A DNA stretch of 64,000 nucleotides from an uncultured Bacilli bacterium (GTDB taxonomy: Bacteria; Bacillota_I; Bacilli_A; RF39; UBA660): positions 157 through 64,156 of the forward strand of contig CANRHS010000001.1 of the NCBI GenBank assembly GCA_947630495.1, read 5' to 3'. The stretch's first letter is position 1; each line of letters begins with the position of its first letter. The position numbers and the translations under genes were made by a program. The notes under the pieces were generated by a model that saw nothing but the letters and a program-made list of their open reading frames with translations, was not told where the DNA came from and made no database searches. Positions 1 through 64,000 of the stretch are shown here, one piece after another.

Positions 1-204
1 GTTATTATTTTTTAAATCTCGAACATAACCTAATAAAGTTTCATAAACTATCTTTTCATTAGCAGTTCTACTTTCAATCATAGAAATTTCATAATAAGCT
101 GAAACAATCATATAGTATTTATACCAACTAGTATGGTCAATATTCCTATAATAATTCGTTTTAGCAACATCAATTCTTCTTTTTAACTCATCTAAATCAA
201 TCAT
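1..204 (-). CDS. Hypothetical protein, 5' portion (gene runs off the left edge). Starts MIDLDELKRRIDVAKTNYYRNIDHTSWYKYY.
   Basis: Open minus-strand frame from ATG at 202-204 with a GGAGG RBS at 213-218. Not in the ORF track because it is partial. Confidence 0.4.
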   Translation of the reverse strand, partial: MIDLDELKRRIDVAKTNYYRNIDHTSWYKYYMIVSAYYEISMIESRTANEKIVYETLLGYVRDLKNNN

Positions 205-236
205 AAAAACCTCCCAAATACATTAAAAAAAGACTG

Positions 237-446
237 TTATTCGCCTTTTTCAAATCCATATTTCTTATTAAACTTGTCAACTCTACCTGCACGAGATGCT
301 CTAGTTTGTTTTCCTGTATAAAAAGGATGACATTTTGAACATACTTCAACATTGATTTCTGGTCTTGTTGAAATAGCCTTAAAAGTTTCTCCACAAGCAC
401 AAGTAACAGTTACTTCATAATTTTTAGGATGAATATCTTTTTTCAT
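237..446 (-). CDS. rpmE: 50S ribosomal protein L31, zinc-binding type (CxxC...CxxC)
   Basis: [22 protein letters not shown]...[12 protein letters not shown] is the canonical L31 N-terminus. The true start is the internal Met of the 90-aa track ORF. Confidence 0.85.
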
Positions 447-577
447 TTTAATCTCCTTTCGCCATGACAAAAAGTCATAGTAATAAACTTTTCTTATGTA
501 GTATATCAACTTTTTCTATAAAAATCAAGCATTTTTTACTCTAATTCGCTTATTTTTGCCATTTTTATCAATTAATT

Positions 578-1093
578 CTATGCAGAAACCATGATTTTAT
601 TATATTCTAAACATTTTTCTTCTAATAATTTAAACTTGCAACATCTATTTTTAATTCTAACATTTAATTTATTACTATTATATAAATCATATAGTCTCTT
701 TGATCTTTTTGTAACTAAATCAATATTTTCATTTAACCAAATTAACTGACTTGATAACAAAGTCTTATATTTTTTCTCATCAGAATTTCTTACAGTATCT
801 AAATCAAGTAATTTATAATTATTTTTCCCAACCGGTATCATGTTATTAAAATTAATAGCACCAAGTTTACCAGAATCTATTTTCATAAAATCTATAGTAT
901 TATTCATTTTTAAATGTTTAGGTTTAGGACTTGATAATGGTGTGAAATATTCCATATCATCAATATTAAATAATACACCAACAAATGGTCTTGTACTTTT
1001 CTTACCATAATTATATGGTACTTTACTATCAAATTGCCTTAAATAATCGCAATAATTCGAATCAACTATAACTAATTTTAAATAAAATATCAT
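578..1093 (-). CDS. toxN: ToxN/AbiQ-family endoribonuclease toxin of a type III toxin-antitoxin system
   Basis: 171 aa, the same size as ToxN/AbiQ. N-terminus MIFYLKLVIVDSNYCDYLRQFDSKVP resembles the ToxN/AbiQ start (MKFYTISSKYIEYLKEFDDKVP as recalled from memory). Preceded by a tandem 36-nt repeat array and a terminator. Confidence 0.55.
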   Translation of the reverse strand: MIFYLKLVIVDSNYCDYLRQFDSKVPYNYGKKSTRPFVGVLFNIDDMEYFTPLSSPKPKHLKMNNTIDFMKIDSGKLGAINFNNMIPVGKNNYKLLDLDTVRNSDEKKYKTLLSSQLIWLNENIDLVTKRSKRLYDLYNSNKLNVRIKNRCCKFKLLEEKCLEYNKIMVSA

Positions 1094-1111
1094 TTACATC
1101 ACCTATTAACT

Positions 1112-1151
1112 TTCAAATAAAATAAAGGATTAGAGCATATAACCCTAATCC
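1112..1151 (-). terminator. Rho-independent terminator/attenuator between the repeat array and toxN
   Basis: Hairpin ggattag-N11-ctaatcc (1127-1151) followed on the minus strand by tttattttatttg. Confidence 0.5.
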
Positions 1152-1161
1152 GCTTTTTCAA

Positions 1162-1262
1162 GTCCCGATTTAATGGCTGGGTTCACCGCTTTGTTAATTC
1201 CCGATTTATGGCTGGGTTTACCGCTTTGTTAATTCCCAATTTATGGCTGGGTTCACCTCTTT
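1162..1262 (-). ncRNA. toxI: ToxI/antiQ-like antitoxin RNA: about 2.8 tandem direct repeats of 35-37 nt
   Basis: Unit tcccgatttaatggctgggttcaccgctttgttaat occurs at 1162, 1198 and 1233; the third copy degenerates after ttcacc. The units abut with no spacers. Confidence 0.5.
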
Positions 1263-1379
1263 TTTTAGTTACTTTAATAAGTAACTATCCTAATATATGC
1301 ATTTCTGCATCACATAATTTCTTATGTGATATTAATATAACATTATTTTTTATTAAAGTCAACACTTTTTTGTAACTTT

Positions 1380-2102
1380 TTATAAAGTATTTTCTATTTT
1401 TTTAATAACTTCATTAGCAATTTTTAAATAACCTCGACTAGTTAAATGATAGTCTTTTTCATTTGGTAAATAAGTTTTATCTTGTTTAATAGCATCATAA
1501 ATATCAACATAAGTTATCTTATATTTATCGGCTAAAGATTTATACTTATCATTTAAATAAGCAAATATTCTGCTTGATTCTTTAGTATCTTGATATGGGT
1601 TATAATAACCTATTAAAATTATTTTAGTTTTTGATAAGGAAGTTATATTTTTTAATAAAGTATCCATATTACTTATCATAGTATCTAGTTTAGGTTTTAT
1701 GATATCTAAATCTGCTTTCATGTTTAATATTTCAACTAACTCATCCATGCCAATGGCAATTGTTACTAAATCGGCTTCTCTTAGTTCTTTTTTGATATTA
1801 TAAGTTTTATCATCATATAAAACTGATTTATCATCTTTGATATCATCAATTAGTTCTAAAATAGTATAGTTATTCTTAGAGTAATAAGAGTTATATTTAT
1901 GAAGTAAATCATTATTTTCTAAATATGATTTTAAATAGTCATTATAACCATAACTATGGTTACCATAAGAGTTTATACCTTCATTAATTGAATCACCTAA
2001 AGACATATAATCTATTAATTCATTATCATTAGCTTTATAAATAATATAAACTAAAACAAAAATTAAGACTACAACAAGTATTTTTTTCATTAGAGCCTCC
2101 AA
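1380..2102 (-). CDS. SGNH/GDSL-family hydrolase, membrane-anchored or secreted
   Basis: N-terminal hydrophobic helix, then the GDS block SLGDSINEG and a C-terminal DYHLTSRGY (DxxH) block. Confidence 0.5.
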   Translation of the reverse strand: MEALMKKILVVVLIFVLVYIIYKANDNELIDYMSLGDSINEGINSYGNHSYGYNDYLKSYLENNDLLHKYNSYYSKNNYTILELIDDIKDDKSVLYDDKTYNIKKELREADLVTIAIGMDELVEILNMKADLDIIKPKLDTMISNMDTLLKNITSLSKTKIILIGYYNPYQDTKESSRIFAYLNDKYKSLADKYKITYVDIYDAIKQDKTYLPNEKDYHLTSRGYLKIANEVIKKIENTL

Positions 2103-2128
2103 AATAAAAAGATTAAAGATATATTTTA

Positions 2129-3388
2129 TTATATTTCTTTAATCTCTATTTTAGCACCTACGTTTGTCAATTTTTCTACTATTTGCTCGTATCCTCTTAA
2201 AATATGTTCAATATTTTCTATTTCAGTGTCACCTTCTGCTGCTAAAGCTGCAATTAGAAGGGAAGCACCTGCTCTAAGATCGGTAGCACTTACTTTCGTA
2301 CCTTTTAATTTGGTTGGTCCACTTATGGTTATGGTTTTCCCGTTCTGTGAGATATTTGCTCCCATTTTATTTAAATAGGGAACATTCATAAATCTATTTT
2401 CATAGATATTCTCAGTTATATGACTTTCACCTGAGGCTCTTGTTAAAAGGGTAGTGAAGGGTTGTTGTAAATCCGTTGGAAAACCTGGATAAACATGGGT
2501 TTCAATATCTACTTTTTTTAGTTTATTTTGACTATCAATTATTAAGTAATCGGAATGAATATCAAGATTAGCCCCCATTTCTTCAAGTTTATCTGTTACA
2601 CTTTTGATATGTTCTGGAATAATGTTATCAACTTTTAAATAATCACCAAGTAAGGCTCCAATTATAGTATAAGTTCCTGCTTCAATCCTATCAGGAATTA
2701 TATCATGATTTGTTCCATTTAAACTTTCAACTCCTGTAATTGTAATGGAATTAGTTCCGGCTCCTTCAATCTTGGCACCCATTTTATTAAGCATATCTAC
2801 TAAATCTACTATTTCGGGTTCTCTGGCGGCATTGGTAATAATAGTTTTACCTTTAGCTAAAGAGGCAACGATAATCGAGTTGATGGTTGCTCCAACACTT
2901 GGCATATCTAAAGGAATCTTAGCACCTTTTAAAACTTTCGCATCAATTACAAATAAACAACCATTTTCTTCTATTGTAGCTCCAAGTAATTTAAAGGCTT
3001 TTAAGGTTTGATCAATTGGCCGGGATCCTATTTGACATCCTCCTGGGAAATACATCTCAACATGCTTAAACCTTGCTAAAAGAACGGCCATAAAATAGTA
3101 AGAAGCTCGAAGTTTATTCGATAACTCCTCAGGAATTGCTTTATTTTCTAAATTTTTAGTATCAATTAAAAGACTACCACTGGCTCTTTTAACCGATACA
3201 TTTAAATATTCTAAAGTTTTTTCTAAAACATCTATATCTGAAATATCAGGAACGTTGCAAAGAGTTGTTACCCCATTTGCAAGCAAAGTTGCAGGAATTA
3301 AAGCAACAGCACTATTCTTAGCTCCACTTATTCTTATGCTTCCTGTTAGTTTTTGATTTCCTGTTACATTTAATACTTTCATTTTCAA
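2129..3388 (-). CDS. murA: UDP-N-acetylglucosamine 1-carboxyvinyltransferase
   Basis: 419 aa. KLTGSIRISGAKNSAVALIPA N-terminus and active-site region FPGGCQIGSRPID. Confidence 0.85.
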   Translation of the reverse strand: MKMKVLNVTGNQKLTGSIRISGAKNSAVALIPATLLANGVTTLCNVPDISDIDVLEKTLEYLNVSVKRASGSLLIDTKNLENKAIPEELSNKLRASYYFMAVLLARFKHVEMYFPGGCQIGSRPIDQTLKAFKLLGATIEENGCLFVIDAKVLKGAKIPLDMPSVGATINSIIVASLAKGKTIITNAAREPEIVDLVDMLNKMGAKIEGAGTNSITITGVESLNGTNHDIIPDRIEAGTYTIIGALLGDYLKVDNIIPEHIKSVTDKLEEMGANLDIHSDYLIIDSQNKLKKVDIETHVYPGFPTDLQQPFTTLLTRASGESHITENIYENRFMNVPYLNKMGANISQNGKTITISGPTKLKGTKVSATDLRAGASLLIAALAAEGDTEIENIEHILRGYEQIVEKLTNVGAKIEIKEI

Positions 3389-3410
3389 TCACCACTATAT
3401 TTTATTTGTT

Positions 3411-4259
3411 TTATTTATTAATGTTAATCTTGGAAGCAACTGTTTCTTTAATAGCCTCAAAACCTGCTCCAATTATTTTTCTAGGGTCAATTACTTCTTT
3501 GTTTTCTTTAACAAATTCACGTACGGCTTTACTCCAAGCATCTTGAATATCGGAATTAATATTTATCTTGGTAATACCTGCTTCTTTGCATTTCTTAAGA
3601 ACTTTTAGATCTAATCCACTTCCTCCATGTAATACTAAAGGAACCGGTACTTCATTAGCTAAATTTTCAATTAGTTTATAGTCAATATTAAGTTCTCCCT
3701 TATAAATTCCATGAACTGTTCCAACTGAAGGGGCAACAGAATCAATCTTAGTATCTTGGACAAATCTTAAACAATCTTCTAAAGTTGTATTAGTTCCTTT
3801 TTCTAATTGATTATTCTTAAGTTCTCCCATAGAACCAATTTCTGCTTCAACTGAAACATCATTATTCTTGGCATATTTAACTACTTCTGATACTTTCTCA
3901 ACATTTTCTTGATATGGTTTATCTGACATATCTAGCATAACCGAAGTAAAACCAGCATCAATTGCTCGCATACAACTTTCAACACTTTTACCATGATCAA
4001 GATGCAAACAAACATCAATTTTTATTTCTAAATCAACAATTAAACTATAAACTAAAGATGCAACAACATCATAGCCTCCCATATATTTAATAGCACTTTC
4101 AGATACTCCTAGAATAACAGGAACTTTTAACTTATCACATTCTTCTAGAATACATTTAGCCCATTCTAAATTATTAATATTAAAATGAAAAACTACCTCT
4201 CTTTTTTTCTTAGCATTTAAAAGCATTTTTTTACTATTAACTAACATATTAATCACCAA
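3411..4259 (-). CDS. fba: Class II fructose-1,6-bisphosphate aldolase
   Basis: 282 aa with LHLDHGKS, VMLDMS, EAEIGSMGE and VLHGGSGL motifs. Confidence 0.8.
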   Translation of the reverse strand: MVINMLVNSKKMLLNAKKKREVVFHFNINNLEWAKCILEECDKLKVPVILGVSESAIKYMGGYDVVASLVYSLIVDLEIKIDVCLHLDHGKSVESCMRAIDAGFTSVMLDMSDKPYQENVEKVSEVVKYAKNNDVSVEAEIGSMGELKNNQLEKGTNTTLEDCLRFVQDTKIDSVAPSVGTVHGIYKGELNIDYKLIENLANEVPVPLVLHGGSGLDLKVLKKCKEAGITKININSDIQDAWSKAVREFVKENKEVIDPRKIIGAGFEAIKETVASKININK

Positions 4260-4319
4260 CTAAAGAATACTACATTTTTTTTGAAAAGTAAAGAAAAAAA
4301 GCACATTTCGTGCTAATTT

Positions 4320-5708
4320 CTATCTCTTTGACGTTGGCTCTTGTTCAATACCAAACATATCTAAACCAATTAAGGCTTGATTATAATAATCTCCATTAAA
4401 TTCAACAACATCACTACCTAATAAGCAGTAGTTACCCCAACAAATATTTCTAATTGCATCTTGGGCTTCATAACTTAATTCACTGAATGAAACTGCTACT
4501 TCTTGTCCTTGAACTGTTAACCATAATGGTTGATCATTTATGATATATTGAACCATATCTCTAACAATACGATTATTTATTTCTTTAGCTTCCATGGCAT
4601 TATTTTGACAATATCCTAAATCTATTACCTCTATATTTAAATCTGAAAAATATTTTATATATTCGTAATCAATTGAACTTAAACCAGGTATTATTCTTTC
4701 AAAATGGGTTTTTCTAGGTGCCTCGGTTAATTCTCTATAATAATCAAGAGGTTTTTTACCAGATGTTGCAAAATAACTTAAGTCTCCTAAATTAGCAGCC
4801 ATAACTTCATAAAAATATTCAAGATTTAAAGTTGTAATATCTTTTACATCATTAGTTGTATATCTTCCTTGATCCTCTAATCCTTTAGAATTAATAATAG
4901 TAAATAATTCTGTACTATCTTCATAATCATCATAATATTCATAATCTTCACTAAAATCCCAATATTCATCAGCAGGAAATTCGTCTTCTAATAAAATAGC
5001 AGGTTCTACTGTAGGCATAGCCTCTGGTATAGAAGTTGGAGTTATAGTTTCTATTGTTGTTGATGTAGGAACATTAGAACTCTCTTCTCCTTTTTTTCTA
5101 CCACAACTATAAGTACCTACTAAAATTACTCCGGCTGTTACTAAAGCTAAAACTCTTTTGGTAGTCTTTAGATTTTTTATTTTTAATTCACCAATTGCTC
5201 TTTTTAGTTTTACTGAAACTTTTTCCTTATGAGAAATTAAACCTTCATAACTGTCTTCTGAACCTAATCTATAATCTGCTTTTACACAAGCCTTAGAGGC
5301 ATCAAGTATTTGATTATAATCTTCTATATTGTTAAAATCCTTACTATTGTATGTTTCTGGTTCATGTATTGCATATTCTACAACGAAATAAGGTTCTTCT
5401 GCCTCTTCATGAATAGTTATTTTAGTTATAATATCTTCAGTAGTTTCAATAATATAACCTTCGTCTTTTAAATGTTCGATTGCCCCTTTAATATCTTTAT
5501 CATTAAGATAATCTTCTAAACCATCAGGATAAGCATCAAACATTTCTTTCAATAATTCAAGTCTATATTTCTTTTTGTTTTCTTTTGATTCTTTAAATCC
5601 ATATTTAGTGGTTCCATTACTTCTTAAAGCAACAAAACCTAAAATTTTACTTTCATCGTTTTTAACGATTACTAATCTTTTAATTTTATTTTCCATAATT
5701 CCCCTCAC
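4320..5708 (-). CDS. Hypothetical single-pass membrane protein: cytoplasmic N-domain, acidic linker, extracytoplasmic C-domain
   Basis: Central TM segment VLALVTAGVILVGTYSC followed by a T/P-rich linker and an acidic DEFPADEYWDFSEDYEYYDDYED stretch. Confidence 0.35.
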   Translation of the reverse strand: MRGIMENKIKRLVIVKNDESKILGFVALRSNGTTKYGFKESKENKKKYRLELLKEMFDAYPDGLEDYLNDKDIKGAIEHLKDEGYIIETTEDIITKITIHEEAEEPYFVVEYAIHEPETYNSKDFNNIEDYNQILDASKACVKADYRLGSEDSYEGLISHKEKVSVKLKRAIGELKIKNLKTTKRVLALVTAGVILVGTYSCGRKKGEESSNVPTSTTIETITPTSIPEAMPTVEPAILLEDEFPADEYWDFSEDYEYYDDYEDSTELFTIINSKGLEDQGRYTTNDVKDITTLNLEYFYEVMAANLGDLSYFATSGKKPLDYYRELTEAPRKTHFERIIPGLSSIDYEYIKYFSDLNIEVIDLGYCQNNAMEAKEINNRIVRDMVQYIINDQPLWLTVQGQEVAVSFSELSYEAQDAIRNICWGNYCLLGSDVVEFNGDYYNQALIGLDMFGIEQEPTSKR

Positions 5709-5766
5709 TTGGTGTCATATTATACTACAAAGTTTAATAAAAGTCAAGTTTTTTGTTAAAATTTTG

Positions 5767-6291
5767 CTAACCAACATATTTATCGATTATTTCTTTAACA
5801 TAAAACTGATATGTTACATCTTTGGTATCTTCATTTCCTTCTAAAAGACATAGGGGAGGGAACAACACACACCACCAATTGTCACCAGTACCTTTACCTA
5901 AAGTTATTACTAAAGATTCATACTCTCCTTCATCATATAAAACACCTTTATAATACTTTTTAGGAAAATAATTCTTTCCAAACTTAACATCATAGTTATA
6001 ATCAGTTGTATCGTCTATTACAATATTTAACTTATCTAAATTTTCATTAATAATCATTCTTGCTTCTTCAATACTTTTTGTATCTTTAAGTAATTTAGCA
6101 AGCTCCGCTTCTACTTCCTTTTTAACCTTTAACTTTTCATTTATATCATCAGTTTCATTAGAACTTGCTATTATTCTAATTCTAATCGATTCTTTAGGTA
6201 TTACTATATTATCATTTTTATTTTTAACTAACACGACTACTATTAAAGCAATTATTATTAACACCATTGTTTTTGTCTTCAAAAAAATCAC
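5767..6291 (-). CDS. spoIIR: Stage II sporulation protein R-like
   Basis: N-terminal signal/TM, then the conserved GDNWWCVLFPPLC block that I recall as characteristic of SpoIIR. Confidence 0.45.
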   Translation of the reverse strand: MIFLKTKTMVLIIIALIVVVLVKNKNDNIVIPKESIRIRIIASSNETDDINEKLKVKKEVEAELAKLLKDTKSIEEARMIINENLDKLNIVIDDTTDYNYDVKFGKNYFPKKYYKGVLYDEGEYESLVITLGKGTGDNWWCVLFPPLCLLEGNEDTKDVTYQFYVKEIIDKYVG

Positions 6292-6324
6292 CTTTCATAT
6301 TAATAATGGGTGATTTCTTCTTTT

Positions 6325-7161
6325 TTATTCATTTATTTCTATATTTTTAAAGATAAAAACCATTCGAGGATTACCTTCCATATCTTTTTTAGTTATTATT
6401 TTAATATTTTTTAAATATTTATTTGCAAGATTAACTACCTCATTTTCTTGATTATAACCTATTTCAAAAGCTATTAAATATTTATCATTTAAATAATTTT
6501 CACATGTACTTAAGATCTTATCATAATATTCTAAACCATTGTTATCGGCAAATAAAGCTAAATGAGGTTCATTATCGAAAACTAACTTTTCTATTTTCTC
6601 ATCTTGATAACTTATATAAGGTGGATTAGTAATAATTACGTCATATTTATCATGAATATTTTGAAATAAGTCTGATTCTATTATCTTAACATCTAAATCT
6701 AATCTTTCTTGATTAATTTTTGCAACCTCAAGAGCATCAATTGATATATCACTTAAAGTAACATCAAGATTATTATTTAAATACTTTAAAGTTAAACCTA
6801 TACATCCACTTCCTGTACCTAAATCTAAAACTTTAATATTATTACTAAAATATTTATTTAGATAATTATTGGTATTACTAACTAATTCTTCGGTTTCAAA
6901 TCTTGGAATTAAAACTCTTTTATCAACATAGAAATCAAGTCCATAGAAGTTTGTATTTTTAAGAGCATATTGTAAAGGTTCTCCTTTTTCTAAACTTTCT
7001 AGTAATTCTTTAAATTTTATTTCTATTTCTAAGTCTACTATATCATTTAAATGTAAACTTAATTCTAAAGGATTCATATTCAAAAGAATTGCTAATAATA
7101 ACTTAGTTTGGTCTTTATGAACTGTCTTATTTCCAAGACAAAGTAATTCTTCAATCTTCAC
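6325..7161 (-). CDS. prmC: Release-factor glutamine N5-methyltransferase
   Basis: 278 aa with VLDLGTGSGCIG and ITNPPYI. Lies immediately downstream of prfA. Confidence 0.85.
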   Translation of the reverse strand: MKIEELLCLGNKTVHKDQTKLLLAILLNMNPLELSLHLNDIVDLEIEIKFKELLESLEKGEPLQYALKNTNFYGLDFYVDKRVLIPRFETEELVSNTNNYLNKYFSNNIKVLDLGTGSGCIGLTLKYLNNNLDVTLSDISIDALEVAKINQERLDLDVKIIESDLFQNIHDKYDVIITNPPYISYQDEKIEKLVFDNEPHLALFADNNGLEYYDKILSTCENYLNDKYLIAFEIGYNQENEVVNLANKYLKNIKIITKKDMEGNPRMVFIFKNIEINE

Positions 7162-8241
7162 TTATTCGCCTCGAAGTTTTCTAATTTGATCTTCTTTAAT
7201 TAAAGCTTCGATGATCGGATCAAGTTCGCCTTCCATAACTCTATCTAATTGTTTAGTTGTAAATCCTATTCTGTGGTCAGTTACTCTATTTTGAGGATAG
7301 TTATAAGTTCTTATTTTTTCACTTCTGTCCCCAGTTCCAATTTTACTTTTACGAATTGCACCAGTTTCTGCTTCTTCTTTTGCACTCATATAGTCATAGA
7401 CTCTACTTTTTAAGATTTGGAAGGCTTTTTCACGATTTTTTATTTGACTTCTTTCATTTTGACAAGTAACAACAATTCCGGTTGGAATATGAATCATTCG
7501 AACAGCACTATCGGTTGTATTAACATGTTGTCCTCCAGCCCCACTACTTCTATATATATCAACGCGAATATCACTTTCTTTAATATCTACTTCAAAGTCT
7601 TCGGCCTCAGGCATAACTAAAACTGTTGCCGTTGATGTTTGAATACGACCATTTGCTTCTGTAACTGGTACTCTTTGAACTCTATGAGAACCACTTTCAT
7701 ACTTAAACTTCGAGTAAGCATTTTTCCCTTTAACCATAAATTCAATTAAAGTATAGCCTCCACTTGTACCATCTATTGCATTTAAAACTTCAACTTGAAA
7801 TCCACTTTTAAGAGCATATTTTTCATACATTCTAAATAAGTCTCCGGCAAAAATATTTCCTTCATCTCCACCGGCTGCTCCTCGGATTTCCATTAAAACA
7901 TTCTTTACATCATTTTTATCTTTAGGTATTAGTAATAACTCTAATTCATGTTCTAAGTCTTCTTTCTCTTTTTCAAGTCTTGCAATCTCTTCTGTTGCAA
8001 ACTCTGCTAATTCTTTATCATTTAGCATATTTTTTGCTTCTTCTAAATCACTTAAAACATGAGAATATTTATCATAGCAAGCAACAACATCTTCAATACT
8101 TGCAAGTTCAATTGATATTTCCTTAGATTTTTTAACATCACTTAAAACCTCAGGTTTCATAAGTTCTTCATTTAATTCTTCAAATTTCTTTTTAATTGAT
8201 TCTAATCTTTCTAACATTTTAGCCTCCTTTTCCTTAATCAA
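7162..8241 (-). CDS. prfA: Peptide chain release factor 1
   Basis: PVT tripeptide, GGQHVNTTDSAVR (GGQ) motif, 359 aa. Confidence 0.9.
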   Translation of the reverse strand: MIKEKEAKMLERLESIKKKFEELNEELMKPEVLSDVKKSKEISIELASIEDVVACYDKYSHVLSDLEEAKNMLNDKELAEFATEEIARLEKEKEDLEHELELLLIPKDKNDVKNVLMEIRGAAGGDEGNIFAGDLFRMYEKYALKSGFQVEVLNAIDGTSGGYTLIEFMVKGKNAYSKFKYESGSHRVQRVPVTEANGRIQTSTATVLVMPEAEDFEVDIKESDIRVDIYRSSGAGGQHVNTTDSAVRMIHIPTGIVVTCQNERSQIKNREKAFQILKSRVYDYMSAKEEAETGAIRKSKIGTGDRSEKIRTYNYPQNRVTDHRIGFTTKQLDRVMEGELDPIIEALIKEDQIRKLRGE

Positions 8242-8256
8242 TATATAGAAGGACTG

Positions 8257-8718
8257 CTAATTCAAATCATCTTCATCTAATACCACTAAATCTGATAAAT
8301 CATCATCATCATCAGTTGCATCAAAGTCATCATCATCAACGGAAACATCATCTGTATATTCATCCCCATATTCATCTTCTAGCATCATATCTTCTTCATC
8401 ATTATCAATTAAGTCCTCTTCCTCTTCTTCTTCCTCTTCTAAAGAGTCAACAATAACCTTATCAGATGTATGTCTCTTTCTTAAATCCCATACTCCATCA
8501 ACTAAAATAAACCTTTTATCAGTTGCAAGGGAAGTATAGTAATCTCCTATCTTATTTTCAATTGTTGCTGGTGGCAACTCCAACTTTGTTACAATCTCAG
8601 TAAATAAATCAAGGGTATTAATTCCTTTTTTAGAATTCTCTAAAATCATAAATGTAATATCCTTATAAGATAAATTTTCAATATCTTCTTTTTTAATCTC
8701 TTTCATAAAATCCTCCAT
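8257..8718 (-). CDS. rpoE: DNA-directed RNA polymerase delta subunit
   Basis: HARE-HTH-like N-terminus (SYKDITFMILEN...TLDLFTEI) and a long poly-Asp/Glu acidic tail. Confidence 0.7.
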   Translation of the reverse strand: MEDFMKEIKKEDIENLSYKDITFMILENSKKGINTLDLFTEIVTKLELPPATIENKIGDYYTSLATDKRFILVDGVWDLRKRHTSDKVIVDSLEEEEEEEEDLIDNDEEDMMLEDEYGDEYTDDVSVDDDDFDATDDDDDLSDLVVLDEDDLN

Positions 8719-8722
8719 TTTA

Positions 8723-9058
8723 TCACTTTATCTTTATAATTATCAAAAATACATCTTCGTAAGACTTATATTTAACTTTAAAATAATTATCTTTATTTTC
8801 AAGTTCTAATATATTTATATTTAAACATATGGTTTTGTTACTACTTTTTTCTTTAATTAAAGCTTTTTCTTCGTTAAAGAGAAAAGTTATTTCAATATCA
8901 TCATTTATTCTTTTTAAGATATTTTCTTCTTTTTGTAATATCATCTTGGAATCTAAAGTTTTAAAAATTATTTTTTTATTACTTAAAATTCCTTTTATAT
9001 TGTATTCATATTTTTCATTTCTTAAACAATATTTTACTAATAAATTTACTTTTCCCAT
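8723..9058 (-). CDS. Hypothetical protein
   Basis: 111-aa ORF downstream of rpoE; no recognisable motifs. Confidence 0.3.
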   Translation of the reverse strand: MGKVNLLVKYCLRNEKYEYNIKGILSNKKIIFKTLDSKMILQKEENILKRINDDIEITFLFNEEKALIKEKSSNKTICLNINILELENKDNYFKVKYKSYEDVFLIIIKIK

Positions 9059-9226
9059 AACTCACCGACACATATAAAATATATATCGACTAGCATTATA
9101 CCACAAATAGAGTAATTTGAACACATATTTTTAATATTTTTGCTTTAGTTTTAAAAAATAATCGTTATTTTCTTTATATTACTTAAATTTGATATAACAA
9201 ATAAGTTATGTTTAACCATCTAAAGT

Positions 9227-9255
9227 TTGACAACATGACTATTTCTTGCTATAAT
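9227..9255 (+). promoter_or_regulatory. Perfect sigma-A consensus promoter TTGACA-17-TATAAT for paralogue A
   Basis: ttgaca at 9227-9232 and tataat at 9250-9255, spacer exactly 17 nt. Followed by the palindrome ccaaattgg and RBS aggaaggaag. Confidence 0.6.
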
Positions 9256-9321
9256 ATGACCCAAATTGGTTTGAATTATTTATAAATAAAAATTTAAATT
9301 TATTAGGAAGGAAGAATTACT

Positions 9322-10317
9322 ATGTTATCATTATATCTAACAACGATTGGATTATCATTTAGTTTAAGTCTTATATCTGATTTAATTTTTGAGAAAAAAA
9401 TAAAAAAAGATGGATATAAATTTATAGAATTAAATAAATACAAATATATGAAAATTAAAGGAGGAGCATTACCTCTACCAATAGGATTACTTTGTCATGT
9501 ACTTCCACTTTGGAATCTAATGTGGTGTTTTGCTAATATATATTGTACATTTGATAATGATGCTTATAAAGATTGTTTAAATTCATTAATAGAAACAAAC
9601 TTTTTAGAGCCAATTAATCTTTCTAAAAAAGAAACAAAAGTTTTACCTAAAAAAGATAAAAGAATAAATAGAAATTCTAGGGATACCAAAGTTATGATAG
9701 AAATTGGCTATTTATTAGAATTAATTAAACAAGTAGATTTCAATTTATATGAAAATAAATATAAAGAATACCAGGATATGTTATTAGCAGGTACAAATGT
9801 TTTAACATTATCGAAAACTTCAGACTATGTATTTTTAGAAGAGTTTAAAATAGGACTTGAAGAAATTCTTGAAAAAGATAAAGATAAAATTACTTTAGGA
9901 AATTTTAAAAAAAGAAAGTTAGAATATGAAAGACATTTTCAAAAGCAAAATAGTAAAACTAAACTAACTTTTAATGACATAGAAAATATGGCTAAGAAGT
10001 ATTTACAAGAACGAAGAAATTATTCACCAAGTATTTATAATATGATTATAAATTATTTATCTTATTTTTATCTATATGAGTTATATGAGAATAGAGATTC
10101 TTTAAATATAGAGGAATTACGAAATACTGAATTTGAAAGAGTATTCTTATATGGGATTTTAAAAACTATAAAAGAATTACAAAGTAAGGGAATAATTGAA
10201 GATAATTTAGAGATTGATATGATTGAAGTTCCAACTCTAGAGAATGTAATTAAGGCTATTCAAGATATAAAAATAGTAAATATTGATAAACCAAAAACAA
10301 TGACTTTAAAGAATTAG
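9322..10317 (+). CDS. Two-TM membrane protein, paralogue A of a three-member family with a conserved roughly 200-aa C-terminal helical domain
   Basis: Two N-terminal hydrophobic helices. The C-terminal 230 aa is about 90% identical to paralogue B. Confidence 0.5.
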   Translation: MLSLYLTTIGLSFSLSLISDLIFEKKIKKDGYKFIELNKYKYMKIKGGALPLPIGLLCHVLPLWNLMWCFANIYCTFDNDAYKDCLNSLIETNFLEPINLSKKETKVLPKKDKRINRNSRDTKVMIEIGYLLELIKQVDFNLYENKYKEYQDMLLAGTNVLTLSKTSDYVFLEEFKIGLEEILEKDKDKITLGNFKKRKLEYERHFQKQNSKTKLTFNDIENMAKKYLQERRNYSPSIYNMIINYLSYFYLYELYENRDSLNIEELRNTEFERVFLYGILKTIKELQSKGIIEDNLEIDMIEVPTLENVIKAIQDIKIVNIDKPKTMTLKN

Positions 10318-10399
10318 AAATAGACGTAATAAAAACTAATAACTTTAAAAAGACTTTATGAATAAATAAATTTTGTAACCTTTTTTATTATACATTAGT

Positions 10400-10428
10400 T
10401 TGACAACATGACTATTTCTTGCTATAAT
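10400..10428 (+). promoter_or_regulatory. Perfect consensus promoter TTGACA-17-TATAAT for paralogue B, a duplicate of the 9227 promoter
   Basis: About 100 bp nearly identical to 9220-9321, including the ccaaattgg/cctaaattgg element and the RBS. Confidence 0.6.
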
Positions 10429-10491
10429 ATGACCTAAATTGGTTTGAATTACTTATGAATAAAGTAAATTTATTAGGAAGGAAGAATTATT

Positions 10492-11547
10492 ATGTTAAGT
10501 ACGTTTGAGTTAATATGGGTAATGCCACTTATTTTAAGTATAATATCTAATATCTTTTTAAAAAAGAAAATAGAAAGAGATGGCTATTTATTTATAAATG
10601 GATATAAATTTTTATCTAAAGAGAGTTTATTTTATGATATTGTAGTTGCTATAATTCCAATTTTAAATTGGGTTCCATGCATATTTTCATTATTAACTCT
10701 ATTTAGGAATAAAAGTTATAAAGAACACGTAAATACATTAGTAATAGATAAATCTCTACTGATAACTCAAAAAAAAGCAATGGAAATATTATCTAAACAA
10801 GATAAAAACTTAAAGTTAATTAATCCTTCAAAAATAGAAGTAAAAACATCACCTAAAAAAGAAATAAAAGTTTTGCCTAAGAAAGATAAAGGATTAAATA
10901 GAAATTCTAGAGATACTAAAGTTATGATAGAAATTGGTTATTTATTGGAATTAATTAAACAAGTAGATTTTAATTTATATGAAAAGAAATATAAAGAATA
11001 CCAGGATATGCTATTAGCAGGAACAAATGGTTTAACATTATCTAGAACTTCTGACTATGTATTTTTAGAAGAGTTTAAAATAAGTCTTGAAGAAATTCTT
11101 GAAAAAGATAAAGACAAAATTACTTTAGGAAATTTTCATAAAATAAAGTTAGAATATGAAAGACATTTTCAAGAGCAAAATAGTAAAACTAAATTAACTT
11201 TTAATGATATAGAAAATATGGTCAAGAAATATTTACAAGACCGAAAAAATTATTCACCAAATGTTTATAATATGATTATAAATTATTTATCATATTTTTA
11301 TCTATATGAATTATATGAGAATAGAAATTCTTTAAATATAGAGGAATTACGAAATACAGAATTTGAAAGAGTATTTTTATATGGGATTTTAAAAGTTATA
11401 AAAGAATTACAAAGTAAGGGAATAATTGAAGATAATTTAGATATTGATATGATTGAAGTTCCAACTCTAGAGAATGTAATTAAGGCTATTCAAGAAATAA
11501 AAATAGTAAATATTGATAGACCAAAAACTTTGACTTTAAAGAATTAG
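10492..11547 (+). CDS. Two-TM membrane protein, paralogue B
   Basis: Divergent N-terminal 120 aa. C-terminal 230 aa nearly identical to paralogue A. Confidence 0.5.
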   Translation: MLSTFELIWVMPLILSIISNIFLKKKIERDGYLFINGYKFLSKESLFYDIVVAIIPILNWVPCIFSLLTLFRNKSYKEHVNTLVIDKSLLITQKKAMEILSKQDKNLKLINPSKIEVKTSPKKEIKVLPKKDKGLNRNSRDTKVMIEIGYLLELIKQVDFNLYEKKYKEYQDMLLAGTNGLTLSRTSDYVFLEEFKISLEEILEKDKDKITLGNFHKIKLEYERHFQEQNSKTKLTFNDIENMVKKYLQDRKNYSPNVYNMIINYLSYFYLYELYENRNSLNIEELRNTEFERVFLYGILKVIKELQSKGIIEDNLDIDMIEVPTLENVIKAIQEIKIVNIDRPKTLTLKN

Positions 11548-11552
11548 AAATA

Positions 11553-11591
11553 TAAGTAATAATAAAGAATAGAGTTTTAAAGCCCTATTCT
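11553..11591. terminator. Bidirectional terminator between convergent genes
   Basis: aaagaatag-N12-ctattcttt hairpin with A/T runs on both sides. Confidence 0.45.
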
Positions 11592-11945
11592 TTATACTTC
11601 TTCTAAAAAAGGAAATTCTCTTTTATTATCTAAGTAATTAGCAATTTCTAAACTAACATTATAGTAATCAACAAACTTTTCATCATTACTATTTACTTTT
11701 AATACATTAATTAAATCATTATAAACTTTTTTAACAAATTCTTTATTATAACTCATAATTAACATTATATTATATAATCTTGTAAATACTATTTCTAAAG
11801 TAGGACTAGTAGATATTCTTCCTTCAAGCATTGCAATTTCTCTTGCTTCATCTAAACTTATCTCTGGATATTTAGAAACTATCTCTTTAGAAACTAAATC
11901 TACTCTTTTATCTTCTAATAGGTTTCCATTGTATTCATATCTCAT
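11592..11945 (-). CDS. Hypothetical 117-aa protein, co-operonic and immediately downstream of the ClpX-like ATPase
   Basis: Start lies 2 nt after the ClpX-like stop. No motif recognised. Confidence 0.4.
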   Translation of the reverse strand: MRYEYNGNLLEDKRVDLVSKEIVSKYPEISLDEAREIAMLEGRISTSPTLEIVFTRLYNIMLIMSYNKEFVKKVYNDLINVLKVNSNDEKFVDYYNVSLEIANYLDNKREFPFLEEV

Positions 11946-11946
11946 A

Positions 11947-13695
11947 TTATCGCCTTGCCTTTCTACTTGTCATATCTTGAAAGGTTTCTCGAACCATATC
12001 TGCGTCTATTTTAATAACCATATCTTGTCCTCGAAAGATTTCTTTTAAAAGTCTACTTCTTAAACTATTAACAACTGTTTGAAGACTTCTTGCTCCTGTA
12101 TTTAACTTATAAGCTTCCTCTGCCATTTCTAAATAGGCATCTTCTTCTATTTCAAGTTTCTTATTCCTTTTGGAAACAAAATCTATTAAACCTTTAATTG
12201 GACTTATTTCTGATTCTTTTAAAATTCTATATAAACTTTCTTTAGAATATTCTTCTGTATGAAGAAAAGTATTTAATCTACCAACCAATTCTCTTTCAAG
12301 ACCTAGATTTATTAAATCTTCTGATGTAATACTATAACTTTCTATATTGGCATTTTTGGCTTCGGCTCCAAATCCTAAACCAGGCCTAACTTCCGTTTTC
12401 TTTTCTCTTAAACTAGTTAAAGCACCAGCACAGATAAAAGTTAATTTAGAAGTATCAAAACTTATTTTTTGAAATTCATAGTTTTTTCCAAGTGTAATTT
12501 GATATTTACCTCCACCCATGAAATCTAAAAGACGATGTTGAATAGCTTGTTTCATAACTAAATCTCTACCTTGATCACTATTATAAGATATTTTCTCAAA
12601 CTCATCAAAAACAATTATTCCACGTTCTGCTTTCTCTAAATTTCTATTAGATTGTTCATATAATTCTTTTAAAATATCTTCTAAATCACCTCCAACATAA
12701 CCTGTAGCTGAGTAATTAGTAGAAGAAGTTCTAACAAAAGGAGCTCCAAATTTTTCAGTTATTTCTCGGGAAATCGCTGTTTTACCAGTTCCCGTTGGAC
12801 CATCTAAGAAAATAATCGATCTTTCTCCATCTTGAACTTTTCCTTCTCTTGCTAGCATTTGATTAGTTAACAGATTATAAAATAATTTTTCACAAACATC
12901 TTCTTGTCCAATAAACTTTGCCTTTATTTCATCAAGTAATTGCCAAAGTTGTTCTTCTTCAATTTTAACTTCTTGCGCTTGTTGTTTTGGTAATTCTCCA
13001 TAACGACGTTCCAACCAATCTTTATTTTCTTTATCTAATTCACTAATAGATTGGTCAATACTTTCTTTTTCTAGTCCTTTAATAAATTTATCAATATCAA
13101 TATTTTTTTTATTATCTATATCTATATATGGAAATCTTTCTAATTTTCTTTTATCTACTAACTTATTAATATCTTCATAACTTGGATGAGAGGTAAATTC
13201 TTTAATTCCAAGTTTGTCAAATGAAAAAATACTAAAAAACTTACTAAGATAAAGATATTGAAAAATCACTTCAGGACACATTTCAGGTTTAAAATTCGCA
13301 GTCTCCCAAAGTATTCCTGTCCTTAGAAGTATAGGTATAAAATGAATTCTATATATAGTTCTGTAATATTCATCTTTATCATTAGCCTCTCTGATACTAA
13401 ATTTTTCTACATCTTCCTTTTCTAAATGAAAAAATCTATATATTTTTTGTAGTTCTGGATATTTATCAAGTACATTTTTTATATTTCCTTCTAATTCTAA
13501 GCCTGCCAAAAATAAAGATAATTCCACTTTTTCATCATTATTAAGTGAATAATCAACAAATTCAAACTTTAAAACACCCCTATCTCTAGGTAATGCATAT
13601 TTAATATCTTTATCAACTAGATTATCAAAAATATCAATAGCCTTATTTATAAGTTTTCTAGTTTCTTCAGTTAACATACTATATTCTGTTTCCAT
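11947..13695 (-). CDS. ClpX-family AAA+ unfoldase paralogue; a novel roughly 250-aa N-terminal domain replaces the zinc-binding domain
   Basis: FLDGPTGTGKT (Walker A), GYVGGD (pore-1 GYVG loop), IVFDEFEKIS (Walker B), PGLGFGAE (IGF/LGF ClpP-docking loop), TGARSLQ (sensor-2). Probable ATG start at 13695 with RBS ggaaggaaagtgag. Confidence 0.7.
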   Translation of the reverse strand: METEYSMLTEETRKLINKAIDIFDNLVDKDIKYALPRDRGVLKFEFVDYSLNNDEKVELSLFLAGLELEGNIKNVLDKYPELQKIYRFFHLEKEDVEKFSIREANDKDEYYRTIYRIHFIPILLRTGILWETANFKPEMCPEVIFQYLYLSKFFSIFSFDKLGIKEFTSHPSYEDINKLVDKRKLERFPYIDIDNKKNIDIDKFIKGLEKESIDQSISELDKENKDWLERRYGELPKQQAQEVKIEEEQLWQLLDEIKAKFIGQEDVCEKLFYNLLTNQMLAREGKVQDGERSIIFLDGPTGTGKTAISREITEKFGAPFVRTSSTNYSATGYVGGDLEDILKELYEQSNRNLEKAERGIIVFDEFEKISYNSDQGRDLVMKQAIQHRLLDFMGGGKYQITLGKNYEFQKISFDTSKLTFICAGALTSLREKKTEVRPGLGFGAEAKNANIESYSITSEDLINLGLERELVGRLNTFLHTEEYSKESLYRILKESEISPIKGLIDFVSKRNKKLEIEEDAYLEMAEEAYKLNTGARSLQTVVNSLRSRLLKEIFRGQDMVIKIDADMVRETFQDMTSRKARR

Positions 13696-13850
13696 AAATC
13701 TCACTTTCCTTCCACTTTGTTCAAGACATATATAGTCAAATCTACTATTATATTACAAAAAAATTATAGCAAAAAATAAGTATATTTACAATAATTTTAA
13801 GGAAAATAATCACAACTTTTTTATTTTAACATGCAAAGTATGGGTTAACC

Positions 13851-13879
13851 TTGACAATGCAATAAATTTATACTATAAT
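13851..13879 (+). promoter_or_regulatory. Perfect consensus promoter TTGACA-17-TATAAT for paralogue C
   Basis: ttgaca at 13851-13856, tataat at 13874-13879, 17-nt spacer. Confidence 0.55.
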
Positions 13880-13924
13880 AGGCAACTAGAAAAAGGGATT
13901 ATGTTTATTAAAGGGGGAGTTTAA

Positions 13925-15595
13925 ATGATTTCTACTTCATTATTAACTATTGTTTTTAGTTTTGTTTTAGCTATCCATGGTTCTTATTACTTTACAAGTT
14001 TATATTGTAAATCATATAAGAAATTTCTTAGGAAAAAACTTCGTAAATTAAATTATAAAATTGAATTTGGTATAGATAACATTCCTAATCTTGATGAAGA
14101 AGCAATTACCATGATTCCTTTGGTTAATGCTATTTATGTTTTAATAAAATATAGTCCTTTAAATACGAAAAGAATAATTAAAGAACTTAAGAAAAAAGAT
14201 ATGCTTATTCCAATTCATAAAAAGAAAATTTCAAAAGATAAACAAGAACTAAAAGAAGTAACTAAAAAAGAGCAAATAGATAATAGTAATTTATTAAGAG
14301 AAAAAGTTAAAGAACAAGTAAAATTAACTAAAGAATTAAATAATAGTGATGTTGCTTTAGTATTAAAAATACAAACCTTATTAGTAAAACTTAAAACATT
14401 AAATCCTAAAAGTTATGATTTATTAAGTAAAGAATATGAACAATTAGCAAGAGAAGATAAACTTAATAGTTTTATGTTAAAAGATTTTTTAGCAAGAATT
14501 TTAGTATCATTAGAATACGATATAAGAGATGGAAGTGCCCTTATTAATTATTTAGATTTTTTAATAACAATAACTGAAAAAAGAATTCTAATGAATAGTC
14601 AACAAGATGAAAAGTTCTCTTTTCAAGAACTTGAACAATTAACTAAAGAAATTATAAATAATAGTAATATATATAGTAATGAAGATAAAATAGTTATTTA
14701 TAAAAAGATTTCTCTTTTATATTTATACTTAATATATGAAAGTAAATATATAAATATAGATGAAGTTAGAGATAGTTGTTTTAACTATGAGGCCTTATTA
14801 TATGCTACTATTTTAAATATAGTTGAGTTAAATGAAAGAAATGTAATCGAAAGTAATTTAGCATTTGATATAAATGAAAATTATAGTTTAGAAAGTATAG
14901 TAAAATTAATAAAAGAAATAAAATTCATAAAAAAAGAAACTGAAGAAGTTACTCTAAAAGAACAAATAAAAATAGATAGCAGTGATACAACTTTAGTATT
15001 AAAAATACAAACCTTATTAGTAAAACTTAAAACATTAAATTCTAAAAGTTATGAAACATTAAATAAGGAATATGAAGTCTTAGCAAAAGAAGGCAAACTT
15101 AATAATCTTATGTTAAAAGACTTTTTAGCAAGAATCTTATCAGTTATAGAATATGAAGAAAATAATATAAGTTCTATCATTGATTATTTAGATGTTTGGA
15201 TAGATACTTATGAACAAAAATTTCGAATGGATATGCAAGTAACAAAAAGTCTTACTTTTAAAGAACTTGAACATTTAACTAAAGAGATTATAAATAATAA
15301 AACCTATAGTAATGAAGATAAAGTAGTTATTTATAAAAAGATTTCTCTTTTATACTTATATTTAATATATGAAAATAAATATATAAATATTGCTGTTCTT
15401 AGAGATAGTTGTTTTAACTATGATGCTTTATTATATGCTGCTATTTTAAATATAGTTGAGTTAAAGAAAAGAAATGTAATTGAAGATAATTTAGCATTTG
15501 ATATAAATGAAAAATATGATTTAGAAAGTGTAGTAAGATTAATTACTGAAATAAAGTTTATAAGGAATAAACAATTTGTAAAAAATAATAGTTGA
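13925..15595 (+). CDS. Two-TM membrane protein, paralogue C, carrying two tandem copies of the family's roughly 200-aa domain
   Basis: Internal duplication: aa ~120-335 and ~335-550 both contain TLVLKIQTLLVKLKTLN...KDFLARIL...YKKISLLYLYLIYE...NVIE.NLAFDINE. Several 60-80-bp DNA stretches are near-identical, e.g. 14350-14410 vs 14990-15050. Confidence 0.5.
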   Translation: MISTSLLTIVFSFVLAIHGSYYFTSLYCKSYKKFLRKKLRKLNYKIEFGIDNIPNLDEEAITMIPLVNAIYVLIKYSPLNTKRIIKELKKKDMLIPIHKKKISKDKQELKEVTKKEQIDNSNLLREKVKEQVKLTKELNNSDVALVLKIQTLLVKLKTLNPKSYDLLSKEYEQLAREDKLNSFMLKDFLARILVSLEYDIRDGSALINYLDFLITITEKRILMNSQQDEKFSFQELEQLTKEIINNSNIYSNEDKIVIYKKISLLYLYLIYESKYINIDEVRDSCFNYEALLYATILNIVELNERNVIESNLAFDINENYSLESIVKLIKEIKFIKKETEEVTLKEQIKIDSSDTTLVLKIQTLLVKLKTLNSKSYETLNKEYEVLAKEGKLNNLMLKDFLARILSVIEYEENNISSIIDYLDVWIDTYEQKFRMDMQVTKSLTFKELEHLTKEIINNKTYSNEDKVVIYKKISLLYLYLIYENKYINIAVLRDSCFNYDALLYAAILNIVELKKRNVIEDNLAFDINEKYDLESVVRLITEIKFIRNKQFVKNNS

Positions 15596-15790
15596 CCCCA
15601 GGAGCAAGGGAATTCTAAATATAATAACTATATCTACTCTCTTTGAGAACCCAGCTTTGATCCTTCACAAGTCAACTAAGTAATATTATTATATAACAAA
15701 AATATACATTTGTCAAAATTAGAAATTTATAGAAAATTTGTAAAAGTAATAAAAATATAGTATAATATTAGTAAAGAAAGGAGAAACAGA

Positions 15791-16261
15791 ATGATAGATG
15801 ATATTAATAAGAGCATTTATGAATATGCAAGAGACATTGACAAGCAAACCAGACTTTTATCATTTTTAGATGTTTATAGAATTTTATTAAAAGATTTAAA
15901 TTGTATTGTTTGTATGGAAAGTGCTGCTGATTTACTAGGTTATTCAAATGGTGGTTTTAGACACCAGATTTATGTTTACTCATTAGTTGACTTTAATAAG
16001 CCTTACATAAAATGTTTTATAGTAAAAGATTTAAATAATATTCCATTTATAGATAGAAAAGGAATTAAAGTTTCTCCTATTGAAATTGCAATTAAAGATA
16101 TGTTAGAAAAAAAGGAAACTGACCCTCAAATTTTATATGAAACATTTGCTAATTACTACTTTGATAATAACAAATCATATAAAGGATTAGAATTACCAAA
16201 AAGATTATCTTTAAAAGCAAAACATTTCAAAGAGGAAGGAGCTTTATATTATGAGCAATGA
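15791..16261 (+). CDS. Hypothetical protein
   Basis: 156-aa ORF with an RBS aaggag; no motifs recognised. Confidence 0.35.
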   Translation: MIDDINKSIYEYARDIDKQTRLLSFLDVYRILLKDLNCIVCMESAADLLGYSNGGFRHQIYVYSLVDFNKPYIKCFIVKDLNNIPFIDRKGIKVSPIEIAIKDMLEKKETDPQILYETFANYYFDNNKSYKGLELPKRLSLKAKHFKEEGALYYEQ

Positions 16262-16389
16262 TAACAAAGAAATAGAAATGGAAATAAAAGAATAGCTAAA
16301 AAAAGTTATTAAAATGTGTATTAAAAATTATACTAATGAACTTAAATAATAGTTCATTTTTTCATTTAAACACATATTTTTAATATTTT

Positions 16390-18411
16390 TTGAGGATAAT
16401 AGAAATAGGTGAGATTATGAGATTTTTAAAATTCATGACTAAATCAATGATTATCCTTGTTTTTCTTGCATTCTTTTCGATTGCTGGTATTTATTTATAT
16501 GCTAAAATGTTACCTAAACTTAGTATAAGTGGAAATGGTAGTTATACTTTATATGATAATACAGAAGCAGTATTTTTTCAGGGAAATGGGACTAGTAAAT
16601 GGGTAAGTGTTGATGAAATAAGTGATTATGTTAAAAAAGCAACTATTACAATTGAAGATAGAAACTTTTATAAACATCATGGATTTGATGTTTTAAGAAT
16701 TATGAAAGCTATGTATACTAATTTAACTAGTAGAAGTTATAAGGAAGGGGCATCAACGATTACTCAACAGTTTGCTAAGAATTTATATTTAGATTTTGAT
16801 AAAACTTGGGAAAGAAAAATTCATGAACTTTGGTATACTATTCAAATAGAAACACATTATTCAAAAGATGATATCTTAGAAGGATATTTAAATTGTATTA
16901 ACTATGGTCATGCAATGTACGGGATTGAAAATGCGAGTGAATTTTATTTTGATAAAAAAGCAAATGAATTAACGTTGGCTGAGGCTGCAATGTTAGTTGG
17001 AATTCCGAAGTCTCCTTCTAATTATTCTCCTTTAGTTAATCCAGAAATTGCTAAGAAAAGACAAGCTTATATTTTAAAGACAATGTATGATGAAGGAGTT
17101 ATTACTAAGGAAGAATATAATGATGCTTTAAATGAAGAATTAAAATTTCATGGTAAGAAAGATGGACTTGACTTAGATACTTTGATGTATTATCAAGATG
17201 CGGTCATGGATGAATTAAAAAGTTTGGGAAATGTTATCGAGACTAATTTACAAAATGGAGGAATTAGGGTTTATACGAACTTAGATGTTAAGGCTCAGAC
17301 AAGTTTAGAAAATAGTATTAAAAGTACTATCACGGATAACCTAGAAATTCAGGCAAGCGGGATTATGATTAATCCCGAAGACGGGAGTGTAATAGGTTTA
17401 GTTGGAGGACGTGACTTCAATAAATCACAGTTCAATAGAGCTTTAAACTCAAGACGTCAAGTAGGTTCAATCATGAAACCATTTTTATATTATAACGCTC
17501 TCGAGAATGGATTTACGGCTAGTACATCATTTTTATCTCAAGAAACCACGTTTACTCTAAGTACTAACAATGTTTATACACCTAAAAACTACAATAATTT
17601 ATATGCCAATAAGGCTATAAGTATGGCATCAGCCATCTCTTTTTCCGACAATATTTATGCAATCAAAACACATTTATTCTTAGGAAGCGAAAACTTAATT
17701 GACACGGCTAAAAGGGTAGGGATTAAAACTAAATTAGAACCAATTGCCTCTCTTCCACTTGGAACTGTTGAGTTAAATCATTTGGAAATTACTAATGCCT
17801 ACGCAACTTTAGCAAGTGAAGGAATTAAACATGAACCTTATTTTATAAAAAAGGTTACCGATATGGCAGGAAATATTTTATATGAACATAAAGATACCAG
17901 CGAAGTTGTTTTAAACAAAAGTATTACCTTTATCTTAAATGATTTATTGAAAGGAACATATGATTATAATATGATTGATTATACTTACCCAACTAATATT
18001 TCAATTGCCTCTCTCTTAAAACATGATTATGCTATTAAATCAGGTTCCACTAATACAGATAACTGGATAATTGGTTTTAATCAAAATGTTGTTACTTCAA
18101 TTTGGATAGGTTATGATGATAATAAAGAAATGACAACTAATGATTTTAGATATTCTAAGAAAATCTGGGCTAATGCGATGGAAGAATATCTTGTTGATAA
18201 GGAAGTATCTTGGTATGAAATTCCAAGTAATGTCGTTGGAGTAATCGTTGACCCAATCACTGGAAATCTTGCTACTAATGAATCTAAAAATAAAAAAATC
18301 CTTTATTATATTAAAGGAACGGAACCAGGACTTACTCAAGAAGTATTTGATGAATATGAAGAAAAAGAAAAACTAGAAACTGATAATAAAGATGATGAAG
18401 CTAAAGAATAA
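16390..18411 (+). CDS. Class A penicillin-binding protein (bifunctional transglycosylase/transpeptidase)
   Basis: N-terminal TM; GT51 motifs EDRNFYKHHGFD and GASTITQQ; transpeptidase SIMKP (SxxK). Confidence 0.8.
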   Translation: MRIIEIGEIMRFLKFMTKSMIILVFLAFFSIAGIYLYAKMLPKLSISGNGSYTLYDNTEAVFFQGNGTSKWVSVDEISDYVKKATITIEDRNFYKHHGFDVLRIMKAMYTNLTSRSYKEGASTITQQFAKNLYLDFDKTWERKIHELWYTIQIETHYSKDDILEGYLNCINYGHAMYGIENASEFYFDKKANELTLAEAAMLVGIPKSPSNYSPLVNPEIAKKRQAYILKTMYDEGVITKEEYNDALNEELKFHGKKDGLDLDTLMYYQDAVMDELKSLGNVIETNLQNGGIRVYTNLDVKAQTSLENSIKSTITDNLEIQASGIMINPEDGSVIGLVGGRDFNKSQFNRALNSRRQVGSIMKPFLYYNALENGFTASTSFLSQETTFTLSTNNVYTPKNYNNLYANKAISMASAISFSDNIYAIKTHLFLGSENLIDTAKRVGIKTKLEPIASLPLGTVELNHLEITNAYATLASEGIKHEPYFIKKVTDMAGNILYEHKDTSEVVLNKSITFILNDLLKGTYDYNMIDYTYPTNISIASLLKHDYAIKSGSTNTDNWIIGFNQNVVTSIWIGYDDNKEMTTNDFRYSKKIWANAMEEYLVDKEVSWYEIPSNVVGVIVDPITGNLATNESKNKKILYYIKGTEPGLTQEVFDEYEEKEKLETDNKDDEAKE

Positions 18412-19108
18412 TCTCAACTTCATCATTATTTTTTAATAAGAAAGCATTTGCATCATCGGTATCTAAATGAAGTTCAAAGTAGGCTTCATCCGAATCTTTT
18501 AAATGAACATGATTAATAATACCACCTTTTTCTCCCGGGATTTTAACACTTACTTCCGTTATTCCAACCAAATTCTTTTCGGCTCTGATTCTGCTATCAA
18601 CATGAATATGCCGTGTTGCTATTATTCCACATTCTTTAGTAACACTTCCGAAGGGACCAATAATTGTTAGAACGGAAGAGCCTTCAACATCTCCTGAATC
18701 TCTAATAGGAGGATTAACTCCTAATTTATAACAATCCGTTTTACTTATCTCAACTTGGGTATAATTTCTAATTGGTCCTAAAACTCTAACATCTTTTATT
18801 TCATCTTTATTTGTTTTGATAGTTACAAATAAATTACTAGCAAACTGAGTAGGTTGATTTAAATTTCTTACAACTTCCATCTTTGTATCTTTAAATAAAG
18901 TATTATAATCTTCTTGATTTAAATGTACATGTCTATTACTAACTCCAACACTTACTTTCATTCTATCCTCCTCTAAAGAAAAATCAAATACAGGCTCCTT
19001 TTCTCTAATTTTTTGATCATATTTCGCGTAGGCAAGGGCTAATTTTTTCATATCTTCACTTATTTCACTTTTTTGAATTGTATCAACTATTAAATCATCA
19101 TCATTCAT
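18401..19108 (-). CDS. PduL/EutD-type phosphate acyltransferase
   Basis: Two PduL repeats: VSNRHVHLNQED and IIATRHIHVDSR. Confidence 0.5.
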   Translation of the reverse strand: MNDDDLIVDTIQKSEISEDMKKLALAYAKYDQKIREKEPVFDFSLEEDRMKVSVGVSNRHVHLNQEDYNTLFKDTKMEVVRNLNQPTQFASNLFVTIKTNKDEIKDVRVLGPIRNYTQVEISKTDCYKLGVNPPIRDSGDVEGSSVLTIIGPFGSVTKECGIIATRHIHVDSRIRAEKNLVGITEVSVKIPGEKGGIINHVHLKDSDEAYFELHLDTDDANAFLLKNNDEVEIIL

Positions 19109-19235
19109 AAGTCCTCCTTCCGCACATAATACTATTATAAAAAAATTAATCTTGACTATCAAGACCTAAATTTTAAATTTTACTTAAACTTTACATATTT
19201 ATCTATTAAAATCATACACTTAAGTGGAGGTTTTT

Positions 19236-19583
19236 ATGAATAATAGTTATAATTATAATCCATATCAAAATGGTTATCCAAGCACTTCAAGTATGAATCC
19301 ATCCTATATTCCAAGTGAATCCTCATCAGCTCCTGGAGTAGGGGGAACCGAGATTACTAATGAATATGCTGAAGAGTTATTAAATAAGAATATTGGTAAA
19401 ACTTTAAAAGTTTATATGTCTTTTAATGATTCAATTGAATGGCGAGATAAAGTTTTTGAAGGAATACTTGAAGCATGGGGCAGAGATTTCTTTTTATTAA
19501 AGGATCTTAATTCGAATAAACGTTATATGTTATGGAATATTTACATTAATTATTTAGAATTTAATGAAGATGTTACACTTTAG
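19236..19583 (+). CDS. gerQ: Spore coat protein GerQ-like
   Basis: Low-complexity N/Y/P-rich N-terminus. C-domain LKVYMSFNDSIEWRDKVFEGILEAWGRDFFLL...YINYLEF matches my recollection of the GerQ C-terminal domain (TVYMSFENSKEW...). Confidence 0.4.
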   Translation: MNNSYNYNPYQNGYPSTSSMNPSYIPSESSSAPGVGGTEITNEYAEELLNKNIGKTLKVYMSFNDSIEWRDKVFEGILEAWGRDFFLLKDLNSNKRYMLWNIYINYLEFNEDVTL

Positions 19584-19629
19584 TTGAAAAATTTTAAGAA
19601 ATTTGCTAAAATATAATTGGTGATATGAT

Positions 19630-20178
19630 TTGAAGAATATAATAATTTTAGCAATCTCGGTTGCAGTCCTTTTAATTATCTTTATAGTAATAGTTTTAAT
19701 AATAGGAAAGAATAAAATCAGAAGTATTTTAACTCCTCTTGATATGTCTAAGAAAGATATCAATGATTATTTAAAACAAAAATATAAAGTTTATAAAGAA
19801 ATGATTAAGTATATCAAAGATAATCTAAGTATAAAAGAAGATGCTTTTCAAACTTTCTTAAGTTTTGATACTAGAGAATGTTTACAAAGTGATTTAATTG
19901 ATATGCTTGATAAAACTACTTATGAATTAAATGAATATGTTGATAACTATGATGAATTATTAAAAAGTTCGGATTTTCTAATTTTAAAAAGAAAACTTTA
20001 TAATATTCAAATAAACTTAGAAGCAACAATTGATTATTATAATAGTAAGATATCTGTTTATAATACTTTAAAAGATAATGGACCAACTAATTTTTCAACT
20101 AAGTTCTTTACATTCGATGAATATAATACAATTAAAAATGAAAAAGAAGAAATATCTAGGTTAATTAACTTAAACTAG
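19630..20178 (+). CDS. Hypothetical N-terminally anchored membrane protein
   Basis: TM helix followed by a charged helical domain; non-ATG start. Confidence 0.3.
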   Translation: MKNIIILAISVAVLLIIFIVIVLIIGKNKIRSILTPLDMSKKDINDYLKQKYKVYKEMIKYIKDNLSIKEDAFQTFLSFDTRECLQSDLIDMLDKTTYELNEYVDNYDELLKSSDFLILKRKLYNIQINLEATIDYYNSKISVYNTLKDNGPTNFSTKFFTFDEYNTIKNEKEEISRLINLN

Positions 20179-20220
20179 ATATTTTTTTACTTTAAAAGGC
20201 TACCTCTTGGGTAACCTTTA

Positions 20221-21618
20221 TTATTCATAAATTCTAACTTTAATCTTCTTAGTCTTAGATTCATAAGTTGCTCTTAAATCTTCACCAGTAACTGTAACAT
20301 CAACTTCATATTCACCAGGAGTTGTATATTTAGCAAGGTCAACATTAGCAATTATCTTACTAGCATCGATTTCATCTAAGGCTTCTTTACTTCCTTTAAC
20401 AAGAACTGTAACGACACTATCACTAGCACTACCGGCTGTTACTTTCAAGCCATTTGCAAGATTAATTGTATGAACTTGAACATTAGCAACTTCTTTTTGA
20501 GCTTGTTCTCCAACTTTTAGTTTAACGGTAACACTCTTTTCACTCATATCTCTTACACCGGCAGGTTTTTCAAGATTAACATTAAATTCTTTATCAGTTG
20601 ATAATCCATCGACATCAACGACAACTGGAATATATTCAACTTTTTGTAATAACTCTTCATCACCATAGATTGTTACATTAGAAACATTTGTCGTTGTTGA
20701 CTCAATCGCATATCCAACTGCAAGTTCGCCATCTGGAATAACTCTAATTGGAACACTCTTACTTGTTGAAGTAACGGTTAAGGTAGCTCCTATTGTCTTA
20801 GGTAATATTTCAACATCAACCATTTTTCCATTAGTATCATAAGCAATTAACGTATTATCATTTAATTTAACTTCTCCAACTGGAGTATCTTTAGGTAATT
20901 TTTCTAAATCAACTAAAGCCTTAACATAAGCAACTTCCGCTAATTTCTTTTCAGAACCCTTAATCGTAACTTCGGTTTGATCAAGGGAAATATTACTGAT
21001 ATCTTTTTTACTATCTAGTTTATCACGATGTAAAACTTCGGCTGTAACTTCTCTTGATTCACTTACTTTATCGTATACTACCACTGTTACAATAGATGGG
21101 TCTAACTTATATTCAACAGAAGTTACTCTTTGACGATATTTTAAATTAACTCGATGCGTTCCTACCGATAACTCTCTTAAATCAACTGTTATCTCATCAC
21201 TTCCGGATAATTGTTTAGCAAGATAAATATTACTACGTCTTCCAATTAACACGACATCAACAGTTTCAGGTAATCCTTCAATTACATAGGCTTCTTCATT
21301 GTAAATAGCCTTAACTGGTTGATTATATAACATTTCAGCAGAACTTACTAAAGCATTTGAATTTTGTTCTATAACTGCAAAAGCTATAACTGCTAACACT
21401 AACGAAATAACTATCAAAAATTGTTTATTAGCAAATAATCTTTCTAAAGTTTTATTACTACTACTAAATAAATCTGATATTTTTAAGAATAACTTCATAA
21501 CTGGAGTAATAATTATTTTATCAATTAATTTAAATATCTTTCCTAAGAAAAGACAAAACTTTTTAATTATTTTCTTCATAAATTTCCTCCTCGTTGTCGA
21601 TATCATCACTTGCTTCAT
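20221..21618 (-). CDS. cdaR: CdaR (YbbR-domain) regulator of diadenylate cyclase
   Basis: N-terminal TM plus a repeated YbbR-like beta-rich domain. Immediately downstream of and overlapping cdaA. Confidence 0.55.
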   Translation of the reverse strand: MKQVMISTTRRKFMKKIIKKFCLFLGKIFKLIDKIIITPVMKLFLKISDLFSSSNKTLERLFANKQFLIVISLVLAVIAFAVIEQNSNALVSSAEMLYNQPVKAIYNEEAYVIEGLPETVDVVLIGRRSNIYLAKQLSGSDEITVDLRELSVGTHRVNLKYRQRVTSVEYKLDPSIVTVVVYDKVSESREVTAEVLHRDKLDSKKDISNISLDQTEVTIKGSEKKLAEVAYVKALVDLEKLPKDTPVGEVKLNDNTLIAYDTNGKMVDVEILPKTIGATLTVTSTSKSVPIRVIPDGELAVGYAIESTTTNVSNVTIYGDEELLQKVEYIPVVVDVDGLSTDKEFNVNLEKPAGVRDMSEKSVTVKLKVGEQAQKEVANVQVHTINLANGLKVTAGSASDSVVTVLVKGSKEALDEIDASKIIANVDLAKYTTPGEYEVDVTVTGEDLRATYESKTKKIKVRIYE

Positions 21619-22396
21619 CAGAAACTGCCTTTGGTCTTAATTCATCAATTAACATCATCCTTGCATCATCTAATGATAAATTATAGAATAATTCACCTTT
21701 AACCGCAATAGAGATTCTTCCGGTTTCTTCTGATACAACGATACTTAAAGCATCAGTTTCTTCAGCAATTCCAAGCGCTGCTCTATGTCTTGTTCCAAGT
21801 CGTTTATTTAATTTTATGTTGTTACTTGTTGGGAAAACAGCTCCAGCACAACTAATTCTATTTCCTTGAATAATAACCGCTCCATCATGTAAAGGATTAT
21901 TAGGAAAGAAAATTGATATCAATAACTCATTTGTAAGGTCAGCATATAATCCTTTAGCTTTATCTATATAATCAGATAAACTTATATCTCTTTCAATTAC
22001 AATTAAGGCTCCAATTCTAGCTTTTCTACAATAATCAACGGCTTGAATAATTTCATAAACCATTTTTTCTCTTTCATCAACTGTTAATATCTTATGCCTT
22101 CCAAGTAATTGACTTCGTCCTAACTGCTCTAAAGCCCCACGAATTTCTGGTTGGAAGATAATAATCAAAGCTAAAGGTCCCCATTCAATTACATACTCTA
22201 AAATCCAACCAACTGTTGTAAATCCTACATAATCACTTATTAACTTAACAACTACTATTACTAAAACACCTTTTATTAATAAAGACATCTTAACATTATT
22301 TTTAAAATTCTTTAAGATATAATAGAATATCATCCAAACTATTCCAATATCTATAACTCTTCTTAAAACCCACCATACTGTATCAAATATTGTCAT
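21563..22396 (-). CDS. cdaA: Diadenylate cyclase CdaA (DAC domain)
   Basis: Three N-terminal TM helices, then DAC motifs DGAVIIQGNRISCAGAVFP and RHRAALG. Confidence 0.8.
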   Translation of the reverse strand: MTIFDTVWWVLRRVIDIGIVWMIFYYILKNFKNNVKMSLLIKGVLVIVVVKLISDYVGFTTVGWILEYVIEWGPLALIIIFQPEIRGALEQLGRSQLLGRHKILTVDEREKMVYEIIQAVDYCRKARIGALIVIERDISLSDYIDKAKGLYADLTNELLISIFFPNNPLHDGAVIIQGNRISCAGAVFPTSNNIKLNKRLGTRHRAALGIAEETDALSIVVSEETGRISIAVKGELFYNLSLDDARMMLIDELRPKAVSDEASDDIDNEEEIYEENN

Positions 22397-22476
22397 ACTT
22401 AATTCTCCTTTTTAAATTCTTTAAGACTACTTAATTATAACAAAAAAAATGGTTTTAGTAAATACCATTTCTTTAT

Positions 22477-23187
22477 CTATTTTCTCTTAACTTTAGAATT
22501 TAAACTTTCTATATAATAATAAATATTTTCTTTTATATCAGAATAAATATTATCAGTACCTGTATATTCTTTTATATCTTCTTTATCTGGTAATAATCTA
22601 ATAGCCTTGATTATAGTATCTATAGTTTTAACATCCATAGTAAATAAAGCACTATTACCAATCTCTTTTAAACTATTATTTATTTCTTTCTTATAGTAAC
22701 TAAATTCATTACTTGAATCAGAATATTTACTAAATATTATTTCCAATAATCCACTTATATTTTGATATATATCTTCTATTACTATATATTTACCATCTAT
22801 TATTTTGATAACAATTTTTAACAAAGAATCTCCTAATACTTTATAAATTTCTATTTCATTATCTTTAATTTCAAATATATTATTAAATATTTCCATTCCA
22901 AGACTCTCTTCAACAATCGTTCCTCTATTTAAAGACTTGGAAATAGGAGAATATTCTAAATAACTACTAGTCTTTCTATCAGATAACCAAAGACCATATT
23001 CTAAAGTACTAGGATCTCTAAATCCTTCAACCATTTGTCCTTCTAATAAGTTAAATTCTGAAATAATCGTATTTGCATCTCTTTTTAAGTTTTGACTATC
23101 ACTTCTTGCTAATAGTCTTGTAATATAATAATTCCAATCAAATTTCATACCAACACCTCGAGGTATTATTTTAGCACAATTTATCAA
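22477..23187 (-). CDS. Hypothetical protein
   Basis: Probable true start at MKFDWNYY near 23148. No motifs recognised. Confidence 0.3.
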   Translation of the reverse strand: MINCAKIIPRGVGMKFDWNYYITRLLARSDSQNLKRDANTIISEFNLLEGQMVEGFRDPSTLEYGLWLSDRKTSSYLEYSPISKSLNRGTIVEESLGMEIFNNIFEIKDNEIEIYKVLGDSLLKIVIKIIDGKYIVIEDIYQNISGLLEIIFSKYSDSSNEFSYYKKEINNSLKEIGNSALFTMDVKTIDTIIKAIRLLPDKEDIKEYTGTDNIYSDIKENIYYYIESLNSKVKRK

Positions 23188-23188
23188 A

Positions 23189-23232
23189 AAATCAATATAA
23201 AAATTAAAAAAAGAAGATAATTTTTAAAACTA
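23189..23232 (-). terminator. Rho-independent terminator downstream of rplL
   Basis: agaagata-N11-tatcttct hairpin followed by tttttttaatttt on the minus strand. Confidence 0.5.
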
Positions 23233-23252
23233 TCTTCTAAAATCTAAATTTA

Positions 23253-23630
23253 TTATTTAACTTCAACTTCAGCGCCAGCTTCTTCTAACTTAGCTTTAAT
23301 TTCGTTAGCTTCAGCAACTGGAATGTTTTCTTTAACAGCACCACCATTATCAGCGATATCCTTAGACTCTTTTAATCCAAGTCCAGTGATTTCTTTGATA
23401 AGTTTGATTACATTAACTTTTGCTGCTCCAGCATTTACTAAGTTAACTGTAACTGTAGATGGTCCGTCATTTGCTGCATCTCCTGCACCAGCTTGAACTG
23501 GAGCTGCTACAGCAACACTTGATGGATCAACACCAAATTCCTCCTTCATTGCATCAACTAATTCTTTGATTTCTAAAAGATTCATTTCTTTTAGAGCACT
23601 AATAAATTCATCTCTTGTTAATTTAGCCAT
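23253..23630 (-). CDS. rplL: 50S ribosomal protein L7/L12
   Basis: MAKLTRDEFISALKEMNLLEIKELVDAMKEEFGV... Confidence 0.9.
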   Translation of the reverse strand: MAKLTRDEFISALKEMNLLEIKELVDAMKEEFGVDPSSVAVAAPVQAGAGDAANDGPSTVTVNLVNAGAAKVNVIKLIKEITGLGLKESKDIADNGGAVKENIPVAEANEIKAKLEEAGAEVEVK

Positions 23631-23648
23631 AATTTTCTCTCCTCCTTA

Positions 23649-24146
23649 TTAATTATTTTCTTCTAATTGTTTAGAATATAAATCTAAACAGATTGCTAAA
23701 TCTTTTGGTATAGCAAGCATACCACCTGCAAGCATTGTAAGTAAACCGTCTCTTGATGGAATAGTAGCAAGTTTTTCTAAAGTTTCTTTAGGTGTTACTT
23801 CATTATCAACTAATCCAACTTTTAATTCAACTGCTTGATGAGTTTTCATAAAGTCAGCCAAAACTTTAATTGGAGCAATTTGATCTTTACTAAAAGCAAC
23901 TGCTGTTGGACCTTCTAGATGTTCATCAATTGAAATGTTCAAGTCATGCATAGCTCTTGCAATCAAAGTATTCTTATAAACTTTGTATGTACTTTCTACA
24001 TCTCTAAGTTTACCACGTAATTCTTTGATTTCTTCATCAGTAAGACCACGATAATCAAATAAAACAACACTACTAGCATCTTCAACTTTTTGTTTAATCT
24101 CATCAATTACTTGTTGTTTTTCTTGTAATATCTTAGGATTTGCCAT
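23649..24146 (-). CDS. rplJ: 50S ribosomal protein L10
   Basis: 165 aa, conserved position and sequence. Confidence 0.9.
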   Translation of the reverse strand: MANPKILQEKQQVIDEIKQKVEDASSVVLFDYRGLTDEEIKELRGKLRDVESTYKVYKNTLIARAMHDLNISIDEHLEGPTAVAFSKDQIAPIKVLADFMKTHQAVELKVGLVDNEVTPKETLEKLATIPSRDGLLTMLAGGMLAIPKDLAICLDLYSKQLEENN

Positions 24147-24310
24147 TTTTTCCTCCTTTATTAAATTTATTAAATGTCATGCAAGGAAAAAGTCCTTATA
24201 TAAGGACTTTAAATAACTTTATCTTATTTATAGTCCTCGGTAGGATTTACTAATTACCTACTGTCTTTGGCACCACATCAATAAACTTATACTATTATAA
24301 CACAATATTT
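24147..24310 (-). promoter_or_regulatory. rplJ leader (L10/L12 autoregulatory leader region)
   Basis: 164-nt untranslated leader containing the hairpin aaagtccttatataaggacttt. Assigned by position. Confidence 0.4.
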
Positions 24311-25006
24311 TTATTTGTCAAATGAATTTATGTTAATTTTTATTCCAGGACCCATTGTTCCAGATATACTTATGTTCTTAACATAATCACCTTTAACAGT
24401 TGCAGGTTTAAGTTTTAGAATTGTAGAAACAAAACTATTTAAGTTTTCAAGAAGTTTTTCTTCTTCAAAACTAGCTTTTCCAATAACACCATGAACATTA
24501 CCAAAACTATCTGTTCTAAATTCAACACGTCCAGATTTAACATCTTTAACGGCCTTAGCAACATCAGTTGTAACAGTTCCAGTCTTTGGATTTGGCATTA
24601 AACCTTTAGGTCCTAAAACTCTACCTAATTTACCAAGAAGTGGCATAGTTTCTGGAGTTGCAATTAAAGTATCAAAATCGAACCAGTTTTCTTTTTCGAT
24701 TTTTTCAATCATATCCATATCTCCTACATAGTCAGCCCCAGCTTCTTTAGCAGCCTTAGCTTGATCTCCCTTAGCAATTACTAAAACTTTTTTAGTTTTA
24801 CCAGTTCCATTTGGAAGAACAATAGCTCCTCTTAATTGTTGGTCAGCTTTCTTAGTATCAAGATTTAAATACATTGCAACTTCAATTGTTGCATCAAACT
24901 TAGCATTTGATGTTTCCTTAACTAACTTAATAGCATCTTCTTTAGTATATAACTTTCCTTTTTCTAACTTTGTTAAAGCTTCGTTATATCTTTTTCCTCT
25001 TTTCAT
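24311..25006 (-). CDS. rplA: 50S ribosomal protein L1
   Basis: 231 aa, MKRGKRY... Confidence 0.9.
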
Positions 25007-25065
25007 ATTTACCTCCTTGTGGTTTTAGCGGACTAATAATCCTTCCACATAGGTTTCCCTATATG

Positions 25066-25488
25066 TTATTTAATTTCAATTCCCATATTAAGTGCTGTTC
25101 CTTTAACTGTCTTAATTGCAGCCTCAAGGTCATTAGCATTTAAATCTGGTAATTTAATTGTAGCAATCTCTTTTACTTGGTCTTCCGTTAAAGAACCAAC
25201 TATTTCATTTCTTCCTTTAACAGAACCCTTTTGCACTTTAGCATACTTCTTAATTAAGTAAGCCGTAGGTGGAGTTTTAATAACAAAGTCAAAACTTCTA
25301 TCATCATAAATAGTAATTTCAACTGGTGCTATATCTCCCATCTTATCTCTAGTTGCATCATTATACTTAGTACAAAATTCTTGTAAGTTAATTCCAGCAG
25401 GTCCTAGAACAGTACCAACTGGTGGAGCAGGGTTAGCTTTTCCTGCTTCAATTTCAAGTTTAACTTTCTTTACAATCTCTTTTGCCAT
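25066..25488 (-). CDS. rplK: 50S ribosomal protein L11
   Basis: MAKEIVKKVKLEIEAGKANPAPPVGTVLGPAGIN... Confidence 0.9.
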   Translation of the reverse strand: MAKEIVKKVKLEIEAGKANPAPPVGTVLGPAGINLQEFCTKYNDATRDKMGDIAPVEITIYDDRSFDFVIKTPPTAYLIKKYAKVQKGSVKGRNEIVGSLTEDQVKEIATIKLPDLNANDLEAAIKTVKGTALNMGIEIK

Positions 25489-25896
25489 TATAACACTTCC
25501 TTTCTTAATTTCTTAGAAGCGAGTGGTCCAAATGGTTAACTTTGTCCGCTTAATAATATAAGTTAAGACATTTCCCTCCCACTAAATCTATATTAATCAA
25601 ATATAGCATTACAAATAATACCATGATTTCTCTTAAAAATCAAGTATTTTTTGCAATTTTGTTAATCTTTTTTATCTCATTTTTATTATATTCTATACTT
25701 ATCACTTAAATAACCTAGAAATTAGAAAGATGAATATATTTTAAAGTAGTAAAAATAACAACTAAAAAACCTATACAACTATTGTAACAATTGGTACGTA
25801 TACCAAAGTACATTGTATCTACATTCTGATTTCAAAGAATCAAGGAATAGGAATGTCCTTTACACATACATACTAAAACCTATCCTAGTATTCAAG

Positions 25897-25947
25897 CTAT
25901 AAAGGGCTTGCGCGGACGCCGTTACTATTGTTGGCATTGTTGTTGTT
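25897..25947 (-). pseudogene. Left half of a degenerate Asn-codon-rich duplicate of the 3' end of the 29734-31233 gene (TR-like remnant)
   Basis: The minus strand reads aac aac aac aat gcc aac aat agt aac ggc gtc cgc gca agc cct tta tag (NNNNANNSNGVRASPL*). The gene's own end is tac tac tac atc gcg agt gtc tat tgc ggc gtc cgc gca gcc (YYYIASVYCGVRAA). Confidence 0.5.
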
Positions 25948-26030
25948 ATACGAAAAAATTTGTTATGCGAACAAAACAAAAAAGTTATTAAAAAAATCAT
26001 TATTTGCTAATGATTTTTTTCGCATAATAT

Positions 26031-27020
26031 TTACTTTAATGATAGTAATTGTTTAAGCAAATCCTCATTTTTATTCCAAGATGGTGTGATATTATAAGGC
26101 AAAATATCTTTATAAGCTTTATTAATTGCTTCTCGTTTTGTTTTTTCGTTTGCTTGAGCATATATTTCAGTTGTTGTTATACTCTCATGCCCTAAAAAAT
26201 CTCTAATGTATACGATATTAACTCCGGCTTCTAATAAATGCATTGCTCTAGTTCTTCTAAGTGCATGTGGAGAAATTTTTTTATTTATATTTGCTTTTTG
26301 TATATATTTATCAACAATTTTTTGAATACTCCTTGATGTCAATTTTTCTTTTTTGGAATTACTAAAAAGGTATGAAACATTAGAAAAGTCATTTTCACTA
26401 ATAAATTGCAATAATAATTTTTTGGTATTATTCATTATAGGAACAGAACGTCCTTTTCTACCTTTTCCTATAACATTAACGCATGGATTATTATCTAATC
26501 TTAAATCCATTACCTTAATTTCTAAAAGTTCTGATAATCTTAGACCTGCATCATATAATAAATTTAATAAAACAAAATCCCTACGTCCTTTTATAGTCTT
26601 TGTATTAATAGTTTGAAATACAGTTTGTAATTCATCTATAGTTAAGTATTCTTTTTTTTTCTTCACATTTTTTTTGACTCTTATTTGTAATATATCTTGA
26701 AATTTAATTAAGTTAGCAGGATCTTCTATATTTACATATTGATAAAAAGATTTAATGGCAGCAAGTCTTTGATTTCTTGTATTTATTGAACAATTTCTTG
26801 CATCTTCTAAATATTTCAAAAATTCCTTTATTAAATCTTTATCAATTATTTCAAATGTTATATTTTTTATTTCTATTTTTTTAATATTTACCAAATAAGA
26901 TATTAATAAATTAAAAGTATCTTTATATGAAATTATTGTATTTATAGAAGCATTAATTTCCTGAGGTAAATATATATTAAAAAAATTATTTAAATAATAA
27001 GCAAAATTTTTATTATTCAT
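26031..27020 (-). CDS. ritC: Tyrosine recombinase, third gene of the RIT trio
   Basis: 329 aa. C-terminal catalytic region HALRRTRAMHLLEAG...TTEIYAQ (R..H..R..Y). Its start overlaps the stop of ritB. Confidence 0.7.
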   Translation of the reverse strand: MNNKNFAYYLNNFFNIYLPQEINASINTIISYKDTFNLLISYLVNIKKIEIKNITFEIIDKDLIKEFLKYLEDARNCSINTRNQRLAAIKSFYQYVNIEDPANLIKFQDILQIRVKKNVKKKKEYLTIDELQTVFQTINTKTIKGRRDFVLLNLLYDAGLRLSELLEIKVMDLRLDNNPCVNVIGKGRKGRSVPIMNNTKKLLLQFISENDFSNVSYLFSNSKKEKLTSRSIQKIVDKYIQKANINKKISPHALRRTRAMHLLEAGVNIVYIRDFLGHESITTTEIYAQANEKTKREAINKAYKDILPYNITPSWNKNEDLLKQLLSLK

Positions 27021-27990
27021 CTTCTAAATCCTCCATTTCTAAAATTAAATTACTACCATATTTTTCAATTTGTGTTCTTATGCTTGGATACATATCTGAA
27101 GTAAGACGTAGATAGTAAGCTGTAGAAGATATTTTTGTGTGACCAACATAAGTGCTTAATATAGGAAGATAACTATTAATATCGATTCCATTTTCTACCG
27201 CTTGTTTTAAACTTAAAACACAAAATGTATGTCTAAAATCATGTAATCTTGGACCATTTTCTGTGTGTTTAATTTTAGAATAATGTAAAATTTTTCTGAA
27301 ACAGCTATAGATACTATCCGGTGTATATTTAGTGCCATTTCCATGTCTGAAAAAATAATCTTCTTTTTTATAATTTTGATTGTAATTAATATTTATATAA
27401 TTTAGTTTTTGCATTAATTTTTCAGAAATTACAATTATTCTGGTTTCAGTATTTTTAGTATTATGAATAGTGATTGAATTATTATTAAAATCTATATCTT
27501 CTATTTTAATATTAACACATTCTGATACTCTTAATCCAGTTGAATATAATAAATTAAAAATTGCATTAACTACTAAATTTTTATATGTATCAGTATAATA
27601 AAAATTTTCTAGTGTTTTAAAGAAAATTGTTAATTCTTCTTTGGTAAAAATATGAGGAATGTGTGTTTCATTACCACGTTTATATTTTTTATTTGGAATA
27701 ACATATGCTTCAATGCCATTAGAAACTAAATATTTAGCAAATTGTCTTAAAACTGATGCATAGGCACTTTTACTACATTGTTTTATATTTTTAGAATTTA
27801 AGAAATTTTCTAATATTTTTTTAGTGATTACTTTAGCATCACTATTATTTAAAAGTGTATAGTTATCGAACACTACTAGTTTTGATTTTTGAGAATAGTA
27901 ATTATAACCAAGTTTTATTTTATATTCATAGTATTGATATAAATAATCTTTAAATGGTCCATTAAAAATATTATTATTCATTAGTATCAT
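27013..27990 (-). CDS. ritB: Tyrosine recombinase, second gene of the RIT trio
   Basis: 325 aa. GLRVSECVNIKIEDID, HDFRHTFCVLSL and STAYYLR catalytic-tyrosine region. Confidence 0.7.
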   Translation of the reverse strand: MILMNNNIFNGPFKDYLYQYYEYKIKLGYNYYSQKSKLVVFDNYTLLNNSDAKVITKKILENFLNSKNIKQCSKSAYASVLRQFAKYLVSNGIEAYVIPNKKYKRGNETHIPHIFTKEELTIFFKTLENFYYTDTYKNLVVNAIFNLLYSTGLRVSECVNIKIEDIDFNNNSITIHNTKNTETRIIVISEKLMQKLNYININYNQNYKKEDYFFRHGNGTKYTPDSIYSCFRKILHYSKIKHTENGPRLHDFRHTFCVLSLKQAVENGIDINSYLPILSTYVGHTKISSTAYYLRLTSDMYPSIRTQIEKYGSNLILEMEDLEDE

Positions 27991-29239
27991 CCTCCAAAAA
28001 ACACTTTTTTAAAGAATTGGTATCAATTTTTAGGTAATTTCTTGTACTTTCTATATTTACATGTCCTAAAGTAGATGCTATAATTTCCATTGGAATATTT
28101 GCTTTTAACATTGAACTGGCTAAAGTGTGTCTAAAAGTATGTATTCCTTTTCTTGCTTTTGATAAATAATCTATATTTGCCTTTTGGTAAGTTTTTATTA
28201 AATATTTCTCAATATTTGCGGTATCACTTAATTTCGATGCTTTATCATCATGAGTTACAAAAATATATTTCGAATCAGTTTTGGGTCTACCATTTTGAAC
28301 ATAATTAATAATAGCTATTCCAACATCTTCAAAAAGTGGTAATTGTATTTCAACTTTTGTTTTATGGTGAATAAAAGTTATTGTATTATTTTCCCAATCT
28401 ATGTTAGAAAATTGAAGATTTTTAATATCAATAAATCTAATACCTAATCTAATAGCTAATAGAACAATTGCCTTATTCCTTTTTTCAACATCACTTTCAT
28501 CTACTAAATTATTAACTATTTTTTCAAGTTCCTCAGGTTCCCAAATTGTTACTAAACTGATTGGGGCGTGATATTTTATTTTATCAATTAAGACTGAATA
28601 ATTAGAAATAGTATATTTACTTTCGTATAAAAAATTTAAAAACATTTTTAAAGCCCAATTATAATTTTTTCTAATATAATAGCTTGAGTCATAATATTTA
28701 TTAATAAATTTTTGAATTACACTTAAAGTTAATTTTTCATAATTATCAATACTTTCATTTTCAAAAAAGACCATAATATCTTTTGTAAGTTTTATTTTTT
28801 TTGTAATTGTCACTTCTGAATTGTAATTTTTCATTTCTTGCTTATATTTTTCTAATATTTCCTTATTATAATTAGAAATATTAATTTCATAATGATTATT
28901 AATTATTCTTGAACTTTTTGTTTTTAATTTTAAAGCATTTAATCCTTCAAGAGCATTTATAGAGTGTATAGTGTACAAATAATCTTTATGACTTTTATTA
29001 TTTTTTTGATAATCCAAATATAATTGTTTGCTATTATCATCATAACTCAAGTTATTTTTTTGCAAAAAATCCAATAACTGTTTCCAATTGCGACACATCT
29101 GATTGTAAAAATTATAACTATAGTTACCAATCAGAATTTCCTCCTTTCTTTTTTCGATTAATTCGTTTAATGATAAATAATTCATATTTATCTCCCTCCT
29201 TTTTTGCCATTTAAAAACGATATTAAATGACAAATACAT
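27974..29239 (-). CDS. ritA: Tyrosine recombinase with an extended N-terminal domain, first gene of the RIT trio
   Basis: 421 aa. LGIRFIDIKNLQF, HTFRHTLASSML and TRNYLKID. Probable true start at MNYLSLNE near 29185. Confidence 0.7.
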   Translation of the reverse strand: MYLSFNIVFKWQKRREINMNYLSLNELIEKRKEEILIGNYSYNFYNQMCRNWKQLLDFLQKNNLSYDDNSKQLYLDYQKNNKSHKDYLYTIHSINALEGLNALKLKTKSSRIINNHYEINISNYNKEILEKYKQEMKNYNSEVTITKKIKLTKDIMVFFENESIDNYEKLTLSVIQKFINKYYDSSYYIRKNYNWALKMFLNFLYESKYTISNYSVLIDKIKYHAPISLVTIWEPEELEKIVNNLVDESDVEKRNKAIVLLAIRLGIRFIDIKNLQFSNIDWENNTITFIHHKTKVEIQLPLFEDVGIAIINYVQNGRPKTDSKYIFVTHDDKASKLSDTANIEKYLIKTYQKANIDYLSKARKGIHTFRHTLASSMLKANIPMEIIASTLGHVNIESTRNYLKIDTNSLKKCFLEDDTNE

Positions 29240-29384
29240 ATTATATCATTATACGAAAAAAAATCATTATTTTTTTAATGATTTTGCAACATTTTATACT
29301 CAACAGAAGAAGTTAAAATATAGAATGAACTTATTTTATTAATTTTTATGAATTTAAATTTTTTCGCATAACAAATTTTTTCGT

Positions 29385-29500
29385 ATAACAACAATTATGT
29401 GAATTTTCACATAATTGTTGTTAACGGTCCCATCCGAATTCCAATTAGCGACATTATTAGAGTTACTAGCGGAAGGCGACAAGAACCACAGGCGCCAATT
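29385..29500 (-). pseudogene. Right half of the degenerate Asn-rich duplicate of the gene's 3' end (TR-like remnant)
   Basis: The minus strand reads WRLWFLSPSASNSNNVANWNSDGTVNNNY. The gene encodes GEWFLSPSSYGSNYVALWGSSGRVYYYI. Confidence 0.5.
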
Positions 29501-29580
29501 AACTATATCCTATTTTCCGACAATAAAATGTTGTATTTTTACTACTTTAAAATAACAAATATTAATATTAGGTAAAATCT

Positions 29581-29650
29581 TCTCCCAATCTTAGGCAACC
29601 GTCTAAGATTGGGAGTGCTAATTTCTTTCGCCGAAAGAAATTAGTTTACC
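29581..29650 (-). other. Two adjacent strong hairpins between the secreted gene and the TR-like remnant
   Basis: ctcccaatcttag-N8-ctaagattgggag (13-bp stem) and ctaatttctttcg..cgaaagaaattag (about 12-bp stem). Confidence 0.45.
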
Positions 29651-29733
29651 ACTATTTTATTTATTCTCTATCTTCCCATCTTATCACTGTATCAAATTAG
29701 CCGGTCCCTCTCGGACTTCGCCCTCGTTGGGAC

Positions 29734-31233
29734 TCAGGATATCAAGGTGTAAGGTGCTGTCAAACTTCCATCATTATTTCCTGTTATTTGTACGGTGGAT
29801 TTAAGATAAATGGCTGCGCGGACGCCGCAATAGACACTCGCGATGTAGTAGTACACACGGCCACTACTGCCCCAGAGAGCGACATAGTTAGAGCCATAGG
29901 AAGACGGCGACAAGAACCATTCGCCAGCCGGGTTGGCTGTTTTATATAGCCAACTTGTTCCTACTACTGTACTTGTAAATCCTGAAATTCCTGTTTTTGT
30001 TGTCCAATAACTACTATCTACACTATACCCATAATCACTTGGATACATTAATCCTATTTTTCCTGTCCATGGATTATAATCTGATGTACTTCTTTCTTGC
30101 GTATATAAATTTACTGTTGTTGCTTCATATGTTACTTTTCCTAAATACCATTTTGCTTCTTCATATATCATATTTTGTGCTTTACTTGTTAATGATGTTA
30201 AATAACTTCCATTTAAATATGTATTTACTTCCGATGATGTCCAACTTGGATTATTGCTACTATTCCATACCATTGAAGATGATGATACACTATTTCTTAC
30301 TATCTTCATATGTTCATTTTCACTATCATCTTTAAAGATTCCTATTATTCGCCATGTTTCACAATTACTTGAATTTTGTTCACTTGTACTATCGCTACAA
30401 TTGAAATATACATAATTATTTACTGTCTCTCCTGAATATCTATATTCTCTTATTGTTGATTTATCAGCACTTTTATCTGTAATTGGTTCACAACTTTCTT
30501 CACTACATGTTGTTGGTATTCCTATCAATCCATCCGTTCCTAACTTGGCTTTTAACATTTCAGTTGCTACTACTGTTGTTGGGGTTTCTTGTTCTTCTTC
30601 TAATGTCTTTTCTTCAAAGTCTCCATTGACTGATACTTTTACTGATGCAAAAGCGTCACGATTCCAGGTTTCCATGTCCATATCTGATGTTTCGGCATCA
30701 TCTCCTGAACCTAAATGCATTTCATTTGATACCCACATATATAACTTATAGGTAATTGTTATTTCATCAGTTTGATTTGCTGCTATTTTATTTACCCAGA
30801 TTTTTTTACCATCTTCAAAATTGTCATACTTTCCTTCAGCAATTACTTCTTGTTCTTCACCATCTGGTAATTGTTCAGTTAATCTAAATCTTAAGAACTC
30901 ATCTGGTATTCTTGTATGTCTATCAACTGGCTCGTCTCCCCATTTAATTACTATTTCATACCAGATTGGTTTTGTATATGTATTCTTTCCTTCTATTGTA
31001 AACTCGAATACTTGACTTGGGTCATATGTATTTGTTGGCATTGCATTTTGAATATTTATTGTAGAACTTCCTTCGGTATACTTCATATAAATATCTCCCG
31101 CAACGAGTTGTTGATTAGGGCCAACCTTAAAATAATTCCATAAGGCATATGTTCCTGTTATGATTAATGTTAATACTAATAATACTGCTCCTAGTATTAC
31201 CCATTTTCTCTTTTTTAAATATTTGTTTTCCAT
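29734..31233 (-). CDS. Secreted protein with a SipW-cognate-type signal peptide and a GC-rich C-terminal DUF1566/C-type-lectin-like variable-region-like segment
   Basis: N-terminus KKRKWVILGAVLLVLTLIITGTYALWNYF resembles the ...GTFAYF class of signal peptides. C-terminus SWLYKTANPAGEWFLSPSSYGSNYVALWGSSGRVYYYIASVYCGVRAAIYL is encoded by a locally >50% GC stretch (29737-29930). Confidence 0.55.
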   Translation of the reverse strand: MENKYLKKRKWVILGAVLLVLTLIITGTYALWNYFKVGPNQQLVAGDIYMKYTEGSSTINIQNAMPTNTYDPSQVFEFTIEGKNTYTKPIWYEIVIKWGDEPVDRHTRIPDEFLRFRLTEQLPDGEEQEVIAEGKYDNFEDGKKIWVNKIAANQTDEITITYKLYMWVSNEMHLGSGDDAETSDMDMETWNRDAFASVKVSVNGDFEEKTLEEEQETPTTVVATEMLKAKLGTDGLIGIPTTCSEESCEPITDKSADKSTIREYRYSGETVNNYVYFNCSDSTSEQNSSNCETWRIIGIFKDDSENEHMKIVRNSVSSSSMVWNSSNNPSWTSSEVNTYLNGSYLTSLTSKAQNMIYEEAKWYLGKVTYEATTVNLYTQERSTSDYNPWTGKIGLMYPSDYGYSVDSSYWTTKTGISGFTSTVVGTSWLYKTANPAGEWFLSPSSYGSNYVALWGSSGRVYYYIASVYCGVRAAIYLKSTVQITGNNDGSLTAPYTLIS

Positions 31234-31422
31234 ATTTTCTTATCCTCCTTTACATGGTCCACTATTTTAATAATATTATAAGATAAATACTTGGACTTTT
31301 CAAGTCTTTTTGAGAGAAACTCAAAAAAAGACATAGAAAAGGATAGTATTAGTATACTACTTCTCTATGTCTAAATTTGTCGAACAATATAAATTTAATT
31401 TGTACTAATATTGATAGACCCC

Positions 31423-31430
31423 CCCCATGG
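31423..31430. repeat. C8/G8 homopolymer tract in the upstream region of the secreted gene
   Basis: ttgatagaCCCCCCCCatgg, about 190 bp upstream of the start codon at 31233. Confidence 0.6.
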
Positions 31431-31559
31431 TAAACTGATTGCAAACTATAGTTCTTGATACATTTAGTAATTTTACAGCATTTTTTACCATACTCGGGTT
31501 CCTCCTTTATCTTATATGAATATCTTATCATATTTAGATAAATAGTCAAGTACTTTTAC

Positions 31560-32258
31560 TTAATTTCTTTTTAAATCTGATATTGTTTTTACTTTATCTT
31601 TATATTCTTTATTATAAGAAACTAATTCAGTTATAAAATTCATGAATAAATCTAAATCATGAATTTCAAGATCTAATATTAAATCTTTATATTCTTGATA
31701 TAACTTTCTTAATTTATCACTTTTAAAATTAGATTCTTCTAAATCAATAGTTCTAAATAAACTTTTAAGAAGACTATGATTTAAATTATTTATATTATAA
31801 ATTAAAGAATTTTTTAATTTATACCATTCACTTGTATCTATTATATTAAATTCATTACTAGAATTATCATATAAAATATTAACTCCTACTAAATCAGCCA
31901 TATAAATATTCGGAAATTTTTCTATTTCAAGTCTTATTTTATTATAAGCATTAATTAAATTATCTATTAATAAACTACTATCTAAACCTAAATAAATATC
32001 TTTTCCTTTTAAATAATTCATAGTATATGCTTTAATTAAATTACTATCTTCTAAATAATATATATCTTTAGGAAACGCAATATTAGGTGAAGTATGATCT
32101 TTTATATAAATATTTTTATATTTCCTAACTGTTTTAAATATTTTAATAACAGTATCTTTATTTAAAAAGTAACAAGACCCTTCTTTACCTTTGGCAAGAA
32201 AAGTATTATTACTTTCTATTTCTAATATATCTATAATATTAACTAAGACTTTACCCAT
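31560..32258 (-). CDS. Small protein-kinase-like/phosphotransferase-fold protein, translationally coupled to nusG
   Basis: Gly-rich loop and Lys (KGKEGSCYFLNKDTVIKIFK), catalytic-loop-like IYMADLVGVNILYD, DFG-like FNIIDTSEW. The ATG starts 2 nt after the nusG TAG. Confidence 0.4.
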   Translation of the reverse strand: MGKVLVNIIDILEIESNNTFLAKGKEGSCYFLNKDTVIKIFKTVRKYKNIYIKDHTSPNIAFPKDIYYLEDSNLIKAYTMNYLKGKDIYLGLDSSLLIDNLINAYNKIRLEIEKFPNIYMADLVGVNILYDNSSNEFNIIDTSEWYKLKNSLIYNINNLNHSLLKSLFRTIDLEESNFKSDKLRKLYQEYKDLILDLEIHDLDLFMNFITELVSYNKEYKDKVKTISDLKRN

Positions 32259-32259
32259 T

Positions 32260-32799
32260 CTAAGCCTTCTTTATTTGACTTAATTCACATTCAATGGTTG
32301 TTTCTTGTCCAAATAAGTCAACAACAGCATTAACAATCTTATTTTCTTCATCAATAGACTCAATTTTACCAAACATACCAGAAAAAGGTCCATCAACAAT
32401 CTTAATAGAATCTCCAATATTAAGATCATTCTTAATATCAATTCGATTCATACCCATGCTATTTAGGATATTATCAACTTCATAAGGTTGAAGTGGGGTA
32501 GGTTTAGCTCCTTTTCCACTTGATCCAATAAATCCGGTTACTCCTGGAGTGTTACGAACAATAAACCATGCTTCATCACTCATTATCATTTCAACTAAGA
32601 TATAACCTGGAAATAACTTCTTAACTTTTTCTTTTTGAACTCCATTTTTATCTTCAACCATTACTTTTTCTTCGGGTACAATAACTCTAAAGATATAATC
32701 TTTCATATCCATAGAATTTGCACGCATCTCTAGTTTCTCTTTAACTTTATTTTCATGTCCTGAATAGGTATTAACAACATACCATTGCTTCTCATCCAT
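32260..32799 (-). CDS. nusG: Transcription termination/antitermination factor NusG
   Basis: 179 aa. NGN domain WYVVNTYSGHENKV and a KOW motif. Confidence 0.9.
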   Translation of the reverse strand: MDEKQWYVVNTYSGHENKVKEKLEMRANSMDMKDYIFRVIVPEEKVMVEDKNGVQKEKVKKLFPGYILVEMIMSDEAWFIVRNTPGVTGFIGSSGKGAKPTPLQPYEVDNILNSMGMNRIDIKNDLNIGDSIKIVDGPFSGMFGKIESIDEENKIVNAVVDLFGQETTIECELSQIKKA

Positions 32800-32817
32800 C
32801 TTTAACCCTCCTTACTC

Positions 32818-33072
32818 TTATACTAAACTCTTAACAAATGCCATTACTAATTCTATAATATAGAAATAAACAGCAAAGAATATTACAAAGAAAATAGTTG
32901 CAACACTATACTTAACCATATCTTTACGATTAGGAAAATGTACTTTACTCATTTCTTTTTTAATACTCTTAAGTAACCCTTCTTTTTTCTCTTTACTCTT
33001 TTTTTCTTTTTTGACTTCTTTTTTCTCAACTTTCTTAGTTGTCTTTTTAGTCTCTTTTTCTTTCTTACTCAT
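32818..33072 (-). CDS. secE: Preprotein translocase subunit SecE
   Basis: Lys-rich N-terminus plus a single C-terminal TM (VATIFFVIFFAVYFYII). Lies upstream of nusG. Confidence 0.7.
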   Translation of the reverse strand: MSKKEKETKKTTKKVEKKEVKKEKKSKEKKEGLLKSIKKEMSKVHFPNRKDMVKYSVATIFFVIFFAVYFYIIELVMAFVKSLV

Positions 33073-33167
33073 CTTTATCTCCTTTTTTAAGTAAATTAAA
33101 AAACACTCTTTCGTGTTCATGTATATAAAATACCATACATTTACCAAAAAATCAAGTGTTTTTTGCA

Positions 33168-34499
33168 TTATTTTGTAAATAAATCATCTAATCCATCAAA
33201 ACTTAAATGGGTTGAAGTAAAACCTCTTAACCTTGAATTAAGTTCATTATCACTTTCTGTATAACAATCTTCATTATATTTTCTTAAAATAGATGCTATT
33301 ATTTTTTCATCATCTGTTTCAACAAAATTTCTTAAATTAATAGTTTCATTATCATTTAATAAATAAGCATTGTTATCATTTACTCTTATTCCTAAATCTT
33401 GCATAAATACTTTAACACTATTAGATGGATTAATATTTATATAAGTTTTATATAATTTATCTAATTCATCATTAGTTATATCTCTTTTACAAGTTAATTC
33501 TACATCTTCATTATAAATAACTTTTAAAATACTTTTTCTTTTATTTATTATATTAACTCTTTCTTTATAATTCTTTTTAGTTCTTAAATATATATTATAT
33601 AATTTATTAATAGTATTACTATTAGCATATCCATCTTTTAATAAAGTATCATCATCAAGTAGATAAATACCATCACTATTTAATCTAATACCATAGATAT
33701 TTATAAAATCTGAAAACTCTATTATATCTAAATCTTCATCTTCTTTTGAATGAATACTTTTATAATGTTCTGCTAAAATAACTAATTCATATGCTGATAT
33801 TTCTATATCATCTAAAACTAATATATCAGTTTCTCTTATAATTGATAGTATTTCATATCTAAGACTTAATTCTTTTTGTTGTCTTTCCTTTAATATTTCT
33901 ACTTCATCGATAGATAATTTATTAGGATAATTTGCTGTTAAATAAGTTCGTAATTTATTATTATTAGTTTGATTAGCAAAAGCATTTTCTTTTATATCTT
34001 GAGGTCTATAACCATCTAAAATTAAAGTTTTAATTAAAACAATTCTTAAATCTCCTTTATATTGAATTATATTATAATTTGTATTTTTAGGTACTTCTAT
34101 ATTATTTTTAACTAAAATAATAGATTTAGGACTTAAAGGAAAATTATTTTTTAATTTAGTATTTGTAACATCAAGTTTTCTTGTATTATTCATTTGTTCT
34201 TCTAAAGGTTCTAGAATAACTATATCTGATGCATTTCTTATACCATTTAAAGTAACACTTTCTATATCTTTAGAATCTAAAGTATTATTTTCTGGTAATT
34301 TATTGGTTGTTATTACTAATACTAAATCTTTATAAGTAAAATCATCAGGAAAAGTTAAATTAAGACAATCATCTAAGTATTCAATGTATTTATCATTTAT
34401 ATGATGATGTTCTTTTAATGTTTTAATTACTTTTCTTGCTACTAAATCTAATTTTAATCTTTCTAATTCTTGATCATTTTTTTCTAATACGTTTTGCAT
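33168..34499 (-). CDS. Hypothetical protein
   Basis: 443-aa ORF; no motifs recognised. Confidence 0.3.
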   Translation of the reverse strand: MQNVLEKNDQELERLKLDLVARKVIKTLKEHHHINDKYIEYLDDCLNLTFPDDFTYKDLVLVITTNKLPENNTLDSKDIESVTLNGIRNASDIVILEPLEEQMNNTRKLDVTNTKLKNNFPLSPKSIILVKNNIEVPKNTNYNIIQYKGDLRIVLIKTLILDGYRPQDIKENAFANQTNNNKLRTYLTANYPNKLSIDEVEILKERQQKELSLRYEILSIIRETDILVLDDIEISAYELVILAEHYKSIHSKEDEDLDIIEFSDFINIYGIRLNSDGIYLLDDDTLLKDGYANSNTINKLYNIYLRTKKNYKERVNIINKRKSILKVIYNEDVELTCKRDITNDELDKLYKTYININPSNSVKVFMQDLGIRVNDNNAYLLNDNETINLRNFVETDDEKIIASILRKYNEDCYTESDNELNSRLRGFTSTHLSFDGLDDLFTK

Positions 34500-34512
34500 A
34501 AATAACTCCTAA

Positions 34513-35133
34513 CTATTTTAAAATAAAAGTATAAATAAATAAGCCAATTAAGTAGAGTAAGGCAAGAATACTTGGAATAAATAGAATATTAACAAAAGCA
34601 TTGTTGTCTTGTTTTTCTATCTTATTGCTACTTAAAGCACGACCTGCTTCAGTTGCTAAAGTTTTTCGAAGATTAGTTTCTCTTCCGGCTTCTTGCTTTT
34701 TACTATCTAAATAATCATTTAAATAATTTATATTACCATTTATAAATAAATCTTCATAATATTCATAGAACTCATCTGGAATCTGTAAATTTTGATTAAA
34801 GTTTTTTATATTATAAACAATAAAATTATAATGATCTTGATTCATCTTACCATCTACTATTATATTATTAAAAGCCATTAACCCAATTTTTGCCATTTGA
34901 TAAATATTTATGTTGATATCTTTTGCTGGATTATGCTCAATAGGGGAGATTATACCTTTAAAATTATTAAGATCAGGAGTATTATTTACTAATATTATTT
35001 TTTTAGGATTAAAATCAATTATAAAGAAACCTTTGCTATGAATATATTTAACTGTTATATCTAATAGTTTTAAAACATCAGTAAGCATTTCGGGATTTTC
35101 TTTACATTGTTCTAATAAATCACTTAATAACAT
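34513..35133 (-). CDS. Hypothetical C-tail-anchored membrane protein, possibly a degenerate kinase-like fold
   Basis: C-terminal TM ILFIPSILALLYLIGLFIYTFIL; KGFFIIDFNPKKIILVNN. Confidence 0.3.
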   Translation of the reverse strand: MLLSDLLEQCKENPEMLTDVLKLLDITVKYIHSKGFFIIDFNPKKIILVNNTPDLNNFKGIISPIEHNPAKDININIYQMAKIGLMAFNNIIVDGKMNQDHYNFIVYNIKNFNQNLQIPDEFYEYYEDLFINGNINYLNDYLDSKKQEAGRETNLRKTLATEAGRALSSNKIEKQDNNAFVNILFIPSILALLYLIGLFIYTFILK

Positions 35134-35204
35134 AGCAACACCTCCTAGTCTATAATAAGTATAACATAAATTTCTGAAAAATGAACAAAAAATTGCAAGA
35201 TTTT

Positions 35205-37604
35205 CTATCTTGCAACGATATTTACGATTTTATTTTTAATAACTATTACTTTTACGATTTCTTTTCCTTCTAAATGTTTTTCTACATTTTCATTGGAAAG
35301 AGCTAGTTTTTGAATTTTATTTTCAGTTGAATCCATTGGTACTTCGATAGTTCCTCTTAACTTACCATTTACTTGAACAGCAATGGTTACTGTTTCGGAT
35401 ACTAATTTATCAGGATCATATTTTGGCCATTTAGATTCGCATAAATGAGCACCTAACTCATATTGTTCATTTAATTCTTCGGTAATGTGAGGTGCCATTG
35501 GGTTAAGTAGAAGAAGGAAAGTTCGATAGTCTTTTTTAGTAATATTTTCTAGTTTTTCCATTTCATTTAATAAAATCATTAAACTAGAAATGGCTGTATT
35601 ATATTTTAAGTTATCTAAATCTTCTCCAACTTTTTTAATGGTTTTATTGATTAGAACTTCAAGAGTAGGGGTATAAGTTGTTTTACTATTTAATTTAGAG
35701 GCTATTCGAGAAACTCTATCAAGGAATTTTTTACATCCATTTAAACTATTGGTATTCCAACTAACTTCTTTTTCATAATCTCCAATAAACATTTCATAAA
35801 CTCTTAAAGCATCGGCTCCGTATTCATTGATACAATCATTTGGATTAATAACATTTCCTTTTGATTTACTCATTTTTTCACCATTAGAACCCAGGATCAT
35901 TCCGTGACTGGTACGAAGTTTAAATGGTTCTTTATTAGGAACTAAGCCTTGATCATATAGGAAGTTGTTCCAGAATCTAGCATAAAGTAAGTGTCTAGTT
36001 GCATGTTCCATTCCTCCGTTATACCAATCAACTTTACCAAAGTAATTTAGGGCTTCTTGAGAGACAAATTCTTTGTCATTATGTGGATCCATATAACGAA
36101 GCCAATACCAAGATGAACCGGCCCAGTTAGGCATTGTATCAGTTTCTCTTTTTGCAGGAGCCCCACATTTAGGACAAGTTGTATTAACAAACTCAGAGAT
36201 TGATGCTAAAGGACTTTCACCAGTATCGGTTGGTTCGTAGGATGCAACATTTGGAAGTTTAACTGGCAAGTCTTCATAAGGAACAGGAACCCAACCACAT
36301 TTATCACATTTAATCATTGGAATAGGTTCACCCCAGAATCTTTGTCTTGAGAAGACCCAATCTTGAAGACGATATTTAACTGATGCATGACCAATTCCTT
36401 CTTGTTCTAAGAAATTTATCATTTTAGCAATAGCCTCTTCTTTGGTTTTAATACCATTTAGGAAACTAGAGTTAACCATTTCGCCATCTCCAACATAGGC
36501 TTCTTTGGAAATGTCTCCACCTTTTATAACTTCAATTATATCAATATTAAATTTTTTTGCAAATTCATAGTCACGTTCATCATGAGCCGGAACAGCCATG
36601 ATCGCACCAGTTCCATAGCCCATCATTACATAGTCAGAAATGTAAACTGGAATTTTTGCTTTAGTAACTGGGTTAATGGCATAGAAGCCTAAGATTTTAA
36701 CTCCCGTTTTATCTTTATTAAGTTGAGTTCTTTCCATTTCACTTTTTCTACTAGCAAATTCTTGATATTCCTTAATTTCATCCATATTAAGAATTCTTTG
36801 TTCTAGATGTTTTAAAATAGGATGCTCGGGTGCGATAACCATGAAAGTTACTCCAAAGATGGTATCAGGTCTGGTTGTATAAACTCTTAGTTTTTCATCA
36901 GTATCATCAATTAAGAAATCAATCTCAGCTCCGGTTGATTTACCAATCCAATTAATTTGAGCTAACTTCGTTTTTTCTTGGAATTCGGTTTCATCTAACC
37001 CATCAAGTAATCTTTCTGCGTATTTCTTCATTCCAAGCATCCATTGCTCTTTTTCTTTATGAATAATTGGTCCTCCGCATCTTTCACAGCAACCACCTTC
37101 AACTTCTTCATTAGCAAGTCCTATCTTACAATTTGGACACCAGTTAATTGTTTTTTTGTCTTTATAAGCTAGTCCTGCTTCATAAAATTTTAGAAATTGC
37201 CACTGCGTCCATTTATAATACTCAGGATCAGTTGTTGCAAATTCTCTTGACCAATCAAAAGATAATCCTAAACTTTCAAGTTGTTTTTTAAAAGTTTTTA
37301 TATTTTCCTTTACGGCAACACTTGGATGAACATGGTTTTTAATTGCATATTCTTCAGCGGGAAGTCCAAAAGCATCCCATCCCATTGGGAATAAAACATT
37401 ATATCCTTCCATTCTCTTTTTTCTTGCAACTGCATCAAGGGATGCATAACTTCTAACATGTCCAACATGAAGTCCAGCTCCACTTGGATAAGGAAATTCT
37501 ACTAAAATATAGTATTTTTCCTTTGTACTATTATTTTTGGCTTCAAAAGTATGATTTTCTTTCCAATACTTTTGCCATTTTGCTTCAATTTTTTTTGTTT
37601 CCAT
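35205..37604 (-). CDS. leuS: Leucyl-tRNA synthetase
   Basis: 799 aa with HVGHVRSY (HIGH) and KMSKSKGN. Confidence 0.95.
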   Translation of the reverse strand: METKKIEAKWQKYWKENHTFEAKNNSTKEKYYILVEFPYPSGAGLHVGHVRSYASLDAVARKKRMEGYNVLFPMGWDAFGLPAEEYAIKNHVHPSVAVKENIKTFKKQLESLGLSFDWSREFATTDPEYYKWTQWQFLKFYEAGLAYKDKKTINWCPNCKIGLANEEVEGGCCERCGGPIIHKEKEQWMLGMKKYAERLLDGLDETEFQEKTKLAQINWIGKSTGAEIDFLIDDTDEKLRVYTTRPDTIFGVTFMVIAPEHPILKHLEQRILNMDEIKEYQEFASRKSEMERTQLNKDKTGVKILGFYAINPVTKAKIPVYISDYVMMGYGTGAIMAVPAHDERDYEFAKKFNIDIIEVIKGGDISKEAYVGDGEMVNSSFLNGIKTKEEAIAKMINFLEQEGIGHASVKYRLQDWVFSRQRFWGEPIPMIKCDKCGWVPVPYEDLPVKLPNVASYEPTDTGESPLASISEFVNTTCPKCGAPAKRETDTMPNWAGSSWYWLRYMDPHNDKEFVSQEALNYFGKVDWYNGGMEHATRHLLYARFWNNFLYDQGLVPNKEPFKLRTSHGMILGSNGEKMSKSKGNVINPNDCINEYGADALRVYEMFIGDYEKEVSWNTNSLNGCKKFLDRVSRIASKLNSKTTYTPTLEVLINKTIKKVGEDLDNLKYNTAISSLMILLNEMEKLENITKKDYRTFLLLLNPMAPHITEELNEQYELGAHLCESKWPKYDPDKLVSETVTIAVQVNGKLRGTIEVPMDSTENKIQKLALSNENVEKHLEGKEIVKVIVIKNKIVNIVAR

Positions 37605-37962
37605 TTTTTATCAATCCTTTCTTTTTGTAATACCTACCTATAAAACCATACGTTATTATAATAAGTGGTATAAATAATACTCCTCCAAAGATAATTGCAA
37701 GATAAATATTATTAATAAATCGCATTACAAATGTTGCAATAAAAGCTATATCAAAAGCACTTATTAAAGCAATTTTTTGCATAATACTAGTATACTTTAT
37801 CTTATCAATATCAAGGTTATATTTTTTAATTAAATATAAAAGTTCAACCGGAACTTTTTTCTTATTTATTTTTTTATGTCTTAATATTTGAAAAAAGAAA
37901 TAAAATAAATAAACAACCAGAAATGTTCCTAAGAACCAAATTAAATCACTTATAATAACCAC
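37585..37962 (-). CDS. Putative small polytopic membrane protein between the T-box leader and leuS
   Basis: Hydrophobic 125-aa ORF with a non-ATG start, overlapping the leuS start by 20 nt. May be spurious. Confidence 0.25.
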   Translation of the reverse strand: MVIISDLIWFLGTFLVVYLFYFFFQILRHKKINKKKVPVELLYLIKKYNLDIDKIKYTSIMQKIALISAFDIAFIATFVMRFINNIYLAIIFGGVLFIPLIIITYGFIGRYYKKKGLIKNGNKKN

Positions 37963-37963
37963 C

Positions 37964-38240
37964 TACCTTTATAAAAAGGATGATACCTAAAGGAGTGCAA
38001 AAGCACGGTACCATCCTAATTTTTACTTAATTATCTTAACGCGATTAACGAATTATTTTCCTAAAGACAAGTTCATATTTTTCTAATATTAGTTCTCACC
38101 AACCACTAACTCTCTTAAATTAGAAGAAATATTACTACTTCTTTAAATAATTTATACTGATATTAAACCACATATATATCTTTTTTGCAAGTATTTTTCG
38201 TAAATTTATTTATTTTTTTAAGAAACATTTACTTTTTATA
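37964..38240 (-). ncRNA. T-box riboswitch leader (tRNA-Leu sensing) for leuS
   Basis: Minus strand carries AATTAGGATGGTACCGTG (T-box consensus) at 37998-38015 followed by terminator arm ggtatcatcc + TTTTTAT. Confidence 0.6.
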
Positions 38241-38966
38241 CACTTTAGAATCTGTTTCTATACTCTCATCTAAGGTTTCTAATAATTCATTTCTAGTATT
38301 ATAAAACTCATCTTTATTTCTTAATTCATATTCATGTAATAAATATTCAATATCACTTAACATAGATATTATTTCTTGTTTTATATTTAATGTATATAGT
38401 TCTTGTTCTATCGTTCCATCTTCTTTCCTTACTAATAATACAATTTCTTTAAGTCTTAAGGATATTTTTGATTGCTCTTTAGATGTTAAATTTAATTTTT
38501 CCATTTCTTGAATTAATCTTTCTACTTCCTTAAAGATAATATTAGAAAAATTATTATTGGTTATATATTCCTTCTTTTCTTTAAAAACATTAGAATTAGG
38601 AAATTTATGTCTTAAATATTTATTTATTTCATTACCTTTGGTTTTAATAATCTTATATAAGATAAAAATAGAATATCTAAGGAATAAAAAGATTAAATGG
38701 ATACCTACTAAAGGTGTTAATAAAATGAGCGTTAAAAAACTTATCATAACTAATAAAATAACTGCAAATAAAATTATAAATAGTTTACCTTCTTTTTCTT
38801 CACTATTTAAGTTTAGTTTTGTGACGATTAAAGTTTTAATACTATCACTTAAATCTTTGATTCTTCTTATAATGGTTTCAGTTTTATTGGAATTTAAAAT
38901 TTTATCTATTAGTTTTGGCTTTTTATTTTCTTTAAGTAAGTCTTTTATTTCTTTCTCTTCTTCCAT
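38229..38966 (-). CDS. Hypothetical membrane protein
   Basis: Central TM pair; no motifs recognised. Confidence 0.3.
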   Translation of the reverse strand: MEEEKEIKDLLKENKKPKLIDKILNSNKTETIIRRIKDLSDSIKTLIVTKLNLNSEEKEGKLFIILFAVILLVMISFLTLILLTPLVGIHLIFLFLRYSIFILYKIIKTKGNEINKYLRHKFPNSNVFKEKKEYITNNNFSNIIFKEVERLIQEMEKLNLTSKEQSKISLRLKEIVLLVRKEDGTIEQELYTLNIKQEIISMLSDIEYLLHEYELRNKDEFYNTRNELLETLDESIETDSKVYKK

Positions 38967-39023
38967 AAAAATACTACCCCTTCTTGGGATAGTATTATAT
39001 CTTATTTTTTTAATAAAGTCAAA

Positions 39024-41411
39024 TCATACTTCACGCATATATTCAATTAATCTAATAAATACTTTTATACTTCGTTTATCAAGACCTTTTTTCTTTAATT
39101 TTTTAATTTCAATTCTCTTTTTATTAATAGAGGTATCTTTGTTATAAAGAATTGCTGCAATAGTATCTTTTAGTTTAGTTGGAACTTTTAAGTCTGATAA
39201 AATACTATCAATATCATTATCAAGAAGCATTAAAGCATCTATTTCAATATCAGTACCTTGACAATTAATCATTAACTGGGTTGAGGTATTAAAGTCTTTT
39301 ATTTCAATAACAAAGTCAGTATCCATAACATAAGAAACAAAAGGAATTTCTTGATCATTAGAATAAACTTTAACATTGGTTGCTTGTTTTGTGTTTCTAA
39401 ATCTTATTTTATAATTTCTAGTTTCAAATAATAATTTAGGATTTCCTTCGATGTTATGAATTATTAAAGTATAATTGTTTTCTAAGTAATTATATTCTAT
39501 ACTAGTAATAGCATAGTTACCATCTTTGTATTTATTAGTTAGACCATCATCTTCATATAAGTTGTAGACATTGCTACTACCTGGGAAGACATGAATTTCA
39601 AGTTCATGAGGAGCATCTGTTGACATTAAATCATTAACTCCCGAGGTTGGAATAATAGAACCAGCCTTAACAAAAACCGGATAATCTTCGATGTTATAGA
39701 ATGATACATATTTTTTGTTACCCATGAATTTTTTACCAGTTTTAAAGTCATACCAAACACCATCTGGAATAAAGAATTTTTGAATAGTTCTATTAATTAA
39801 AGGATCACTTTTTTTAACAATAGGGGAAACTAACATTTCAGAACCAAAAAAATATTGATTAATATAAACTGGATCATCATAGACAAAAGGATATTCATAA
39901 TAAAATGGTTTAATTAAAGGAATTCCTTCTTTATGATAATGATAAAGTTCGGTATATAAGTAAGGTATTAGTTGATTACGTAGTCTTAAATAATAACTTA
40001 CAATATTATTAGTAACTACATCCCATCGCCATGGTTCTCTTTTATAATAAGTTCCATATTCGGTATTAAAACGAAGAATAGGAGAGAAGACTCCAAATTG
40101 AACACTTCTAATATATAGTTCGTCATCTTCAATTCCGCCAATTGAGCCTCCAACATCATGGCTCCATAAAGAAACTCCTATATTTGATGCTGTTATATTG
40201 AAAAGAGGTAAGTATCTTAATACATCAAAACTTATAACGTTATGACCAGAATAGAGAATTGGATATCTGTGAGGAGCAAAGTTTGCATTACGACCTAATA
40301 CTAAACTTCTTTTACCCTCTCTTTCCATATCTTTTTTCATATAATCATTTAGAATAAATAAAGTATTTCTATTTTCTAAAACATCATAGTCATTCCAATA
40401 TAAATCAATTCCTAGTTTTTCTAAAGGATGCAAGAAGATTTTAAAATATAAATCCATAAATCTGGCATCAAAGGGATTGAAATCTATATATCCTCTTTTA
40501 TTTAATTGAATATATTCTCTAGCCATAGCAAAGTTTTCTTCATGAGGAAATATTCCATCTTTAGGATTAACTTTAACTCCTACTTTAACATTCATTTGAT
40601 GAAGTATTTCAATTAGTTTCTCTGGTTCTCGAATTAGACTTTTATTAAAAGTAAAACCTGAACTAGAAGAGAGTTTAGGATCTTTTATACTCCAATCTTT
40701 ATCAAATAAAAAAACTGAGATTGGTATACTATTAACTCTAAATTTATTTAAAAGGGTTACAACGTGTTCATCAAGATAAGGCATATCTCGGCTCCACCAA
40801 TTACCAAGTGCATATCTTGGGATAAAAGCAGGGTATCCTGTTAAAGTATAATAATCTTTTAAGATTTCATTAAAATCTGTACCATAAGCAAAGAAATAAA
40901 TGTCTTTTGAACCTTCCTCTCTTTTATATATATTAGAATTTTCATCTAATAAGATACTATCAGAGTCATCAATTACAACAAACATATCAGGACTGATTAA
41001 GCCTTTACTTAAATTAGGCATTTTGCTTGCATTATCAAGAGAAACAGTAGTTCCGCCATAGTTTTTAACTTCTTTTTGGGTATAAAACCATTCTTTACGA
41101 CTAAAAGTAATGGTTGCTGATAAACTTTTTTCTGTAAATTTAAATTCTTTAGCATATTTTAAAATAAAGTATTTTGTTTCAATATAAACATACCCCATAT
41201 CTTCTTTAATAGTAAAAACGGCTCGGTCAAAGTTACGAAAAGTAACTAAGGCTGATGCTAAATCAACAAATTTGCCTGTTTCACTATATTCAAGTCTTAC
41301 TAATCTTTCGGTCAAAACACTTATTCGAAATTTCTGTCCTTGAATAATTGATCCGGGATTAGCTTTTAAATTATTAATATCTATTTTAAATTGTGGACCT
41401 AAATCATACAT
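39024..41411 (-). CDS. Glycoside hydrolase family 31 (alpha-glucosidase/alpha-xylosidase-like)
   Basis: 795 aa. Blocks GIDLYWNDYD and WSHDVGGSIGG are typical of GH31 catalytic regions. Confidence 0.55.
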   Translation of the reverse strand: MYDLGPQFKIDINNLKANPGSIIQGQKFRISVLTERLVRLEYSETGKFVDLASALVTFRNFDRAVFTIKEDMGYVYIETKYFILKYAKEFKFTEKSLSATITFSRKEWFYTQKEVKNYGGTTVSLDNASKMPNLSKGLISPDMFVVIDDSDSILLDENSNIYKREEGSKDIYFFAYGTDFNEILKDYYTLTGYPAFIPRYALGNWWSRDMPYLDEHVVTLLNKFRVNSIPISVFLFDKDWSIKDPKLSSSSGFTFNKSLIREPEKLIEILHQMNVKVGVKVNPKDGIFPHEENFAMAREYIQLNKRGYIDFNPFDARFMDLYFKIFLHPLEKLGIDLYWNDYDVLENRNTLFILNDYMKKDMEREGKRSLVLGRNANFAPHRYPILYSGHNVISFDVLRYLPLFNITASNIGVSLWSHDVGGSIGGIEDDELYIRSVQFGVFSPILRFNTEYGTYYKREPWRWDVVTNNIVSYYLRLRNQLIPYLYTELYHYHKEGIPLIKPFYYEYPFVYDDPVYINQYFFGSEMLVSPIVKKSDPLINRTIQKFFIPDGVWYDFKTGKKFMGNKKYVSFYNIEDYPVFVKAGSIIPTSGVNDLMSTDAPHELEIHVFPGSSNVYNLYEDDGLTNKYKDGNYAITSIEYNYLENNYTLIIHNIEGNPKLLFETRNYKIRFRNTKQATNVKVYSNDQEIPFVSYVMDTDFVIEIKDFNTSTQLMINCQGTDIEIDALMLLDNDIDSILSDLKVPTKLKDTIAAILYNKDTSINKKRIEIKKLKKKGLDKRSIKVFIRLIEYMREV

Positions 41412-41433
41412 AAGGTACCTCCTTTTATTCTTT

Positions 41434-42558
41434 TTATTTATTTAAATTTCTTATATAATATTCATCATAGGTTAAACCACTTTCATGAACTTTACTTGCA
41501 AGTTCTTCTCCAACATAGCGATAATGCCATGATTCATAACGAATACCTGTTATATTAACCGTTTCTTTAGCATATCTAAAGATAAATCCATATTTATAAG
41601 CATTTTCTTTTAACCATTTACTTTCAGGGGTTCCTTCGAAAGTTTCACTGCTTTCCGCCTTGATATCAGCTGCAAGTCCCGTTTGATGTTCGGAAAATCC
41701 GGCATGGGCGACATAATTTTCTGCATAATTTTTACCATAGGTATTTAAATATAAATCATAAGTTTCTTGTTGCGTTTGATAATCCCGGTATCCTGACCTT
41801 ATCACGATTTTACTTCCAACCGCATTTTTACAATCATCAGACATCCTCTTGAAGGCTTCAAGCATTGTTTTATTTGCTTTTTGCTTATCATCAACCGCAT
41901 ACTCTTCTGGTACACTTACCAAATCATCTGGTACAAAACTAGCATCTAATTCATTATATTTATTAACTAACATATCAAAACTAAAATCTTCAACTTTATT
42001 GGTATCTGTATAAAAGTCTTTATCAAGTCCTATATTAACATAGGTAACTATCTTATCTTTTTCAATAGCATTTTCCTTATTATATTCTAAATATCTATCA
42101 TAATTAGCAAGAATAGAGTAATCATATTCTAAATAACTAGATACATTTTTATCATAATCCTTCTTTAAGAATTCTTTAATTGAATCATCAGTTGCACTTT
42201 TTAAAATATTTTCAATATCATCTTTATTATAACCTTTTTTAATTAATTCATTTATATCTTTAGTATAGTCTTTTAAGTTATAATAATTAATCTTCTTATA
42301 AGTTTCATAATTATCTTTATTAAAATCCGTGCTTGCTAAAACAGTATCTAAAGATTTTGAATATTTATTTTCTAAAATATCTTTCTTTAAACCATTTTTT
42401 AGAATAGTTGTAATACTATTATCTTGATAGCCTAATTCTTTTAATTGATATTTATTATATAGCTTTATAGGATTTATTACTTCTATTAAAATAATTACTA
42501 ATATAATACTTAAAATTATTACTACTTTTTTATTTAGTTTTTTCTTTTTCATATGCAC
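41434..42558 (-). CDS. M15-family D-alanyl-D-alanine carboxypeptidase (VanY-like), membrane-anchored
   Basis: N-terminal TM; SGYRDYQTQ, HQTGLAADI, ESWHYRY. Confidence 0.65.
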   Translation of the reverse strand: MHMKKKKLNKKVVIILSIILVIILIEVINPIKLYNKYQLKELGYQDNSITTILKNGLKKDILENKYSKSLDTVLASTDFNKDNYETYKKINYYNLKDYTKDINELIKKGYNKDDIENILKSATDDSIKEFLKKDYDKNVSSYLEYDYSILANYDRYLEYNKENAIEKDKIVTYVNIGLDKDFYTDTNKVEDFSFDMLVNKYNELDASFVPDDLVSVPEEYAVDDKQKANKTMLEAFKRMSDDCKNAVGSKIVIRSGYRDYQTQQETYDLYLNTYGKNYAENYVAHAGFSEHQTGLAADIKAESSETFEGTPESKWLKENAYKYGFIFRYAKETVNITGIRYESWHYRYVGEELASKVHESGLTYDEYYIRNLNK

Positions 42559-42662
42559 CTCTATTATAAGTATACCATAAAACTGAAATTAGTTAAATCA
42601 TTTTTAGAAAAAACTTGAAATTAGTATGAAAAAATGCTAAACTAAGCCAAGTAGGTGATAGT

Positions 42663-43592
42663 ATGTGGCCTAATAATAAAAGATATTATACATTAGATTG
42701 TTTTTATAAAGAGAAGTTTCACTCTAAGATTGCTAAAGTTAGTTTGAATGGTAATTTTACTTGTCCTAATCGGGATGGCACCAAAGGAGTAGGGGGCTGT
42801 ATTTATTGTTCGAATCTTAAAAGTGGGGATTATGCAGGAGATGCTAGTAAAGATATTATTACCCAGTTTAATGATATTAAAAAAGTGATGCTTCATAAGT
42901 GGAAAGATGCAAAGTTTATTGCTTATTTTCAAGCTGGAACTAATACTTATGCTCCTGTTGAAAGGTTAAAAGAGTTATTTGAACCGGTTTTAAAAATCAA
43001 AGATGTTGTTGGTTTAAGTATTGCAACGAGACCTGATGCGATAAGTGATGAATGCCTTGAATATTTATCAGATTTAAATAAAAGAACGTATTTAACAGTT
43101 GAACTGGGACTTCAAAGTATTCATGATGAAACTTCCAAGTTAATTAATAGATGTCATACTTTAAAAGAATTTCATGACATGGTCTTAAAACTTAGAGAAA
43201 GAAAAATAAATGTCGTTGTTCATATTATAAATGGTCTTCCTTATGAAACTAAAGAAATGATGCTTGAAACTGTTAAATATTTAAATAATCTTGATATTCA
43301 AGGAATAAAGATACATATGTTGCACATTTTAAAGAATACTAAATTAGCCGATATGTACAATAAAGAACATTTCCATGTTTTAACTAAAGATGAATATATT
43401 GATATTGTAGTTTCGGAGTTAGAGTTATTAAGACCTGAGATTGTTATTAATCGAATTACAGGAGATCCTAATCCTGATGAGTTAATTGAACCTACTTGGT
43501 TAATCAAGAAGTTTGTTGTTTTAAATGATATTGATAAAGAATTAAAGAAAAGAGATACTTATCAAGGAAAAAAAGTAAAAAAAGATATATAA
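42663..43592 (+). CDS. TIGR01212-family radical SAM protein
   Basis: CPNRDGTKGVGGCIYCS cysteine motif; 309 aa. Confidence 0.65.
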   Translation: MWPNNKRYYTLDCFYKEKFHSKIAKVSLNGNFTCPNRDGTKGVGGCIYCSNLKSGDYAGDASKDIITQFNDIKKVMLHKWKDAKFIAYFQAGTNTYAPVERLKELFEPVLKIKDVVGLSIATRPDAISDECLEYLSDLNKRTYLTVELGLQSIHDETSKLINRCHTLKEFHDMVLKLRERKINVVVHIINGLPYETKEMMLETVKYLNNLDIQGIKIHMLHILKNTKLADMYNKEHFHVLTKDEYIDIVVSELELLRPEIVINRITGDPNPDELIEPTWLIKKFVVLNDIDKELKKRDTYQGKKVKKDI

Positions 43593-43645
43593 AATTATAG
43601 TAAAAAACACCAAAAATGTAGTATAATATTTTTAGGAGGATTATC

Positions 43646-45172
43646 ATGAACAAAGAAGAAGTGTTAGAAGCAATAAACTTTTTAAAGAAATATAAAACTG
43701 AAAACTCAGAAATAGAAACAAAAAGTGCTAAATTAGGTTTTCCGAAAAAATGTTACGATACTATTTCTGCTTTTGCTAATCAATATGGTGGAATAATACT
43801 ATTTGGAATAAACGAGGAGAACAATTTTGAAATTGAAGGAGTTTATGATTTAAACGATTTACAAAAACAAATAACTAATTTATGTAGTGATTCTTTTGAA
43901 CCTAGAATTAGACCAGAAATAATACAATTAGAAATAGATGGTAAAAATATTTTAGCAGTTAAAATCAAAGAATTAGAACAAACTAAAAAGCCTTGTTATT
44001 ATAAGCCCAAGGGAATAAAAGGTGGATCTTATATAAGAATTGGAGATAGAGATGACTTAATGACTGATTATGAACTTTATTCTTTGCAAAGTTATAAAGA
44101 ACATATTTTTGATGATATAAGACCTACCAAAAGAGCTACTTTAGATGATTTAGATCGTGATGAATTGGTTGAATATATTGATAAAGTTAAAAAAGATAAA
44201 CCTAATTTTGCTAAATATGATTTTGATAAATGTTTAAATTTATGTGGAATAACTGATAAAAATCAAGAGCAAGTTTATCCAACTCTTGCAGGAGTTATGC
44301 TTTTTGGAAAATATCCTCAATGTTTCTATCCTCAATTATTTGTCGCTTGTGTAGTTGTCCCAGGAACAGAACTGGGAATGAAAGGCGAACATGGGGAAAG
44401 ATTTATTGATAATAAAAGAATAGAGGGTACTATTGAAGAAATGCTAGATGGTACTATGAACTTCTTTAGACGAAATATGAGAACTAGTGTAACAATAGAC
44501 TCAAATGGAAAAAGAACTGATAGAACTGAATACCCAATTGATGCTTTAAGAGAGGCTGTTGCCAATAGTTTGATTCATCGTGATTTTAGTTATTTAAGCG
44601 AGACTTCTTACATTTCAGTCTACATGTATAGTGATAGAGTAGAAATTATAAGTCCTGGTGGATTGTATGGAGTTAACAAATTAGAAAAAATTGAAGTTTC
44701 AAATAATTATGAGTCTAGAAATCCTACCATTCTTAAAATTTTAGAAGAAAAAAGTAATGTAATAGAAAATAGACACACGGGTATTCCAACAATGCGAGAT
44801 GAAATGAAAAAACATGGACTTCCAGAACCAGAGTTTTACATCGAAAGAAATTGTTTTAAGGTTGTTTTTAGGAATAAACCTATAGTTGTTACACAAAATA
44901 ATCAAATTAGTGAACAAGTCGGTGAACAAGTCGGTGAACAAGTCAGTGAACAAGTCAGTGAACAAGTCAATGGACTCCACGAAAAAGTTATAAACTTTTG
45001 TAATACACCAAAATCTTTAGATGAAATAAAAAACTACTTAAATATAAAGTCACGTAGTTATATAAGTAGAAAAATTATTAATCCATTAATAAAAGAAGGT
45101 ATATTATCTTATACAAATATTAATAGCCCAAATGCAAGTAATCAAAAATATATAGCAATTAAGAAAAATTAG
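43646..45172 (+). CDS. AlbA_2/Schlafen-domain plus ATPase-like putative DNA-binding regulator (COG2865-like), carrying an EQV(G/S) x5 repeat
   Basis: N-terminal IETKSAKLGFPKK...ISAFANQYGGIILFG (AlbA_2-like). The C-terminal third contains a 12-bp tandem repeat. Confidence 0.45.
   Translation: MNKEEVLEAINFLKKYKTENSEIETKSAKLGFPKKCYDTISAFANQYGGIILFGINEENNFEIEGVYDLNDLQKQITNLCSDSFEPRIRPEIIQLEIDGKNILAVKIKELEQTKKPCYYKPKGIKGGSYIRIGDRDDLMTDYELYSLQSYKEHIFDDIRPTKRATLDDLDRDELVEYIDKVKKDKPNFAKYDFDKCLNLCGITDKNQEQVYPTLAGVMLFGKYPQCFYPQLFVACVVVPGTELGMKGEHGERFIDNKRIEGTIEEMLDGTMNFFRRNMRTSVTIDSNGKRTDRTEYPIDALREAVANSLIHRDFSYLSETSYISVYMYSDRVEIISPGGLYGVNKLEKIEVSNNYESRNPTILKILEEKSNVIENRHTGIPTMRDEMKKHGLPEPEFYIERNCFKVVFRNKPIVVTQNNQISEQVGEQVGEQVSEQVSEQVNGLHEKVINFCNTPKSLDEIKNYLNIKSRSYISRKIINPLIKEGILSYTNINSPNASNQKYIAIKKN
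44909..44968 (+). repeat. In-frame tandem 12-bp repeat (a/g)gtgaacaagtc x5, encoding (S/G)EQV x5
   Basis: Five perfect head-to-tail units at 44909, 44921, 44933, 44945 and 44957. Confidence 0.7.
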
Positions 45173-45264
45173 ATTAACGAAAGAAAAGTTATTCACAATT
45201 TTGGGGATAACTTTTTTCTTTAAACTATATTTAAAAAAATTATCCACCAGGATTTGGGGATAAC

Positions 45265-45927
45265 TTATTTTATTTCTTTGCCACATTCAGGACAATACTT
45301 AGCAGTTTTAGTTAACTTCGTTCCACAGTTTGGACAAAACTTAGGTCTTTCTTTTTCTTCCTTAACTTCTTTTTTTGGTTCTATTTTTTCTTCTTCGACT
45401 ACATTTTCTGGTGCTTTAACTTCAGGAATTTCAATAATTTCTATTTTATCTCTTAAACTATATAAGAAAACTCCTCCTAAATTTTCCACAATAACTGTGA
45501 ATACCATAAACATCGTTGCATTTTTAGGAACTAATACTTTATACATATTATAAAAAGCCATAGCATTGAAAACTGTAATTGCAATACCAAGAACTGTTCC
45601 ATAACGGCTACCTAAAACTAATGTGGCAGCACTTAAACCAAATAATACCCAAGTAAGTTCAGGATGCTTTTTAGATTCCTCAGAATAAACTTCAAAACCA
45701 AGTTTACCTATTATATAATATCTTCCATAAGGAATAAAAGCAAGCCAAGGGCTTGGAATATTATTCTTTTTAGCCGCTATCATTATTCCCAAACTAGAAA
45801 TAATATAAAGAGCTATAAGTCCTAGTAACACAACAACTAAGAAGAATATTCCAATAATTAAAATATTACTTGGAATTTCATTTAAATAATCAGTTATATT
45901 AAATCTAAAATTAAACATACGTATCAC
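45265..45927 (-). CDS. Membrane protein with a C-terminal zinc-ribbon
   Basis: Four TM helices; C-terminal PKFCPNCGTKLTKTAKYCPECGKEIK. Confidence 0.4.
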   Translation of the reverse strand: MIRMFNFRFNITDYLNEIPSNILIIGIFFLVVVLLGLIALYIISSLGIMIAAKKNNIPSPWLAFIPYGRYYIIGKLGFEVYSEESKKHPELTWVLFGLSAATLVLGSRYGTVLGIAITVFNAMAFYNMYKVLVPKNATMFMVFTVIVENLGGVFLYSLRDKIEIIEIPEVKAPENVVEEEKIEPKKEVKEEKERPKFCPNCGTKLTKTAKYCPECGKEIK

Positions 45928-47018
45928 CTATTAAAGCGAAAATGGCAAATGTCACCATCTTGCATTATATAATCCTTTCCTTCTATTCTTAATTTTCCGG
46001 CTTCTTTAACCTTTAATTCACTTCCACATTCAATTAAATCATTATAACTCATAACTTCAACTTTTATAAATCCTTTTTCAAAATCGGTGTGAATTATTCC
46101 AGCACATTCCTTGGCATTCATGCCGGCTCTGAATGTCCATGCTCTTACTTCATCACTTCCAACCGTGAAGTAAGTTTTTAATCCTAATATTTCATAAGTT
46201 GCATTTATTAATTCATCAAGTCCACTTGTTTTAACACCAAGCATTTCTAACATTTCTTCTTTTTCTTCAATTGATAACTCTGATAACTCACTTTCAACTT
46301 TAGCACATATCTTTATTACTTTAGCATTTTCTAAATATTCTTTTAAACTAGTTACATATTTATTATCAGGTTCGGCTAATTCATCTTCTTTAATATTTGC
46401 TAAATAAATAATTGGTTTCATAGTTAAGAATTGAAATGATTTTATCTTTAGTTTTTCTTCATCGGTAAAGTCTATTTCCCTTAATGGAATAGATTTTTCT
46501 AAAGCTTCCTTGGCTTTGGTAAGTGCCGAGACTTCAACTAAAGAATCAGCATCTTTGGTTGTCATCGCTTTTTTATAAACTTTATCAAGACGATTTGTTA
46601 CTATTTCTAAATCACTTATCGCAAGTTCTAAATCAATTATTTCAACATCCCTTACGGGATCACAGTTACCCTCAACATGAATAATGTTCGAGTCATCAAA
46701 ACATCTAACTACTTCAACAATGGCATCTACTTCTCTTATATGTGATAAGAACTTATTTCCTAATCCTTCACCCGTTGATGCTCCTTTTACAAGACCTGCA
46801 ATGTCCGTGAATTCATAACTTGCCATGATCAATCGTTCAGGCATATACATATCATTTAAGACATTCATTCTTAAATCAGGTACATTTACAACTCCAACGT
46901 TTGGGTCAATTGTTGCAAAAGGATAATTTGCTGCTAAAATATTTTGCTTTGTAATTGCATTAAATAGGGTAGACTTACCAACATTTGGAAGTCCTACAAT
47001 TCCTGCTTTTAAACTCAT
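45924..47018 (-). CDS. ychF: Ribosome-binding ATPase YchF
   Basis: GIVGLPNVGKSTLFNA; 364 aa; TGS domain at the C-terminus. Confidence 0.9.
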   Translation of the reverse strand: MSLKAGIVGLPNVGKSTLFNAITKQNILAANYPFATIDPNVGVVNVPDLRMNVLNDMYMPERLIMASYEFTDIAGLVKGASTGEGLGNKFLSHIREVDAIVEVVRCFDDSNIIHVEGNCDPVRDVEIIDLELAISDLEIVTNRLDKVYKKAMTTKDADSLVEVSALTKAKEALEKSIPLREIDFTDEEKLKIKSFQFLTMKPIIYLANIKEDELAEPDNKYVTSLKEYLENAKVIKICAKVESELSELSIEEKEEMLEMLGVKTSGLDELINATYEILGLKTYFTVGSDEVRAWTFRAGMNAKECAGIIHTDFEKGFIKVEVMSYNDLIECGSELKVKEAGKLRIEGKDYIMQDGDICHFRFNR

Positions 47019-47030
47019 ATCTACCTCCTC

Positions 47031-48644
47031 CTATATGGTTGGATAAACTCCAGGACCAATAGGTAGTCCTATTATATACCAACCAATTAAAATTAGCAAC
47101 CAGGTAACGGAAATTATTAAACAATATGGCATTATCATCTTTATTGCTCCAAATATTCCGATTGGTTTATCCTTATCTTTATTATAGATATTCATATAAG
47201 CTATAAATATGACAAAGAATGTTGAAAGGGGAGTAATACCATTTGTCATTGAGTCAGCTGCTCTTAAAGCAAATTGTAAAAATTGAGGGGCGATATTAAA
47301 CTGCATCAAAGGTGGAACAATAACAGGTGCTAAGATTACCCATTTAGCTTGAGGGGTTGTTAAGAATAGATTAGCAAGAGCCATTAACAAAATAGCAATA
47401 ACTAAAAGGGGAATACCTCCAAATGAAATACTATCTATAACATTAGCAACAATACCTGTTAAAATTGTTCCTATATTTGTTCTTCTAAATGTAAAGATAA
47501 ATTGAGATGCAAAGAAGATTAAAATTAAGATTCCTCCTAAATGTTTTAAATTTTCATGGCAACCTTCAAAGACATCCCGATCATGTTTAAAGGTTTTAGA
47601 ACCAAACCCATAAGCAAGGCCACTTACAATAAATAAAAGGGCCATCATATAAGTAAATCCATCTTGGAAATAAGAGTTGGTTCCAAATATTTGATTTAAA
47701 TAGGTTGTTTCATTCATATCTAAAAGCATTCCTGATAAAGGTAAATTAGGAATAACGGAATAGATAAACAAGAACATCATGATAATAAAAGCAATAAGGG
47801 CATATTTAAACCCACGTTTTTCTTTATATTCTGTGTTTAATCTTTCTTGTTCAATTGACTCTTCATCAAGATTTTCTATTACTTCAATTTCTTCGGTTGC
47901 GTCTTCCTTCTTTTCTTTTACTCTACCAAATCTTGGAACTACTATTTTTTCAATGATAACAGTTCCAACAATTGACAGAATAATGGTTGATGCTATCATG
48001 ATAAATAAATTAGATAATAAACTAACATGGAAATTAGCATCAACAAGCCTAGCAGCCGTTGTTGTATAAGGAATTAAAGATACTTCAGCCGATCCAGTAA
48101 AAATAGTCGTACCAGTTCCAAAGGCAACTCCACAAAAGGCGGCTATTACTCCGGCTAAGGGATTTCGTCCTTTGGTTTCATAGATAAGGGCTGCAATAGG
48201 AATTAAAATTACATATCCTATATCATTGATAATTGTTGAAATAATACCAATAAAGATAATTAAAAAGGTTAAAACTTTATTATTAATCTTCGAGAATAAA
48301 TGTTTTGATAGAAAATCCATTAGTCCGGATGCAATTGCAACTGAAATTCCAATTGATGTCATAATTAACATACTTAAAGGTGCAAAACTAATAAAGTTGG
48401 TTGCAGCATTACTAATTATATATTTTAACCCATTATAGTTTAAAAGGTTTTCAACAGATACAGTGTTTTGAACTAAGGATAAGTCTGTTGCATTAATAGT
48501 ACTATAAGTTGTTTGAAATTTTATTCCACTTAAAATTCCACTTACTATAACTGTTAAAATAGTTAATATTATATAAACTGTAACTGGATGTAAATGGGGT
48601 CTTTTTAACCTTAATTTTTTCTTTTTATTCATTCTTATCACCAT
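47031..48644 (-). CDS. AbgT-family transporter
   Basis: 537-aa polytopic membrane protein with AbgT-like blocks (LIPIAALIYETKGRNPLAGVIAAFCGVAFG). Confidence 0.5.
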   Translation of the reverse strand: MVIRMNKKKKLRLKRPHLHPVTVYIILTILTVIVSGILSGIKFQTTYSTINATDLSLVQNTVSVENLLNYNGLKYIISNAATNFISFAPLSMLIMTSIGISVAIASGLMDFLSKHLFSKINNKVLTFLIIFIGIISTIINDIGYVILIPIAALIYETKGRNPLAGVIAAFCGVAFGTGTTIFTGSAEVSLIPYTTTAARLVDANFHVSLLSNLFIMIASTIILSIVGTVIIEKIVVPRFGRVKEKKEDATEEIEVIENLDEESIEQERLNTEYKEKRGFKYALIAFIIMMFLFIYSVIPNLPLSGMLLDMNETTYLNQIFGTNSYFQDGFTYMMALLFIVSGLAYGFGSKTFKHDRDVFEGCHENLKHLGGILILIFFASQFIFTFRRTNIGTILTGIVANVIDSISFGGIPLLVIAILLMALANLFLTTPQAKWVILAPVIVPPLMQFNIAPQFLQFALRAADSMTNGITPLSTFFVIFIAYMNIYNKDKDKPIGIFGAIKMIMPYCLIISVTWLLILIGWYIIGLPIGPGVYPTI

Positions 48645-48831
48645 CTAAAGATATTATTTTCTTTATTTTTTTATTAAATTCAACCCTTGGTATCATAACT
48701 GTATGGGAGCAGCCTAAGCATTTTATTTTGATGTCAGCTCCAACTCTTACTACTTCCCATTTATTCTCACCACATGGATGTTGTTTTTTCATGGTAAGAA
48801 TCGTTCCAATATTATATTTTTTATCTTCCAT
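48625..48831 (-). CDS. DUF951-family small protein
   Basis: 68 aa with a CxxC...CxxC motif (HPCGEN...CLGCSH). Conserved neighbour of parB/ychF in Firmicutes. Confidence 0.5.
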   Translation of the reverse strand: MEDKKYNIGTILTMKKQHPCGENKWEVVRVGADIKIKCLGCSHTVMIPRVEFNKKIKKIISLDGDKNE

Positions 48832-48834
48832 AAT

Positions 48835-49719
48835 CTACTCACTTATTTTCAAAATTTCCATGATTCGGTTGAAGTCTGCTAAATCTTGGAAATTAATTAA
48901 AATTTTACTTCCTCTAATTCGAACTTTAGTTCCAAGTCGTTCACATAATAACTCTTGAACTGATTTATAAGTTCTAGTTTCTTCCGTTTCATGGCGTTCC
49001 ATTTTATTTCTTTTTTCAACTTCTTTGCCTTGAGCTATTTCATCAAGTTCGTGAGCTGATATTCCTTCATTGATTATTCTATCTGCTAATTCTTCAATCT
49101 TTGCAACATCTTTCATCTTACTTAAGGTTCTAGCATGAGTTGCTGAAATTTTTCTGGCTATAACTAAGTCTTTAACAGAATCTGGTAAATTCATAAGTCC
49201 AACCATATTAGTTACATAACTTCGACTTTTACCAATCCTTTGTGCAAGTTGTTCTTGATTTAAACCCCGTGACTCCATCAAACTTTGATAAGCCATTGCT
49301 TCTTCAATAGGATTTAAATCTTCTCTTTGTAAGTTTTCAAGTAAGGCTATTTCCATCATTTCTTGGTCATTAAAGTCGCGAACTATGGCAGGAATAGTTA
49401 AGCGACCTGCAATGGTACTTGCTTTAACTCTTCTTTCTCCAGCAACAATTTCATATCCCTTAATACTTCTTTTAACAATAATTGGTTGGAATACTCCGTG
49501 TTCCTTAATAGATTCTGCAAGTTCATTTAATTTCTCTTCATCAAATACTTTTCTTGGTTGATAAGGATTGCTTCTTAACTCACTTATATTAACTTCAATT
49601 ACCTCTTCTTGAGGTGTCTCATTGACAATTTGCTCTTCAAGTGTTTCAATATCCAAAACTTCGGCCCCGAATAATTCTTCTAAACCTTTTCCTAATGCTC
49701 TCCTTCTAGGCGTTTCCAT
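48835..49719 (-). CDS. parB: Chromosome partitioning protein ParB/Spo0J
   Basis: 294 aa. ParB box ELAESIKEHGVFQPIIVR and HTH; overlaps parA. Confidence 0.9.
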   Translation of the reverse strand: METPRRRALGKGLEELFGAEVLDIETLEEQIVNETPQEEVIEVNISELRSNPYQPRKVFDEEKLNELAESIKEHGVFQPIIVKRSIKGYEIVAGERRVKASTIAGRLTIPAIVRDFNDQEMMEIALLENLQREDLNPIEEAMAYQSLMESRGLNQEQLAQRIGKSRSYVTNMVGLMNLPDSVKDLVIARKISATHARTLSKMKDVAKIEELADRIINEGISAHELDEIAQGKEVEKRNKMERHETEETRTYKSVQELLCERLGTKVRIRGSKILINFQDLADFNRIMEILKISE

Positions 49720-50491
49720 TTCTCATAATCACTTCCTTTGCTAAATTTATATACGCTTCAGACCCCTTACTTTTAGGATCATAAGCAACAATGGGCTTAC
49801 CATGGCTAGGTGCCTCCGCAAGTCTAATTAATCTAGGTATAATTGTATCATATACCTTATCTTTAAAGTAACTTCTAATTTCTTCAATAACATCAAGACC
49901 TAAGTTAGATTTTGATAGCATAGTTAATAAAACTCCTTCTAACTCTAATTTAGGATTTAAGTTTTTTTGAGCAAGCATAATTGTATTTAGTAATTGTGTT
50001 ATTCCCTCTAAGGCATAAAACTCACATTGAACGGGAATTAACACTGAATTACTTGCTGTTAAAGCATTCGTTGTTATCATTCCTAAACTTGGAGGACAAT
50101 CAATTATAAAATAATCATATTCATCTTTATATGGTGTTATTTTTTCTTTTAATTGATGTGATCTTTTAAAATTAGGATCTTTCTTACTTTTTTCGATAAG
50201 TTCAATATCAATTCCTGCAAGTTGAATAGTTGATGGAATAATGTCTAAACTTTTAAAGTCAGTTTTTACAATTACTTCTTCAATACTTGCTTCTCCTCTT
50301 AATAAATCATAGATACTTTTTTCAATATCTCCTTTATTAATACCCACTCCCGTTGTCGCGTTGCCTTGTGGGTCTAAATCTATTAGTAAAACTTTTTTCC
50401 CAAGTAAAGCCAAAGATGCAGCTAAATTGATACTAGTTGTTGTTTTGCCAACTCCTCCTTTTTGATTTACTAATGATATAATTTTTCCCAT
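49706..50491 (-). CDS. parA: Chromosome partitioning ATPase ParA/Soj
   Basis: KGGVGKTTTSINLA deviant Walker A. True start MGKIIS with RBS aaggtgg. Confidence 0.9.
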   Translation of the reverse strand: MGKIISLVNQKGGVGKTTTSINLAASLALLGKKVLLIDLDPQGNATTGVGINKGDIEKSIYDLLRGEASIEEVIVKTDFKSLDIIPSTIQLAGIDIELIEKSKKDPNFKRSHQLKEKITPYKDEYDYFIIDCPPSLGMITTNALTASNSVLIPVQCEFYALEGITQLLNTIMLAQKNLNPKLELEGVLLTMLSKSNLGLDVIEEIRSYFKDKVYDTIIPRLIRLAEAPSHGKPIVAYDPKSKGSEAYINLAKEVIMRNGNA

Positions 50492-50899
50492 GATTACCAC
50501 CTTCTATACAGTTGTCAAATATATTTTATCAAAAAATGACAAAATAAGCAAAGGTATTTAATACATTTAGAACAAAAATAATTTTTGAATAAATTCAAAA
50601 ATCATTTGAAAGCATCACGGCTTTCTTTTTCTACTTCACAGGATACTTTGCATCCTCCATAGACCAGAATCCGATGGTCGCCACCGTTTATTTTTTTTAG
50701 TATTTTAGAATTTATTCTACTAAATTAAATTTAATTTTCCTTTAACCTTTCTTTGTTTATTATTATACATATTATTTTTTCTTTTGGCAAGACTCTTTTG
50801 CACTTTTCGCCATTTTTCCAACTGATTTTCTTTTTATATAAAAAATTATTAAGGAAATTAGAAAAAAGAGTTCTAGGAATAAACTTCCCTAAAACTTTT

Positions 50900-51595
50900 T
50901 TAATAATTTTCCATTTTCCCTAATTTTTTAATTTTAAATCCAGCACTTGTATTTGATAAAGTTAAAACTTTACCATCACTACAATTCATTTCATCATAGG
51001 CATTACATTTAAGAATATTTAAACTTATTTCATTTGAATTTTTATTTTCTTTATAATCAATTACTTTATAATTATAATCATATTCAACAAAGACTTTATG
51101 TTCTAAAGAAAATTTATTATCTTTATAAGTAAAACTTTTAATAAAACTATCTTCATTTACTTTATATTGTTTTAATTGATCCATTACTTTATCTATATCT
51201 TTTATTTCAAAATAATTCATTAATCCATTTTTTAAATCTGTTTCTGCTATATCATCTCCACCGGTATAACCAATTATAAAAGCAAAATAATCATCTACTG
51301 TTGCCTTTTCTATATCAAAACTACTGACATTTAATTGAAATATATCTAATAATTTATTATTATTGTAAAACCATTTTATAGCATTTAAACCATTAGTAGA
51401 AATTCCTCCATAGCATTTACTTCCACAATTTTCTTCGGTTTCACTCGCTGGAGGAAGTTCTTCTTGGTTTTCATTAGTTTCTTCTTTTATATTTTCTTTA
51501 TTTATTAATTTATCATATCCTATATAACAAAGAGAAAGTCCTAGTAATACACCTAAGACTCCAATTATTATATTTTTTTTAATACTCTTATCCAT
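50900..51595 (-). CDS. Putative lipoprotein
   Basis: Signal peptide with lipobox LGLSLC; no domains recognised. Confidence 0.4.
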   Translation of the reverse strand: MDKSIKKNIIIGVLGVLLGLSLCYIGYDKLINKENIKEETNENQEELPPASETEENCGSKCYGGISTNGLNAIKWFYNNNKLLDIFQLNVSSFDIEKATVDDYFAFIIGYTGGDDIAETDLKNGLMNYFEIKDIDKVMDQLKQYKVNEDSFIKSFTYKDNKFSLEHKVFVEYDYNYKVIDYKENKNSNEISLNILKCNAYDEMNCSDGKVLTLSNTSAGFKIKKLGKMENY

Positions 51596-51603
51596 ATATT
51601 ACC

Positions 51604-53670
51604 TTACTTTTTTATCTTAATTGTAATTTGATAGTAATCGTCAAACTCTATTTCTTCTGTATCAATACTTATATTATTTTGTTTAATAGCATCTGTTGTT
51701 TTCTTTAATTCATAAACAGCACCTCTAGCATCAAAAATCGTTTTAACTGGTTCAAGAACAATATAATCATTCTTTTTTTCTTGTTTAGTATCTGAAGTTG
51801 TTTCTTCTTTTTCCTCTTTTTCTTCTTGTGCACCTGTTGGCTCTGCTCCAATTACTTCTACTTCTTCAACTTCTTCCTTTGGCATTTCTTCTTGTTCTTC
51901 TTCATGTTTTTCAGGTTGTTCAGTTGGTTCTTCTTTTTGAATTTCCTCTTTTTCTTCTTTAACTGAAACTGGTTTAGCATTTAAAATATCTTCATAAGGA
52001 TCATCAAATGGATTATCAAATTTTTCATTATTTTCCTGATTTAATTCTTGATAATTATCATCAAACCTAGGCTCATTTCTAGGTGGTCTATTATCATTCA
52101 TATTGTAATCATTCATCTGATTATTATCAGGAACATTTACTATATTTAATGGTTGGTTAAATAATCCACCTTGGTTAGCATTAAAATCAATAGGGGACAT
52201 ATCATTATTATTTTGTTTAGGGAATGAAAAATCATCTATTGGATTATTAAAGTTATTCATATTTCCCATATTATTTATATTATTATTCATGTTGCCCATA
52301 TTATCATTCATATTATTCATATTAAAGTTATTGTTAGGATTTGGATTAAAATTATTATTATTGTTTTGATTTATAAAATTATTCATTCCAAAATCTTGCT
52401 CTTGTTCAAAATTATTCATACTATTATCTTCAAAAGAGTTTTGATTGTTATCAAAGTTATTTGGTGTATCAAAATTTGGTAAGAATTGATTTTCTTTAGG
52501 TTTTATAGCATTTTCTCTTATCTGACTTACAAATGGATTATCTCCTTCATTGGCGTTATAATTTGGATTATTATTAGAATTATTAATATTTGGAGCTCCA
52601 TCAAACATAGATCCTAGAGAACTAAAGTTATTATTAGAATTCATTTGTGAATTATTATTTCCCTGAGGCATTGCAAATCCTGGAGTATCTTTAAAATCTC
52701 CATAGTCAATACCTTGATTAGGTTCATTATTTGAATTTTGATTATCATTATAAACTGAGGAATCATTAAAATCATTGGAAAAATTATTTCCAAAGGTTGG
52801 ATTGTTAGGCATATTACTTGGATTTTGGTTATTAAAATTAGGAATATTATTAAACATACCTCCATTTATAGAACTTTGATAGTCATTTAAACCCATACCT
52901 CCAAAGTTACCATGAAAACTAGGCATATTATTTTGTCTGCTATTTTGTTGTCCGAAGTTATTCATTGGCATATCATTATTCATATTAAAATTATTTGAAT
53001 TTTGATTATTCATCATATTATTATTCATATCACTTTCTCCTTCATCCATATTATTACTAGATTCTTCTTTTAATTTTTTAATTTCGGCATCTAACTCTCT
53101 AACTGTTAATCTTTCATTTCTAATTCTATCTAACATCATTAATTGTTGCTCTTTATCTTTCAAATTTAGTAGGCTTCTTGCATGACGTTCAGAAATTTGA
53201 TTTTTCATTAGGGCATCTTGAACTTCTTCAGGTAATCCTAAAAGCCTTAATTTATTAGCAATAGCCGGTTGACTTCTTCCCATGGTTTTGGCTAGACTTT
53301 CTTGAGTCATATTATCGAGTTCAAGAATTCTTTTGTAAGTTCTTGCTTCTTCAATTGCACTTAAATTTTTTCTTTGCAAATTTTCAAGGAGTGATACTTT
53401 GGCACTTTCCCGATCATCCATCTCCCTAATAATAGCAGGAACTGTTGTTAATCCTGCTAAAGATGATGCTTTACATCTTCTTTCCCCAGCAATAAGTTCG
53501 TATTTTCCATTTTTTGGTCGTACTAAAATTGGCTGAAGTACTCCGTGTTCTTTAATCGAATCTGATAATTCTTCTAATCCTGTTTCATCAAATTCTTCTC
53601 GAGGTTGAAATCTATTTGGCATAATATCTTCTATTTTTAAATAGACAACCTCATTTTCTTTATTATCCAT
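51604..53670 (-). CDS. noc: Noc/ParB-like nucleoid-occlusion protein with a roughly 320-aa N/Q/M-rich low-complexity insertion
   Basis: N-terminal ParB box (LSDSIKEHGVLQPILVRP, GERRCKAS) and HTH, then roughly 320 aa dominated by N, Q, M, F and G, then a Glu/Lys-rich linker and a C-terminal domain. Confidence 0.75.
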   Translation of the reverse strand: MDNKENEVVYLKIEDIMPNRFQPREEFDETGLEELSDSIKEHGVLQPILVRPKNGKYELIAGERRCKASSLAGLTTVPAIIREMDDRESAKVSLLENLQRKNLSAIEEARTYKRILELDNMTQESLAKTMGRSQPAIANKLRLLGLPEEVQDALMKNQISERHARSLLNLKDKEQQLMMLDRIRNERLTVRELDAEIKKLKEESSNNMDEGESDMNNNMMNNQNSNNFNMNNDMPMNNFGQQNSRQNNMPSFHGNFGGMGLNDYQSSINGGMFNNIPNFNNQNPSNMPNNPTFGNNFSNDFNDSSVYNDNQNSNNEPNQGIDYGDFKDTPGFAMPQGNNNSQMNSNNNFSSLGSMFDGAPNINNSNNNPNYNANEGDNPFVSQIRENAIKPKENQFLPNFDTPNNFDNNQNSFEDNSMNNFEQEQDFGMNNFINQNNNNNFNPNPNNNFNMNNMNDNMGNMNNNINNMGNMNNFNNPIDDFSFPKQNNNDMSPIDFNANQGGLFNQPLNIVNVPDNNQMNDYNMNDNRPPRNEPRFDDNYQELNQENNEKFDNPFDDPYEDILNAKPVSVKEEKEEIQKEEPTEQPEKHEEEQEEMPKEEVEEVEVIGAEPTGAQEEKEEKEETTSDTKQEKKNDYIVLEPVKTIFDARGAVYELKKTTDAIKQNNISIDTEEIEFDDYYQITIKIKK

Positions 53671-53858
53671 ACAATCCCTCTTTTCTTTTTAAACCCCATC
53701 TCTATTTATATATTACCTTAAAATGAAAAATTTTTCAATCTTTTTTTTACATTTTTTTCTTATTTTACATAATTTCCCAAAAATAAAGTAAAGTTAATTA
53801 TTAAATATAAATTAAATTGGGAAATAAAAAAAAAGAAGTCTCTTATTAAGGATAACTT

Positions 53859-54569
53859 CTATTGTTTATGGTATTCTTTTTTTATTTTGCCATAACTTCT
53901 TGGATATTTAGTTGGAGTTTTATCTTGTTTTTGAATTTTTACTAGAGTTCTTGTACTATTTTCTATTGGTAAAGTAAAGGTATTAATGTTAATTATTTTA
54001 GCATTTATATCTTTTAAGATTTTATTTGATTCTTTAATCTCTTCATTGATATTTGATTTCATTGCTATTAAGTAGGAGTTTATTTTTAGAAGAGGCATAG
54101 TTGTTTCTACTAAGATACCTAAGTGAGCGACGGCTCTTGCTACTACTAAATCGTATTCTTCTTTAGTTTCTCTTGCATAATCTTCAACTCTTAAACATTT
54201 TGTTTCTATATCATGTAAATCTAACTCTTTAATTATTTCATTAAGATAATTTATTCTTTTATTTAAGGAATCAAGTAAAGTTATTTTTAAATTGGGAAAT
54301 ACTATTTTTAAAACAATTCCCGGGAAGCCTGCACCTGTTCCTACATCTAAAACTTTTAATGGTTTCGTTAAATCTATTTCTTTTATTAAAGTTAGGCTAT
54401 CATAAAAATGTTTTAGAAAACAATCTTCTTTTTTAGTAATAGTTGTTAAATTTATTTTTTCATTCCAACTTATTAAAAGATTATAAAATTTATCTAGTTT
54501 ACTTAGTTTTTCTTCATCTAACTTTATACCAAGTTTCTCTACTTCGTTTAAAAATTCTTCTTTATTCAT
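53859..54569 (-). CDS. rsmG: 16S rRNA m7G527 methyltransferase
   Basis: VLDVGTGAGFPGI; 236 aa; conserved position next to mnmG. Confidence 0.9.
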   Translation of the reverse strand: MNKEEFLNEVEKLGIKLDEEKLSKLDKFYNLLISWNEKINLTTITKKEDCFLKHFYDSLTLIKEIDLTKPLKVLDVGTGAGFPGIVLKIVFPNLKITLLDSLNKRINYLNEIIKELDLHDIETKCLRVEDYARETKEEYDLVVARAVAHLGILVETTMPLLKINSYLIAMKSNINEEIKESNKILKDINAKIININTFTLPIENSTRTLVKIQKQDKTPTKYPRSYGKIKKEYHKQ

Positions 54570-56437
54570 GATAACCTCTTTAAATAAACACTTAAAACTG
54601 CTATATCACTTGGATTAACTCCACTTATTCTGGATGCTTGTCCTAAGGTCATTGGTTTTATTTGGTCTAATTTTTGACGACCTTCACTGGCAAGGTTTGG
54701 AATTTCTTGATAGTTAATATCATCTGGTATTTTTATGCTTTCCATCTTTTTAAGTTTCTCTGCTTCTCGTTCTTCTTTGCCAATATAACCTGCATATTTT
54801 ATAGAAATTTCTACTTGTTCTAATACTTCATCTGAATATTTATCGGGAATTTTTTCTAATTCTCTTAAGTTATTTATTTTTACTTCAGGTCTTTTTAATA
54901 GTTCAGCTAAAGATACTGAATCTAGAGTAGGAGAGGTGTTTAATTTTTCAAATAACTCTTTATCATTTATTGTTACTTTTGTTTCTTTTAAATAAGTTGT
55001 TAAATCATCAATATCCTTTAGTTTTTGTTTAAATCTTGCATATCTCATATCATCAATAAGTCCTATTTGATGTCCATATTCTCTTAATCTAATATCCGCG
55101 TTATCGTTTCTTAAAAGTAGGCGATATTCAGCTCTTGAGGTTAGCATTCGATAAGGTTCTTTGGTGCCTTTGGTTACTAAATCATCAATCAAAACTCCAA
55201 TGTAGGCTTCATTTCTTTTTAAAATTAAAGGATCTTTATTATCTAATTTTAAACTAGCATTAATTCCTGCCATCAATCCTTGAGCAGCGGCTTCTTCATA
55301 GCCACTAGTACCATTTATTTGACCGGCTGTAAATAAATTTTCAATTTTTTTATTTTCTAAACTAGGCTTTACTTCTAAAGGATCAATTGCATCATATTCA
55401 ATTGCATAAGCATATTTGACAATTTCAGCATGTTCTAAACCTTTTAAACTATGAACCATTTGTTCTTGAATATCATGAGGCATACTTGTTGAAAAACCTT
55501 GTAAGTAAATATCATCATAATATAAACTTTCAGGTTCTAAGAATAATTGATGTCTTTCTTTATCTTTAAACCTTACAACTTTATCTTCAATTGAAGGGCA
55601 ATATCTAGGTCCAACTCCTCTTACGTATCCTCCATACATACTTGATTTTTCTAGATTATCCATGATTATTTTATGAGTATTCTCATTTGTATAAGTTAAG
55701 TAACATGGAACTTGATCTTCTATTTTATACATTGGTTTAGTATCAAATGAGAATGTTCTTAAGATATTATCTCCATCTTCTCTTTCTAAAACAGAAAAGT
55801 CAATTGATGATTTTTTTAGTCTTTGAGGAGTTCCCGTTTTTAATCTTTGAATAGTAAGTCCTAGTTTTCTTAAATTATCACTTAAATTCTTAGCTTCTTT
55901 TTCGCCATGAGGTCCTCCAGGAGTTCTTTCAGCTCCAACTAAAATATCGGCTTTTAAATAAGTTCCGGTTGTAAGAATTACCGCTTTGGCTTTTATTTCT
56001 TCACCATTTTCAAGTTTTACTCCATAGACTTTATTATCTTTAACTAATAAATCATCAACGATCGCTTCTTTTATTTCTAAATTTTTGGTACTATTTAAAG
56101 TCTTTAGCATTTCTTTTGGATAAGTTATTTTATCAGCTTGAGCGCGTAATGCCCAGACAGCTGGTCCTTTTTTGGTATTTAACATCTTTAATTGTAGATG
56201 GCTTTTATCTGTATTAATACCCATCTCACCACCTAAGGCATCAATTTCTCTGACTAGTATTCCTTTAGCTGGTCCTCCAACACTTGGATTACAAGGCATA
56301 TCGGCTATATTTTTTATATTTCCTGTTATTAATAAAGTTTTATGATTAAGTCTTGCTGCTGCGAGTGCCGCTTCACATCCTGCGTGTCCTCCTCCAACAA
56401 CAATTATATCTACTTCCATTTTCTCACTTCCCAACAC
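54566..56437 (-). CDS. mnmG: tRNA uridine 5-carboxymethylaminomethyl modification enzyme MnmG
   Basis: VGGGHAGCEAALAAARL FAD motif; 623 aa. Confidence 0.95.
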   Translation of the reverse strand: MLGSEKMEVDIIVVGGGHAGCEAALAAARLNHKTLLITGNIKNIADMPCNPSVGGPAKGILVREIDALGGEMGINTDKSHLQLKMLNTKKGPAVWALRAQADKITYPKEMLKTLNSTKNLEIKEAIVDDLLVKDNKVYGVKLENGEEIKAKAVILTTGTYLKADILVGAERTPGGPHGEKEAKNLSDNLRKLGLTIQRLKTGTPQRLKKSSIDFSVLEREDGDNILRTFSFDTKPMYKIEDQVPCYLTYTNENTHKIIMDNLEKSSMYGGYVRGVGPRYCPSIEDKVVRFKDKERHQLFLEPESLYYDDIYLQGFSTSMPHDIQEQMVHSLKGLEHAEIVKYAYAIEYDAIDPLEVKPSLENKKIENLFTAGQINGTSGYEEAAAQGLMAGINASLKLDNKDPLILKRNEAYIGVLIDDLVTKGTKEPYRMLTSRAEYRLLLRNDNADIRLREYGHQIGLIDDMRYARFKQKLKDIDDLTTYLKETKVTINDKELFEKLNTSPTLDSVSLAELLKRPEVKINNLRELEKIPDKYSDEVLEQVEISIKYAGYIGKEEREAEKLKKMESIKIPDDINYQEIPNLASEGRQKLDQIKPMTLGQASRISGVNPSDIAVLSVYLKRLS

Positions 56438-56478
56438 TTCTTAGAGATTATACAACTTTTTTAATTTATTGTAAAGTG

Positions 56479-57846
56479 TTATTTTCCAACACAAAACTTA
56501 CTAAAAAGTTCATCTAGTAATTCTTCTTCATATGATTCTCCAATTACTAATCCTAAGGTATTCCAAATATTTTTTAAATCTATTTCTAAGATATCTAAAT
56601 CAAGATTATCTTTTAATCCTTGTTCAATATCAAGAGTTATTTTTAAACATTCTTTTATTTTCGATAATTGTCTTGTATTTGTTATATAGTTATAATTACT
56701 CGTTTCAAATTTTTCTAAGTTAAACATATCCTTTATCTTTTCTTTTAAATTATTTATACCATCTTCTTCAATTGTATTTATATAGATAATATTAGAACTT
56801 TCTAAATTAGATATATCTATTTTTTCTTCTAAATCATTTTTATTAATAACAATTATGGTATTTTTATCTTCTGTCTTATTTATTAAATCTAAGTCTTCTT
56901 GAGTTAAGGGTTCATTGTTATTTAAAAGAAGTAATACTAAATCTGCATCTTGTAAGGCTTCTATACTTTTAGATACTCCAATTTGTTCTACTTTATCAGT
57001 TGTTTCTCTGATCCCTGCTGTATCAATTATATTTAATTTAATACCAGATATTAAAATACTTCCTTCAACAATATCCCTAGTTGTTCCTGGAATATCCGTG
57101 ACAATTGCTTTGTTACTATCCAATAATCGATTTAAGAGACTACTTTTTCCAACATTAGGCCGACCAACAATGACAGTTTTTATTCCATCTTTAATTATTT
57201 TTCCATTTTCTGATTCTTTAATTATGTTTTCTAAACTTACTTTTATTTCCTTTATTTCTTTCTCTAAATCAGATTTTGTTACTTCATAAATATCTTCATA
57301 TTCAGGGTAATCTATGTTAACTTCAATGTTTGAGATAATATCAATTAATTTTTGTCTTAGTTTTTTGATTAATTTGCTACTATTTCCTTCTAAGCCATTG
57401 ATTGCAATTTTTCTTTCTTTTTCAGTTTCACTACCAATTAAATCTGCGACTGCCTCAGCTTGCATTAAGTCAATTCTTCCGTTTAAGAAAGCTCTTTTTG
57501 TAAATTCTCCTGCTTCAGCACTTCGACATCCATTTAAAAATAAGATTTCTAAAACTTTATTAGTAGAACTAATTCCTCCATGACAATTTATTTCAACAAC
57601 ATCTTCCATCGTATAAGTTTTAGGTGCTTTCATTATAGTTACTAAAACTTCATCAATTATTTCTCCTTCATAGACAATATGTCCATAATGAATAGTATGA
57701 CTTGGAACCCTTTCTAAATCTTTTCCTTTAAATATTTTATTAACTATTTTTATAGCATCATTCCCACTTACTCTTATAATTGATATTGCTCCAACTCCTA
57801 AAGATGTTGCTATACTTGCAATTGTATCTGACATAATATCCCTCAC
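56479..57846 (-). CDS. mnmE: tRNA modification GTPase MnmE
   Basis: GRPNVGKSSLLN G1 motif; C-terminal CVGK. Confidence 0.95.
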   Translation of the reverse strand: MRDIMSDTIASIATSLGVGAISIIRVSGNDAIKIVNKIFKGKDLERVPSHTIHYGHIVYEGEIIDEVLVTIMKAPKTYTMEDVVEINCHGGISSTNKVLEILFLNGCRSAEAGEFTKRAFLNGRIDLMQAEAVADLIGSETEKERKIAINGLEGNSSKLIKKLRQKLIDIISNIEVNIDYPEYEDIYEVTKSDLEKEIKEIKVSLENIIKESENGKIIKDGIKTVIVGRPNVGKSSLLNRLLDSNKAIVTDIPGTTRDIVEGSILISGIKLNIIDTAGIRETTDKVEQIGVSKSIEALQDADLVLLLLNNNEPLTQEDLDLINKTEDKNTIIVINKNDLEEKIDISNLESSNIIYINTIEEDGINNLKEKIKDMFNLEKFETSNYNYITNTRQLSKIKECLKITLDIEQGLKDNLDLDILEIDLKNIWNTLGLVIGESYEEELLDELFSKFCVGK

Positions 57847-57873
57847 TTCGAGTAAGATTATAGCACAAAAAAG

Positions 57874-57902
57874 AAACTATGTCACTTATTTTTAGACATA
57901 GT
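57874..57902 (-). terminator. Palindromic hairpin aactatgtc-N11-gacatagtt plus T-run; terminator of the 483-aa gene, abutting the mnmE -10 element
   Basis: 9-bp perfect stem followed on the minus strand by cttttttgtgCTATAAT. A second copy lies at 59405-59434. Confidence 0.5.
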
Positions 57903-57908
57903 TTGAAA

Positions 57909-59360
57909 TTAATCCATAATCTGATTTGTGAACGCTCCATCAGTATACTTATTAGTAAAAGTTTTAGTTTTGGTATCATAACAACTTTCCATTCCTACAT
58001 ATGTTTTATCATTTTCTTTTATACTTTCTTTAAAAGAAATAGCTAAACATTTTTTATTTTCTTTTTTATCTACATAAGAAAAGTCACCTTCATAAACATA
58101 ATTATCATTCCAATTAACATTTGAATATTCTATAACATTATTTGTTTCTATATTTTTTAAATATAATTTATTATTATCTAAATATACTAATTCATTATCT
58201 AAGAAACCTAGTAAATTATTATAATCTTTATTACTTTCTATTAAAATTCCAGAACTATCATACTTATTTAATTTGTTATTATTTATAATATATACATTCC
58301 CTTTCATAAAAGTTAAATTATAATGTTTTACATTTGATGCTATTAATTTTTTATCTTTTGTGTAAAGATCAATTTCTGGATATGCTTGAAAGCCTTTAAC
58401 TACTTCTAAATAAGTACTACCATTTTGTTCCATAGCGTAATAATTGTAACATATATTGTTTTTTAATTTTTCATCAAAGATAACCTTTTCTTCAGTGGCT
58501 GACAATAGGTAATCATAAGTATCCCAGCCATTACATTCTCCAATATTTTCAATTTTTGAAGCACGTAAATAATTTTCATTTATTCCATTAATCTTTATAT
58601 ATGTATTTTCATACATTTTTTTATTAGTTAAAACATTGTAATAACCACTTTCTTTATCTTTAGAATAATAAATTCCATAAAGTTTATCCGAATCAAATGA
58701 TAATGTATAATTCTCATATGTTGGTTCTAAGTCTAGTTTTTGTTCTGTATCTGTATATATATTGTAAGCAACTAGGCCATCATTGTTATATAAAAAGCCA
58801 TATTTTAAATTTTCGTATTTCATACTACTAATTATATTTGTTATTACTTTTTGATTTTTTAAAGAGTAATATTTTTCTATATTAGAATTTTGATTACGAT
58901 AAATTATTCCTATTACATCATCTTTGTTTTGATTTAAACGTAATTCATAATTATATTTAGCAGCATCATCAATTTTTAGGTTTAATTCTTGTGTTTTTTT
59001 CTCTTTTGCATCATATAACTTTAGGCCATTATCATCATATAAAATAAATACATACTTATCTTTATAACCTGCCGAACTTAATACTTCAGCATTTGTTGTT
59101 TTAGTTTTAATTTTATAAGTAATACATCCTTCAATTGCATTCGAACAATTAAGTGAATAGCCACTATCATCAAACTTTAAAGTTGTCTCTATAATATAAT
59201 CTTTGTCTTTTTCAACTTCTTCTGGCGTATTATTATCTTCTTGATTTTCTTTTAAATTAACTATTTTATAAGCAAAGAAGCAAATTCCTAATATAATAAC
59301 TAAAACTCCAACTATTGTAAAAATTATAGTTATTTTATTTCTCTTTTTATTCTTTTCCAT
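57909..59360 (-). CDS. Hypothetical N-terminally anchored extracytoplasmic protein
   Basis: TM ITIIFTIVGVLVIILGICFFAY followed by 450 aa of Y/N/K-rich sequence. Confidence 0.35.
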   Translation of the reverse strand: MEKNKKRNKITIIFTIVGVLVIILGICFFAYKIVNLKENQEDNNTPEEVEKDKDYIIETTLKFDDSGYSLNCSNAIEGCITYKIKTKTTNAEVLSSAGYKDKYVFILYDDNGLKLYDAKEKKTQELNLKIDDAAKYNYELRLNQNKDDVIGIIYRNQNSNIEKYYSLKNQKVITNIISSMKYENLKYGFLYNNDGLVAYNIYTDTEQKLDLEPTYENYTLSFDSDKLYGIYYSKDKESGYYNVLTNKKMYENTYIKINGINENYLRASKIENIGECNGWDTYDYLLSATEEKVIFDEKLKNNICYNYYAMEQNGSTYLEVVKGFQAYPEIDLYTKDKKLIASNVKHYNLTFMKGNVYIINNNKLNKYDSSGILIESNKDYNNLLGFLDNELVYLDNNKLYLKNIETNNVIEYSNVNWNDNYVYEGDFSYVDKKENKKCLAISFKESIKENDKTYVGMESCYDTKTKTFTNKYTDGAFTNQIMD

Positions 59361-59568
59361 AATTTTTAGTACCTACCTTTAGTAATATAATACCATAAAA
59401 TTAAAACTATGTCACTTATTTTTTAGACATAGTTCATATTTAATTTTTCTTATTTTTTTAAGGCCTTTGTAAACCCCTTATTCATCAACAAATTACACAA
59501 AATTCCGGCAATTCAAGATATTTTTACACATAATTCCGTCCTTTTTTAGCCTTTTTTACACAAAATTC

Positions 59569-60693
59569 CTAATTTCTGGCTTTTTTTCTATCTATCATTA
59601 TGACAGGAACTAAAACTTCTTGTTTGGTTAAACCACCATGATTTGCTTTAAAAATAGGGGAGTTATCATCATAATTTAAACACATATTTCTCGTTGCTAT
59701 TAATAAATAATCTCCTAAAGTATCTTCCAAATAAGGACTTTTGTTAAAACCAAATAAATTATTTTCTAATACTTCTTCCTTACTTAATAAAATAAAAGAA
59801 TTATTTAAATACTTATTAAAGACTTCTATAAAATCTTCTTTCTTAACATTATCTTTTAATTTAATTGCAGTTGCTCTTGATTCAAGGCAAGTTGTTCTTT
59901 CTAACATATCATATAATTCTTTTATATCATTCTTTATATTAATATAACGAGATTTAACTAAGCCATGGTCGGCAGTTATTATAACTAAAGTATCTTTTAA
60001 TTTAGTACACATTTCTTTGATTACTTTTTCAGCGTAAAAAACACTTTCTTTAGCAGCACTTGAATGGAGTCCTTCTTGATGAAATAACTTATCAGGAGCT
60101 TCTGTATAACCATAGATAAATTTTTTACCTTTTTCTTGACATAAGCTTACTATTCTATCACAGACTTCATCTATGTTTTGACAAGGATGCTCTTTATCAA
60201 AGGGATAAGCATAATATGCCTTAGCTTCGCCTTTTTCATTTATTAAATCAACGATACTTTTAAATTTCATATAAGGTCTATCTTGAACCTTTAATTTAGG
60301 TTCTAATCTTGTATCCTTTAGTTTATTTGGATATAAAGAAATGGTTTCATCTGTATCTTTAAAATACATATCCCACCCACACCAATTATGTTCACTTGGA
60401 GTAAGGCCTGTTAAAAGGGAAGTAGTAGCAGCCGCTGTTGTCGTTGGAAAAACAGTCGATAAAACCATAATCCTATTTTCTTTTAGGAAACTCTTTTTAG
60501 GTATTATCTCATTTAAACTCGCATTTCCCAAACCATCTAAGACAAGCAAAACAACATTTTCATATTTTTTACAATAGAATAAATCATCTAAATAGTCTAA
60601 TGTTTCATGATAAGGTTCTAAACCAAAATATTTCATAATTGAATTAGTAATCTTAATTGTTGAATTTTTATAATTAACTTCCATTTTCATCAC
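59569..60693 (-). CDS. Alkaline-phosphatase-superfamily protein (type I phosphodiesterase/nucleotide pyrophosphatase-like)
   Basis: VVLLVLDGLGNASL, TGLTPSEH and IITADHGL metal-ligand blocks. Confidence 0.5.
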   Translation of the reverse strand: MMKMEVNYKNSTIKITNSIMKYFGLEPYHETLDYLDDLFYCKKYENVVLLVLDGLGNASLNEIIPKKSFLKENRIMVLSTVFPTTTAAATTSLLTGLTPSEHNWCGWDMYFKDTDETISLYPNKLKDTRLEPKLKVQDRPYMKFKSIVDLINEKGEAKAYYAYPFDKEHPCQNIDEVCDRIVSLCQEKGKKFIYGYTEAPDKLFHQEGLHSSAAKESVFYAEKVIKEMCTKLKDTLVIITADHGLVKSRYINIKNDIKELYDMLERTTCLESRATAIKLKDNVKKEDFIEVFNKYLNNSFILLSKEEVLENNLFGFNKSPYLEDTLGDYLLIATRNMCLNYDDNSPIFKANHGGLTKQEVLVPVIMIDRKKARN

Positions 60694-61605
60694 CTAACTT
60701 TTTATTAATTTATGTACTTTTACATCTTCTTTCTGAGAGAATATATTATCTAACTCTAAAACTCTTTCTCTAAATAGTTCTAATAGATTTGTTGTTTCTT
60801 CTATTATATCATTAAAAATATTTTTAAGTAAGACTTCATCTTTATTATACAACCCATCGAGTAAAAAGAGAAGAGGGCTTTTTAAATTTTTTTCTCCTAA
60901 TAGTCTTAAAGTAAAGTCCATTTTATTAGTTGGAATAAGATAATTTGAGAAATTACAATAGTTCATAAGGTTATTTATAAATTTATTAACTGAATAAAAA
61001 CAGTTTTCATAGATAGTATCATCAGGCATCTTATCAGTATGGAAATTAAAGTTACAATCATTTTCTGTAATATCCCAGTTTAAGTATCTATATTCTCGTT
61101 TCTTTAGCATATCTATACAATAGTTAAGTCCTTCGTGACCATTTATAAGGTCATCTAATGTGAATCTTACATCTTGAAATCTTTTTAAAGAATCAATACC
61201 GGATACAATTCTATATCTTGTTCCATATTGATATTTGTGAGTTTCTGGTAGAAAGTCATCCATTTGGCTTTTTTCATGAATCATCGCATGGATTAAAACG
61301 TTTTTCTTGTCAGTTGACACTTTATGGTTAACTGGTCCAACTAAGCAGGAATAACCAACTTGAATTTCATCCGTTGATAGTTTTTCTGATAAAACTCCTA
61401 AAAAATGTTCAAAGTCTTCGATATCTTCTTTCGTAACTTTCTTAGAAATTACTCGGATATCATAGTCGTTATCAAGTCTATCTTGATAATCATCATGAGC
61501 CATTGAACCAACAACAAAAATAGTTTCTACATCCTTCTTGTTCATAAAATATAAAGTAAATGCTACATCAATTTTCTTGGTAACTGCTTTTAATTCATTT
61601 GTCAT
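60694..61605 (-). CDS. ANT(6)/AadK-family (Pol-beta fold) nucleotidyltransferase
   Basis: VGSMAHDDYQDRLDNDYDIRVI fits the GS...D.D NTase motif and resembles the ANT(6) block GSR...DEFQDYDITYFV as I recall it. Confidence 0.45.
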   Translation of the reverse strand: MTNELKAVTKKIDVAFTLYFMNKKDVETIFVVGSMAHDDYQDRLDNDYDIRVISKKVTKEDIEDFEHFLGVLSEKLSTDEIQVGYSCLVGPVNHKVSTDKKNVLIHAMIHEKSQMDDFLPETHKYQYGTRYRIVSGIDSLKRFQDVRFTLDDLINGHEGLNYCIDMLKKREYRYLNWDITENDCNFNFHTDKMPDDTIYENCFYSVNKFINNLMNYCNFSNYLIPTNKMDFTLRLLGEKNLKSPLLFLLDGLYNKDEVLLKNIFNDIIEETTNLLELFRERVLELDNIFSQKEDVKVHKLIKS

Positions 61606-61629
61606 ATTTAGCCTCCAAGATTAATATTA

Positions 61630-61655
61630 GCATATCCTTTTGTCGAAATTTGTCG
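61630..61655. promoter_or_regulatory. Three direct TTGTCG repeats at exactly 10-bp spacing, upstream of the nucleotidyltransferase gene
   Basis: ttgtcg at 61630, 61640 and 61650, 25-55 bp upstream of the RBS ggaggc. Confidence 0.4.
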
Positions 61656-61698
61656 GATTTTGTCGATTAAAAAAACTAAGTTTTTATCCTTAGTTTAA

Positions 61699-62016
61699 TC
61701 ATTTATTCTTTATTTGTTGCAAAAGAAATTCAAAAGCATATAATTCATTACTAATATAATCTGTAAAATCAGAAAATAAGTTATTATCATTTAAATCATA
61801 TACAATGTCAGAAACATGTTTTAATTTTTCTAAATTTATGCCAGAAATATTATTTTGATTTTTAAGAATGATTATAAATTCAGATAAAGTCTTTTTTATT
61901 TTTTGGATATTTTTCCAATCAACTTTTATATCAGAACTTGTGTCATTAGATAATGAATTAATTTTTTTAATTATATTATCTAAATGATAAATCATTTCTC
62001 TATAATCATTTGTCAT
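61699..62016 (-). CDS. Hypothetical protein
   Basis: 105-aa helical ORF. Confidence 0.3.
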   Translation of the reverse strand: MTNDYREMIYHLDNIIKKINSLSNDTSSDIKVDWKNIQKIKKTLSEFIIILKNQNNISGINLEKLKHVSDIVYDLNDNNLFSDFTDYISNELYAFEFLLQQIKNK

Positions 62017-62034
62017 AACCTAATTCCTTAAATT

Positions 62035-62670
62035 CTATTCCTCTTCTTGAACTGTTTCTTTAACTTCTTCTTTTGGCTTAATTACAACACATCTTCTTGG
62101 TTCTTCGCCAGTACTTTCTGTATAAACCTTTTTATTATTAGTTAAAGTATTATGAATTATTCTTCTTTCATAAGAATTCATTGGGTCAAGTTTTACTTCA
62201 ACTCCAGTTTTAGCAACTTCTCTTGCTATTTGCTTTGCCATTCTTTCTAAATTCCATTCTCTTTTTTGTTTATACTCTGAGACATCTAAAACAAACTTAT
62301 AGTTTTCTCCAATATCTTTTATTATACTTTGACGAACGATTGTTGTTAAGGCATCTAAGGTCTTCGCATTTTTACCTATTAAAACGGCATTGTTATCAGC
62401 ATAGATAGTTACATTTAAAGTTTCTCCTCGTTTTTTAACTTCCATGTTGATATTTAATCCCATATCAGAAGTAATACCTTTAACTAATTCTTTAATATGG
62501 TCAACGATATCTTCCTTTTTTATAACCTCGATTACACTTTTTTTATTAAATAACTTGGTGCTATTTTCAACTTCTTTAATATATAAATTTCCTTCTTGTT
62601 CCATTAAATCAGCCATAGCCATATTCTTGGCTTCTTCAAATGTTTTAGCTTGATATGTATACTTTTTCAT
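62035..62670 (-). CDS. jag: Jag/KhpB RNA-binding protein (KH + R3H)
   Basis: Conserved position downstream of yidC; C-terminal R3H-like NSYERRIIHNTL. Confidence 0.8.
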   Translation of the reverse strand: MKKYTYQAKTFEEAKNMAMADLMEQEGNLYIKEVENSTKLFNKKSVIEVIKKEDIVDHIKELVKGITSDMGLNINMEVKKRGETLNVTIYADNNAVLIGKNAKTLDALTTIVRQSIIKDIGENYKFVLDVSEYKQKREWNLERMAKQIAREVAKTGVEVKLDPMNSYERRIIHNTLTNNKKVYTESTGEEPRRCVVIKPKEEVKETVQEEE

Positions 62671-63683
62671 TTAACCCTCCTACTAACTAATAAGTTTTGT
62701 GCTACTGTAAATAAGTTTGTGGTAGCCCAGTAAATATTTAATGCTGATGTCATGAAGAATGACATGAATATTATCATAATTGTAAATGTATTGGTCATCA
62801 TCTTTTGTTGTTTTGCTAAATCGTCATTTCCTATTGCTTGGTCTTTGCTTGTTACTTTAAATGAGAAGTAAGTTGTTGCAGCAACGATTACGCTTAATAA
62901 CAAATACCAATAGTTACCATGTGCAAGTCCTACTCTTGGAGTTGTTCCTAAATGTAGGGTTAGGAATGTTCCTTCAAAAATTGCTGGCACTCTATTAATT
63001 GCTTCTAAGAATGCTATCAATAGTGGTAACTGAAGAAATGCAAGTAAGCAACCCGAAACTGGATTAATATTATACTTTTTATAAACCATCAACATCTCTT
63101 GACTTTTTTGCATCATGACTTCTTTATCATTTTGATCTTTCCGAGCATATTTCTTTTCAATCTTTTCCATTTCTGGTTGAGCTTTTTTCATATACTCAGA
63201 TTGCATTGCTGTTTTTCTGGTTACCGGATAAAGTATTAATCTAATTACTAAACTTGTAATGATTAATCCTAAGCCATAGTTTTTAGTAATTTTACCAAAG
63301 AACAAGATGACATAGGCTAAAGGTTTAACAAAGATTGTTGTCCAAAGTCCATCATATTTACCTGATGCAGGAGTAAAACTTTCACATTTTACTTCTTTTG
63401 TTTCCGTTTTAACGTTTCCTTCTTCATCCTTAGTTTCTACTTCAACTTTAACTTTATCACTTTTACAAACACATTCAGGAAGAGAATCAAGGTCAACATT
63501 ATTTTCCTCATATAACTTGATGGTCTCTTTATCAGTTGGCTTACAGACAATATTTTCTGTTAAATTCTGTCCTGTTACTTCATTAATTACGGCTTTCTTA
63601 TCCTTATCTTTTAATACCTTTGTACATCCGGTTGTTAACATCAAAGTCAGGATAAGCAGTAATAATACTTTTTTCTTTTTCAT
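62667..63683 (-). CDS. yidC: Membrane protein insertase YidC/SpoIIIJ (lipoprotein type)
   Basis: Lipobox LTTGC; Oxa1 core with C-terminal basic tail. Confidence 0.85.
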   Translation of the reverse strand: MKKKKVLLLLILTLMLTTGCTKVLKDKDKKAVINEVTGQNLTENIVCKPTDKETIKLYEENNVDLDSLPECVCKSDKVKVEVETKDEEGNVKTETKEVKCESFTPASGKYDGLWTTIFVKPLAYVILFFGKITKNYGLGLIITSLVIRLILYPVTRKTAMQSEYMKKAQPEMEKIEKKYARKDQNDKEVMMQKSQEMLMVYKKYNINPVSGCLLAFLQLPLLIAFLEAINRVPAIFEGTFLTLHLGTTPRVGLAHGNYWYLLLSVIVAATTYFSFKVTSKDQAIGNDDLAKQQKMMTNTFTIMIIFMSFFMTSALNIYWATTNLFTVAQNLLVSRRVK

Positions 63684-63709
63684 AAATCATATCCTTTCTT
63701 AAACTATTT

Positions 63710-64000
63710 TTAGTTTATCTTTTTCAATAAATATACCAAGTTATCTTCAAGAGTTTGATAATCCTCATTAAGACAACTCTTTCTTACTATTATAATATAA
63801 TCTTTCTGTTTTGAATAGAGATTTTTGTAATTATCTAAAATATTTCTTACTTTTCTTTTTAATTTATTCCTATTTACAGCATTACAGAACTTCTTAGGAA
63901 CGGATATTCCAAATCGGTAAACTGGATATTCAGAACTTTTATAATAAAGAATGAAATATTTGTTTTTTAAACAATCTCCTGTTTTAATAACATCATTAAA
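63710..64000 (-). CDS. rnpA: Ribonuclease P protein component, C-terminal portion (gene runs off the right edge)
   Basis: Translating the open minus-strand frame by hand gives ...EYPVYRFGISVPKKFCNAVNRNKLKRKVRNIL...LLKKIN* with stop at 63710-63712. RNR-type basic motif present. Confidence 0.7.
   Translation of the reverse strand, partial: FNDVIKTGDCLKNKYFILYYKSSEYPVYRFGISVPKKFCNAVNRNKLKRKVRNILDNYKNLYSKQKDYIIIVRKSCLNEDYQTLEDNLVYLLKKIN

Follow-up and report, generated by a model that had tools for sequence, protein, structure and literature searches.

Protein destruction in bacteria is selective: Clp unfoldases choose the targets, with a specificity set by their N-domains and adaptors. That N-domains can be swapped between the ClpX and ClpA/B/C types of enzyme has a precedent in ClpE, a class-I Hsp100 that carries a ClpX-like zinc-finger N-domain. 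Homologues of ClpX can also act without ClpP, mitochondrial ClpX and ALAS being an example, and ClpX homologues that lack ClpP tend to lose the IGF loop. The locus described here lies in a 64-kb window (the whole stretch of DNA that was analysed) from an uncultured Bacilli bacterium and establishes a large, as yet unnamed family of abundant uncultured gut Bacilli, in which a ClpX-type motor is joined with an apparent ClpA/B/C-type N-domain and a highly conserved, putative small cofactor. Three genes, denoted g1 to g3, flank the pair. The open reading frames of g1, g2, the small gene, the ClpX-like gene and g3 were all found at the positions given in the first-pass annotation (Table 1).

Table 1. 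Positions of genes, domains and predicted regulatory elements at the locus.
Feature	Position	Strand	Remarks
Promoter, exact TTGACA-17-TATAAT, TG-extended	9227..9255	+	upstream of g1; cassette recurs in relatives
g1	9322..10317	+	331 aa; two N-terminal hydrophobic segments, ~210-aa C-terminal domain
Promoter, exact TTGACA-17-TATAAT	10400..10428	+	upstream of g2
g2	10492..11547	+	351 aa; tandem duplicate of g1
Hairpin, probable shared terminator	11562..11595		between convergent g2 and small gene; terminator-like, 13 pairs
Small partner gene	11592..11945	-	117 aa; directly downstream of the ATPase gene
ClpX-like gene	11947..13695	-	582 aa counted from ATG
ClpX-type AAA+ module	11947..12945	-	from residue-by-residue alignment to ClpX structures
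N-domain, aa 1-190	13126..13695	-	structure model: 4+4 helices, beta-hairpin inserted
Promoter-like TTGTAA-17-TATAAT, TG extension	13763..13791	-	upstream of the ClpX-like operon; 10/12 consensus positions
Promoter, exact TTGACA-17-TATAAT	13851..13879	+	upstream of g3
g3	13925..15595	+	556 aa; C-domain twice, aa ~137-340 and ~345-556
Promoter, fourth exact TTGACA-17-TATAAT	15688..15716	-	faces the 3' end of g3; no ORF downstream

The ClpX-like ATPase and its N-terminal domain

The ATPase comprises an N-domain (residues 1 to 190), a variable, disordered linker (residues ~191 to 250) and a single ClpX-type AAA+ module (residues ~250 to 582). ClpX models match from residue ~249, with 162 bits and an E value of 2e-47 for NF003745, and solved ClpX chains match residues ~250 to 578 (E = 9e-37). 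These scores fall under the curated ClpX equivalog cut-offs of NF003745 and TIGR00382 (162 versus 359 bits and 146.6 versus 370.75). In the alignment, GPTGTGKT, GYVGG, VFDEFEK, GLGFGAE and TGARSLQ correspond to the Walker A motif, pore-1 loop, Walker B motif, IGF loop and sensor-2 of ClpX, respectively, such that the LGF at residues 440 to 442 is aligned with the loop through which ClpX docks on ClpP. The model match and the alignment of all these motifs agree with the first-pass annotation, and the product is predicted to be a genuine ClpX-type unfoldase that lacks the zinc-binding domain. The 582 residues hold one AAA+ module, whereas class-I Hsp100 proteins (ClpA/B/C/E) are defined by two in tandem. 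An alternative GTG start at 13704 is also open.

The ATPase family is represented by 1705 database hits; among the best 120 of these, 118 align at 98 to 100% coverage, close to full length, with a typical identity of about 43%. All 120 retain the Walker A K305, pore-1 Y333, Walker B D364/E365, the arginine finger R473 and G441/F442, and the sensor-2 R536 is kept in 119. Residue 440 is isoleucine in 106 of these relatives, leucine in 7, methionine in 5 and valine in 2, so that [ILMV]GF is present in every one, and the same motif is found in nearly all paralogous ClpX-like subfamilies. With 27% GC, the ATPase gene has the same composition as the genome background.

Residues 1 to 250 have no sequence match in Pfam, NCBIfam or the PDB, which bears out the earlier observation that some 250 residues without recognisable similarity stand in place of the zinc-binding domain. 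The C4 zinc-binding domain itself is absent, an approximate Bacillus subtilis ClpX query matching the ATPase only from query residue 75. In the predicted structure, the N-domain is helical and may resemble a double Clp-N repeat; in place of the zinc-binding N-domain of ClpX there would be a divergent domain with a likeness to the Clp/Hsp100 N-domain. Attempts to prove homology to Clp_N at the sequence level were negative: with E values up to 10 allowed, PF02861 matched neither the window protein nor one of the 21 family members examined; hhalign of the N-domain against Clp_N gave a probability of 0.1; and a PDB profile search and a Foldseek search with the N-domain were both negative.

The small partner gene and conservation of the pair

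A single nucleotide separates the ATPase stop codon from the ATG of the small gene (TAA-T-ATG), and the small gene is predicted to be translationally coupled to the ATPase gene. Of 52 species-level loci, all from uncultured gut Bacilli, 46 have a small gene directly downstream of the ATPase gene, usually with a gap of 1 to 4 nt, and this is the co-occurrence figure relied on here; two of the six loci without it are additional copies, a complete pair being present elsewhere in the same genomes. The spacing and the co-occurrence together sustain the earlier description of a two-gene operon. The ATPase family is present in more than 50 species-level genomes, labelled as uncultured Bacilli, Tenericutes, Erysipelotrichaceae, Ca. 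Aphodocola and Ca. Onthousia, and the ClpX-like and 117-aa genes are a conserved two-gene unit that recurs across uncultured low-GC gut Bacilli. The genomic context of this unit varies. When the neighbourhoods of 40 loci, all chosen beforehand because they contain the small gene, were clustered, every other neighbouring gene family turned up in at most 5 of them. Some loci lie beside recombinases, insertion sequence (IS) elements or a relaxase-like gene. Searches of the literature for ClpX-like proteins, whether from these lineages or linked to defence, returned nothing specific.

Conservation is higher in the small protein than in the ATPase, with 81% versus 56% identity at the homologous locus L001 and about 45 to 60% versus 37 to 45% across relatives. 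Its family comprises 65 database clusters, none of which is named or contains a Pfam domain, and it shows no sequence or fold similarity to ClpS, SspB or MecA. The AlphaFold2 model (pLDDT 88.8) is a five-helix bundle in which residues 1 to 7 are disordered. The most conserved stretch, residues 1 to 10, is disordered in the model, a combination that would be typical of a docking peptide.

Paralogous ClpX-like ATPases whose N-regions have been swapped have radiated in the same lineages. In a sister subfamily, the N-region is unrelated by hhalign, yet a distant homologue of the small protein is present, located 1 nt downstream of the ATPase gene in four loci (L066, L072, L074 and L077), overlapping it by 4 nt in L070 and lying 8 nt downstream in L091. 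Because the partner accompanies a subfamily with a different N-region, it appears to be tied to the AAA+ core, and its contact is probably with the AAA+ body and not the N-domain.

The flanking g genes and their predicted promoters

The three flanking genes are paralogues with a shared C-terminal domain. The products of g1 and g2 are 68% identical overall and about 92% identical in the C-domain, and the g2 domain has two matches in g3, with an identity of about 30% (E = 1e-14 and 4e-13). Two N-terminal hydrophobic segments are found in each of the three proteins, the second being weak in g3. With this qualification, the paralogy, the common domain, its duplication in g3 and the two putative N-terminal transmembrane segments are all as first described. 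A profile search with the g-domain retrieved 127 representative relatives, none with a Pfam or PDB match, most of them soluble proteins of 410 to 520 aa in which the domain is C-terminal. The form with two transmembrane segments is confined to 5 protein clusters (identity of at least 68%) in a set of 5.8 billion. Most of the soluble relatives begin with M-x-K-Y-Y-K-G-x-L, in the same register as M-x-Y-E-Y-N-G-N-L at the start of the small partner; the alignment of the two is not significant.

Around the ATPase homologues, g-family genes are found in none of 79 genome loci. In relatives, they are located beside coaE/coaD, beside an IS30-type transposase or after rplA-rplJ-rplL, and the local arrangement is kept only in a near-identical strain (98% DNA identity). 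Thus, of the syntenic set envisaged in the first-pass annotation, the ClpX-like gene and its 117-aa partner hold together, and the paralogues do not belong to it. The g genes are a separate, dispersed and clade-restricted family that adjoins the pair only in this species; they are neighbours rather than parts of a module.

Exact TTGACA-N17-TATAAT sites occur four times in the 64-kb window, all in this region, against 0.04 expected. Three had been noticed before, and the fourth, on the minus strand, had been missed; the 98 nt downstream of it have no Rfam match and fold no better than shuffled sequences, and no open reading frame follows. The g1 and g2 promoters are identical 29-mers, which reflects the tandem duplication of the two genes, so they do not count as independent. 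In other genomes, the promoter cassette travels with the g genes. These predicted sigma-70/SigA-type sites are an attribute of the g genes, not of a ClpX module. The stretch from -35 to -10 of the putative ClpX-like operon promoter is 87% identical in L001. Regulation of the ATPase by CtsR was considered on account of one CtsR-like box (2 mismatches) 5' of the gene, at 13724-13740, and was rejected: among 42 homologue upstream regions, only that of the sister-strain copy L111 has one.

Explanations for the locus and comparison with known systems

The reading that we favour, and hold to be moderately likely as a whole, is that of a ClpP-dependent, ClpX-derived unfoldase with a dedicated small cofactor, encoded in a conserved operon from which the g genes are separate. 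The first gene would specify a hexameric ClpX-derived AAA+ unfoldase, with pore loops, ATPase site and IGF-type loop intact, that would dock on ClpP via the [I/L]GF loop and feed unfolded substrates into it, and the N-domain would add substrate or adaptor selection. The 117-aa partner may be an obligate cofactor, whether adaptor or regulator; it would bind the conserved AAA+ body, probably via its disordered N-terminal peptide M-x-Y-E-Y-N-G-N-L-L-E, and thereby deliver or gate substrates. Counting against this reading, no ClpP was found in the sequences searched (see below), the hosts are Bacilli related to Mollicutes, from which reviews report ClpP to be missing, the partner is unlike any known adaptor, and a variable context near recombinases, IS elements and a relaxase-like gene would also be expected of an accessory or mobile module.

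Searches with approximate queries found no ClpP in the 64-kb window (tblastn), nor in homologous loci totalling about 1 Mb, and no canonical ClpX or ClpP beside the paralogues in 91 loci. Together with the reported absence of ClpP from Mollicutes (PMC8138137, PMC6600665), to which the host lineages are related, this would suit a ClpP-independent remodelling chaperone that, by itself or together with the small protein, disassembles or activates a specific target and whose xGF loop docks elsewhere. We nevertheless regard such a chaperone as quite unlikely: the strict [ILMV]-G-F of all 120 relatives, shared by nearly all paralogous subfamilies, is a ClpP-docking signature, and the window contains a peptidoglycan gene, a PBP1A-like open reading frame, so that the organism is not a classical wall-less Mollicute. 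The pair could also be an accessory, horizontally mobile two-gene system of the anti-phage or addiction type, with the small protein as sensor or restraint and the unfoldase as executor. It is self-contained and its context varies; some loci lie beside genes for a serine recombinase, a relaxase-like protein, an ISL3 transposase, Fic, Bro-N, a Schlafen-type ATPase or HipA; the paralogous ATPases with swapped N-regions radiate in the same lineages; and an hsdS fragment abuts the locus in the sister strain. However, an effector domain is found in neither gene, and the ATPase gene matches its genome in GC content. A known defence system was rejected with PADLOC, which gave no match for the partner or g1 to g3 and only generic AAA+ similarity for the ATPase, confined to the P-loop (best, DolB, 6e-9). 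A phage origin was rejected as well, since PHROG 4339 matches the AAA+ part, phage genomes and IMG/VR match it alone, at about 30% identity and without the N-domain, and the full-length family was not found in phage collections. On balance, a mobile system of this kind seems improbable.

Less probable still is the proposal of the first-pass annotation that the ClpX-like operon and the three two-transmembrane paralogues form one module, with the membrane proteins as adaptors or substrates. The genes do adjoin in convergent and divergent orientation, with a strong promoter on every unit; the near-identical strain keeps the arrangement; and the matching registers of the g-domain and partner N termini offer a weak lead, short of significance. 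The proposal runs into the refuting outcome named in advance, since the genes do not stay together as one cluster: the absence of g-family genes from all 79 homologue loci and the unrelated contexts of these genes in relatives largely refute it, and the two-transmembrane form is limited to its five clusters, whereas the ATPase and partner span many species. Moreover, hhalign comparisons of the g-domain with the partner or the N-domain gave probabilities of about 0.1, that is, no profile similarity. This negative result is useful in that it separates the promoter cluster and the paralogous membrane proteins from the putative protease system.

A broader scenario, which we consider doubtful, is that Mollicutes-related gut Bacilli swapped canonical ClpX for ClpX-derived unfoldases with interchangeable N-domains and a hard-wired small helical cofactor, with docking on a protein other than ClpP if they are ClpP-less. 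Possibly, this unfoldase recognises as a tag the N-terminal peptide Y-[NK]-G-x-L, which the cofactor has in common with many of the soluble g-domain proteins. If the genomes lack ClpP as Mollicutes do, the purpose of the IGF loop becomes the question, and its use on a non-ClpP partner would mean that a ClpX-type enzyme can act in a new way. Conversely, if the favoured ClpP-partnered unfoldase is correct, the locus would represent a new adaptor and N-domain solution in regulated proteolysis.

Among the described systems, the ATPase is closest to ClpX, with about 30% identity over about 300 residues. It shares with ClpX the single class-II AAA+ module, the GYVG pore-1 loop, Walker A and B, the arginine finger, the sensor-2 GAR and an IGF-type loop at the same position. 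Unlike ClpX, it has a ~190-aa helical N-domain and a ~60-aa linker instead of the C4 zinc-binding domain, GKNYE in place of the RKH loop (GRKHP in ClpX), scores less than half of the curated ClpX cut-offs and a dedicated downstream partner gene. In ClpV, the N-domain engages an N-terminal peptide of VipB/TssC, but ClpV is a two-ring, ClpP-independent disassemblase of the type VI sheath, and such genes are absent here. The ClpA-ClpS, ClpC-MecA and ClpC-MdfA systems rely on N-domain-bound adaptors, from which the partner differs as an all-helical bundle. Finally, ClpE combines two AAA+ modules with a zinc finger, whereas here one ClpX-type module is joined to a putative Clp-N-like domain; in this respect, the ATPase looks like the reciprocal of the ClpE swap.

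The ClpX-like ATPase and its small partner

The ORFs claimed for the region were all found exactly as described in the first-pass annotation, and its identification of the ATPase as a ClpX-type unfoldase was borne out by matches to ClpX models (E 2e-47) and solved ClpX structures (E 9e-37), which start only at residue ~250. In these alignments, GPTGTGKT, GYVGG and VFDEFEK correspond to the Walker A, pore-1 loop and Walker B of ClpX, and LVGRLN, GLGFGAE and TGARSLQ to the Arg finger, IGF loop and sensor-2, showing a motor of the ClpX type that, by its motifs, is intact. Among 5.8 billion protein clusters searched, 1705 matched the ATPase; the best 120 are nearly all near full-length, at about 560 aa and about 43% identity, N-domain included (coverage of 98-100% in 118 of the 120). 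Across these 120, the catalytic residues vary little or not at all, and the tripeptide [ILMV]-G-F is present in all (I-G-F in 106), showing strict conservation of an IGF-type loop at the sequence level. The family is large and unnamed, "AAA family ATPase" being the sole name given by any source.

When one genome per GTDB species was scanned, the family was found in >50 species, all uncultured gut MAGs, labeled Bacilli, Tenericutes, Mollicutes, Erysipelotrichaceae, Ca. Aphodocola or Ca. Onthousia (the last two are Bacilli incertae sedis per NCBI). The window, with a GC content of about 27%, derives from a low-GC chromosome of a Firmicute-like organism and lies near the replication origin; among its genes and features are prfA, prmC, an RpoE-like gene, a PBP1A-like gene, an L10 leader, leuS, mnmG and noc/parB. 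The same uncultured Bacilli genomes also encode three or more other ClpX-like subfamilies (406-734 aa), whose N-terminal regions are unrelated (loci L065-L068, L070, L072, L074, L076, L077, L080, L082-L085, L088, L090 and L091). No member has a zinc ribbon, and nearly all keep the xGF loop, with L070 as an exception. Locus L042 holds a tandem pair of ClpX-like genes.

The N-domain was modelled with AlphaFold from 21 diverse N-regions. Confidence is high across most of residues 1-190, whereas 190-250 are disordered; the model has 4+4 helices, the first of which is followed by an inserted beta-hairpin. Foldseek returned no match (best E 0.2), Pfam Clp_N matched 0 of the 21 N-regions, the PDB profile search gave no Clp matches, and hhalign against three Clp N-domains (approximate sequences) gave a probability of 0.1. 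Because these searches brought no corroboration, the Clp-N-like fold suggested by the model is probable rather than established.

The proposed two-gene operon was also upheld: the gene for the 117-aa protein begins 1 nt past the ATPase stop codon, and the small gene lies immediately downstream of the ATPase in 46 of 52 species-level loci, usually with a gap of 1-4 nt. Two of the six loci without it are second copies in genomes that hold a complete pair elsewhere. The ATPase thus has a conserved, translationally coupled partner. The partner family (65 clusters) is without a Pfam domain or informative name, and by sequence identity it is more conserved than the ATPase (81% versus 56% in the closest relative; about 45-60% versus 37-45% elsewhere). 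A sister subfamily, whose N-region has no detectable similarity to that of the window ATPase, also has a small-protein gene beside it. The product is a distant homologue of the partner that shares its N-terminal motif, and the gene lies 1 nt downstream at four loci, overlaps by 4 nt at one and is 8 nt away at another. The partner therefore goes with the AAA+ core and not with the Clp-N-like domain.

Flanking genes and promoters

The three flanking genes, g1 to g3, are indeed paralogous, with two N-terminal hydrophobic segments each; g1 shares 68% identity with g2, and the common domain occurs twice in g3 (about 30% identity). The two-TM form comprises five protein clusters only, with identities of 68% or more. 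When the ~210-aa domain was used as a profile, 127 representative relatives were recovered; most are soluble, 410-520 aa long, carry the domain at the C terminus and have no Pfam or PDB match. The start M-x-K-Y-Y-K-G-x-L of 26 of 61 soluble members (P0194-P0262, alignment A7) is in the same register (Tyr5, Asn/Lys6, Gly7, Leu9) as that of the partner, M-x-Y-E-Y-N-G-N-L. In hhalign, only this stretch aligned, not significantly; the resemblance may be coincidence or a shared tag. In a 98%-identical strain (protein P0191), the C-terminal part of a Methylase_S (type I restriction S subunit, hsdS) replaces the second repeat of the g3 homologue, either by recombination or as an assembly chimera.

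The exact promoters noted in the first-pass annotation are present, although not as three independent sites: the 64-kb window has four copies of TTGACA-N17-TATAAT (0.04 expected), all in this region. One of them was overlooked, and two are an identical 29-mer as a result of the tandem duplication that gave g1 and g2. The g1/g2 promoter and 5'UTR form a repeated cassette, spacer included (also in L005-L012), which precedes g orthologues in other contexts and an unrelated LRR_5 gene. Several contigs break off some 130 bp before the gene, in keeping with a multi-copy sequence. The clustered promoters belong to the g family, which is probably highly expressed.

The overlooked promoter reads into the 3' end of g3 and away from the 156-aa gene, and no plausible ORF of 20 aa or more lies downstream. 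GC content in the next 95 nt or so is higher than in the surroundings. This stretch could form a long-range stem (AGUUGAC...GUCAACU) ahead of a U-run, has no Rfam match (fold z-score only -0.96) and may encode a small or antisense RNA. A CtsR-operator-like sequence in the ATPase 5' region, the sole such site in the window, was considered and rejected as a control element: among homologue upstream regions only the sister-strain copy has it, so it is probably due to chance. For the 156-aa ORF, Pfam, NCBIfam and PHROG gave no match and PADLOC only a weak one, to DrmC (E 0.009); no homologue turned up in any fetched locus.

Coordinates of the features discussed (window unless a locus is named)
Feature	Position	Strand	Remark
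g1	9322-10317	+	two-TM
g2	10492-11547	+	two-TM
Promoter and 5'UTR cassettes	9223-9321, 10396-10491		upstream of g1 and g2
Small partner	11592-11945	-	117 aa
Partner N-terminal motif	11919-11945		
ATPase	11947-13695	-	582 aa
CtsR-operator-like sequence	13724-13740		AGACATATATAGTCAAA, 2 mismatches
g3	13925-15595	+	two-TM
Fourth exact promoter	15716..15688	-	
Region of fourth promoter	15585-15716	-	
156-aa ORF	15791-16261	+	between g3 and PBP1A-like gene; own TTGTAA-17-TATAAT
Noc/ParB-like protein	51604-53670	-	688 aa; first ~213 residues match TIGR04285 (283 bits; cut-off 315), about 470 beyond
Cassette copy	L007 3236-3264		
g3 homologue with Methylase_S tail	L111 111-1526		P0191

Proposed mechanism and comparison with known systems

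We propose that the ATPase hexamer would dock on ClpP through its IGF-type loop, while the partner, acting as an adaptor or gate, would bind the AAA+ body via a disordered N-terminal peptide; the N-domain would add a second layer of specificity. ClpP is the main uncertainty of this mechanism, and one rival is a remodeller that works independently of it. No ClpP was found in any fetched locus, nor any sequence with more than 35% identity to Bacillus subtilis ClpX (both queries approximate). The hosts are lineages related to Mollicutes, which are without ClpP according to reviews (PMC8138137, PMC6600665), although the organism of the window carries a peptidoglycan synthase gene (PBP1A-like). The IGF-type loop is kept in all 120 of the best matches.

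The pair might instead be an accessory or defence-type mobile element. Its neighbours range from dnaJ/ftsK to Fic, Bro-N and radical-SAM genes, and to an ISL3 element and a serine recombinase alongside heavy-metal ATPases. Clustering of neighbouring ORFs at 40 loci gave no further gene family common to >5. The first-pass annotation had combined the pair and g1 to g3, as membrane-anchored adaptors or substrates, into one module. That reading is largely refuted: none of 79 genome loci around ATPase homologues has a g gene, the cluster is not conserved as a unit, and the arrangement persists only in the 98%-identical strain. In related metagenome contigs, g orthologues lie beside coaE, coaD and a metallo-beta-lactamase gene, next to an IS30-type transposase, or in tandem directly after rplA-rplJ-rplL; their GC content in the window is 21-22%, versus 27% for the ATPase gene. 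The g family is thus clade-specific and dispersed, and its place beside the operon is fortuitous. The locus is not an integrated "unfoldase plus membrane adaptors" system, and the ATPase-partner pair is independent of its neighbours.

No description of the pair was found in the literature searched or in Pfam, NCBIfam, PADLOC or PDB, and the partner is none of ClpS, SspB and MecA. By its sequence, the ATPase would work like ClpX. However, it falls outside ClpX proper: it is without the zinc-binding domain and the RKH loop, and since it scores below half the curated cut-offs, it is a paralogue and not an orthologue. Nor is it a class-I Hsp100, as it has one AAA+ module instead of two. If the modelled Clp-N-like fold is correct, the protein would combine a Clp-N-type N-domain with a single ring of the ClpX type, the reverse of the ClpE arrangement.

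Follow-up and report, generated by a model that had tools for sequence, protein, structure and literature searches.

A DGR template repeat split by a RIT element: a probable reverse-transcriptase-less satellite in an uncultured Bacilli bacterium

The target gene and the split template unit

The stretch of DNA analyzed here (the window) comprises 64.0 kb of a 64.7-kb MAG contig from an uncultured Bacilli bacterium. The variable region (VR), its split downstream copy, the RIT element and the hairpins described in the original prediction are all present, at about the coordinates given there. The VR belongs to a minus-strand gene (29734..31233) whose product is predicted, on the basis of modelling, to be a membrane-anchored surface protein with a signal/TM anchor, a TasA-like beta-sandwich and a C-terminal C-type-lectin-like domain, the last in keeping with the CLec-type C-domain expected from the original reading. 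The VR occupies 102 nt (34 codons) at the 3' end of the gene (29818..29919, read 29919->29818), encodes WFLSPSSYGSNYVALWGSSGRVYYYIASVYCGVR, and falls within the modelled C-terminal domain, so that, as is the rule for DGR targets, variation is placed in a C-terminal ligand-binding fold. It is depleted of adenine (12% A) and has a local GC content of 50-53% in a genome region of ~15-35% GC; its 3' end, GGCGTCCGC(GCA), is the same as that of the template repeat (TR).

A compact TR unit begins ~185 nt downstream of the target gene, and consists of a 21-nt motif, the 102-nt TR, a 3' element and a closing inverted motif. The TR, delimited by alignment with the VR and recovered independently as direct repeat D1, lies on the minus strand in two parts: a 5' part of 74 nt (29415..29488, read 29488->29415) that ends in a AACAACAA core, and a 3' part of 28 nt (25912..25939, read 25939->25912) that ends in GGCGTCCGC. 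When the halves are joined via one copy of the core (29415-29422 / 25940-25947) they align with the VR over 34 codons without a gap, confirming that the RIT element sits between them at a shared core. The TR is rich in Asn codons exactly at the positions where VRs vary. The 12-mer GGCGTCCGCGCA occurs in the window only at the 3' ends of VR and TR (0.05 expected), beyond which the two sequences differ by an indel and substitutions; a role of this segment as 3' boundary (IMH/IMH*-like) is putative.

The 21-nt motif (TATTTTAAAGTAGTAAAAATA) has its 5' copy at 29534..29554 (minus) and its 3' copy at 25737..25757 (plus), a perfect inverted repeat (I3) that closes the rebuilt TR unit in a ~25-bp stem; the rebuilt unit of 356 nt has a fold z of -2.9. 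The motif is paired likewise around the TR units of related loci L022, L040, L042 (twice) and L046, and in RT-linked units its 5' copy is RT C-terminal coding sequence; L013 has no clear 3' copy, yet its DGR looks active, so that any function of the motif is putative. Between TR and closing motif the DGR RNA has a structured and conserved 3' element (25758..25911, minus), comparable in position to the BPP-1 spacer; sequences that align with it follow the TR in L013, L022, L040, L042 (twice), L046 and L080. RNAalifold assigns it 30 pairs, 8 of them with compensatory changes, and a search of Rfam gave no match. With its 5' motif, TR and 3' element all aligning with RT-linked units, the window's TR thus stands in the conserved non-coding RNA context of its family.

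Two kinds of hairpin lie between gene and template. A GC-rich hairpin begins at the stop codon (29701..29737, minus, folding from 29737 to 29701), 81 nt past the VR; in the BPP-1 paradigm the hairpin is nearer to the VR. RT-linked L013 and L046 have analogous GC hairpins directly behind their target genes' stop codons, as do the ortholog L001 and L056, whereas most RT-remote paralogs have AT-rich terminators instead. Further along are two strong AT-rich hairpins with 12- and 13-bp stems (29582..29644, minus, folding from 29644 to 29582; z=-3.9), conserved in L001. Of the structures originally suggested as DGR target-recognition elements, only the GC hairpin is shared with RT-linked L013 and L046, and it is a candidate for such an element; for the AT-rich pair a DGR role would be conjectural.

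The partner of the template repeat

Over 102 nt, the window's TR and VR differ at 20/28 template adenines and at 21/74 non-adenines (Fisher p=1e-4). The adenine enrichment seen in an earlier hand count (~14 adenine and ~17 non-adenine mismatches) is thus real, but the pairing that it implied does not hold: working pairs in this family show a tenth of such non-adenine mismatch (2/76, 1/75, 4/78), and on these counts the VR now in the gene was not templated by the adjacent TR. The TR itself is, by the same kind of comparison, genuine, because it is an almost perfect cognate of the VR in L001, the syntenic ortholog from a sister MAG; window and L001 are collinear from leuS as far as the target, with 87% nucleotide identity. 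Here 15/28 adenines and 2/74 non-adenines differ (p=1e-8), so that 15/17 mismatches fall on TR adenines. Differences confined to adenines, as expected of a DGR, are therefore found across genomes and not within the window. Since only two non-adenine positions differ although the genomes are ~13% diverged, the TR has not decayed. To judge from its VR, L001 presumably has the same TR; its contig ends 124 nt past the stop codon.

The odd partner is the window's VR. A paralog-type tract comprising the VR and ~75 nt 3' of it (29752..29919, minus) is flanked on either side by sequence orthologous to L001. Its segment 29826-29752 shows 2-3 differences from paralog L010 and ~20 from L001; the match to L010 is almost exact for ~75 nt past the VR, and orthology to L001 resumes sharply on both sides. 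On this alignment pattern, the window's VR and its 3' flank appear best explained by gene conversion. L010 is a paralog from another species, and not the donor itself.

Related DGRs and the RIT element

A YxDD scan of the 64-kb window revealed no RT, and tblastn of the window with the family's RT, Avd and accessory proteins gave nothing credible (all E>0.4), in agreement with the original description of a DGR-derived VR/TR pair, now with a true TR and a C-type-lectin-like target, unaccompanied by an RT. These negatives cover the window; the rest of the genome lies outside it, so an RT, the true template of the VR or an intact second copy of the TR could exist elsewhere. Complete DGRs of the same family are present in related uncultured gut Bacilli (L046, L013, L040, L042), where they comprise target, GC hairpin, accessory ORF, bAvd-like ORF (PF22296, E 2e-6, full length), RT (RVT_1, E 1e-18, motifs GxxxSQ...YMDD), TR and the conserved 3' element. 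Their adenine/non-adenine TR/VR mismatches are 22/2 in L046, 12/1 in L013 and 19/4 in L040; the target of L042 itself contains no recognisable VR. In L042 the order is target, compact TR, accessory ORF, avd, RT and a second TR.

RT-less compact TR units of the same build as the window's occur in L022 and L042 (L042a). Both occur alongside an RT-linked unit, with two TRs in L042 and a third in L022, and the VR of L022 fits best with the TR of L042 (15 adenine vs 4 non-adenine mismatches), a situation that fits the earlier proposal of an orphaned cassette or possibly trans-acting TR. Several TRs and remote targets also occur in DGRs of CPR and DPANN. The present family is comparable to multi-TR/remote-target DGRs (e.g. 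Treponema denticola, PMC4891356), in which one RT serves several VRs on other contigs and more than one TR is found per genome; unlike those, its RT-less TR copies keep the 5' motif, the 3' RNA and the closing stem, and the window's unit is disrupted. That such copies keep defined flanks suggests a modular RNA gene.

Classical DGRs (Bordetella phage BPP-1 mtd/avd/TR/brt, Treponema denticola TvpA, Legionella LdtA) share with the family a VR at the 3' end of a ligand-binding protein of C-type-lectin fold, an AAY-rich TR with a GC-rich conserved 3' boundary (putative here), adenine-specific TR-to-VR differences (here in the ortholog and the relatives), Avd together with an RT bearing the GxxxSQ motif (here in the relatives) and, in BPP-1, structured RNA 3' of the TR. 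They differ from the window, which has neither RT nor Avd, a TR split by a mobile element and an adjacent VR that is not the product of that TR, and from the family, whose TR lies downstream of the RT or in a compact extra unit bracketed by the 21-nt inverted motif, and which is found in AT-rich, uncultured Bacilli of the gut that carry many paralogous targets.

The RIT element (25940..29394, minus) is recognized by Pfam matches, inverted repeats and a 98% identical copy (L080) in another sample, and occupies 3.47 kb between the TR halves. RIT (recombinase in trio) elements were reportedly treated by Ricker et al. in 2013. Three adjacent, overlapping tyrosine recombinase genes, all on the minus strand (27974-29239, with start probably at 29185; 27013-27990; 26031-27020), match Phage_integrase with E of 5e-26, 3e-23 and 5e-35 in that order. 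They are flanked by perfect 32-bp terminal inverted repeats (25940-25971 and 29363-29394), and TTGTTATRCGAA occurs in each of them twice as a subrepeat. The TR core is separated from the inverted repeat by a 20-bp palindrome, TTATGTGAAAATTCACATAA (29395..29414, no strand assigned; repeat I9), made of two inverted recombinase-type half sites, with equivalents in the related RITs L081, L085-88, L094 and L180. The insertion core AACAACAA falls in the run of Asn codons in the TR, 28 nt short of its 3' end. There is evidence of mobility: L080 has different DNA outside the TR unit, L180 (inserted in a TR) and L179 (inserted in a coding gene) have identical third recombinases, and so do L094 and L097, which lie in two different TRs.

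The original prediction that the template was invaded by a RIT element is borne out by the split at the core, but the insertion is not an isolated accident: it belongs to a recurrent RIT-in-TR pattern. Close RIT lineages lie inside DGR templates in 6/9 sampled cases, at several positions, vs 0/80 distant RIT loci; RIT-in-TR loci are L080, L081, L085-88, L094/96, L097, L180 and L182. The TR of L094, when rebuilt across its RIT, is still cognate with the neighbouring VR (12 adenine vs 2 non-adenine mismatches). Known RIT elements (Van Houdt et al. 2012, PMC3414803) likewise have three consecutive overlapping recombinase genes of the same orientation between inverted repeats, and near-identical copies in different samples; unlike them, this Firmicute subclade sits repeatedly inside DGR TRs and carries the extra 20-bp palindrome on one side. 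The literature found on RIT elements describes no preferred target, and no paper was found that links RITs and DGRs.

Origin and possible activity of the locus

These observations are probably accounted for by a silenced, RT-less satellite (an orphan template) of a genuine DGR, with a TR split by a RIT and a VR that was not written by the adjacent TR. In its intact state, to judge by the complete relatives and by what is known of DGRs, the TR unit would be transcribed, an RT-Avd complex would copy the TR RNA with adenine-specific errors, and the cDNA would replace the VR of a target gene with matching ends. As accessory ORF, Avd and RT are all missing from the window, the unit could be active only with an RT encoded in another part of the genome. 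The RIT would have integrated by site-specific recombination at the AACAACAA core; since this core lies inside the TR, the template is physically split, which should abolish templating. Most simply, the VR and the ~75 nt after it would have come by gene conversion from a paralog with a VR that depends on a different TR.

Whether the unit was born RT-less is a separate matter. A deletion may have removed an accessory ORF, Avd and RT that formerly followed the compact TR, in an arrangement like that of L042, although on the whole this is doubtful. The gene order of L042 equals that of the window as far as the 3' motif, the window shares the GC hairpin after the stop codon with RT-linked targets, and the chromosomal site of DGR cassettes varies among relatives, the L046 cassette being at a position equivalent to window 42605/42631. 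However, no remnant of accessory ORF, avd or RT is left in the 250 nt that separate the 3' motif from rplK, and the compact unit of L022, which stands alone between housekeeping genes, shows that such a unit can do so.

It is unlikely that the locus is instead a trans-acting, switchable template, used by an RT-Avd encoded elsewhere and toggled off and on as the RIT excises at the identical AACAACAA cores or inverts. In favour of such a switch, neither core is damaged and the two are identical, the inverted repeats are perfect and the three recombinase ORFs full length; RT-less TR units coexist with one RT in a relative (L022 and L042, with the fit of the L022 VR to the L042 TR); an apparently intact Avd-RT set adjoins the RIT-split TR in L094, L180, L182 and L087, with the VR of L094 still cognate; and the RIT genes of L087 are oriented differently from those of L085/86/88, with the palindrome on the same side of the TR in all of them. 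By analogy with recombinase switches (invertons, shufflons, skin/sigK excisable elements), which likewise place a site-specific recombinase element inside a functional sequence, at a short identical core, such cores could in principle make the interruption of the TR reversible. That likeness bears on the switchable template only, and here, unlike in those systems, no excision or inversion product was observed (neither empty site nor circular junction). The window's VR, moreover, does not fit the adjacent TR; in L080 the right core is decayed (AACAAAAT) and the third recombinase split; and L085/86 no longer have an RT, which is how an inactivated cassette should decay.

An abandoned TR/VR pair that slowly decays by mutation, in line with the decayed cassette originally proposed, is very improbable as the source of the non-adenine mismatches: these affect 21/74 positions, mostly third codon positions, as decay might produce, but the TR differs from the L001 VR at 15 adenines and only 2 non-adenines, and the divergent tract, paralog-type like the VR, runs on past it with a near-exact match to L010 and a sharp return to orthology. 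It is scarcely credible that no DGR is involved and that a RIT by chance hit a mere pseudogene copy of the 3' end of the gene: the missing RT in the window would fit this, but the results contradict it, the copy having the family's 5' motif and the structured 3' RNA element found beside RTs in relatives, Asn codons exactly where VRs vary, an adenine-specific relation to the L001 VR, and a RIT whose close lineages lie in TRs in 6/9 cases, vs 0/80 distant loci.

For the orphan template, the interest lies chiefly in the RIT-in-template pattern, as RIT relatives sit in DGR templates repeatedly. It may be, and is proposed tentatively, that a RIT subclade of gut Firmicutes is specialised for DGR TRs, parasitising, silencing or reversibly toggling hypermutation cassettes, and that RT-less, motif-bracketed TR units are modular, duplicable RNA genes served in trans. 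If so, the window would be one instance, with its RIT at the (AAC)n run of a TR and with intact cores that would permit precise excision.

The target gene and its DGR family

The target gene (29734-31233, minus strand) encodes a protein of 499 aa, with a C-terminal part that includes ...EWFLSPSSYGSNYVALWGSSGRVYYYIASVYCGVRAAIYLKS..., and carries a 102-nt variable region (VR; 29919->29818, minus strand) of 50–53% GC within a region that is mostly 15–35% GC. A Pfam search with the whole protein gives no match, and with the C-terminal domain only a weak match to DUF6273; in fold comparison this domain matches C-type lectin domains one after another, so that a CLec-like fold, as put forward in the original prediction, is probable. 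The gene family is very large, with many paralogs per genome, and occurs in 'Bacilli' MAGs, all uncultured, from rabbit, ruminant and human gut. The usual secE-nusG-rplK order is broken by a 232-aa ORF without Pfam match (31560-32258, minus strand), located between the target gene and nusG; it is kept at ≥90% identity on several short ENA contigs.

In four relatives (L013, L040, L042 and L046) the homologous target gene is followed by a complete diversity-generating retroelement (DGR) cassette. In L046 the target gene (10001-11719) is followed by GC-rich hairpins directly after its stop codon, a 128-aa ORF, a bAvd-like ORF (PF22296 match), the reverse transcriptase (RT; 12596-13696, RVT_1, LGAMTSQ...YMDD), the template repeat (TR; 13724-13822), a conserved non-coding element of ~110 nt 3' of the TR and an 88-aa ORF. 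Mismatches between TR and VR fall at adenines and non-adenines in the proportions 22/2 in L046, 12/1 in L013 and 19/4 in L040, and the target gene of L042 itself has no recognisable VR. Complete cassettes, together with near-purely adenine mismatches in three of them, mark these target genes as a bona fide DGR family.

The L046 contig shows synteny to the window in other parts, at 81% nucleotide identity; its cassette (9658-14237) corresponds to window positions 42605-42631, where the window is uninterrupted, and cassettes of the family therefore occupy different chromosomal positions. Partial cassettes also occur: L085 (2544-3453) has an accessory ORF (acc) and bAvd followed directly by murG, without RT; L024 has acc and avd matches and no RT match; and L049 has an acc match and no RT match.

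An interrupted template unit without RT

Downstream of the target gene, on the same minus strand, a TR-like copy of the VR lies in two pieces, 29488->29415 and 25939->25912, the first of which was recovered by repeat search as direct repeat D1. The 12-mer GGCGTCCGCGCA ends both the VR and the TR copies and has only these two sites in the window (0.05 expected by chance). What separates the two pieces is a set of three tyrosine recombinase genes (Pfam Phage_integrase) that overlap one another and are flanked by perfect inverted repeats of 32 bp, TTGTTGTTATACGAAAAAATTTGTTATGCGAA; the interrupting element is thus a recombinase-in-trio (RIT) element (25940-29394, minus strand). A tyrosine recombinase element is expected to integrate at a short core common to the element end and the target; here the left junction, from TR to RIT, reads TR...GTT-AACAACAA-[TTATGTGAAAATTCACATAA]-TTGTTGTTATACG..., and the right junction, from RIT to TR, ...CGTAT-AACAACAA-CAATGCC...TR. 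When the TR halves are fused via a single copy of the core they align codon for codon with the VR and translate as WFLSPSASNSNNVANWNSDGTVNNNNANNSNGVR; the TR restored across the excised RIT would read GGGACCGTTAACAACAACAATGCCAAC, and the circular RIT junction ...CGTATAACAACAA-TTATGTGAAAATTCACATAA-TTGTTGTTATACG.... Since both pieces, the RIT between them with its core and inverted repeats, and the codon-wise fit of the joined halves are all located in the sequence, the original prediction described this split second copy correctly. The cores and inverted repeats of the RIT are intact and all three ORFs are full length; no further RIT copies or inverted repeats were found among the 79 target-gene loci. 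Its statement that no RT or avd gene is present also holds: no homolog of RT, Avd or the accessory ORF was found within the 64 kb.

The rebuilt window TR aligns with the RT-linked cassettes well past the TR ends on both sides. On the 5' side they have in common the motif ATTTTAAAGTAGTAAAAATA, which forms the last RT codons in RT-linked units, followed by GGTAGGATA. On the 3' side lies a common element, ...TGTAAAGGACA...ATAGAT...GGTATACGTAC..., with a consensus structure containing eight compensatory pairs and, on inspection by eye, an extra small hairpin with C-G/G-C/U-A covariation; an Rfam search of window positions 24800-32000, which include this element, returned no family. An inverted pair of an 18–21-nt motif, TTTAAAGTAGTAAAAATA (search pattern TTTAAAGTAGTAAAAATA, 165-195 nt, GTAAAGGACA), brackets all TR units examined (L022, L040, L042 twice, L046 and the window) except that of L013, which has no clear 3' copy. 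The window pair (29534-29554 and 25737-25757) is perfect and forms the closing stem in the fold of the rebuilt 356-nt unit. In RT-linked units the motif copies belong to the C-terminal coding sequence of the RT and an 88–91-aa ORF; compact units lacking an RT retain the two copies but not the ORFs. The pair may act as an RNA stem that closes the unit, or it may delimit a module capable of duplication; inspection of the motif boundaries for target-site duplications, with a MITE in mind, gave none that were convincing.

Such compact units, of ~310–340 nt, are also present in L022, with thymidine kinase on one side and an MBL-fold gene on the other, and in L042, between the target gene and acc-avd-RT, the second L042 TR being RT-linked. 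The MAG to which these contigs belong (CANRGW01) holds at least three TR units (L042 1945-2262, L042 4153-4677 and L022 4164-4471), with one RT seen. The L022 VR is best matched by the RT-linked L042 TR on another contig (15 adenine vs 4 non-adenine mismatches) and fits the TR 2.2 kb away less well; a template can therefore act on its target in trans. The family in uncultured gut Bacilli thus combines many paralogous lectin-fold targets with several template units per genome, some of them RT-less, and this modularity bears on how a single RT can serve many targets.

The template and its adjacent variable region

One contig (L001, CANRDV010000061) shares the gene order of the window from leuS via nusG up to the target gene, at 87% nucleotide identity, and carries the ortholog from a sister species; it terminates 124 nt past the stop codon, so that no TR of its own is visible. 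The L001 VR differs from the window TR at 15 of 28 TR adenines and at only 2 of 74 non-adenines (Fisher 1e-8). For the window VR the corresponding values are 20/28 and 21/74; the adenine mismatches of the original prediction are thus confirmed by full alignment, but so are numerous non-adenine ones, and it is with the VR of L001 instead that the TR is cognate. The window TR is accordingly genuine, but it is not the template of the VR beside it.

One common TR for the VRs of the window and of L010, L057 and L005 is excluded by differences at third-codon, non-adenine-type positions. When the window is aligned with L001 and L010 (a paralog from another species), it resembles L001 5' of the VR, L010 from the VR to ~29752 (2–3 differences per 75 nt vs ~20 for L001), and L001 again from the last target codons onward. 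DGR homing swaps the VR alone; because the paralog-type tract runs 75 nt past it, the best explanation is gene conversion, in which an L010-type paralog would have replaced the window VR and 75 nt beyond, and the VR of the donor would be served by another template. The non-adenine mismatches, originally read as decay, are therefore not TR decay, as the VR tract is of paralog type and the TR fits the L001 VR.

The hairpins predicted earlier as possible target-recognition elements, a GC hairpin at the stop codon plus two of 12–13 bp, are present on folding and kept in L001; their existence is borne out, and any part in target recognition is putative. A GC hairpin directly follows the stop codon in L013 and L046, whose targets are RT-linked, as well as in the window, L001 and L056; most other paralogs, including those in the MAG of L001 itself, have ordinary AT-rich terminators. 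The occurrence of such a hairpin in RT-linked targets and its rarity in paralogs hint that the window locus descends from a primary cassette.

The locus is best read as a true DGR VR/TR pair in kind, with an RT-less compact template unit apparently silenced by a RIT and an adjoining VR that seems to have been replaced by paralog-type sequence. Taken alone it is a decayed DGR of a known system, and an ordinary one; the novelty comes from modular template units that lack an RT and, most of all, from the recurrence of RIT insertions in templates.

RIT insertions in templates of other genomes

RIT relatives were gathered by exact-protein look-ups, blind to DGRs, and identities refer to the third recombinase of the window. 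The closest (L080, 98%) agrees with the window in the right half of the TR and in the 3' element, with different DNA beyond, and L081 (76%) has TR halves on its flanks. At 57%, L085/86/88 and L087 lie within another TR at AACAACAA, beside acc-bAvd, with an RT in L087 and none in L085; L180 (55%) shows RT, TR-left, RIT, TR-right and acc in that order. L094/L096 (51%, different inverted repeats) are within a TR at a TGCGGC core, L097, with a recombinase identical to that of L094, is within a different TR, and L182 (51%) has a TR on one side, beside acc-bAvd-RT. Rebuilt across its RIT, the L094 TR remains cognate with the VR beside it (12 adenine and 2 non-adenine mismatches). Outside TRs are L082/83, L090-93 and L187/188, as well as L179, whose protein is identical to that of L180 and which is inserted in a coding gene. 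Six of nine lineages of close RITs (51–98% amino acid identity) are thus in DGR TRs, spread over five or more different TRs and over several positions within them; among 80 more distant RIT loci (38–52% identity, varied environments) neither a TR-like flank (0/80) nor a DGR gene (0/80) was found.

A single ancestral insertion co-diverging with the DGR is excluded as sole explanation by identical recombinases in different TRs and at a non-TR site. The core AACAACAA has 17 copies in the window, vs 4.45 expected from shuffles, and 12 of the 17 are outside the TR/RIT region; random choice among such sites would rarely strike a TR. A full-text literature search found no paper mentioning RITs together with DGRs. 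The association appears to be real, recurrent and undescribed, and its cause may be sequence preference, structural preference, insertion tolerance or a regulatory role. Next to nothing is known of the target choice and biology of RITs; if insertion in TRs is targeted, TRs would be the first target to be defined for this class of element, and RITs the first known case of a mobile element disabling, or gating, a system of hypermutation.

L080 and L081 are low-coverage, RIT-length metagenome contigs, drawn on for junction sequences only. L080 has no rplK and is unrelated to the window beyond ~60 nt past the 3' motif. In L080 (1-86 and 3541-3877) and in L081 the same TR half is found inverted at both contig ends, in two non-identical copies, which may reflect an assembly artefact at inverted repeats or inversion between two RIT copies. 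A 20-bp palindrome (29395-29414 in the window) made of two inverted recombinase-type half sites also occurs in L081, L085-88, L094 and L180. Its place is in every case between the left half of the TR and the inverted repeat of the RIT, regardless of the orientation of the RIT genes (L087 vs L085/86/88), and this constancy suggests either that the RIT inverts in situ or that crossover in fact takes place at the palindrome.

Follow-up and report, generated by a model that had tools for sequence, protein, structure and literature searches.

Three recombinase genes upstream of rplK

The window, by which we mean the whole 64,000-nucleotide (64 kb) stretch of DNA analyzed, contains three co-oriented minus-strand open reading frames (ORFs) of 421, 325, and 329 aa, in the order ritA, ritB, and ritC. 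The element they belong to lies 452 bp upstream of rplK, with a terminator-like hairpin 3′ of ritC. A sequence-only reading of this DNA had placed it between rplK and nusG; both genes do flank the region, but two ORFs (232 and 499 aa) intervene on the nusG side. The genes are as follows.

27974 to 29185, minus strand: ritA, 403 aa from the ATG at 29185, with the ribosome-binding site GGAGGGAG upstream; the ORF extends to 29239
27013 to 27981, minus strand: ritB, 322 aa from the likely start at 27981, the length also called in relatives; the ORF extends to 27990
26031 to 27020, minus strand: ritC, 329 aa, Xer-like

The same reading had described overlapping tyrosine recombinase genes with catalytic blocks, and this was confirmed. 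Each ORF contained a near full-length PF00589 catalytic domain (E values of 5e-26, 3e-23, and 5e-35 for the 421-, 325-, and 329-aa ORFs, respectively). In the translations, the R...HxxR...H/W...Y residues were kept in RitA (GIR / HTFRH / GHVNIESTRNY), RitB (GLR / HDFRH / GHTKISSTAYY), and RitC (GLR / HALRR / GHESITTTEIY), and the invariant columns of RitA across 12 homologues included R251, K276, H350, R353, H376, and Y385. The lengths given earlier are correct for the ORFs, but the likely starts yield 403 aa for RitA, a form identical to the public gene call P0055, and 322 aa for RitB. With the starts at 29185 and 27981, the overlap is 8 bp both at ritA/ritB and at ritB/ritC.

All three proteins were Xer-like. 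However, none of them reached the XerC or XerD cut-off in the profile search (best score 189 bits, for RitC, against cut-offs of 330–335), indicating that they are not the housekeeping XerC/XerD. Both profiles stopped at residue 303 of the 329 in RitC, leaving a 26-residue tail ending in NKNEDLLKQLLSLK; an extra C-terminal helix has been described in RitC (PMC8138268). The AlphaFold2 model of RitA, built from a shallow alignment and with an overall pTM of 0.42, contained two four-helix bundles N-terminal to the catalytic domain (residues 4–79 and 106–189, pLDDT 83–95). Two sequential core-binding domains are the hallmark of RitA (PMC8138268).

Each protein was matched best by its positional counterpart in the trios of A. 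vitis pTiS4, a Bacillus sp. S3 plasmid, Lachnospiraceae bacterium 3-2, and Chryseobacterium. Same-position identities were 29–43%, compared with 22–27% among RitA, RitB, and RitC themselves, and cross-position matches were far weaker. The RitA/RitB/RitC subfamily order was thus assigned by positional matches to trios from four distant taxa rather than by curated profiles. In exact-protein look-ups, the three recombinases and the 499-aa protein had no match, RitA having been queried with the wrong start codon. The genome-representative and JGI metagenome scans yielded no RitA relative above 38–40% identity, and no second copy or empty site from the same species.

Terminal repeats and the outer palindrome

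The trio is bounded by perfect 32-bp inverted repeats (IRs) that lie 3,455 bp apart from end to end, or 3,475 bp with the palindrome beside the right repeat. The 32-mer TTGTTGTTATACGAAAAAATTTGTTATGCGAA occurred exactly twice in the 64-kb window, once on each strand, and no occurrence was expected from 100 shuffles. The following features were assigned around the genes.

25940 to 25971, plus strand: left terminal IR (ritC end), with two direct TTATRCGAA... motif copies, at 25946 and 25963, spaced 17 bp
25990 to 26028, minus strand: ritC-end hairpin (25990–26020, a 13-bp stem followed by a T run) and a third, inverted motif copy (26014–26028)
29240 to 29285, minus strand: ritA control region, with an extended −10 box TGATATAAT (29240–29248), the inner motif copy (29248–29263), and a hairpin (29260–29285)
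29363 to 29394, minus strand: right terminal IR (ritA end), with motif copies at 29359–29371 and 29376–29388
29386 to 29423: palindrome, two 18-nt arms around TT
29395 to 29414: 20-bp near-palindrome TTATGTGAATTTTCACATAA, two inverted motif-like arms, outside the ritA-end IR

The length and left position of the repeats had been given correctly, whereas the right repeat had been put at 29353–29384, 10 bp away from its place. Similarly, a palindrome does overlap the right IR, but at 29386–29423 and not 29377–29412, and it has in common with the IR only the outer 9 bp (29386–29394), not 17 bp of the tip. The "third copy" of the IR tip outside the right end therefore amounts to the 9-mer TTGTTGTTA at 29415–29423, which is identical to 25940–25948. 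Such a direct repeat is weak evidence taken alone, because in the window it follows automatically from the IR and the palindrome. In L099, whose context is unrelated, a 9-bp repeat (TAATTGCAG) occupies the corresponding positions.

At each terminus, two direct copies of the TTATRCGAA motif stand 17 bp apart and an inner inverted copy abuts a hairpin; this 17-bp spacing was also seen in relatives, the Bacillus sp. S3 plasmid, and many further RIT (recombinase-in-trio) families. The subterminal hairpins noticed earlier are present at both ends. The one just past the ritC stop is terminator-like (fold −9.8 kcal/mol, z −4.2) and was kept in L094 with a different stem sequence, and the one at the ritA end had a folding z of −2.7. 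The TGnTATAAT immediately after the motif was kept in three of four subfamilies, and the TGATATAAT region upstream of ritA may serve as a promoter. A simple promoter/terminator scan returned no more matches than in shuffles and listed neither this putative promoter nor the AT-rich hairpins.

According to the ORF list, only the three recombinase ORFs lie between the repeats, with no cargo and no phage gene. The G+C content of the element was 22%, compared with 27% for the window. Known RIT elements are about 3.5 kb long and carry IRs (about 28–34 bp) with an overlapping palindrome (PMC3414803, PMC10214605), and the present locus has the same make-up: about 3.5 kb, cargo-free, perfect 32-bp IRs, and the overlapping palindrome at 29386–29423. 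Together with the trio order, the positional orthology across Alphaproteobacteria, Bacillus, Lachnospiraceae, and Chryseobacterium, and the RitA bundles, these features uphold the earlier assignment to the RIT class.

Since tyrosine recombinases are common to several classes, the trio might instead belong to another multi-recombinase class (Tn554-like, GInt/SE, or gamma-mobile-trio) or be what is left of an integration module from a phage or ICE. Weak NCBIfam matches to GmtY (E values of 5e-4 and 2e-8), far below the cut-off, point the same way. Tn554, GInt, and SE elements are likewise small and mobile, encode two or three tyrosine recombinases, and insert with strong target specificity (PMC10214605). 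They require a non-recombinase partner (TnpC, GinD/Srap, or Tfp), and this element lacks any fourth gene of the TnpC, Tfp, Srap, or GinD type. Tn554 is not known to carry terminal IRs. Instead of the TnpA, long TnpB, and TnpC of a Tn554-like element, we found three recombinases of 322–403 aa within perfect 32-bp IRs; instead of the four conserved genes of GInt/SE, which include a non-recombinase and usually come with cargo, only three ORFs between the repeats. With cargo and phage genes absent within the repeats and the positional orthology being that of RIT trios, such an assignment is barely plausible.

A disrupted gene and related copies

The DNA on both sides of the element proved to be coding.

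25897 to 25939, minus strand: target 3′ half (h3), encoding ...NANNSNGVRASPL*, left over from a paralogue of the 499-aa gene
29421 to 29509, minus strand: target 5′ half (h5), encoding DIVNWRLWFLSPSASNSNNVANWNSDGTV(NNN)

The target fragment matched the 499-aa gene (tblastn E 4e-5), including a 13-nt identity between 25909–25921 and 29815–29827 (the GGCGTCCGCGCA region). When 25946–29420 was removed, an in-frame ORF (...NWNSDGTVNNNNANNSNGVRASPL*) was restored that is paralogous to the C-terminus of the 499-aa protein and resembles the uninterrupted small ORFs P0063 and P0064 (...NNTGNLNNNNANNSNGVAP). The target is therefore an Asn-Asn-Asn coding stretch, and the element sits in a broken copy of a surface-protein gene, not in plain intergenic DNA. 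The similarity of h5 to DUF6273 was weak and below the Pfam cut-off (flank matches with E values of 0.01 and 0.035). An assignment of the flank motif as DUF1566-like was rejected, as Pfam gave only these sub-threshold matches. Structured RNA was considered for the flanks, which are richer in G+C (35–41% against 27% for the window), and was rejected because they are coding remnants; at gathering thresholds Rfam found only the L10 leader (24177–24288), and there were no tRNAs.

The restored frame bears on where the element ends. One could argue that it is limited to the 32-bp IRs (25940–29394) and that the outer palindrome is pre-existing host target DNA, as the perfect IR ends at 29394 and the outer palindrome arm codes sensibly for Val-Asn-Asn-Asn. 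This is unlikely, because the reading frame was restored only by removal through 29420, and the same held for L106. Moreover, the 20-bp palindrome accompanied the element in unrelated contexts (L099, where it follows a PDDEXK_2 gene, L094/95, L012, L138, and L011), and a palindrome adjoining one IR was recurrent across many RIT families. In another family, removal of the IR-to-IR segment with the palindrome and one AGACGG repeat gave an ORF of >250 aa across the join. On these junction comparisons, the 20-bp near-palindrome is part of the element, so that the ritA-side boundary lies about 26 bp beyond the right IR, where the end had been placed before.

To see whether the locus is also found without the element, related strains had been suggested as a comparison. 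In L004 and L006, which are 96–97% identical around rplK, the element was absent; the gene remnant was absent there too, and no empty site for the exact locus was found. L011 and L137 carried elements 96–98% identical to ours at differing junctions. A trio fixed without IRs at a conserved position, which would have spoken against mobility, is thus not what the relatives display, and these comparisons suggest that the element moves as a unit. No circle or tandem junction was present among the fetched contigs, nor any palindrome–IR junction in the viral-contig scan; in a mobilome study, RIT DNA was exonuclease-protected but circle-junction reads were absent (PMC5737581).

Most homologues were on contigs of 3.3–4.4 kb, as expected of collapsed repeats, and the close relatives, mostly low-coverage short-read contigs of about 3.5 kb, may combine junctions of different copies or strains. 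As the window itself is part of a 64.7-kb contig assembled from a metagenome and the element is repeated in related assemblies, its placement could in principle be a mis-assembly. We give this almost no weight: L003, an independent assembly with the same insertion, crosses the ritC-end junction at 99.9% identity, and L011 repeats the ritA-end junction with its host flank.

Across the copies, flanks of the 5′-half type had the palindrome in every case, and flanks of the 3′-half type always joined the IR directly, at either end of the element. Relatives were found in both orientations at one locus (L012 versus L138). The isolate Lachnospiraceae bacterium 3-2 has copies with 99.7% identity that split the Walker-A codons of parA in both orientations, with the palindrome on the GKTT side every time.

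The two orientations, together with the position of the trio inside an incomplete 3′ copy of the neighboring gene and the relatives that follow 499-like genes, might also suggest a domesticated shufflon-like invertase that swaps or flips C-terminal cassettes of the 499-aa surface-type protein. We regard this as very unlikely, since no core-like site is present in the expressed 499-aa gene, flipping the element leaves all coding sequence unchanged, related strains lack the element, and the surroundings of L099 and of many other family members are unrelated. Taken together, the locus is best read as an intact and probably active RIT transposon of 3,475 bp (25946–29420, one spacer copy counted) that follows a spacer-exchange model derived from its junctions, to which we assign a probability of roughly three in four.

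A proposed double-core route of transposition

The RIT class itself is already known, though poorly understood, and this copy adds detail on the boundary and the crossover. Three core sites, each consisting of two arms around a 6-bp spacer, were delineated.

25933 to 25952: hybrid core at the ritC end (attR-like), GGCATTG, TTGTTG, TTATACG, with the 6-bp spacer at 25940–25945
29382 to 29401: intact internal core site, CGTATAA, CAACAA, TTATGTG
29408 to 29427: hybrid core at the ritA end (attL-like), CACATAA, TTGTTG, TTAACGG

The geometry of the ritC-end hybrid core was drawn from the comparison of junctions. Only one GTNAACAACAA site occurs in the window, with no other ATAA-N6-TTATRYG site. The earlier idea that the third tip copy may mark a recombination core or target site is broadly right: this copy is the host-side member of the 9-bp direct repeat at the hybrid core. 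A crossover in the central AAAATT of the palindrome was rejected because it would leave a palindrome arm at the ritC-end junctions, and those in the window, L013, and L099 have none.

The crossover likely takes place in the 6-bp spacer (CAACAA/TTGTTG) between the ATAA and TTAT arms. In the excised form, the IR of the ritC end, CAACAA, the palindrome, TTGTTG, and the IR of the ritA end would be joined, giving two oppositely oriented cores, each with an ATAA-ending arm, a 6-bp spacer, and a TTAT-starting arm. Insertion would proceed by strand exchange between the spacer of one core and the target spacer, here CAACAA within the Val-Asn-Asn-Asn codons of the truncated paralogue of the adjacent 499-aa gene. 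The choice of core would set the orientation, and through the core used the palindrome would always come to lie beside the same target half. Once integrated, a copy could also invert where it sits, through recombination between its inverted cores.

The steps lead to checkable predictions on four points: how the joined ends read, how the empty site reads, the 6-bp crossover, and the side that keeps the palindrome. The joined ends should read ...CGTATAA CAACAA TTATGTGAAAATTCACATAA TTGTTG TTATACG... (k-mer AAATTTTTTCGTATAACAACAATTATGTGAAAATTCACATAATTGTTGTTATACGAAAAAATTT) and the empty site ...GGGACCGTTAA CAACAA CAATGCCAAC... (k-mer GGATGGGACCGTTAACAACAACAATGCCAACAATAGTAACGG); the junction after in-place inversion would be GGGACCGTTAACAACAATTATGTGAAAATTCACATAATTGTTGTTATACGAAAAAATTTGTTATGCGAACAAAAC, and the target sequence in the model is GTTAACAACAACAATGCC. 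According to a 2023 paper (PMC10214605), laboratory transposition had not been demonstrated for any RIT element, nor had their target specificity, empty sites, or mode of movement been tested. RIT elements are widespread across bacterial phyla, and the double-core reading, if true, would be the first concrete, testable model for their transposition. For annotation, the true edge of the element takes in the palindrome, and RIT copies flag disrupted members of specific gene families.

Only tentatively, and with less than even confidence, do we extend this to RIT elements in general, which would share a double core around the 20-bp palindrome, insertion in either orientation, in-place flipping, exchange or carry-over of the target spacer, and short conserved coding motifs as subfamily-specific targets. 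On this reading, the paired core-binding domains of RitA might recognize the two terminal motif copies at their 17-bp spacing. Examples of the targets would be Asn-Asn-Asn in weakly DUF6273-like genes for the present element, the Walker A box of ParA for the Lachnospiraceae copies, and, from the literature, radC; insertions into radC and transposase genes have been reported (PMC3414803, PMC10214605).

The RIT archetype, ritA1B1C1 of Cupriavidus metallidurans CH34 (Van Houdt 2009/2012, Ricker 2013), resembles this element in its adjacent, overlapping ritA-ritB-ritC genes, its cargo-free length of about 3.5 kb, its terminal IRs (about 30 bp) overlapped by a palindrome, and its occurrence in multiple copies. 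By contrast, the host here is an uncultured Bacillota-type bacterium of about 27% G+C, the element has a G+C content of 22%, RitA shares only about 29% identity with its proteobacterial counterparts, and the target is an Asn-Asn-Asn stretch in a remnant weakly similar to DUF6273. Xer/dif, lox, and FRT sites have inverted recombinase-binding arms around a 6–8-bp spacer whose polarity decides the outcome. Unlike them, two overlapping cores share a palindrome here, with additional tandem arm copies at 17-bp spacing.

Tn916 and CTnDOT transpose by a tyrosine recombinase through a 6–7-bp overlap ("coupling") sequence, which can differ between the partners and travels from site to site; they have one integrase with Xis and conjugation genes, and are not known to have a palindromic double core or a trio. 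The spacers adjoining the palindrome varied among RIT copies (TATGTG, GAGATT, and CAAAAT). In the Lachnospiraceae copy L075, one spacer was AACTGG where AGTCGG was predicted. Both observations speak against the model, and exchange may or may not need identical spacers. The internal spacer of L083, CCGACT, matched, as its reverse complement, the spacer native to the target at the L075 site, which suggests carry-over of spacers between sites, as in coupling-type exchange.

Recombinase genes and class assignment

The element is a typical, intact RIT (recombinase-in-trio) element in a new host lineage, and the sequence-only reading had identified it correctly except for its right-end coordinates. 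The value of the finding is an explicit, testable model of recombination sites and target choice, suggested by the window copy and its relatives. RIT elements carry adjacent, overlapping ritA, ritB and ritC genes, are ~3.5 kb long, and have 28-34-bp terminal inverted repeats (IRs) and an overlapping palindrome (PMC3414803, PMC10214605). RitA has two core-binding domains, and RitC has an extra C-terminal helix (PMC8138268).

Features of the element and its surroundings
26031-29239, minus strand: three overlapping ORFs of 421, 325 and 329 aa
25940-25971, plus strand: 32-mer IR TTGTTGTTATACGAAAAAATTTGTTATGCGAA, ritC (left) end
29363-29394, minus strand: the same 32-mer, ritA (right) end; no further occurrence in 64 kb
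29408-29427: core site, hybrid with host DNA
29382-29401: core site, intact, between palindrome and IR
25933-25952: core site, hybrid
24177-24288: ribosomal protein L10 leader in its expected place upstream of rplJ (Rfam RF00557, 55.6 bits)

The trio of recombinase ORFs was present as first described, and the catalytic blocks were legible in 3/3 translations. A near full-length Phage_integrase catalytic domain was detected in all three products, with an N-terminal SAM-like domain additionally in the third, and the catalytic residues of RitA were invariant among the 12 homologues compared. The true start of the 421-aa ORF is almost certainly the ATG at 29185; a ribosome-binding site (GGAGGGAG) precedes it, and the product is then the 403-aa public gene call P0055. 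Taking 27981 as the ritB start, the overlap at each of the two gene junctions is 8 bp.

None of the three recombinases reached the XerC/XerD cut-offs, and their mutual resemblance was weak. The best match of each was the same-position gene in four other trios (Agrobacterium vitis pTiS4, a Bacillus sp. S3 plasmid, Lachnospiraceae bacterium 3-2 and Chryseobacterium). The AlphaFold2 model of RitA contained two confident four-helix bundles ahead of the catalytic domain, RitC had a 26-residue tail past the end of the Xer profiles, and no fourth gene or cargo was found between the repeats. The RIT assignment is upheld by the same-position matches, the two-bundle model and the lack of cargo. Membership of the Tn554-like or GInt/SE groups failed on their defining features.

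The window ritC is intact, unlike that of near-identical copies, in which the gene is broken into ORFs of 118 and 211 aa (L137:2460-3448) or shortened to 287 aa (L011:2502-3365). These are either decaying copies or low-coverage assembly errors.

Terminal repeats and core sites

The IRs form a perfect pair, for which no occurrence is expected by chance in the window. The left IR lies where the sequence-only reading had placed it, whereas the right one had been set 10 bp too low. The palindrome, formerly assigned to 29377-29412, is actually at 29386-29423, and its overlap with the IR is 9 bp rather than 17. Each IR is built from two TTATRCGAA motif copies in direct orientation at a spacing of 17 bp, and a third, inverted copy lies further inward at each end, adjoining an AT-rich hairpin (25990-26028; 29248-29285), so the subterminal hairpins noted earlier are confirmed. 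At the ritA end, an extended -10 box, TGATATAAT, immediately follows the inner motif, and TGnTATAAT is kept at this position in three of four related subfamilies; we infer that this putative promoter is autoregulated. In many RIT families, the fetched loci surveyed had the IR, the 17-bp motif pair and a palindrome next to one end, and part of this architecture may already be described in the main RIT survey (Ricker 2013).

Four subfamilies were compared (the window; L012/13/138/139; L094/95; L099), many of the contigs being short-read assemblies at low coverage, in which junctions from different copies may have been paired. A 20-bp near-palindrome, TTATGTGAAAATTCACATAA in element orientation, always accompanies the element, even in the unrelated context of L099, and the 6 bp outside it vary. 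In the recurring core geometry, 6 bp separate an arm that ends in ATAA from one that starts with TTAT. Both hybrid cores carry a copy of a 9-bp direct repeat, which is TTGTTGTTA in the window and TAATTGCAG in L099.

Interrupted target and mobility

The usual nusG-rplK adjacency is broken at 29734-32258 by two ORFs of 232 and 499 aa, neither with a significant match in Pfam or NCBIfam. The 499-aa protein has an N-terminal hydrophobic stretch resembling a signal anchor, and divergent homologues lie directly upstream of rplK in the related strains L004, L006 and L012. An additional insert of about 324 bp is present upstream of rplK in related genomes (L001:1-237, L005:156-478; window about 25672) and contains a G+C-rich hairpin, AAAAGCAAGGG...CCCTTGCTTTT, a second polymorphism within this intergenic region.

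The element flanks are G+C-richer than the window; an RNA gene was rejected. In element orientation, the ritA-side flank encodes ...NWRLWFLSPSASNSNNVANWNSDGTV, and deletion of 25946-29420 joins it in frame to NNNNANNSNGVRASPL*. The rejoined remnant comprises 45 codons without a start codon, and a stop lies four codons upstream of Asn-Trp. Its sequence is paralogous to the C-terminal end of the neighbouring 499-aa protein (E 4e-5, with a 13-nt identical stretch), and uninterrupted small ORFs found elsewhere are similar to it (...NNTGNLNNNNANNSNGVAP); the match to the end of DUF6273 was sub-threshold only. The only GTNAACAACAA in the window is the one at the insertion. Relatives have flanks that encode motifs of this kind (NSDGNV, NWNTSGNV|NNNY, SSNAWHLNSNGYV|NNN and NNNSPSSNANGVRPSL*); flanks of more distant Bacilli-lineage trios include CGTGAACAACAACAATGTGAAT. 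A shared RIT target, radC, has been reported in two species (PMC2864759).

At 25737-25757 and 29534-29554, 182 and 139 bp beyond the IRs of the element, lie the two arms of a perfect 21-bp inverted repeat, TATTTTAAAGTAGTAAAAATA, which brackets the remnant. L012 and L137 have a similar 20-mer in the corresponding position, and about 55 bp past it the L137 flank ceases to match the window. Possibly the remnant is itself a cassette of about 360 bp that is repeated and bounded by IRs.

The same insertion is present in an independent assembly (L003, 99.9% identity). The possibility that the trio is a non-mobile resident lacking IRs at a conserved position was not borne out: L004 and L006, 96-97% identical around rplK, lack the element there and have a homologue of the 499-aa gene directly upstream of rplK, and elements 96-98% identical to the window's have different junctions (L011, L137). 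Homologues with 45-70% RitA identity were almost always on contigs of 3.3-4.4 kb, the pattern expected of assembly-breaking repeats. We found no empty site for the exact window locus, no circle junction in the fetched loci, and no close relative in genome or JGI metagenome collections. RIT DNA has been reported as exonuclease-protected, without circle-junction reads, and RIT palindromes have been noted (PMC5737581).

Proposed recombination and other RIT families

In the proposed model, the ends would be joined as IR(ritC) / CAACAA / palindrome / TTGTTG / IR(ritA), creating two oppositely oriented cores, and exchange would occur in the spacer. Spacer polarity would then place the palindrome beside the same target half, whichever the insertion orientation. 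This prediction agrees with the observed placement: the palindrome is on every 5'-half flank, and every 3'-half flank directly abuts an IR. L012 and L138 represent one locus, with identical flank and palindrome orientation, but the join is to the ritA end in L012 and to the ritC end in L138, a difference that would fit an in-place inversion between the inverted cores.

The model was checked independently on other RIT families. In the isolate Lachnospiraceae bacterium 3-2 (L075, L077, L080, L083), RIT copies 99.7% identical interrupt parA-type genes (KGGVG|KTT) exactly at the Walker-A codons, in either orientation, and it is always the GKTT side that carries the palindrome TTATGTGAAGCTTCACATAA. 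When reverse-complemented, the internal spacer of one copy is identical to the native target spacer where another copy sits, which hints that spacers may be carried between sites; one spacer in L075 does not fit a simple carriage scheme. At L077, two different parA 5' halves flank the element in inverted orientation without a palindrome, the expected product of recombination between two copies.

In a human-gut family, an ORF of >250 aa spanning the join is recovered when IR...IR, the palindrome and a single AGACGG repeat are taken out. Two human gut metagenome contigs (L105, L106) have 100% identical RIT bodies and one common flank (95% over 976 bp) joined to opposite element ends, with unrelated palindrome-side flanks; this points to a RIT-associated rearrangement. 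Chryseobacterium sp. JUb7 carries two complete RIT trios in tandem, about 4 kb apart (L045:6000-12800).

Follow-up and report, generated by a model that had tools for sequence, protein, structure and literature searches.

A protein of 688 amino acids, encoded within a 64,000-nucleotide stretch of DNA (the window), is a new form of the known Noc/ParB family that carries a giant, acidic, motif-bearing linker. Judged by its sequence, it appears to be a Noc-lineage paralogue of ParB from a gut-dwelling member of the Bacilli that is uncultured, walled and low in GC. Its linker is the canonical tether of ~20 amino acids between the DNA-binding and C-terminal domains, expanded throughout a clade rather than acquired as a one-off insertion, and the N-rich form found here lies at the extreme end of that expansion. 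The architecture, synteny, composition, predicted disorder, conservation pattern and selection regime of the protein were established directly. The explanation of them that we favour, at a little short of an even chance, is that in this Noc-lineage CTP clamp the tether has become, under selection, a disordered acidic scaffold that is multivalent and displays motifs. In the literature, no report of an N-rich, prion-like or long-linker ParB or Noc protein was found.

Noc lineage, locus and folded domains

The noc-like open reading frame (ORF) contains no interruption, and its product is identical to a 688-amino acid Noc-like protein present in a public collection (P0001). The earlier note had called it a Noc/ParB homologue, an assignment borne out by matches to Pfam ParB_N and HTH_ParB, by Noc being the best solved-structure match (200 bits), and by its position in the gene order rsmG-noc-soj-spo0J, a locus at which a separate canonical ParB is also encoded:

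53859..54569, minus strand: rsmG (gidB), lying upstream and marking the noc position (synteny)
51604..53670, minus strand: complete noc-like ORF, 688 amino acids plus stop, Noc-lineage member of the ParB family (domain and solved-structure matches)
53374..53652, minus strand: ParB N-terminal (predicted CTP-binding) domain, residues 7-99 (Pfam PF02195, 113.7 bits)
53068..53370, minus strand: ParB HTH DNA-binding domain, residues 101-201 (Pfam PF17762, 108.4 bits)
51607..51765, minus strand: Noc-type C-terminal (predicted dimerisation) domain, residues 636-688, ending in TEEIEFDDYYQITIKIKK (TIGR04285 match)
50900..51595, minus strand: 231-amino acid protein with an N-terminal transmembrane segment, 8 nt past the noc-like stop
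49706-50500, minus strand: soj/parA (domain matches and synteny)
48835-49719, minus strand: canonical spo0J/parB, 294 amino acids (domain matches and synteny)

The Noc model TIGR04285 matched the 688-amino acid protein in two stretches with a score of 283.4 bits, which is below the curated cutoff of 315; the Spo0J-like paralogue scored lower still (231.5 bits), and its best solved-structure match was Spo0J (204.6 bits) rather than Noc (163 bits). From these matches, three hallmarks of the ParB/Noc superfamily (an N-domain with CTP motifs, an HTH domain and a C-terminal domain) appear to be present. The CTP motifs, GERRxR and ENLQR in the superfamily, read GERRCK at residues 62-67 and ENLQR at residues 96-100, and within them G62, E63, R64 and R65, as well as E96, N97, L98, Q99 and R100, were invariant among 50 relatives. 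An AF2 run on a 50-sequence alignment gave pLDDT values of 85-90 for the N-domain and 88-95 for the HTH domain, and predicted a helix at residues 648-664 of the C-terminal domain, which spans 53 amino acids in all relatives at 0.73 identity. The two matches to the Noc model, at positions 1-207 and 204-255 (the latter formed by the last 52 amino acids, E 2.8e-5), flank the linker, which therefore lies exactly between the DNA-binding and C-terminal domains, where the earlier note had located its extra segment. The frame of the N-rich segment continues into this C-terminal domain, the sole alternative-frame ORF is 74 amino acids long, and some 320 stop-free codons would arise by chance at 27% GC with a probability of ~5e-13, as estimated from base composition.

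Noc of Bacillus subtilis and Geobacillus thermoleovorans (TIGR04285; PDB 7NFU, 7NG0, 7OL9 and 6Y93) is alike in gene position, GERR/ENLQR motifs and C-terminal domain. In Noc, the residues Q158, K164, K169 and R186 (QKKR) determine the choice of the binding site, NBS (PMC7383237). On alignment to G. thermoleovorans Noc, the corresponding positions were Q, K, G and R in the 688-amino acid protein, and Q, K, S/G/A/T/M and R clade-wide, such that three of the four specificity residues are kept, both base-contacting residues among them, whilst the fourth is G here and K in Noc. One near-consensus NBS-like palindrome, ATTTCTCGGGAAAT, was found in the window (12761-12774; 0.02 expected) and none in 19 related loci; a single such site is not enough to define a binding site. 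No parS site with two or fewer mismatches occurred within the window, and matches with three mismatches were at chance level.

In the alignment, residue 25 of the Noc chains falls at query residues 3-5, and an upstream extension of the ORF is impossible; the protein is some 20 N-terminal residues short and is missing the amphipathic membrane-targeting helix of Noc, which in B. subtilis is needed for nucleoid occlusion (PMC8429893). Among the closest 150 family representatives at 50% identity, nearly all of which are 335-800 amino acids long with an N-domain beginning at residue 2-5, none had the membrane helix. Since the protein is without this helix, the nucleoid-occlusion condensate proposed earlier is an assumption. 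Also missing is the N-terminal ParA-interaction peptide of ParB/Spo0J, one of which is present in the 294-amino acid paralogue. The gene for the 231-amino acid membrane-segment protein is probably co-transcribed with the noc-like gene, and was found only beside the closest relatives of the latter. Neither the window nor the 399-nt spacer preceding soj yielded anything relevant in Rfam and tRNA scans.

Composition, charge and predicted disorder of the linker

Two segments of the linker are distinguished:

52021..53058, minus strand: N/Q/F/M-rich acidic disordered segment, residues 205-550 (composition, Q/N criterion, charge and pLDDT)
51766..51966, minus strand: Glu-rich acidic variable segment, residues 569-635 (charge count and length variation)

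The composition of residues 201-521 (53070..52110), with N at 33.6%, F 8.7%, M 7.5%, S 7.5%, D 7.2%, P 6.9%, G 6.5%, Q 6.2% and K+R at 2.2%, agreed with the low-complexity, N-rich segment of about 320 amino acids that had been described, but the segment extends to approximately residue 550 rather than 521 and has five conserved islands inside it. Contrary to the earlier description, it is not devoid of charge: basic residues are scarce, yet Asp and Glu bring residues 205-560 to a net charge of -33. What had been termed a Glu/Lys-rich linker downstream of it is indeed Glu-rich, but mainly acidic (29 acidic and 11 basic residues over the nearly coincident stretch 561-635, net charge -18), and the segment at 569-635 ranges from 18 to 112 amino acids across relatives. 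Taken whole, the linker of ~430 amino acids has a per-chain net charge of about -51 and a K+R content of about 2-4%; the net charge per residue works out at approximately -0.09 for the N-rich part and -0.11 for the linker as a whole.

Canonical ParB has an 'invariably ~20 amino acid', lysine-rich linker between its DNA-binding and C-terminal domains (PMC8367383); the 688-amino acid protein has no such linker. Relative to chromosomal ParB/Spo0J clamps, the tether is about 20 times longer and strongly negative, and relative to Noc, in which it is short and basic, it is both long and acidic. The domain-sized insertion inferred earlier from canonical lengths is not unique, being the extreme end of a clade-wide expansion of the tether. 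AF2 assigned pLDDT values below 50 over residues 213-641, rising slightly at the islands, which in the prediction neither folded together nor docked onto the folded domains, the DNA-binding domain included.

An Asn bias of the whole genome, which had been raised as a possible explanation of the tract, was rejected. Asn averages 7.2% over the window's 58 remaining ORFs, the densest 40-residue stretch of the noc-like ORF holds 25 Asn as against 12 or fewer in any other window ORF, and no comparable tract occurs in those ORFs, nor among 196 from related loci. The aromatic residues are patterned: the coefficient of variation of their spacing was 0.57 in the window protein, compared to 0.91 ± 0.13 in shuffled sequences, and adjacent aromatic pairs numbered zero with four expected. 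In 98% of relatives the spacing z-score was likewise below zero, with 42 adjacent pairs found and 173 expected.

Conserved islands and selection across the clade

Some 98 clusters of proteins, originating in independent metagenomes (drawn from NCBI, ENA, JGI and Logan assemblies), had N-rich linkers, lengths of 541-824 amino acids and the same rsmG-noc-soj-spo0J position; the relatives belong to Candidatus Onthousia and to uncultured Bacilli or 'Tenericutes' metagenome-assembled genomes. Set between fast-evolving spacers in their linkers are five islands (GMGLNDYQ, SLGSMFDG, ENQFLPNFD, LFNQPLNIV and DNPFDDPYE(D/N)IL), which keep a fixed order across clade members:

52816..52911, minus strand: island M1, residues 254-285 (NFGGMGLNDYQS..MFNNIPNFNN; conservation, pLDDT bump at 258-264)
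52597..52623, minus strand: island M2, residues 350-358 (SSLGSMFDG), in 82 of 98 members
52468..52539, minus strand: island M3, residues 378-401 (NPFVSQIRENAIKPKENQFLPNFD; conservation)
52129..52176, minus strand: island M4, residues 499-514 (NQGGLFNQPLNIVNVP), in 95 of 98 members
51967..52020, minus strand: island M5, residues 551-568 (FDNPFDDPYEDILNAKPV), consensus DNP.DD.YENILFAKPVP

The islands are of fixed length and 0.56-0.83 identity, as against 0.12-0.26 in the spacers. M259, G260, L261, D263 and Y264 of M1 were invariant among the 50 relatives, and its GLNDY core, loosened to G[LIM][ND][DE][YF], occurred in 97 of the 98 members, as did the FLPNF core of M3 in the form F[LIM]P[ND][FLIM]. 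M2 showed 0.83 identity to the window protein, M3 (24 amino acids, with S382, F396, P398 and N399 invariant) 0.68, M4 (G501, F504 and L508 invariant) 0.81, and M5, with pLDDT bumps at 553-567, 0.56. Other sub-clades have conserved linker motifs of their own, such as KFINYGEID, DLDSLLNI and NKFFNFLEDE, and the motifs consist of hydrophobic cores flanked by acidic residues (for example KFINYGEIDDDEDD, NKFFNFLEDE and DNPFDDPYE). All 52 matches of a database search with the linker alone were to the Noc-like family itself or to its N-truncated fragments. Comparison by eye with beta-clamp, FtsZ-tail and EH-domain (NPF) motifs gave no convincing match to the islands. The five conserved motifs and the recurrence of the linker across the whole clade indicate that the variant is real and selected.

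The linker could nevertheless be a passive tether that grew neutrally, with AT-biased mutation and slippage during replication yielding Asn-rich filler once constraint was relaxed, and with the flexible connection alone mattering. The linker DNA has 25% GC, compared to 32% in the N-domain, and its Asn codons are AAT in 101 cases and AAC in 16; it also contains short imperfect tandem repeats, though the reiteration reported in the earlier note is weak, the best array amounting to 2.4 copies of 30 nt at 80% identity. Proteins with N-domains 99% identical differ by 9-16 spacer indels. Linker dN/dS was 0.26-0.50 (approximate values, from low-complexity alignments), which is 3-10 times that of the folded parts (0.01-0.13 in these and the neighbouring genes). 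In the wider clade, linkers vary from ~90 to 570 amino acids and also greatly in composition, such that much of the sequence is weakly constrained. The length polymorphism anticipated earlier does exist, among strains as well as among species, but at least 22 contigs carry one and the same allele. A neutral origin is difficult to reconcile with islands as conserved as the folded domains, with dN/dS values still well under 1, with a universal net negative charge, or with even aromatic spacing kept across relatives. Nor would AT-biased mutation deplete K, I, L and Y, which have AT-rich codons, by 3-6 fold whilst enriching P, G and M, leave relatives of equal GC (26.7-29%) with half the Asn (12-17%), or spare every other ORF in the window and related loci. 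We therefore hold this explanation to be unlikely, albeit one that deserves serious weight.

The one linker property that the wider clade has in common is its negative charge (204 of 204 linkers examined), which is opposite in sign to that of the lysine-rich canonical ParB linkers. Together with the acidic flanks of the hydrophobic motif cores, it would suit an electrostatic regulator, in which the polyanionic linker acts as an intramolecular DNA mimic that competes for the basic DNA-binding surface, the N/Q content being incidental. Non-specific DNA binding might thereby be suppressed, loading or sliding tuned, and clamp-coated DNA made self-repelling; the acidic tails of SSB and HMGB1 act as DNA-competing regulators of this kind. 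This alternative leaves unexplained both the need for 300-570 amino acids and the gain of evenly spaced aromatics in the N-rich sub-clade (9.6%, compared to 1.7-4.8% in others), and AF2 placed nothing from the linker on the DNA-binding domain, hence we regard it as rather unlikely.

Prion-like character and proposed role

Qualifying windows covering residues 201-549, with a maximum of 42 Q/N per 80 residues, exceeded the Michelitsch-Weissman cutoff of at least 30 Q+N per 80-residue window. In this respect the prion-like composition claimed in the earlier note was upheld, but the segment is acidic and rich in Pro and Asp, and an approximate PAPA score, which peaked at 0.097, passed the threshold of 0.05 at 81 of 360 positions. 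The positive stretches lie around residues 236-290 and 440-475, most of the linker being negative on account of its Pro, Asp and Glu. Alongside the predicted disorder, these properties might be taken for a true prion-forming domain, that is, a heritable amyloid switch as in Clostridium botulinum Rho, and bacterial prion-like domains are documented (PMC4703818, PMC6400439), with ParB/Noc not named in one survey of such proteins. The strong negative charge, Pro (7.6%) and Asp (8.1% of residues 205-560), which inhibit prion formation, would argue against classic amyloid behaviour, as do the mostly negative PAPA profile, Asn runs no longer than five, and aromatics that are regularly spaced and hardly ever adjacent, leaving a prion switch very improbable. 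An assembly, frameshift or chimeric artefact, conceivable in a metagenome-assembled contig with low-complexity DNA prone to mis-assembly and named in the earlier note as grounds for refutation, is effectively refuted by the ~98 clusters of the same architecture, the allele shared identically between contigs, the frame unbroken into a homologous C-terminal domain and the fixed order of the islands.

The linker resembles FUS/hnRNPA1-type and cohesive N/Q-rich FG-nucleoporin domains, in that polar N/Q/S/G spacers, few basic residues and predicted disorder are shared, as are ~10% aromatics that are evenly spaced and rarely adjacent. Such even spacing goes with liquid-like rather than solid assemblies, as Martin and colleagues reportedly found in 2020. 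Unlike those domains, to which it is non-homologous, the Noc-like linker is strongly negative and has high Pro and Asp contents and conserved motifs. Of two sticker-and-spacer traits, evenly patterned aromatics in a polar, predicted-disordered spacer were found, whereas the near-neutral net charge that allows homotypic demixing was not; the net charge per residue opposes homotypic condensation, barring counter-ions or a basic partner. The C. botulinum Rho prion-like domain is likewise N/Q-rich disorder gained by a bacterial nucleic-acid-binding protein, and the acidic and aromatic short motifs resemble the partner-docking C-terminal tip of SSB. The Noc-like protein differs from both in family and in that its disorder lies within the chain and links two folded domains of a predicted ring-forming clamp, so that the length of the disordered region would set the size of the ring.

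In the selected-scaffold explanation that we favour, the protein would load at a specific palindromic site and close around DNA as a CTP-dependent clamp. The linker may then serve firstly as a very long acidic spacer or brush, pointing away from the DNA and widening the clamp compartment; secondly, its five short linear motifs may dock a partner or mediate specific self-association; and thirdly, in the N-rich sub-clade, the N/Q spacers and even Phe/Tyr residues could provide weak multivalent cohesion between neighbouring DNA-bound clamps. [quoted passage not shown]

ParB and Noc are model CTP-switch DNA clamps, the compartment of which is thought to be set by a lysine-rich tether of invariably ~20 amino acids. 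A clade that has lengthened this tether by a factor of 5 to 25 and reversed its charge amounts to a natural experiment, and in one branch the motif-bearing tether is also prion-like with patterned aromatics. The finding bears on the roles of the linker and of lumen size, on how a Noc-lineage protein works without its membrane helix, and on sticker-and-spacer disordered regions of bacterial chromosome-bound clamps, whilst the five conserved motifs are concrete handles for partner finding. A broader reading, which we consider rather doubtful, is that a large uncultured clade of gut Bacilli has re-engineered Noc by losing the helix and gaining a prion-like, acidic, motif-bearing tether that forms a DNA-templated brush or condensate or recruits division or segregation factors. 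If true, nucleoid occlusion would be achieved, or the chromosome organised, with no tethering to the membrane, and the ParB family would include a clamp whose giant lumen is functionally tuned.

Architecture and lineage of the noc-like protein

The noc-like gene encodes a Noc/ParB-family protein whose DNA-binding domain (DBD) and C-terminal domain (CTD) are separated by a linker of approximately 430 residues that is predicted to be disordered. The features of the gene and its product are:

51604..53670, (-): noc-like ORF, uninterrupted, 688 aa
Residues 7-99: ParB_N (Pfam, 113.7 bits)
Residues 101-201: HTH_ParB (Pfam, 108.4 bits)
53070..52110, (-), residues 201-521: N-rich segment of the earlier note
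Residues 561-635: Glu-rich stretch, 29 acidic and 11 basic residues, net charge -18
After the Glu-rich stretch: C-terminal domain, 53 residues

A Pfam scan of the 688-aa protein returned no further domain C-terminal to HTH_ParB. The Noc model TIGR04285 matched the N-terminal part at model positions 1-207 and the CTD at positions 204-255 (E 2.8e-5), which places the ~430 extra residues exactly at the canonical DBD-CTD junction and confirms the location proposed in the earlier note. By composition count, residues 201-521 comprise 33.6% Asn, 8.7% Phe, 7.5% Met, 7.5% Ser, 7.2% Asp, 6.9% Pro, 6.5% Gly and 6.2% Gln, with Lys and Arg together at just 2.2%. The N-rich character of this ~320-aa segment was therefore upheld but its extent was not, since low complexity continues to approximately residue 550. 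Similarly, the linker said to be Glu/Lys-rich is mainly acidic, and the supposed near absence of charged stretches is contradicted by a net charge of -33 over residues 205-560. Reiteration of the DNA amounted to cryptic repeats, the best tandem array having just 2.4 copies of 30 nt (80% identity) and Asn runs reaching five at most.

The gene occupies the classical noc position, which is conserved in relatives, in the order mnmE-mnmG-rsmG-[noc-like]-(231-aa gene)-soj-spo0J. Its best solved-structure matches were Noc (7NG0 and 7NFU, 200 bits, vs 174 bits for Spo0J 6SDK), whilst the 294-aa window paralogue showed the reverse preference (Spo0J 204.6 bits, Noc 163 bits). Four residues, Q158, K164, K169 and R186 of B. 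subtilis Noc, shift ParB recognition from parS to the Noc-binding site, NBS (PMC7383237). At these positions the window protein carries Q, K, G and R, and its clade Q, K, S/G/A/T/M and R; the GERR and ENLQR motifs are invariant. In alignment with solved Noc the protein begins approximately 20 residues later and so lacks the amphipathic membrane-targeting helix, an element on which nucleoid occlusion depends in B. subtilis (PMC8429893). Given this and a TIGR04285 score of 283 bits, below the 315-bit cutoff, the protein is, judged by sequence, a Noc-lineage ParB paralogue and not a demonstrated Noc. The sole source name recorded among database matches was 'ParB/RepB/Spo0J family partition protein', and no long-linker, N-rich or prion-like ParB or Noc turned up in literature searches. 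The organism is related to Candidatus Onthousia and to uncultured Bacilli or 'Tenericutes' MAGs; its genes for a class A PBP and for a homologue of VanY indicate that it makes peptidoglycan.

Despite the canonical soj-spo0J pair (spo0J 48835-49719), parS (TGTTNCACGTGAAACA) was absent from the 64 kb at up to two mismatches, and the centromere sequence of this lineage may be different or located elsewhere. One near-consensus NBS palindrome, ATTTCTCGGGAAAT, with one mismatch, was present at 12761-12774 (0.02 expected by chance), within an AAA+ ATPase ORF (11947-13704); none was found in 19 related loci.

Neighbouring genes and other window features

Further features of the window were:

9322-16261: plus-strand ORF block without Pfam matches inside an otherwise minus-strand region, GC falling to 21-22%, GC skew sign reversed; an island probably gained by horizontal transfer
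24177-24288, (-): ribosomal protein L10 leader (RF00557, 55.6 bits); no other Rfam family reached its gathering threshold
26031-29239, (-): three tyrosine-recombinase (Phage_integrase) genes, overlapping and in tandem (329, 325 and 421 aa), as is typical for mobile elements of the 'recombinase trio' kind
43646-45172, (+): Schlafen AlbA_2 and HATPase_c_4 in one protein, among the few plus-strand genes of that stretch
50790-50762: strong promoter-like site ahead of soj
50896-50869: terminator-like hairpin after the 231-aa gene
50900-51595, (-): 231-aa ORF with an N-terminal transmembrane segment, beginning 8 nt past the noc-like stop
57909-59360, (-): 483-aa ORF, 12.4% Asn, no Pfam match
60694-61605, (-): 303-aa ORF, no Pfam match

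The last two ORFs are situated between mnmE and upstream genes, and no tRNA genes were detected in the 64-kb window. The 231-aa protein had no match in Pfam or NCBIfam. Its homologues adjoin only the closest Noc relatives (69% identity at locus L016, 38% at L021, which also has a paralogue alike in the transmembrane segment alone) and are absent at the loci of the 584-aa and Onthousia types, making it a possible sub-clade-specific membrane partner.

Linker length and conserved islands among relatives

Residues 1-205 alone were used to query 1.84 billion representatives of 50%-identity clusters. The best 150 matches (57-90% identical) were almost all 335-800 aa, with the N-domain beginning at residue 2-5; among full-length members the linker measured roughly 90-535 aa (median ~213 aa). 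The linkers differed widely in composition, being rich in E, P, T, S, A, N or Q, and Asn reached 18% in just 15/135, whilst net charge was negative in 204/204 (-0.04 to -0.36 per residue). Canonical chromosomal ParB linkers, in contrast, are described as 'invariably ~20 amino acid' and enriched in lysine, with a significance that the source calls unknown (PMC8367383). The "domain-sized insertion" is thus real in its extra length but clade-wide, and the long linker is a clade trait of which the N-rich form is the extreme. When the linker was itself searched against the database, no other protein family was found to have it.

K-mer enrichment and alignment within the N-rich clade revealed five islands in fixed order:

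M1, residues 254-285: NFGNMGLNDYQ...MFNNIPN
M2, residues 350-358: SLGSMFDG
M3, residues 378-401: N.FVS.IRE....ENQFLPNFD
M4, residues 499-514: NQG.LFNQPLNIV.VP
M5, residues 551-568: DNP.DD.YENILFAKPVP

M2, M3 and M4 are fixed in length and 0.68-0.83 identical to the window protein, comparable to the folded domains (0.78 and 0.73), whereas the spacers show identities of 0.12-0.26 and lengths of, for example, 48 to 238 aa. In AF2 with a 50-sequence alignment, pLDDT was 85-95 across residues 1-210 and stayed under 50 across residues 213-641, with small bumps coinciding with the islands. Sub-clades outside the N-rich group (proteins P0126-P0256) have their own motifs, PKFINYGEIDxDEDD followed ~55 aa on by ADLDSLLNI, or NKFFNFLEDE..NM; like the islands, these are hydrophobic/aromatic cores with acidic flanks, and may be divergent counterparts of M1-M4. 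Between the close strains of L017 (8001-9755) and L020 (2587-4407), rsmG and the N-domain of noc had a dS of 0.08-0.11, and soj and the linker of noc one of 0.6-0.7, a mosaic that suggests a recombination breakpoint within the noc-like gene.

Signs of selection on the linker and its possible role

Neutral, AT-driven expansion would account for linkers differing by 9-16 indels in pairs with 99%-identical N-domains. Nei-Gojobori dN/dS was 0.26-0.50 in the linker, where low-complexity alignments are uncertain, vs 0.01-0.13 in folded parts and neighbouring genes, indicating relaxed but not neutral evolution. AT-biased drift would raise Lys, Ile, Tyr and Leu together with Asn, yet these are depleted relative to background (Lys 10.0% to 1.6%, Ile 9.7% to 3.4%, Leu 10.2% to 1.6%, Tyr 5.2% to 1.2%), with Met (2.2% to 7.5%), Pro (2.6% to 6.9%) and Phe (3.8% to 8.7%) enriched, which points to selection and not AT pressure alone. 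Nor is Asn bias genome-wide: the other 58 window ORFs average 7.2% Asn and peak at 12 or fewer per 40 residues, vs 25 in the noc-like protein; of 196 ORFs of 150 aa or longer in related loci, none but the Noc-like genes had Asn-dense windows; and in relatives matched for GC (26.7-29%) the linker is just 12-17% Asn. Neutral expansion is hence doubtful.

A role mainly electrostatic or autoinhibitory, with which the uniformly negative linker charge agrees, appears unlikely; in the AF2 model no island or linker part docked onto the folded domains. Aromatics in the window protein are evenly spaced (CV 0.57 vs 0.91+-0.13 in shuffles), with 0 adjacent vs 4 expected. Across 47 relatives, whose values are not independent, spacing z was below 0 in 98%, with 42 adjacent pairs vs 173 expected, and aromatic content was 9.6% in the N-rich clade vs 1.7-4.8% in other groups. 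Martin et al. 2020 reportedly associate uniformly patterned aromatics in prion-like domains with assemblies that are liquid-like and not solid.

The prion-like label given earlier agrees with the classical Q/N-rich criterion (42 per 80 residues, threshold 30), but an approximate PAPA-type score exceeded 0.05 just near residues 236-290 and 440-475, Pro, Asp and Glu making it negative elsewhere. With the strong negative charge, this makes a classic amyloid prion unlikely on sequence, and a true prion highly improbable overall; for the same reasons homotypic demixing would be non-trivial unless counter-ions or a basic partner took part. An assembly or frameshift artefact can be dismissed, as the same frame spans HTH, linker and Noc-type CTD, an identical protein and ~98 further 90%-identity clusters (541-824 aa, every linker 18-34% Asn) occur in NCBI, ENA, JGI and Logan assemblies, and at least 22 contigs encode an identical copy of P0037, a 584-aa homologue with an N-rich linker.

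The reading favoured, though tentatively, is that of a Noc-lineage CTP clamp whose tether is a selected module. Loading would occur at a specific palindrome, as the Q, K, x, R residues imply, and the N-gate would close on CTP, as conserved motifs imply; from the architecture, DNA would be kept in a compartment of two ~430-residue acidic disordered chains joined by the C-terminal dimer. The tether could serve as an anionic spacer or brush, display five docking motifs and, in this branch, act as a sticker-and-spacer region through which clamps cohere by weak multivalent contacts. The fold and the family are both ordinary, and it is the linker that contradicts the family's stated rule; the membrane helix is missing throughout a large uncultured clade, in which the tether module may be the effector part in its place.
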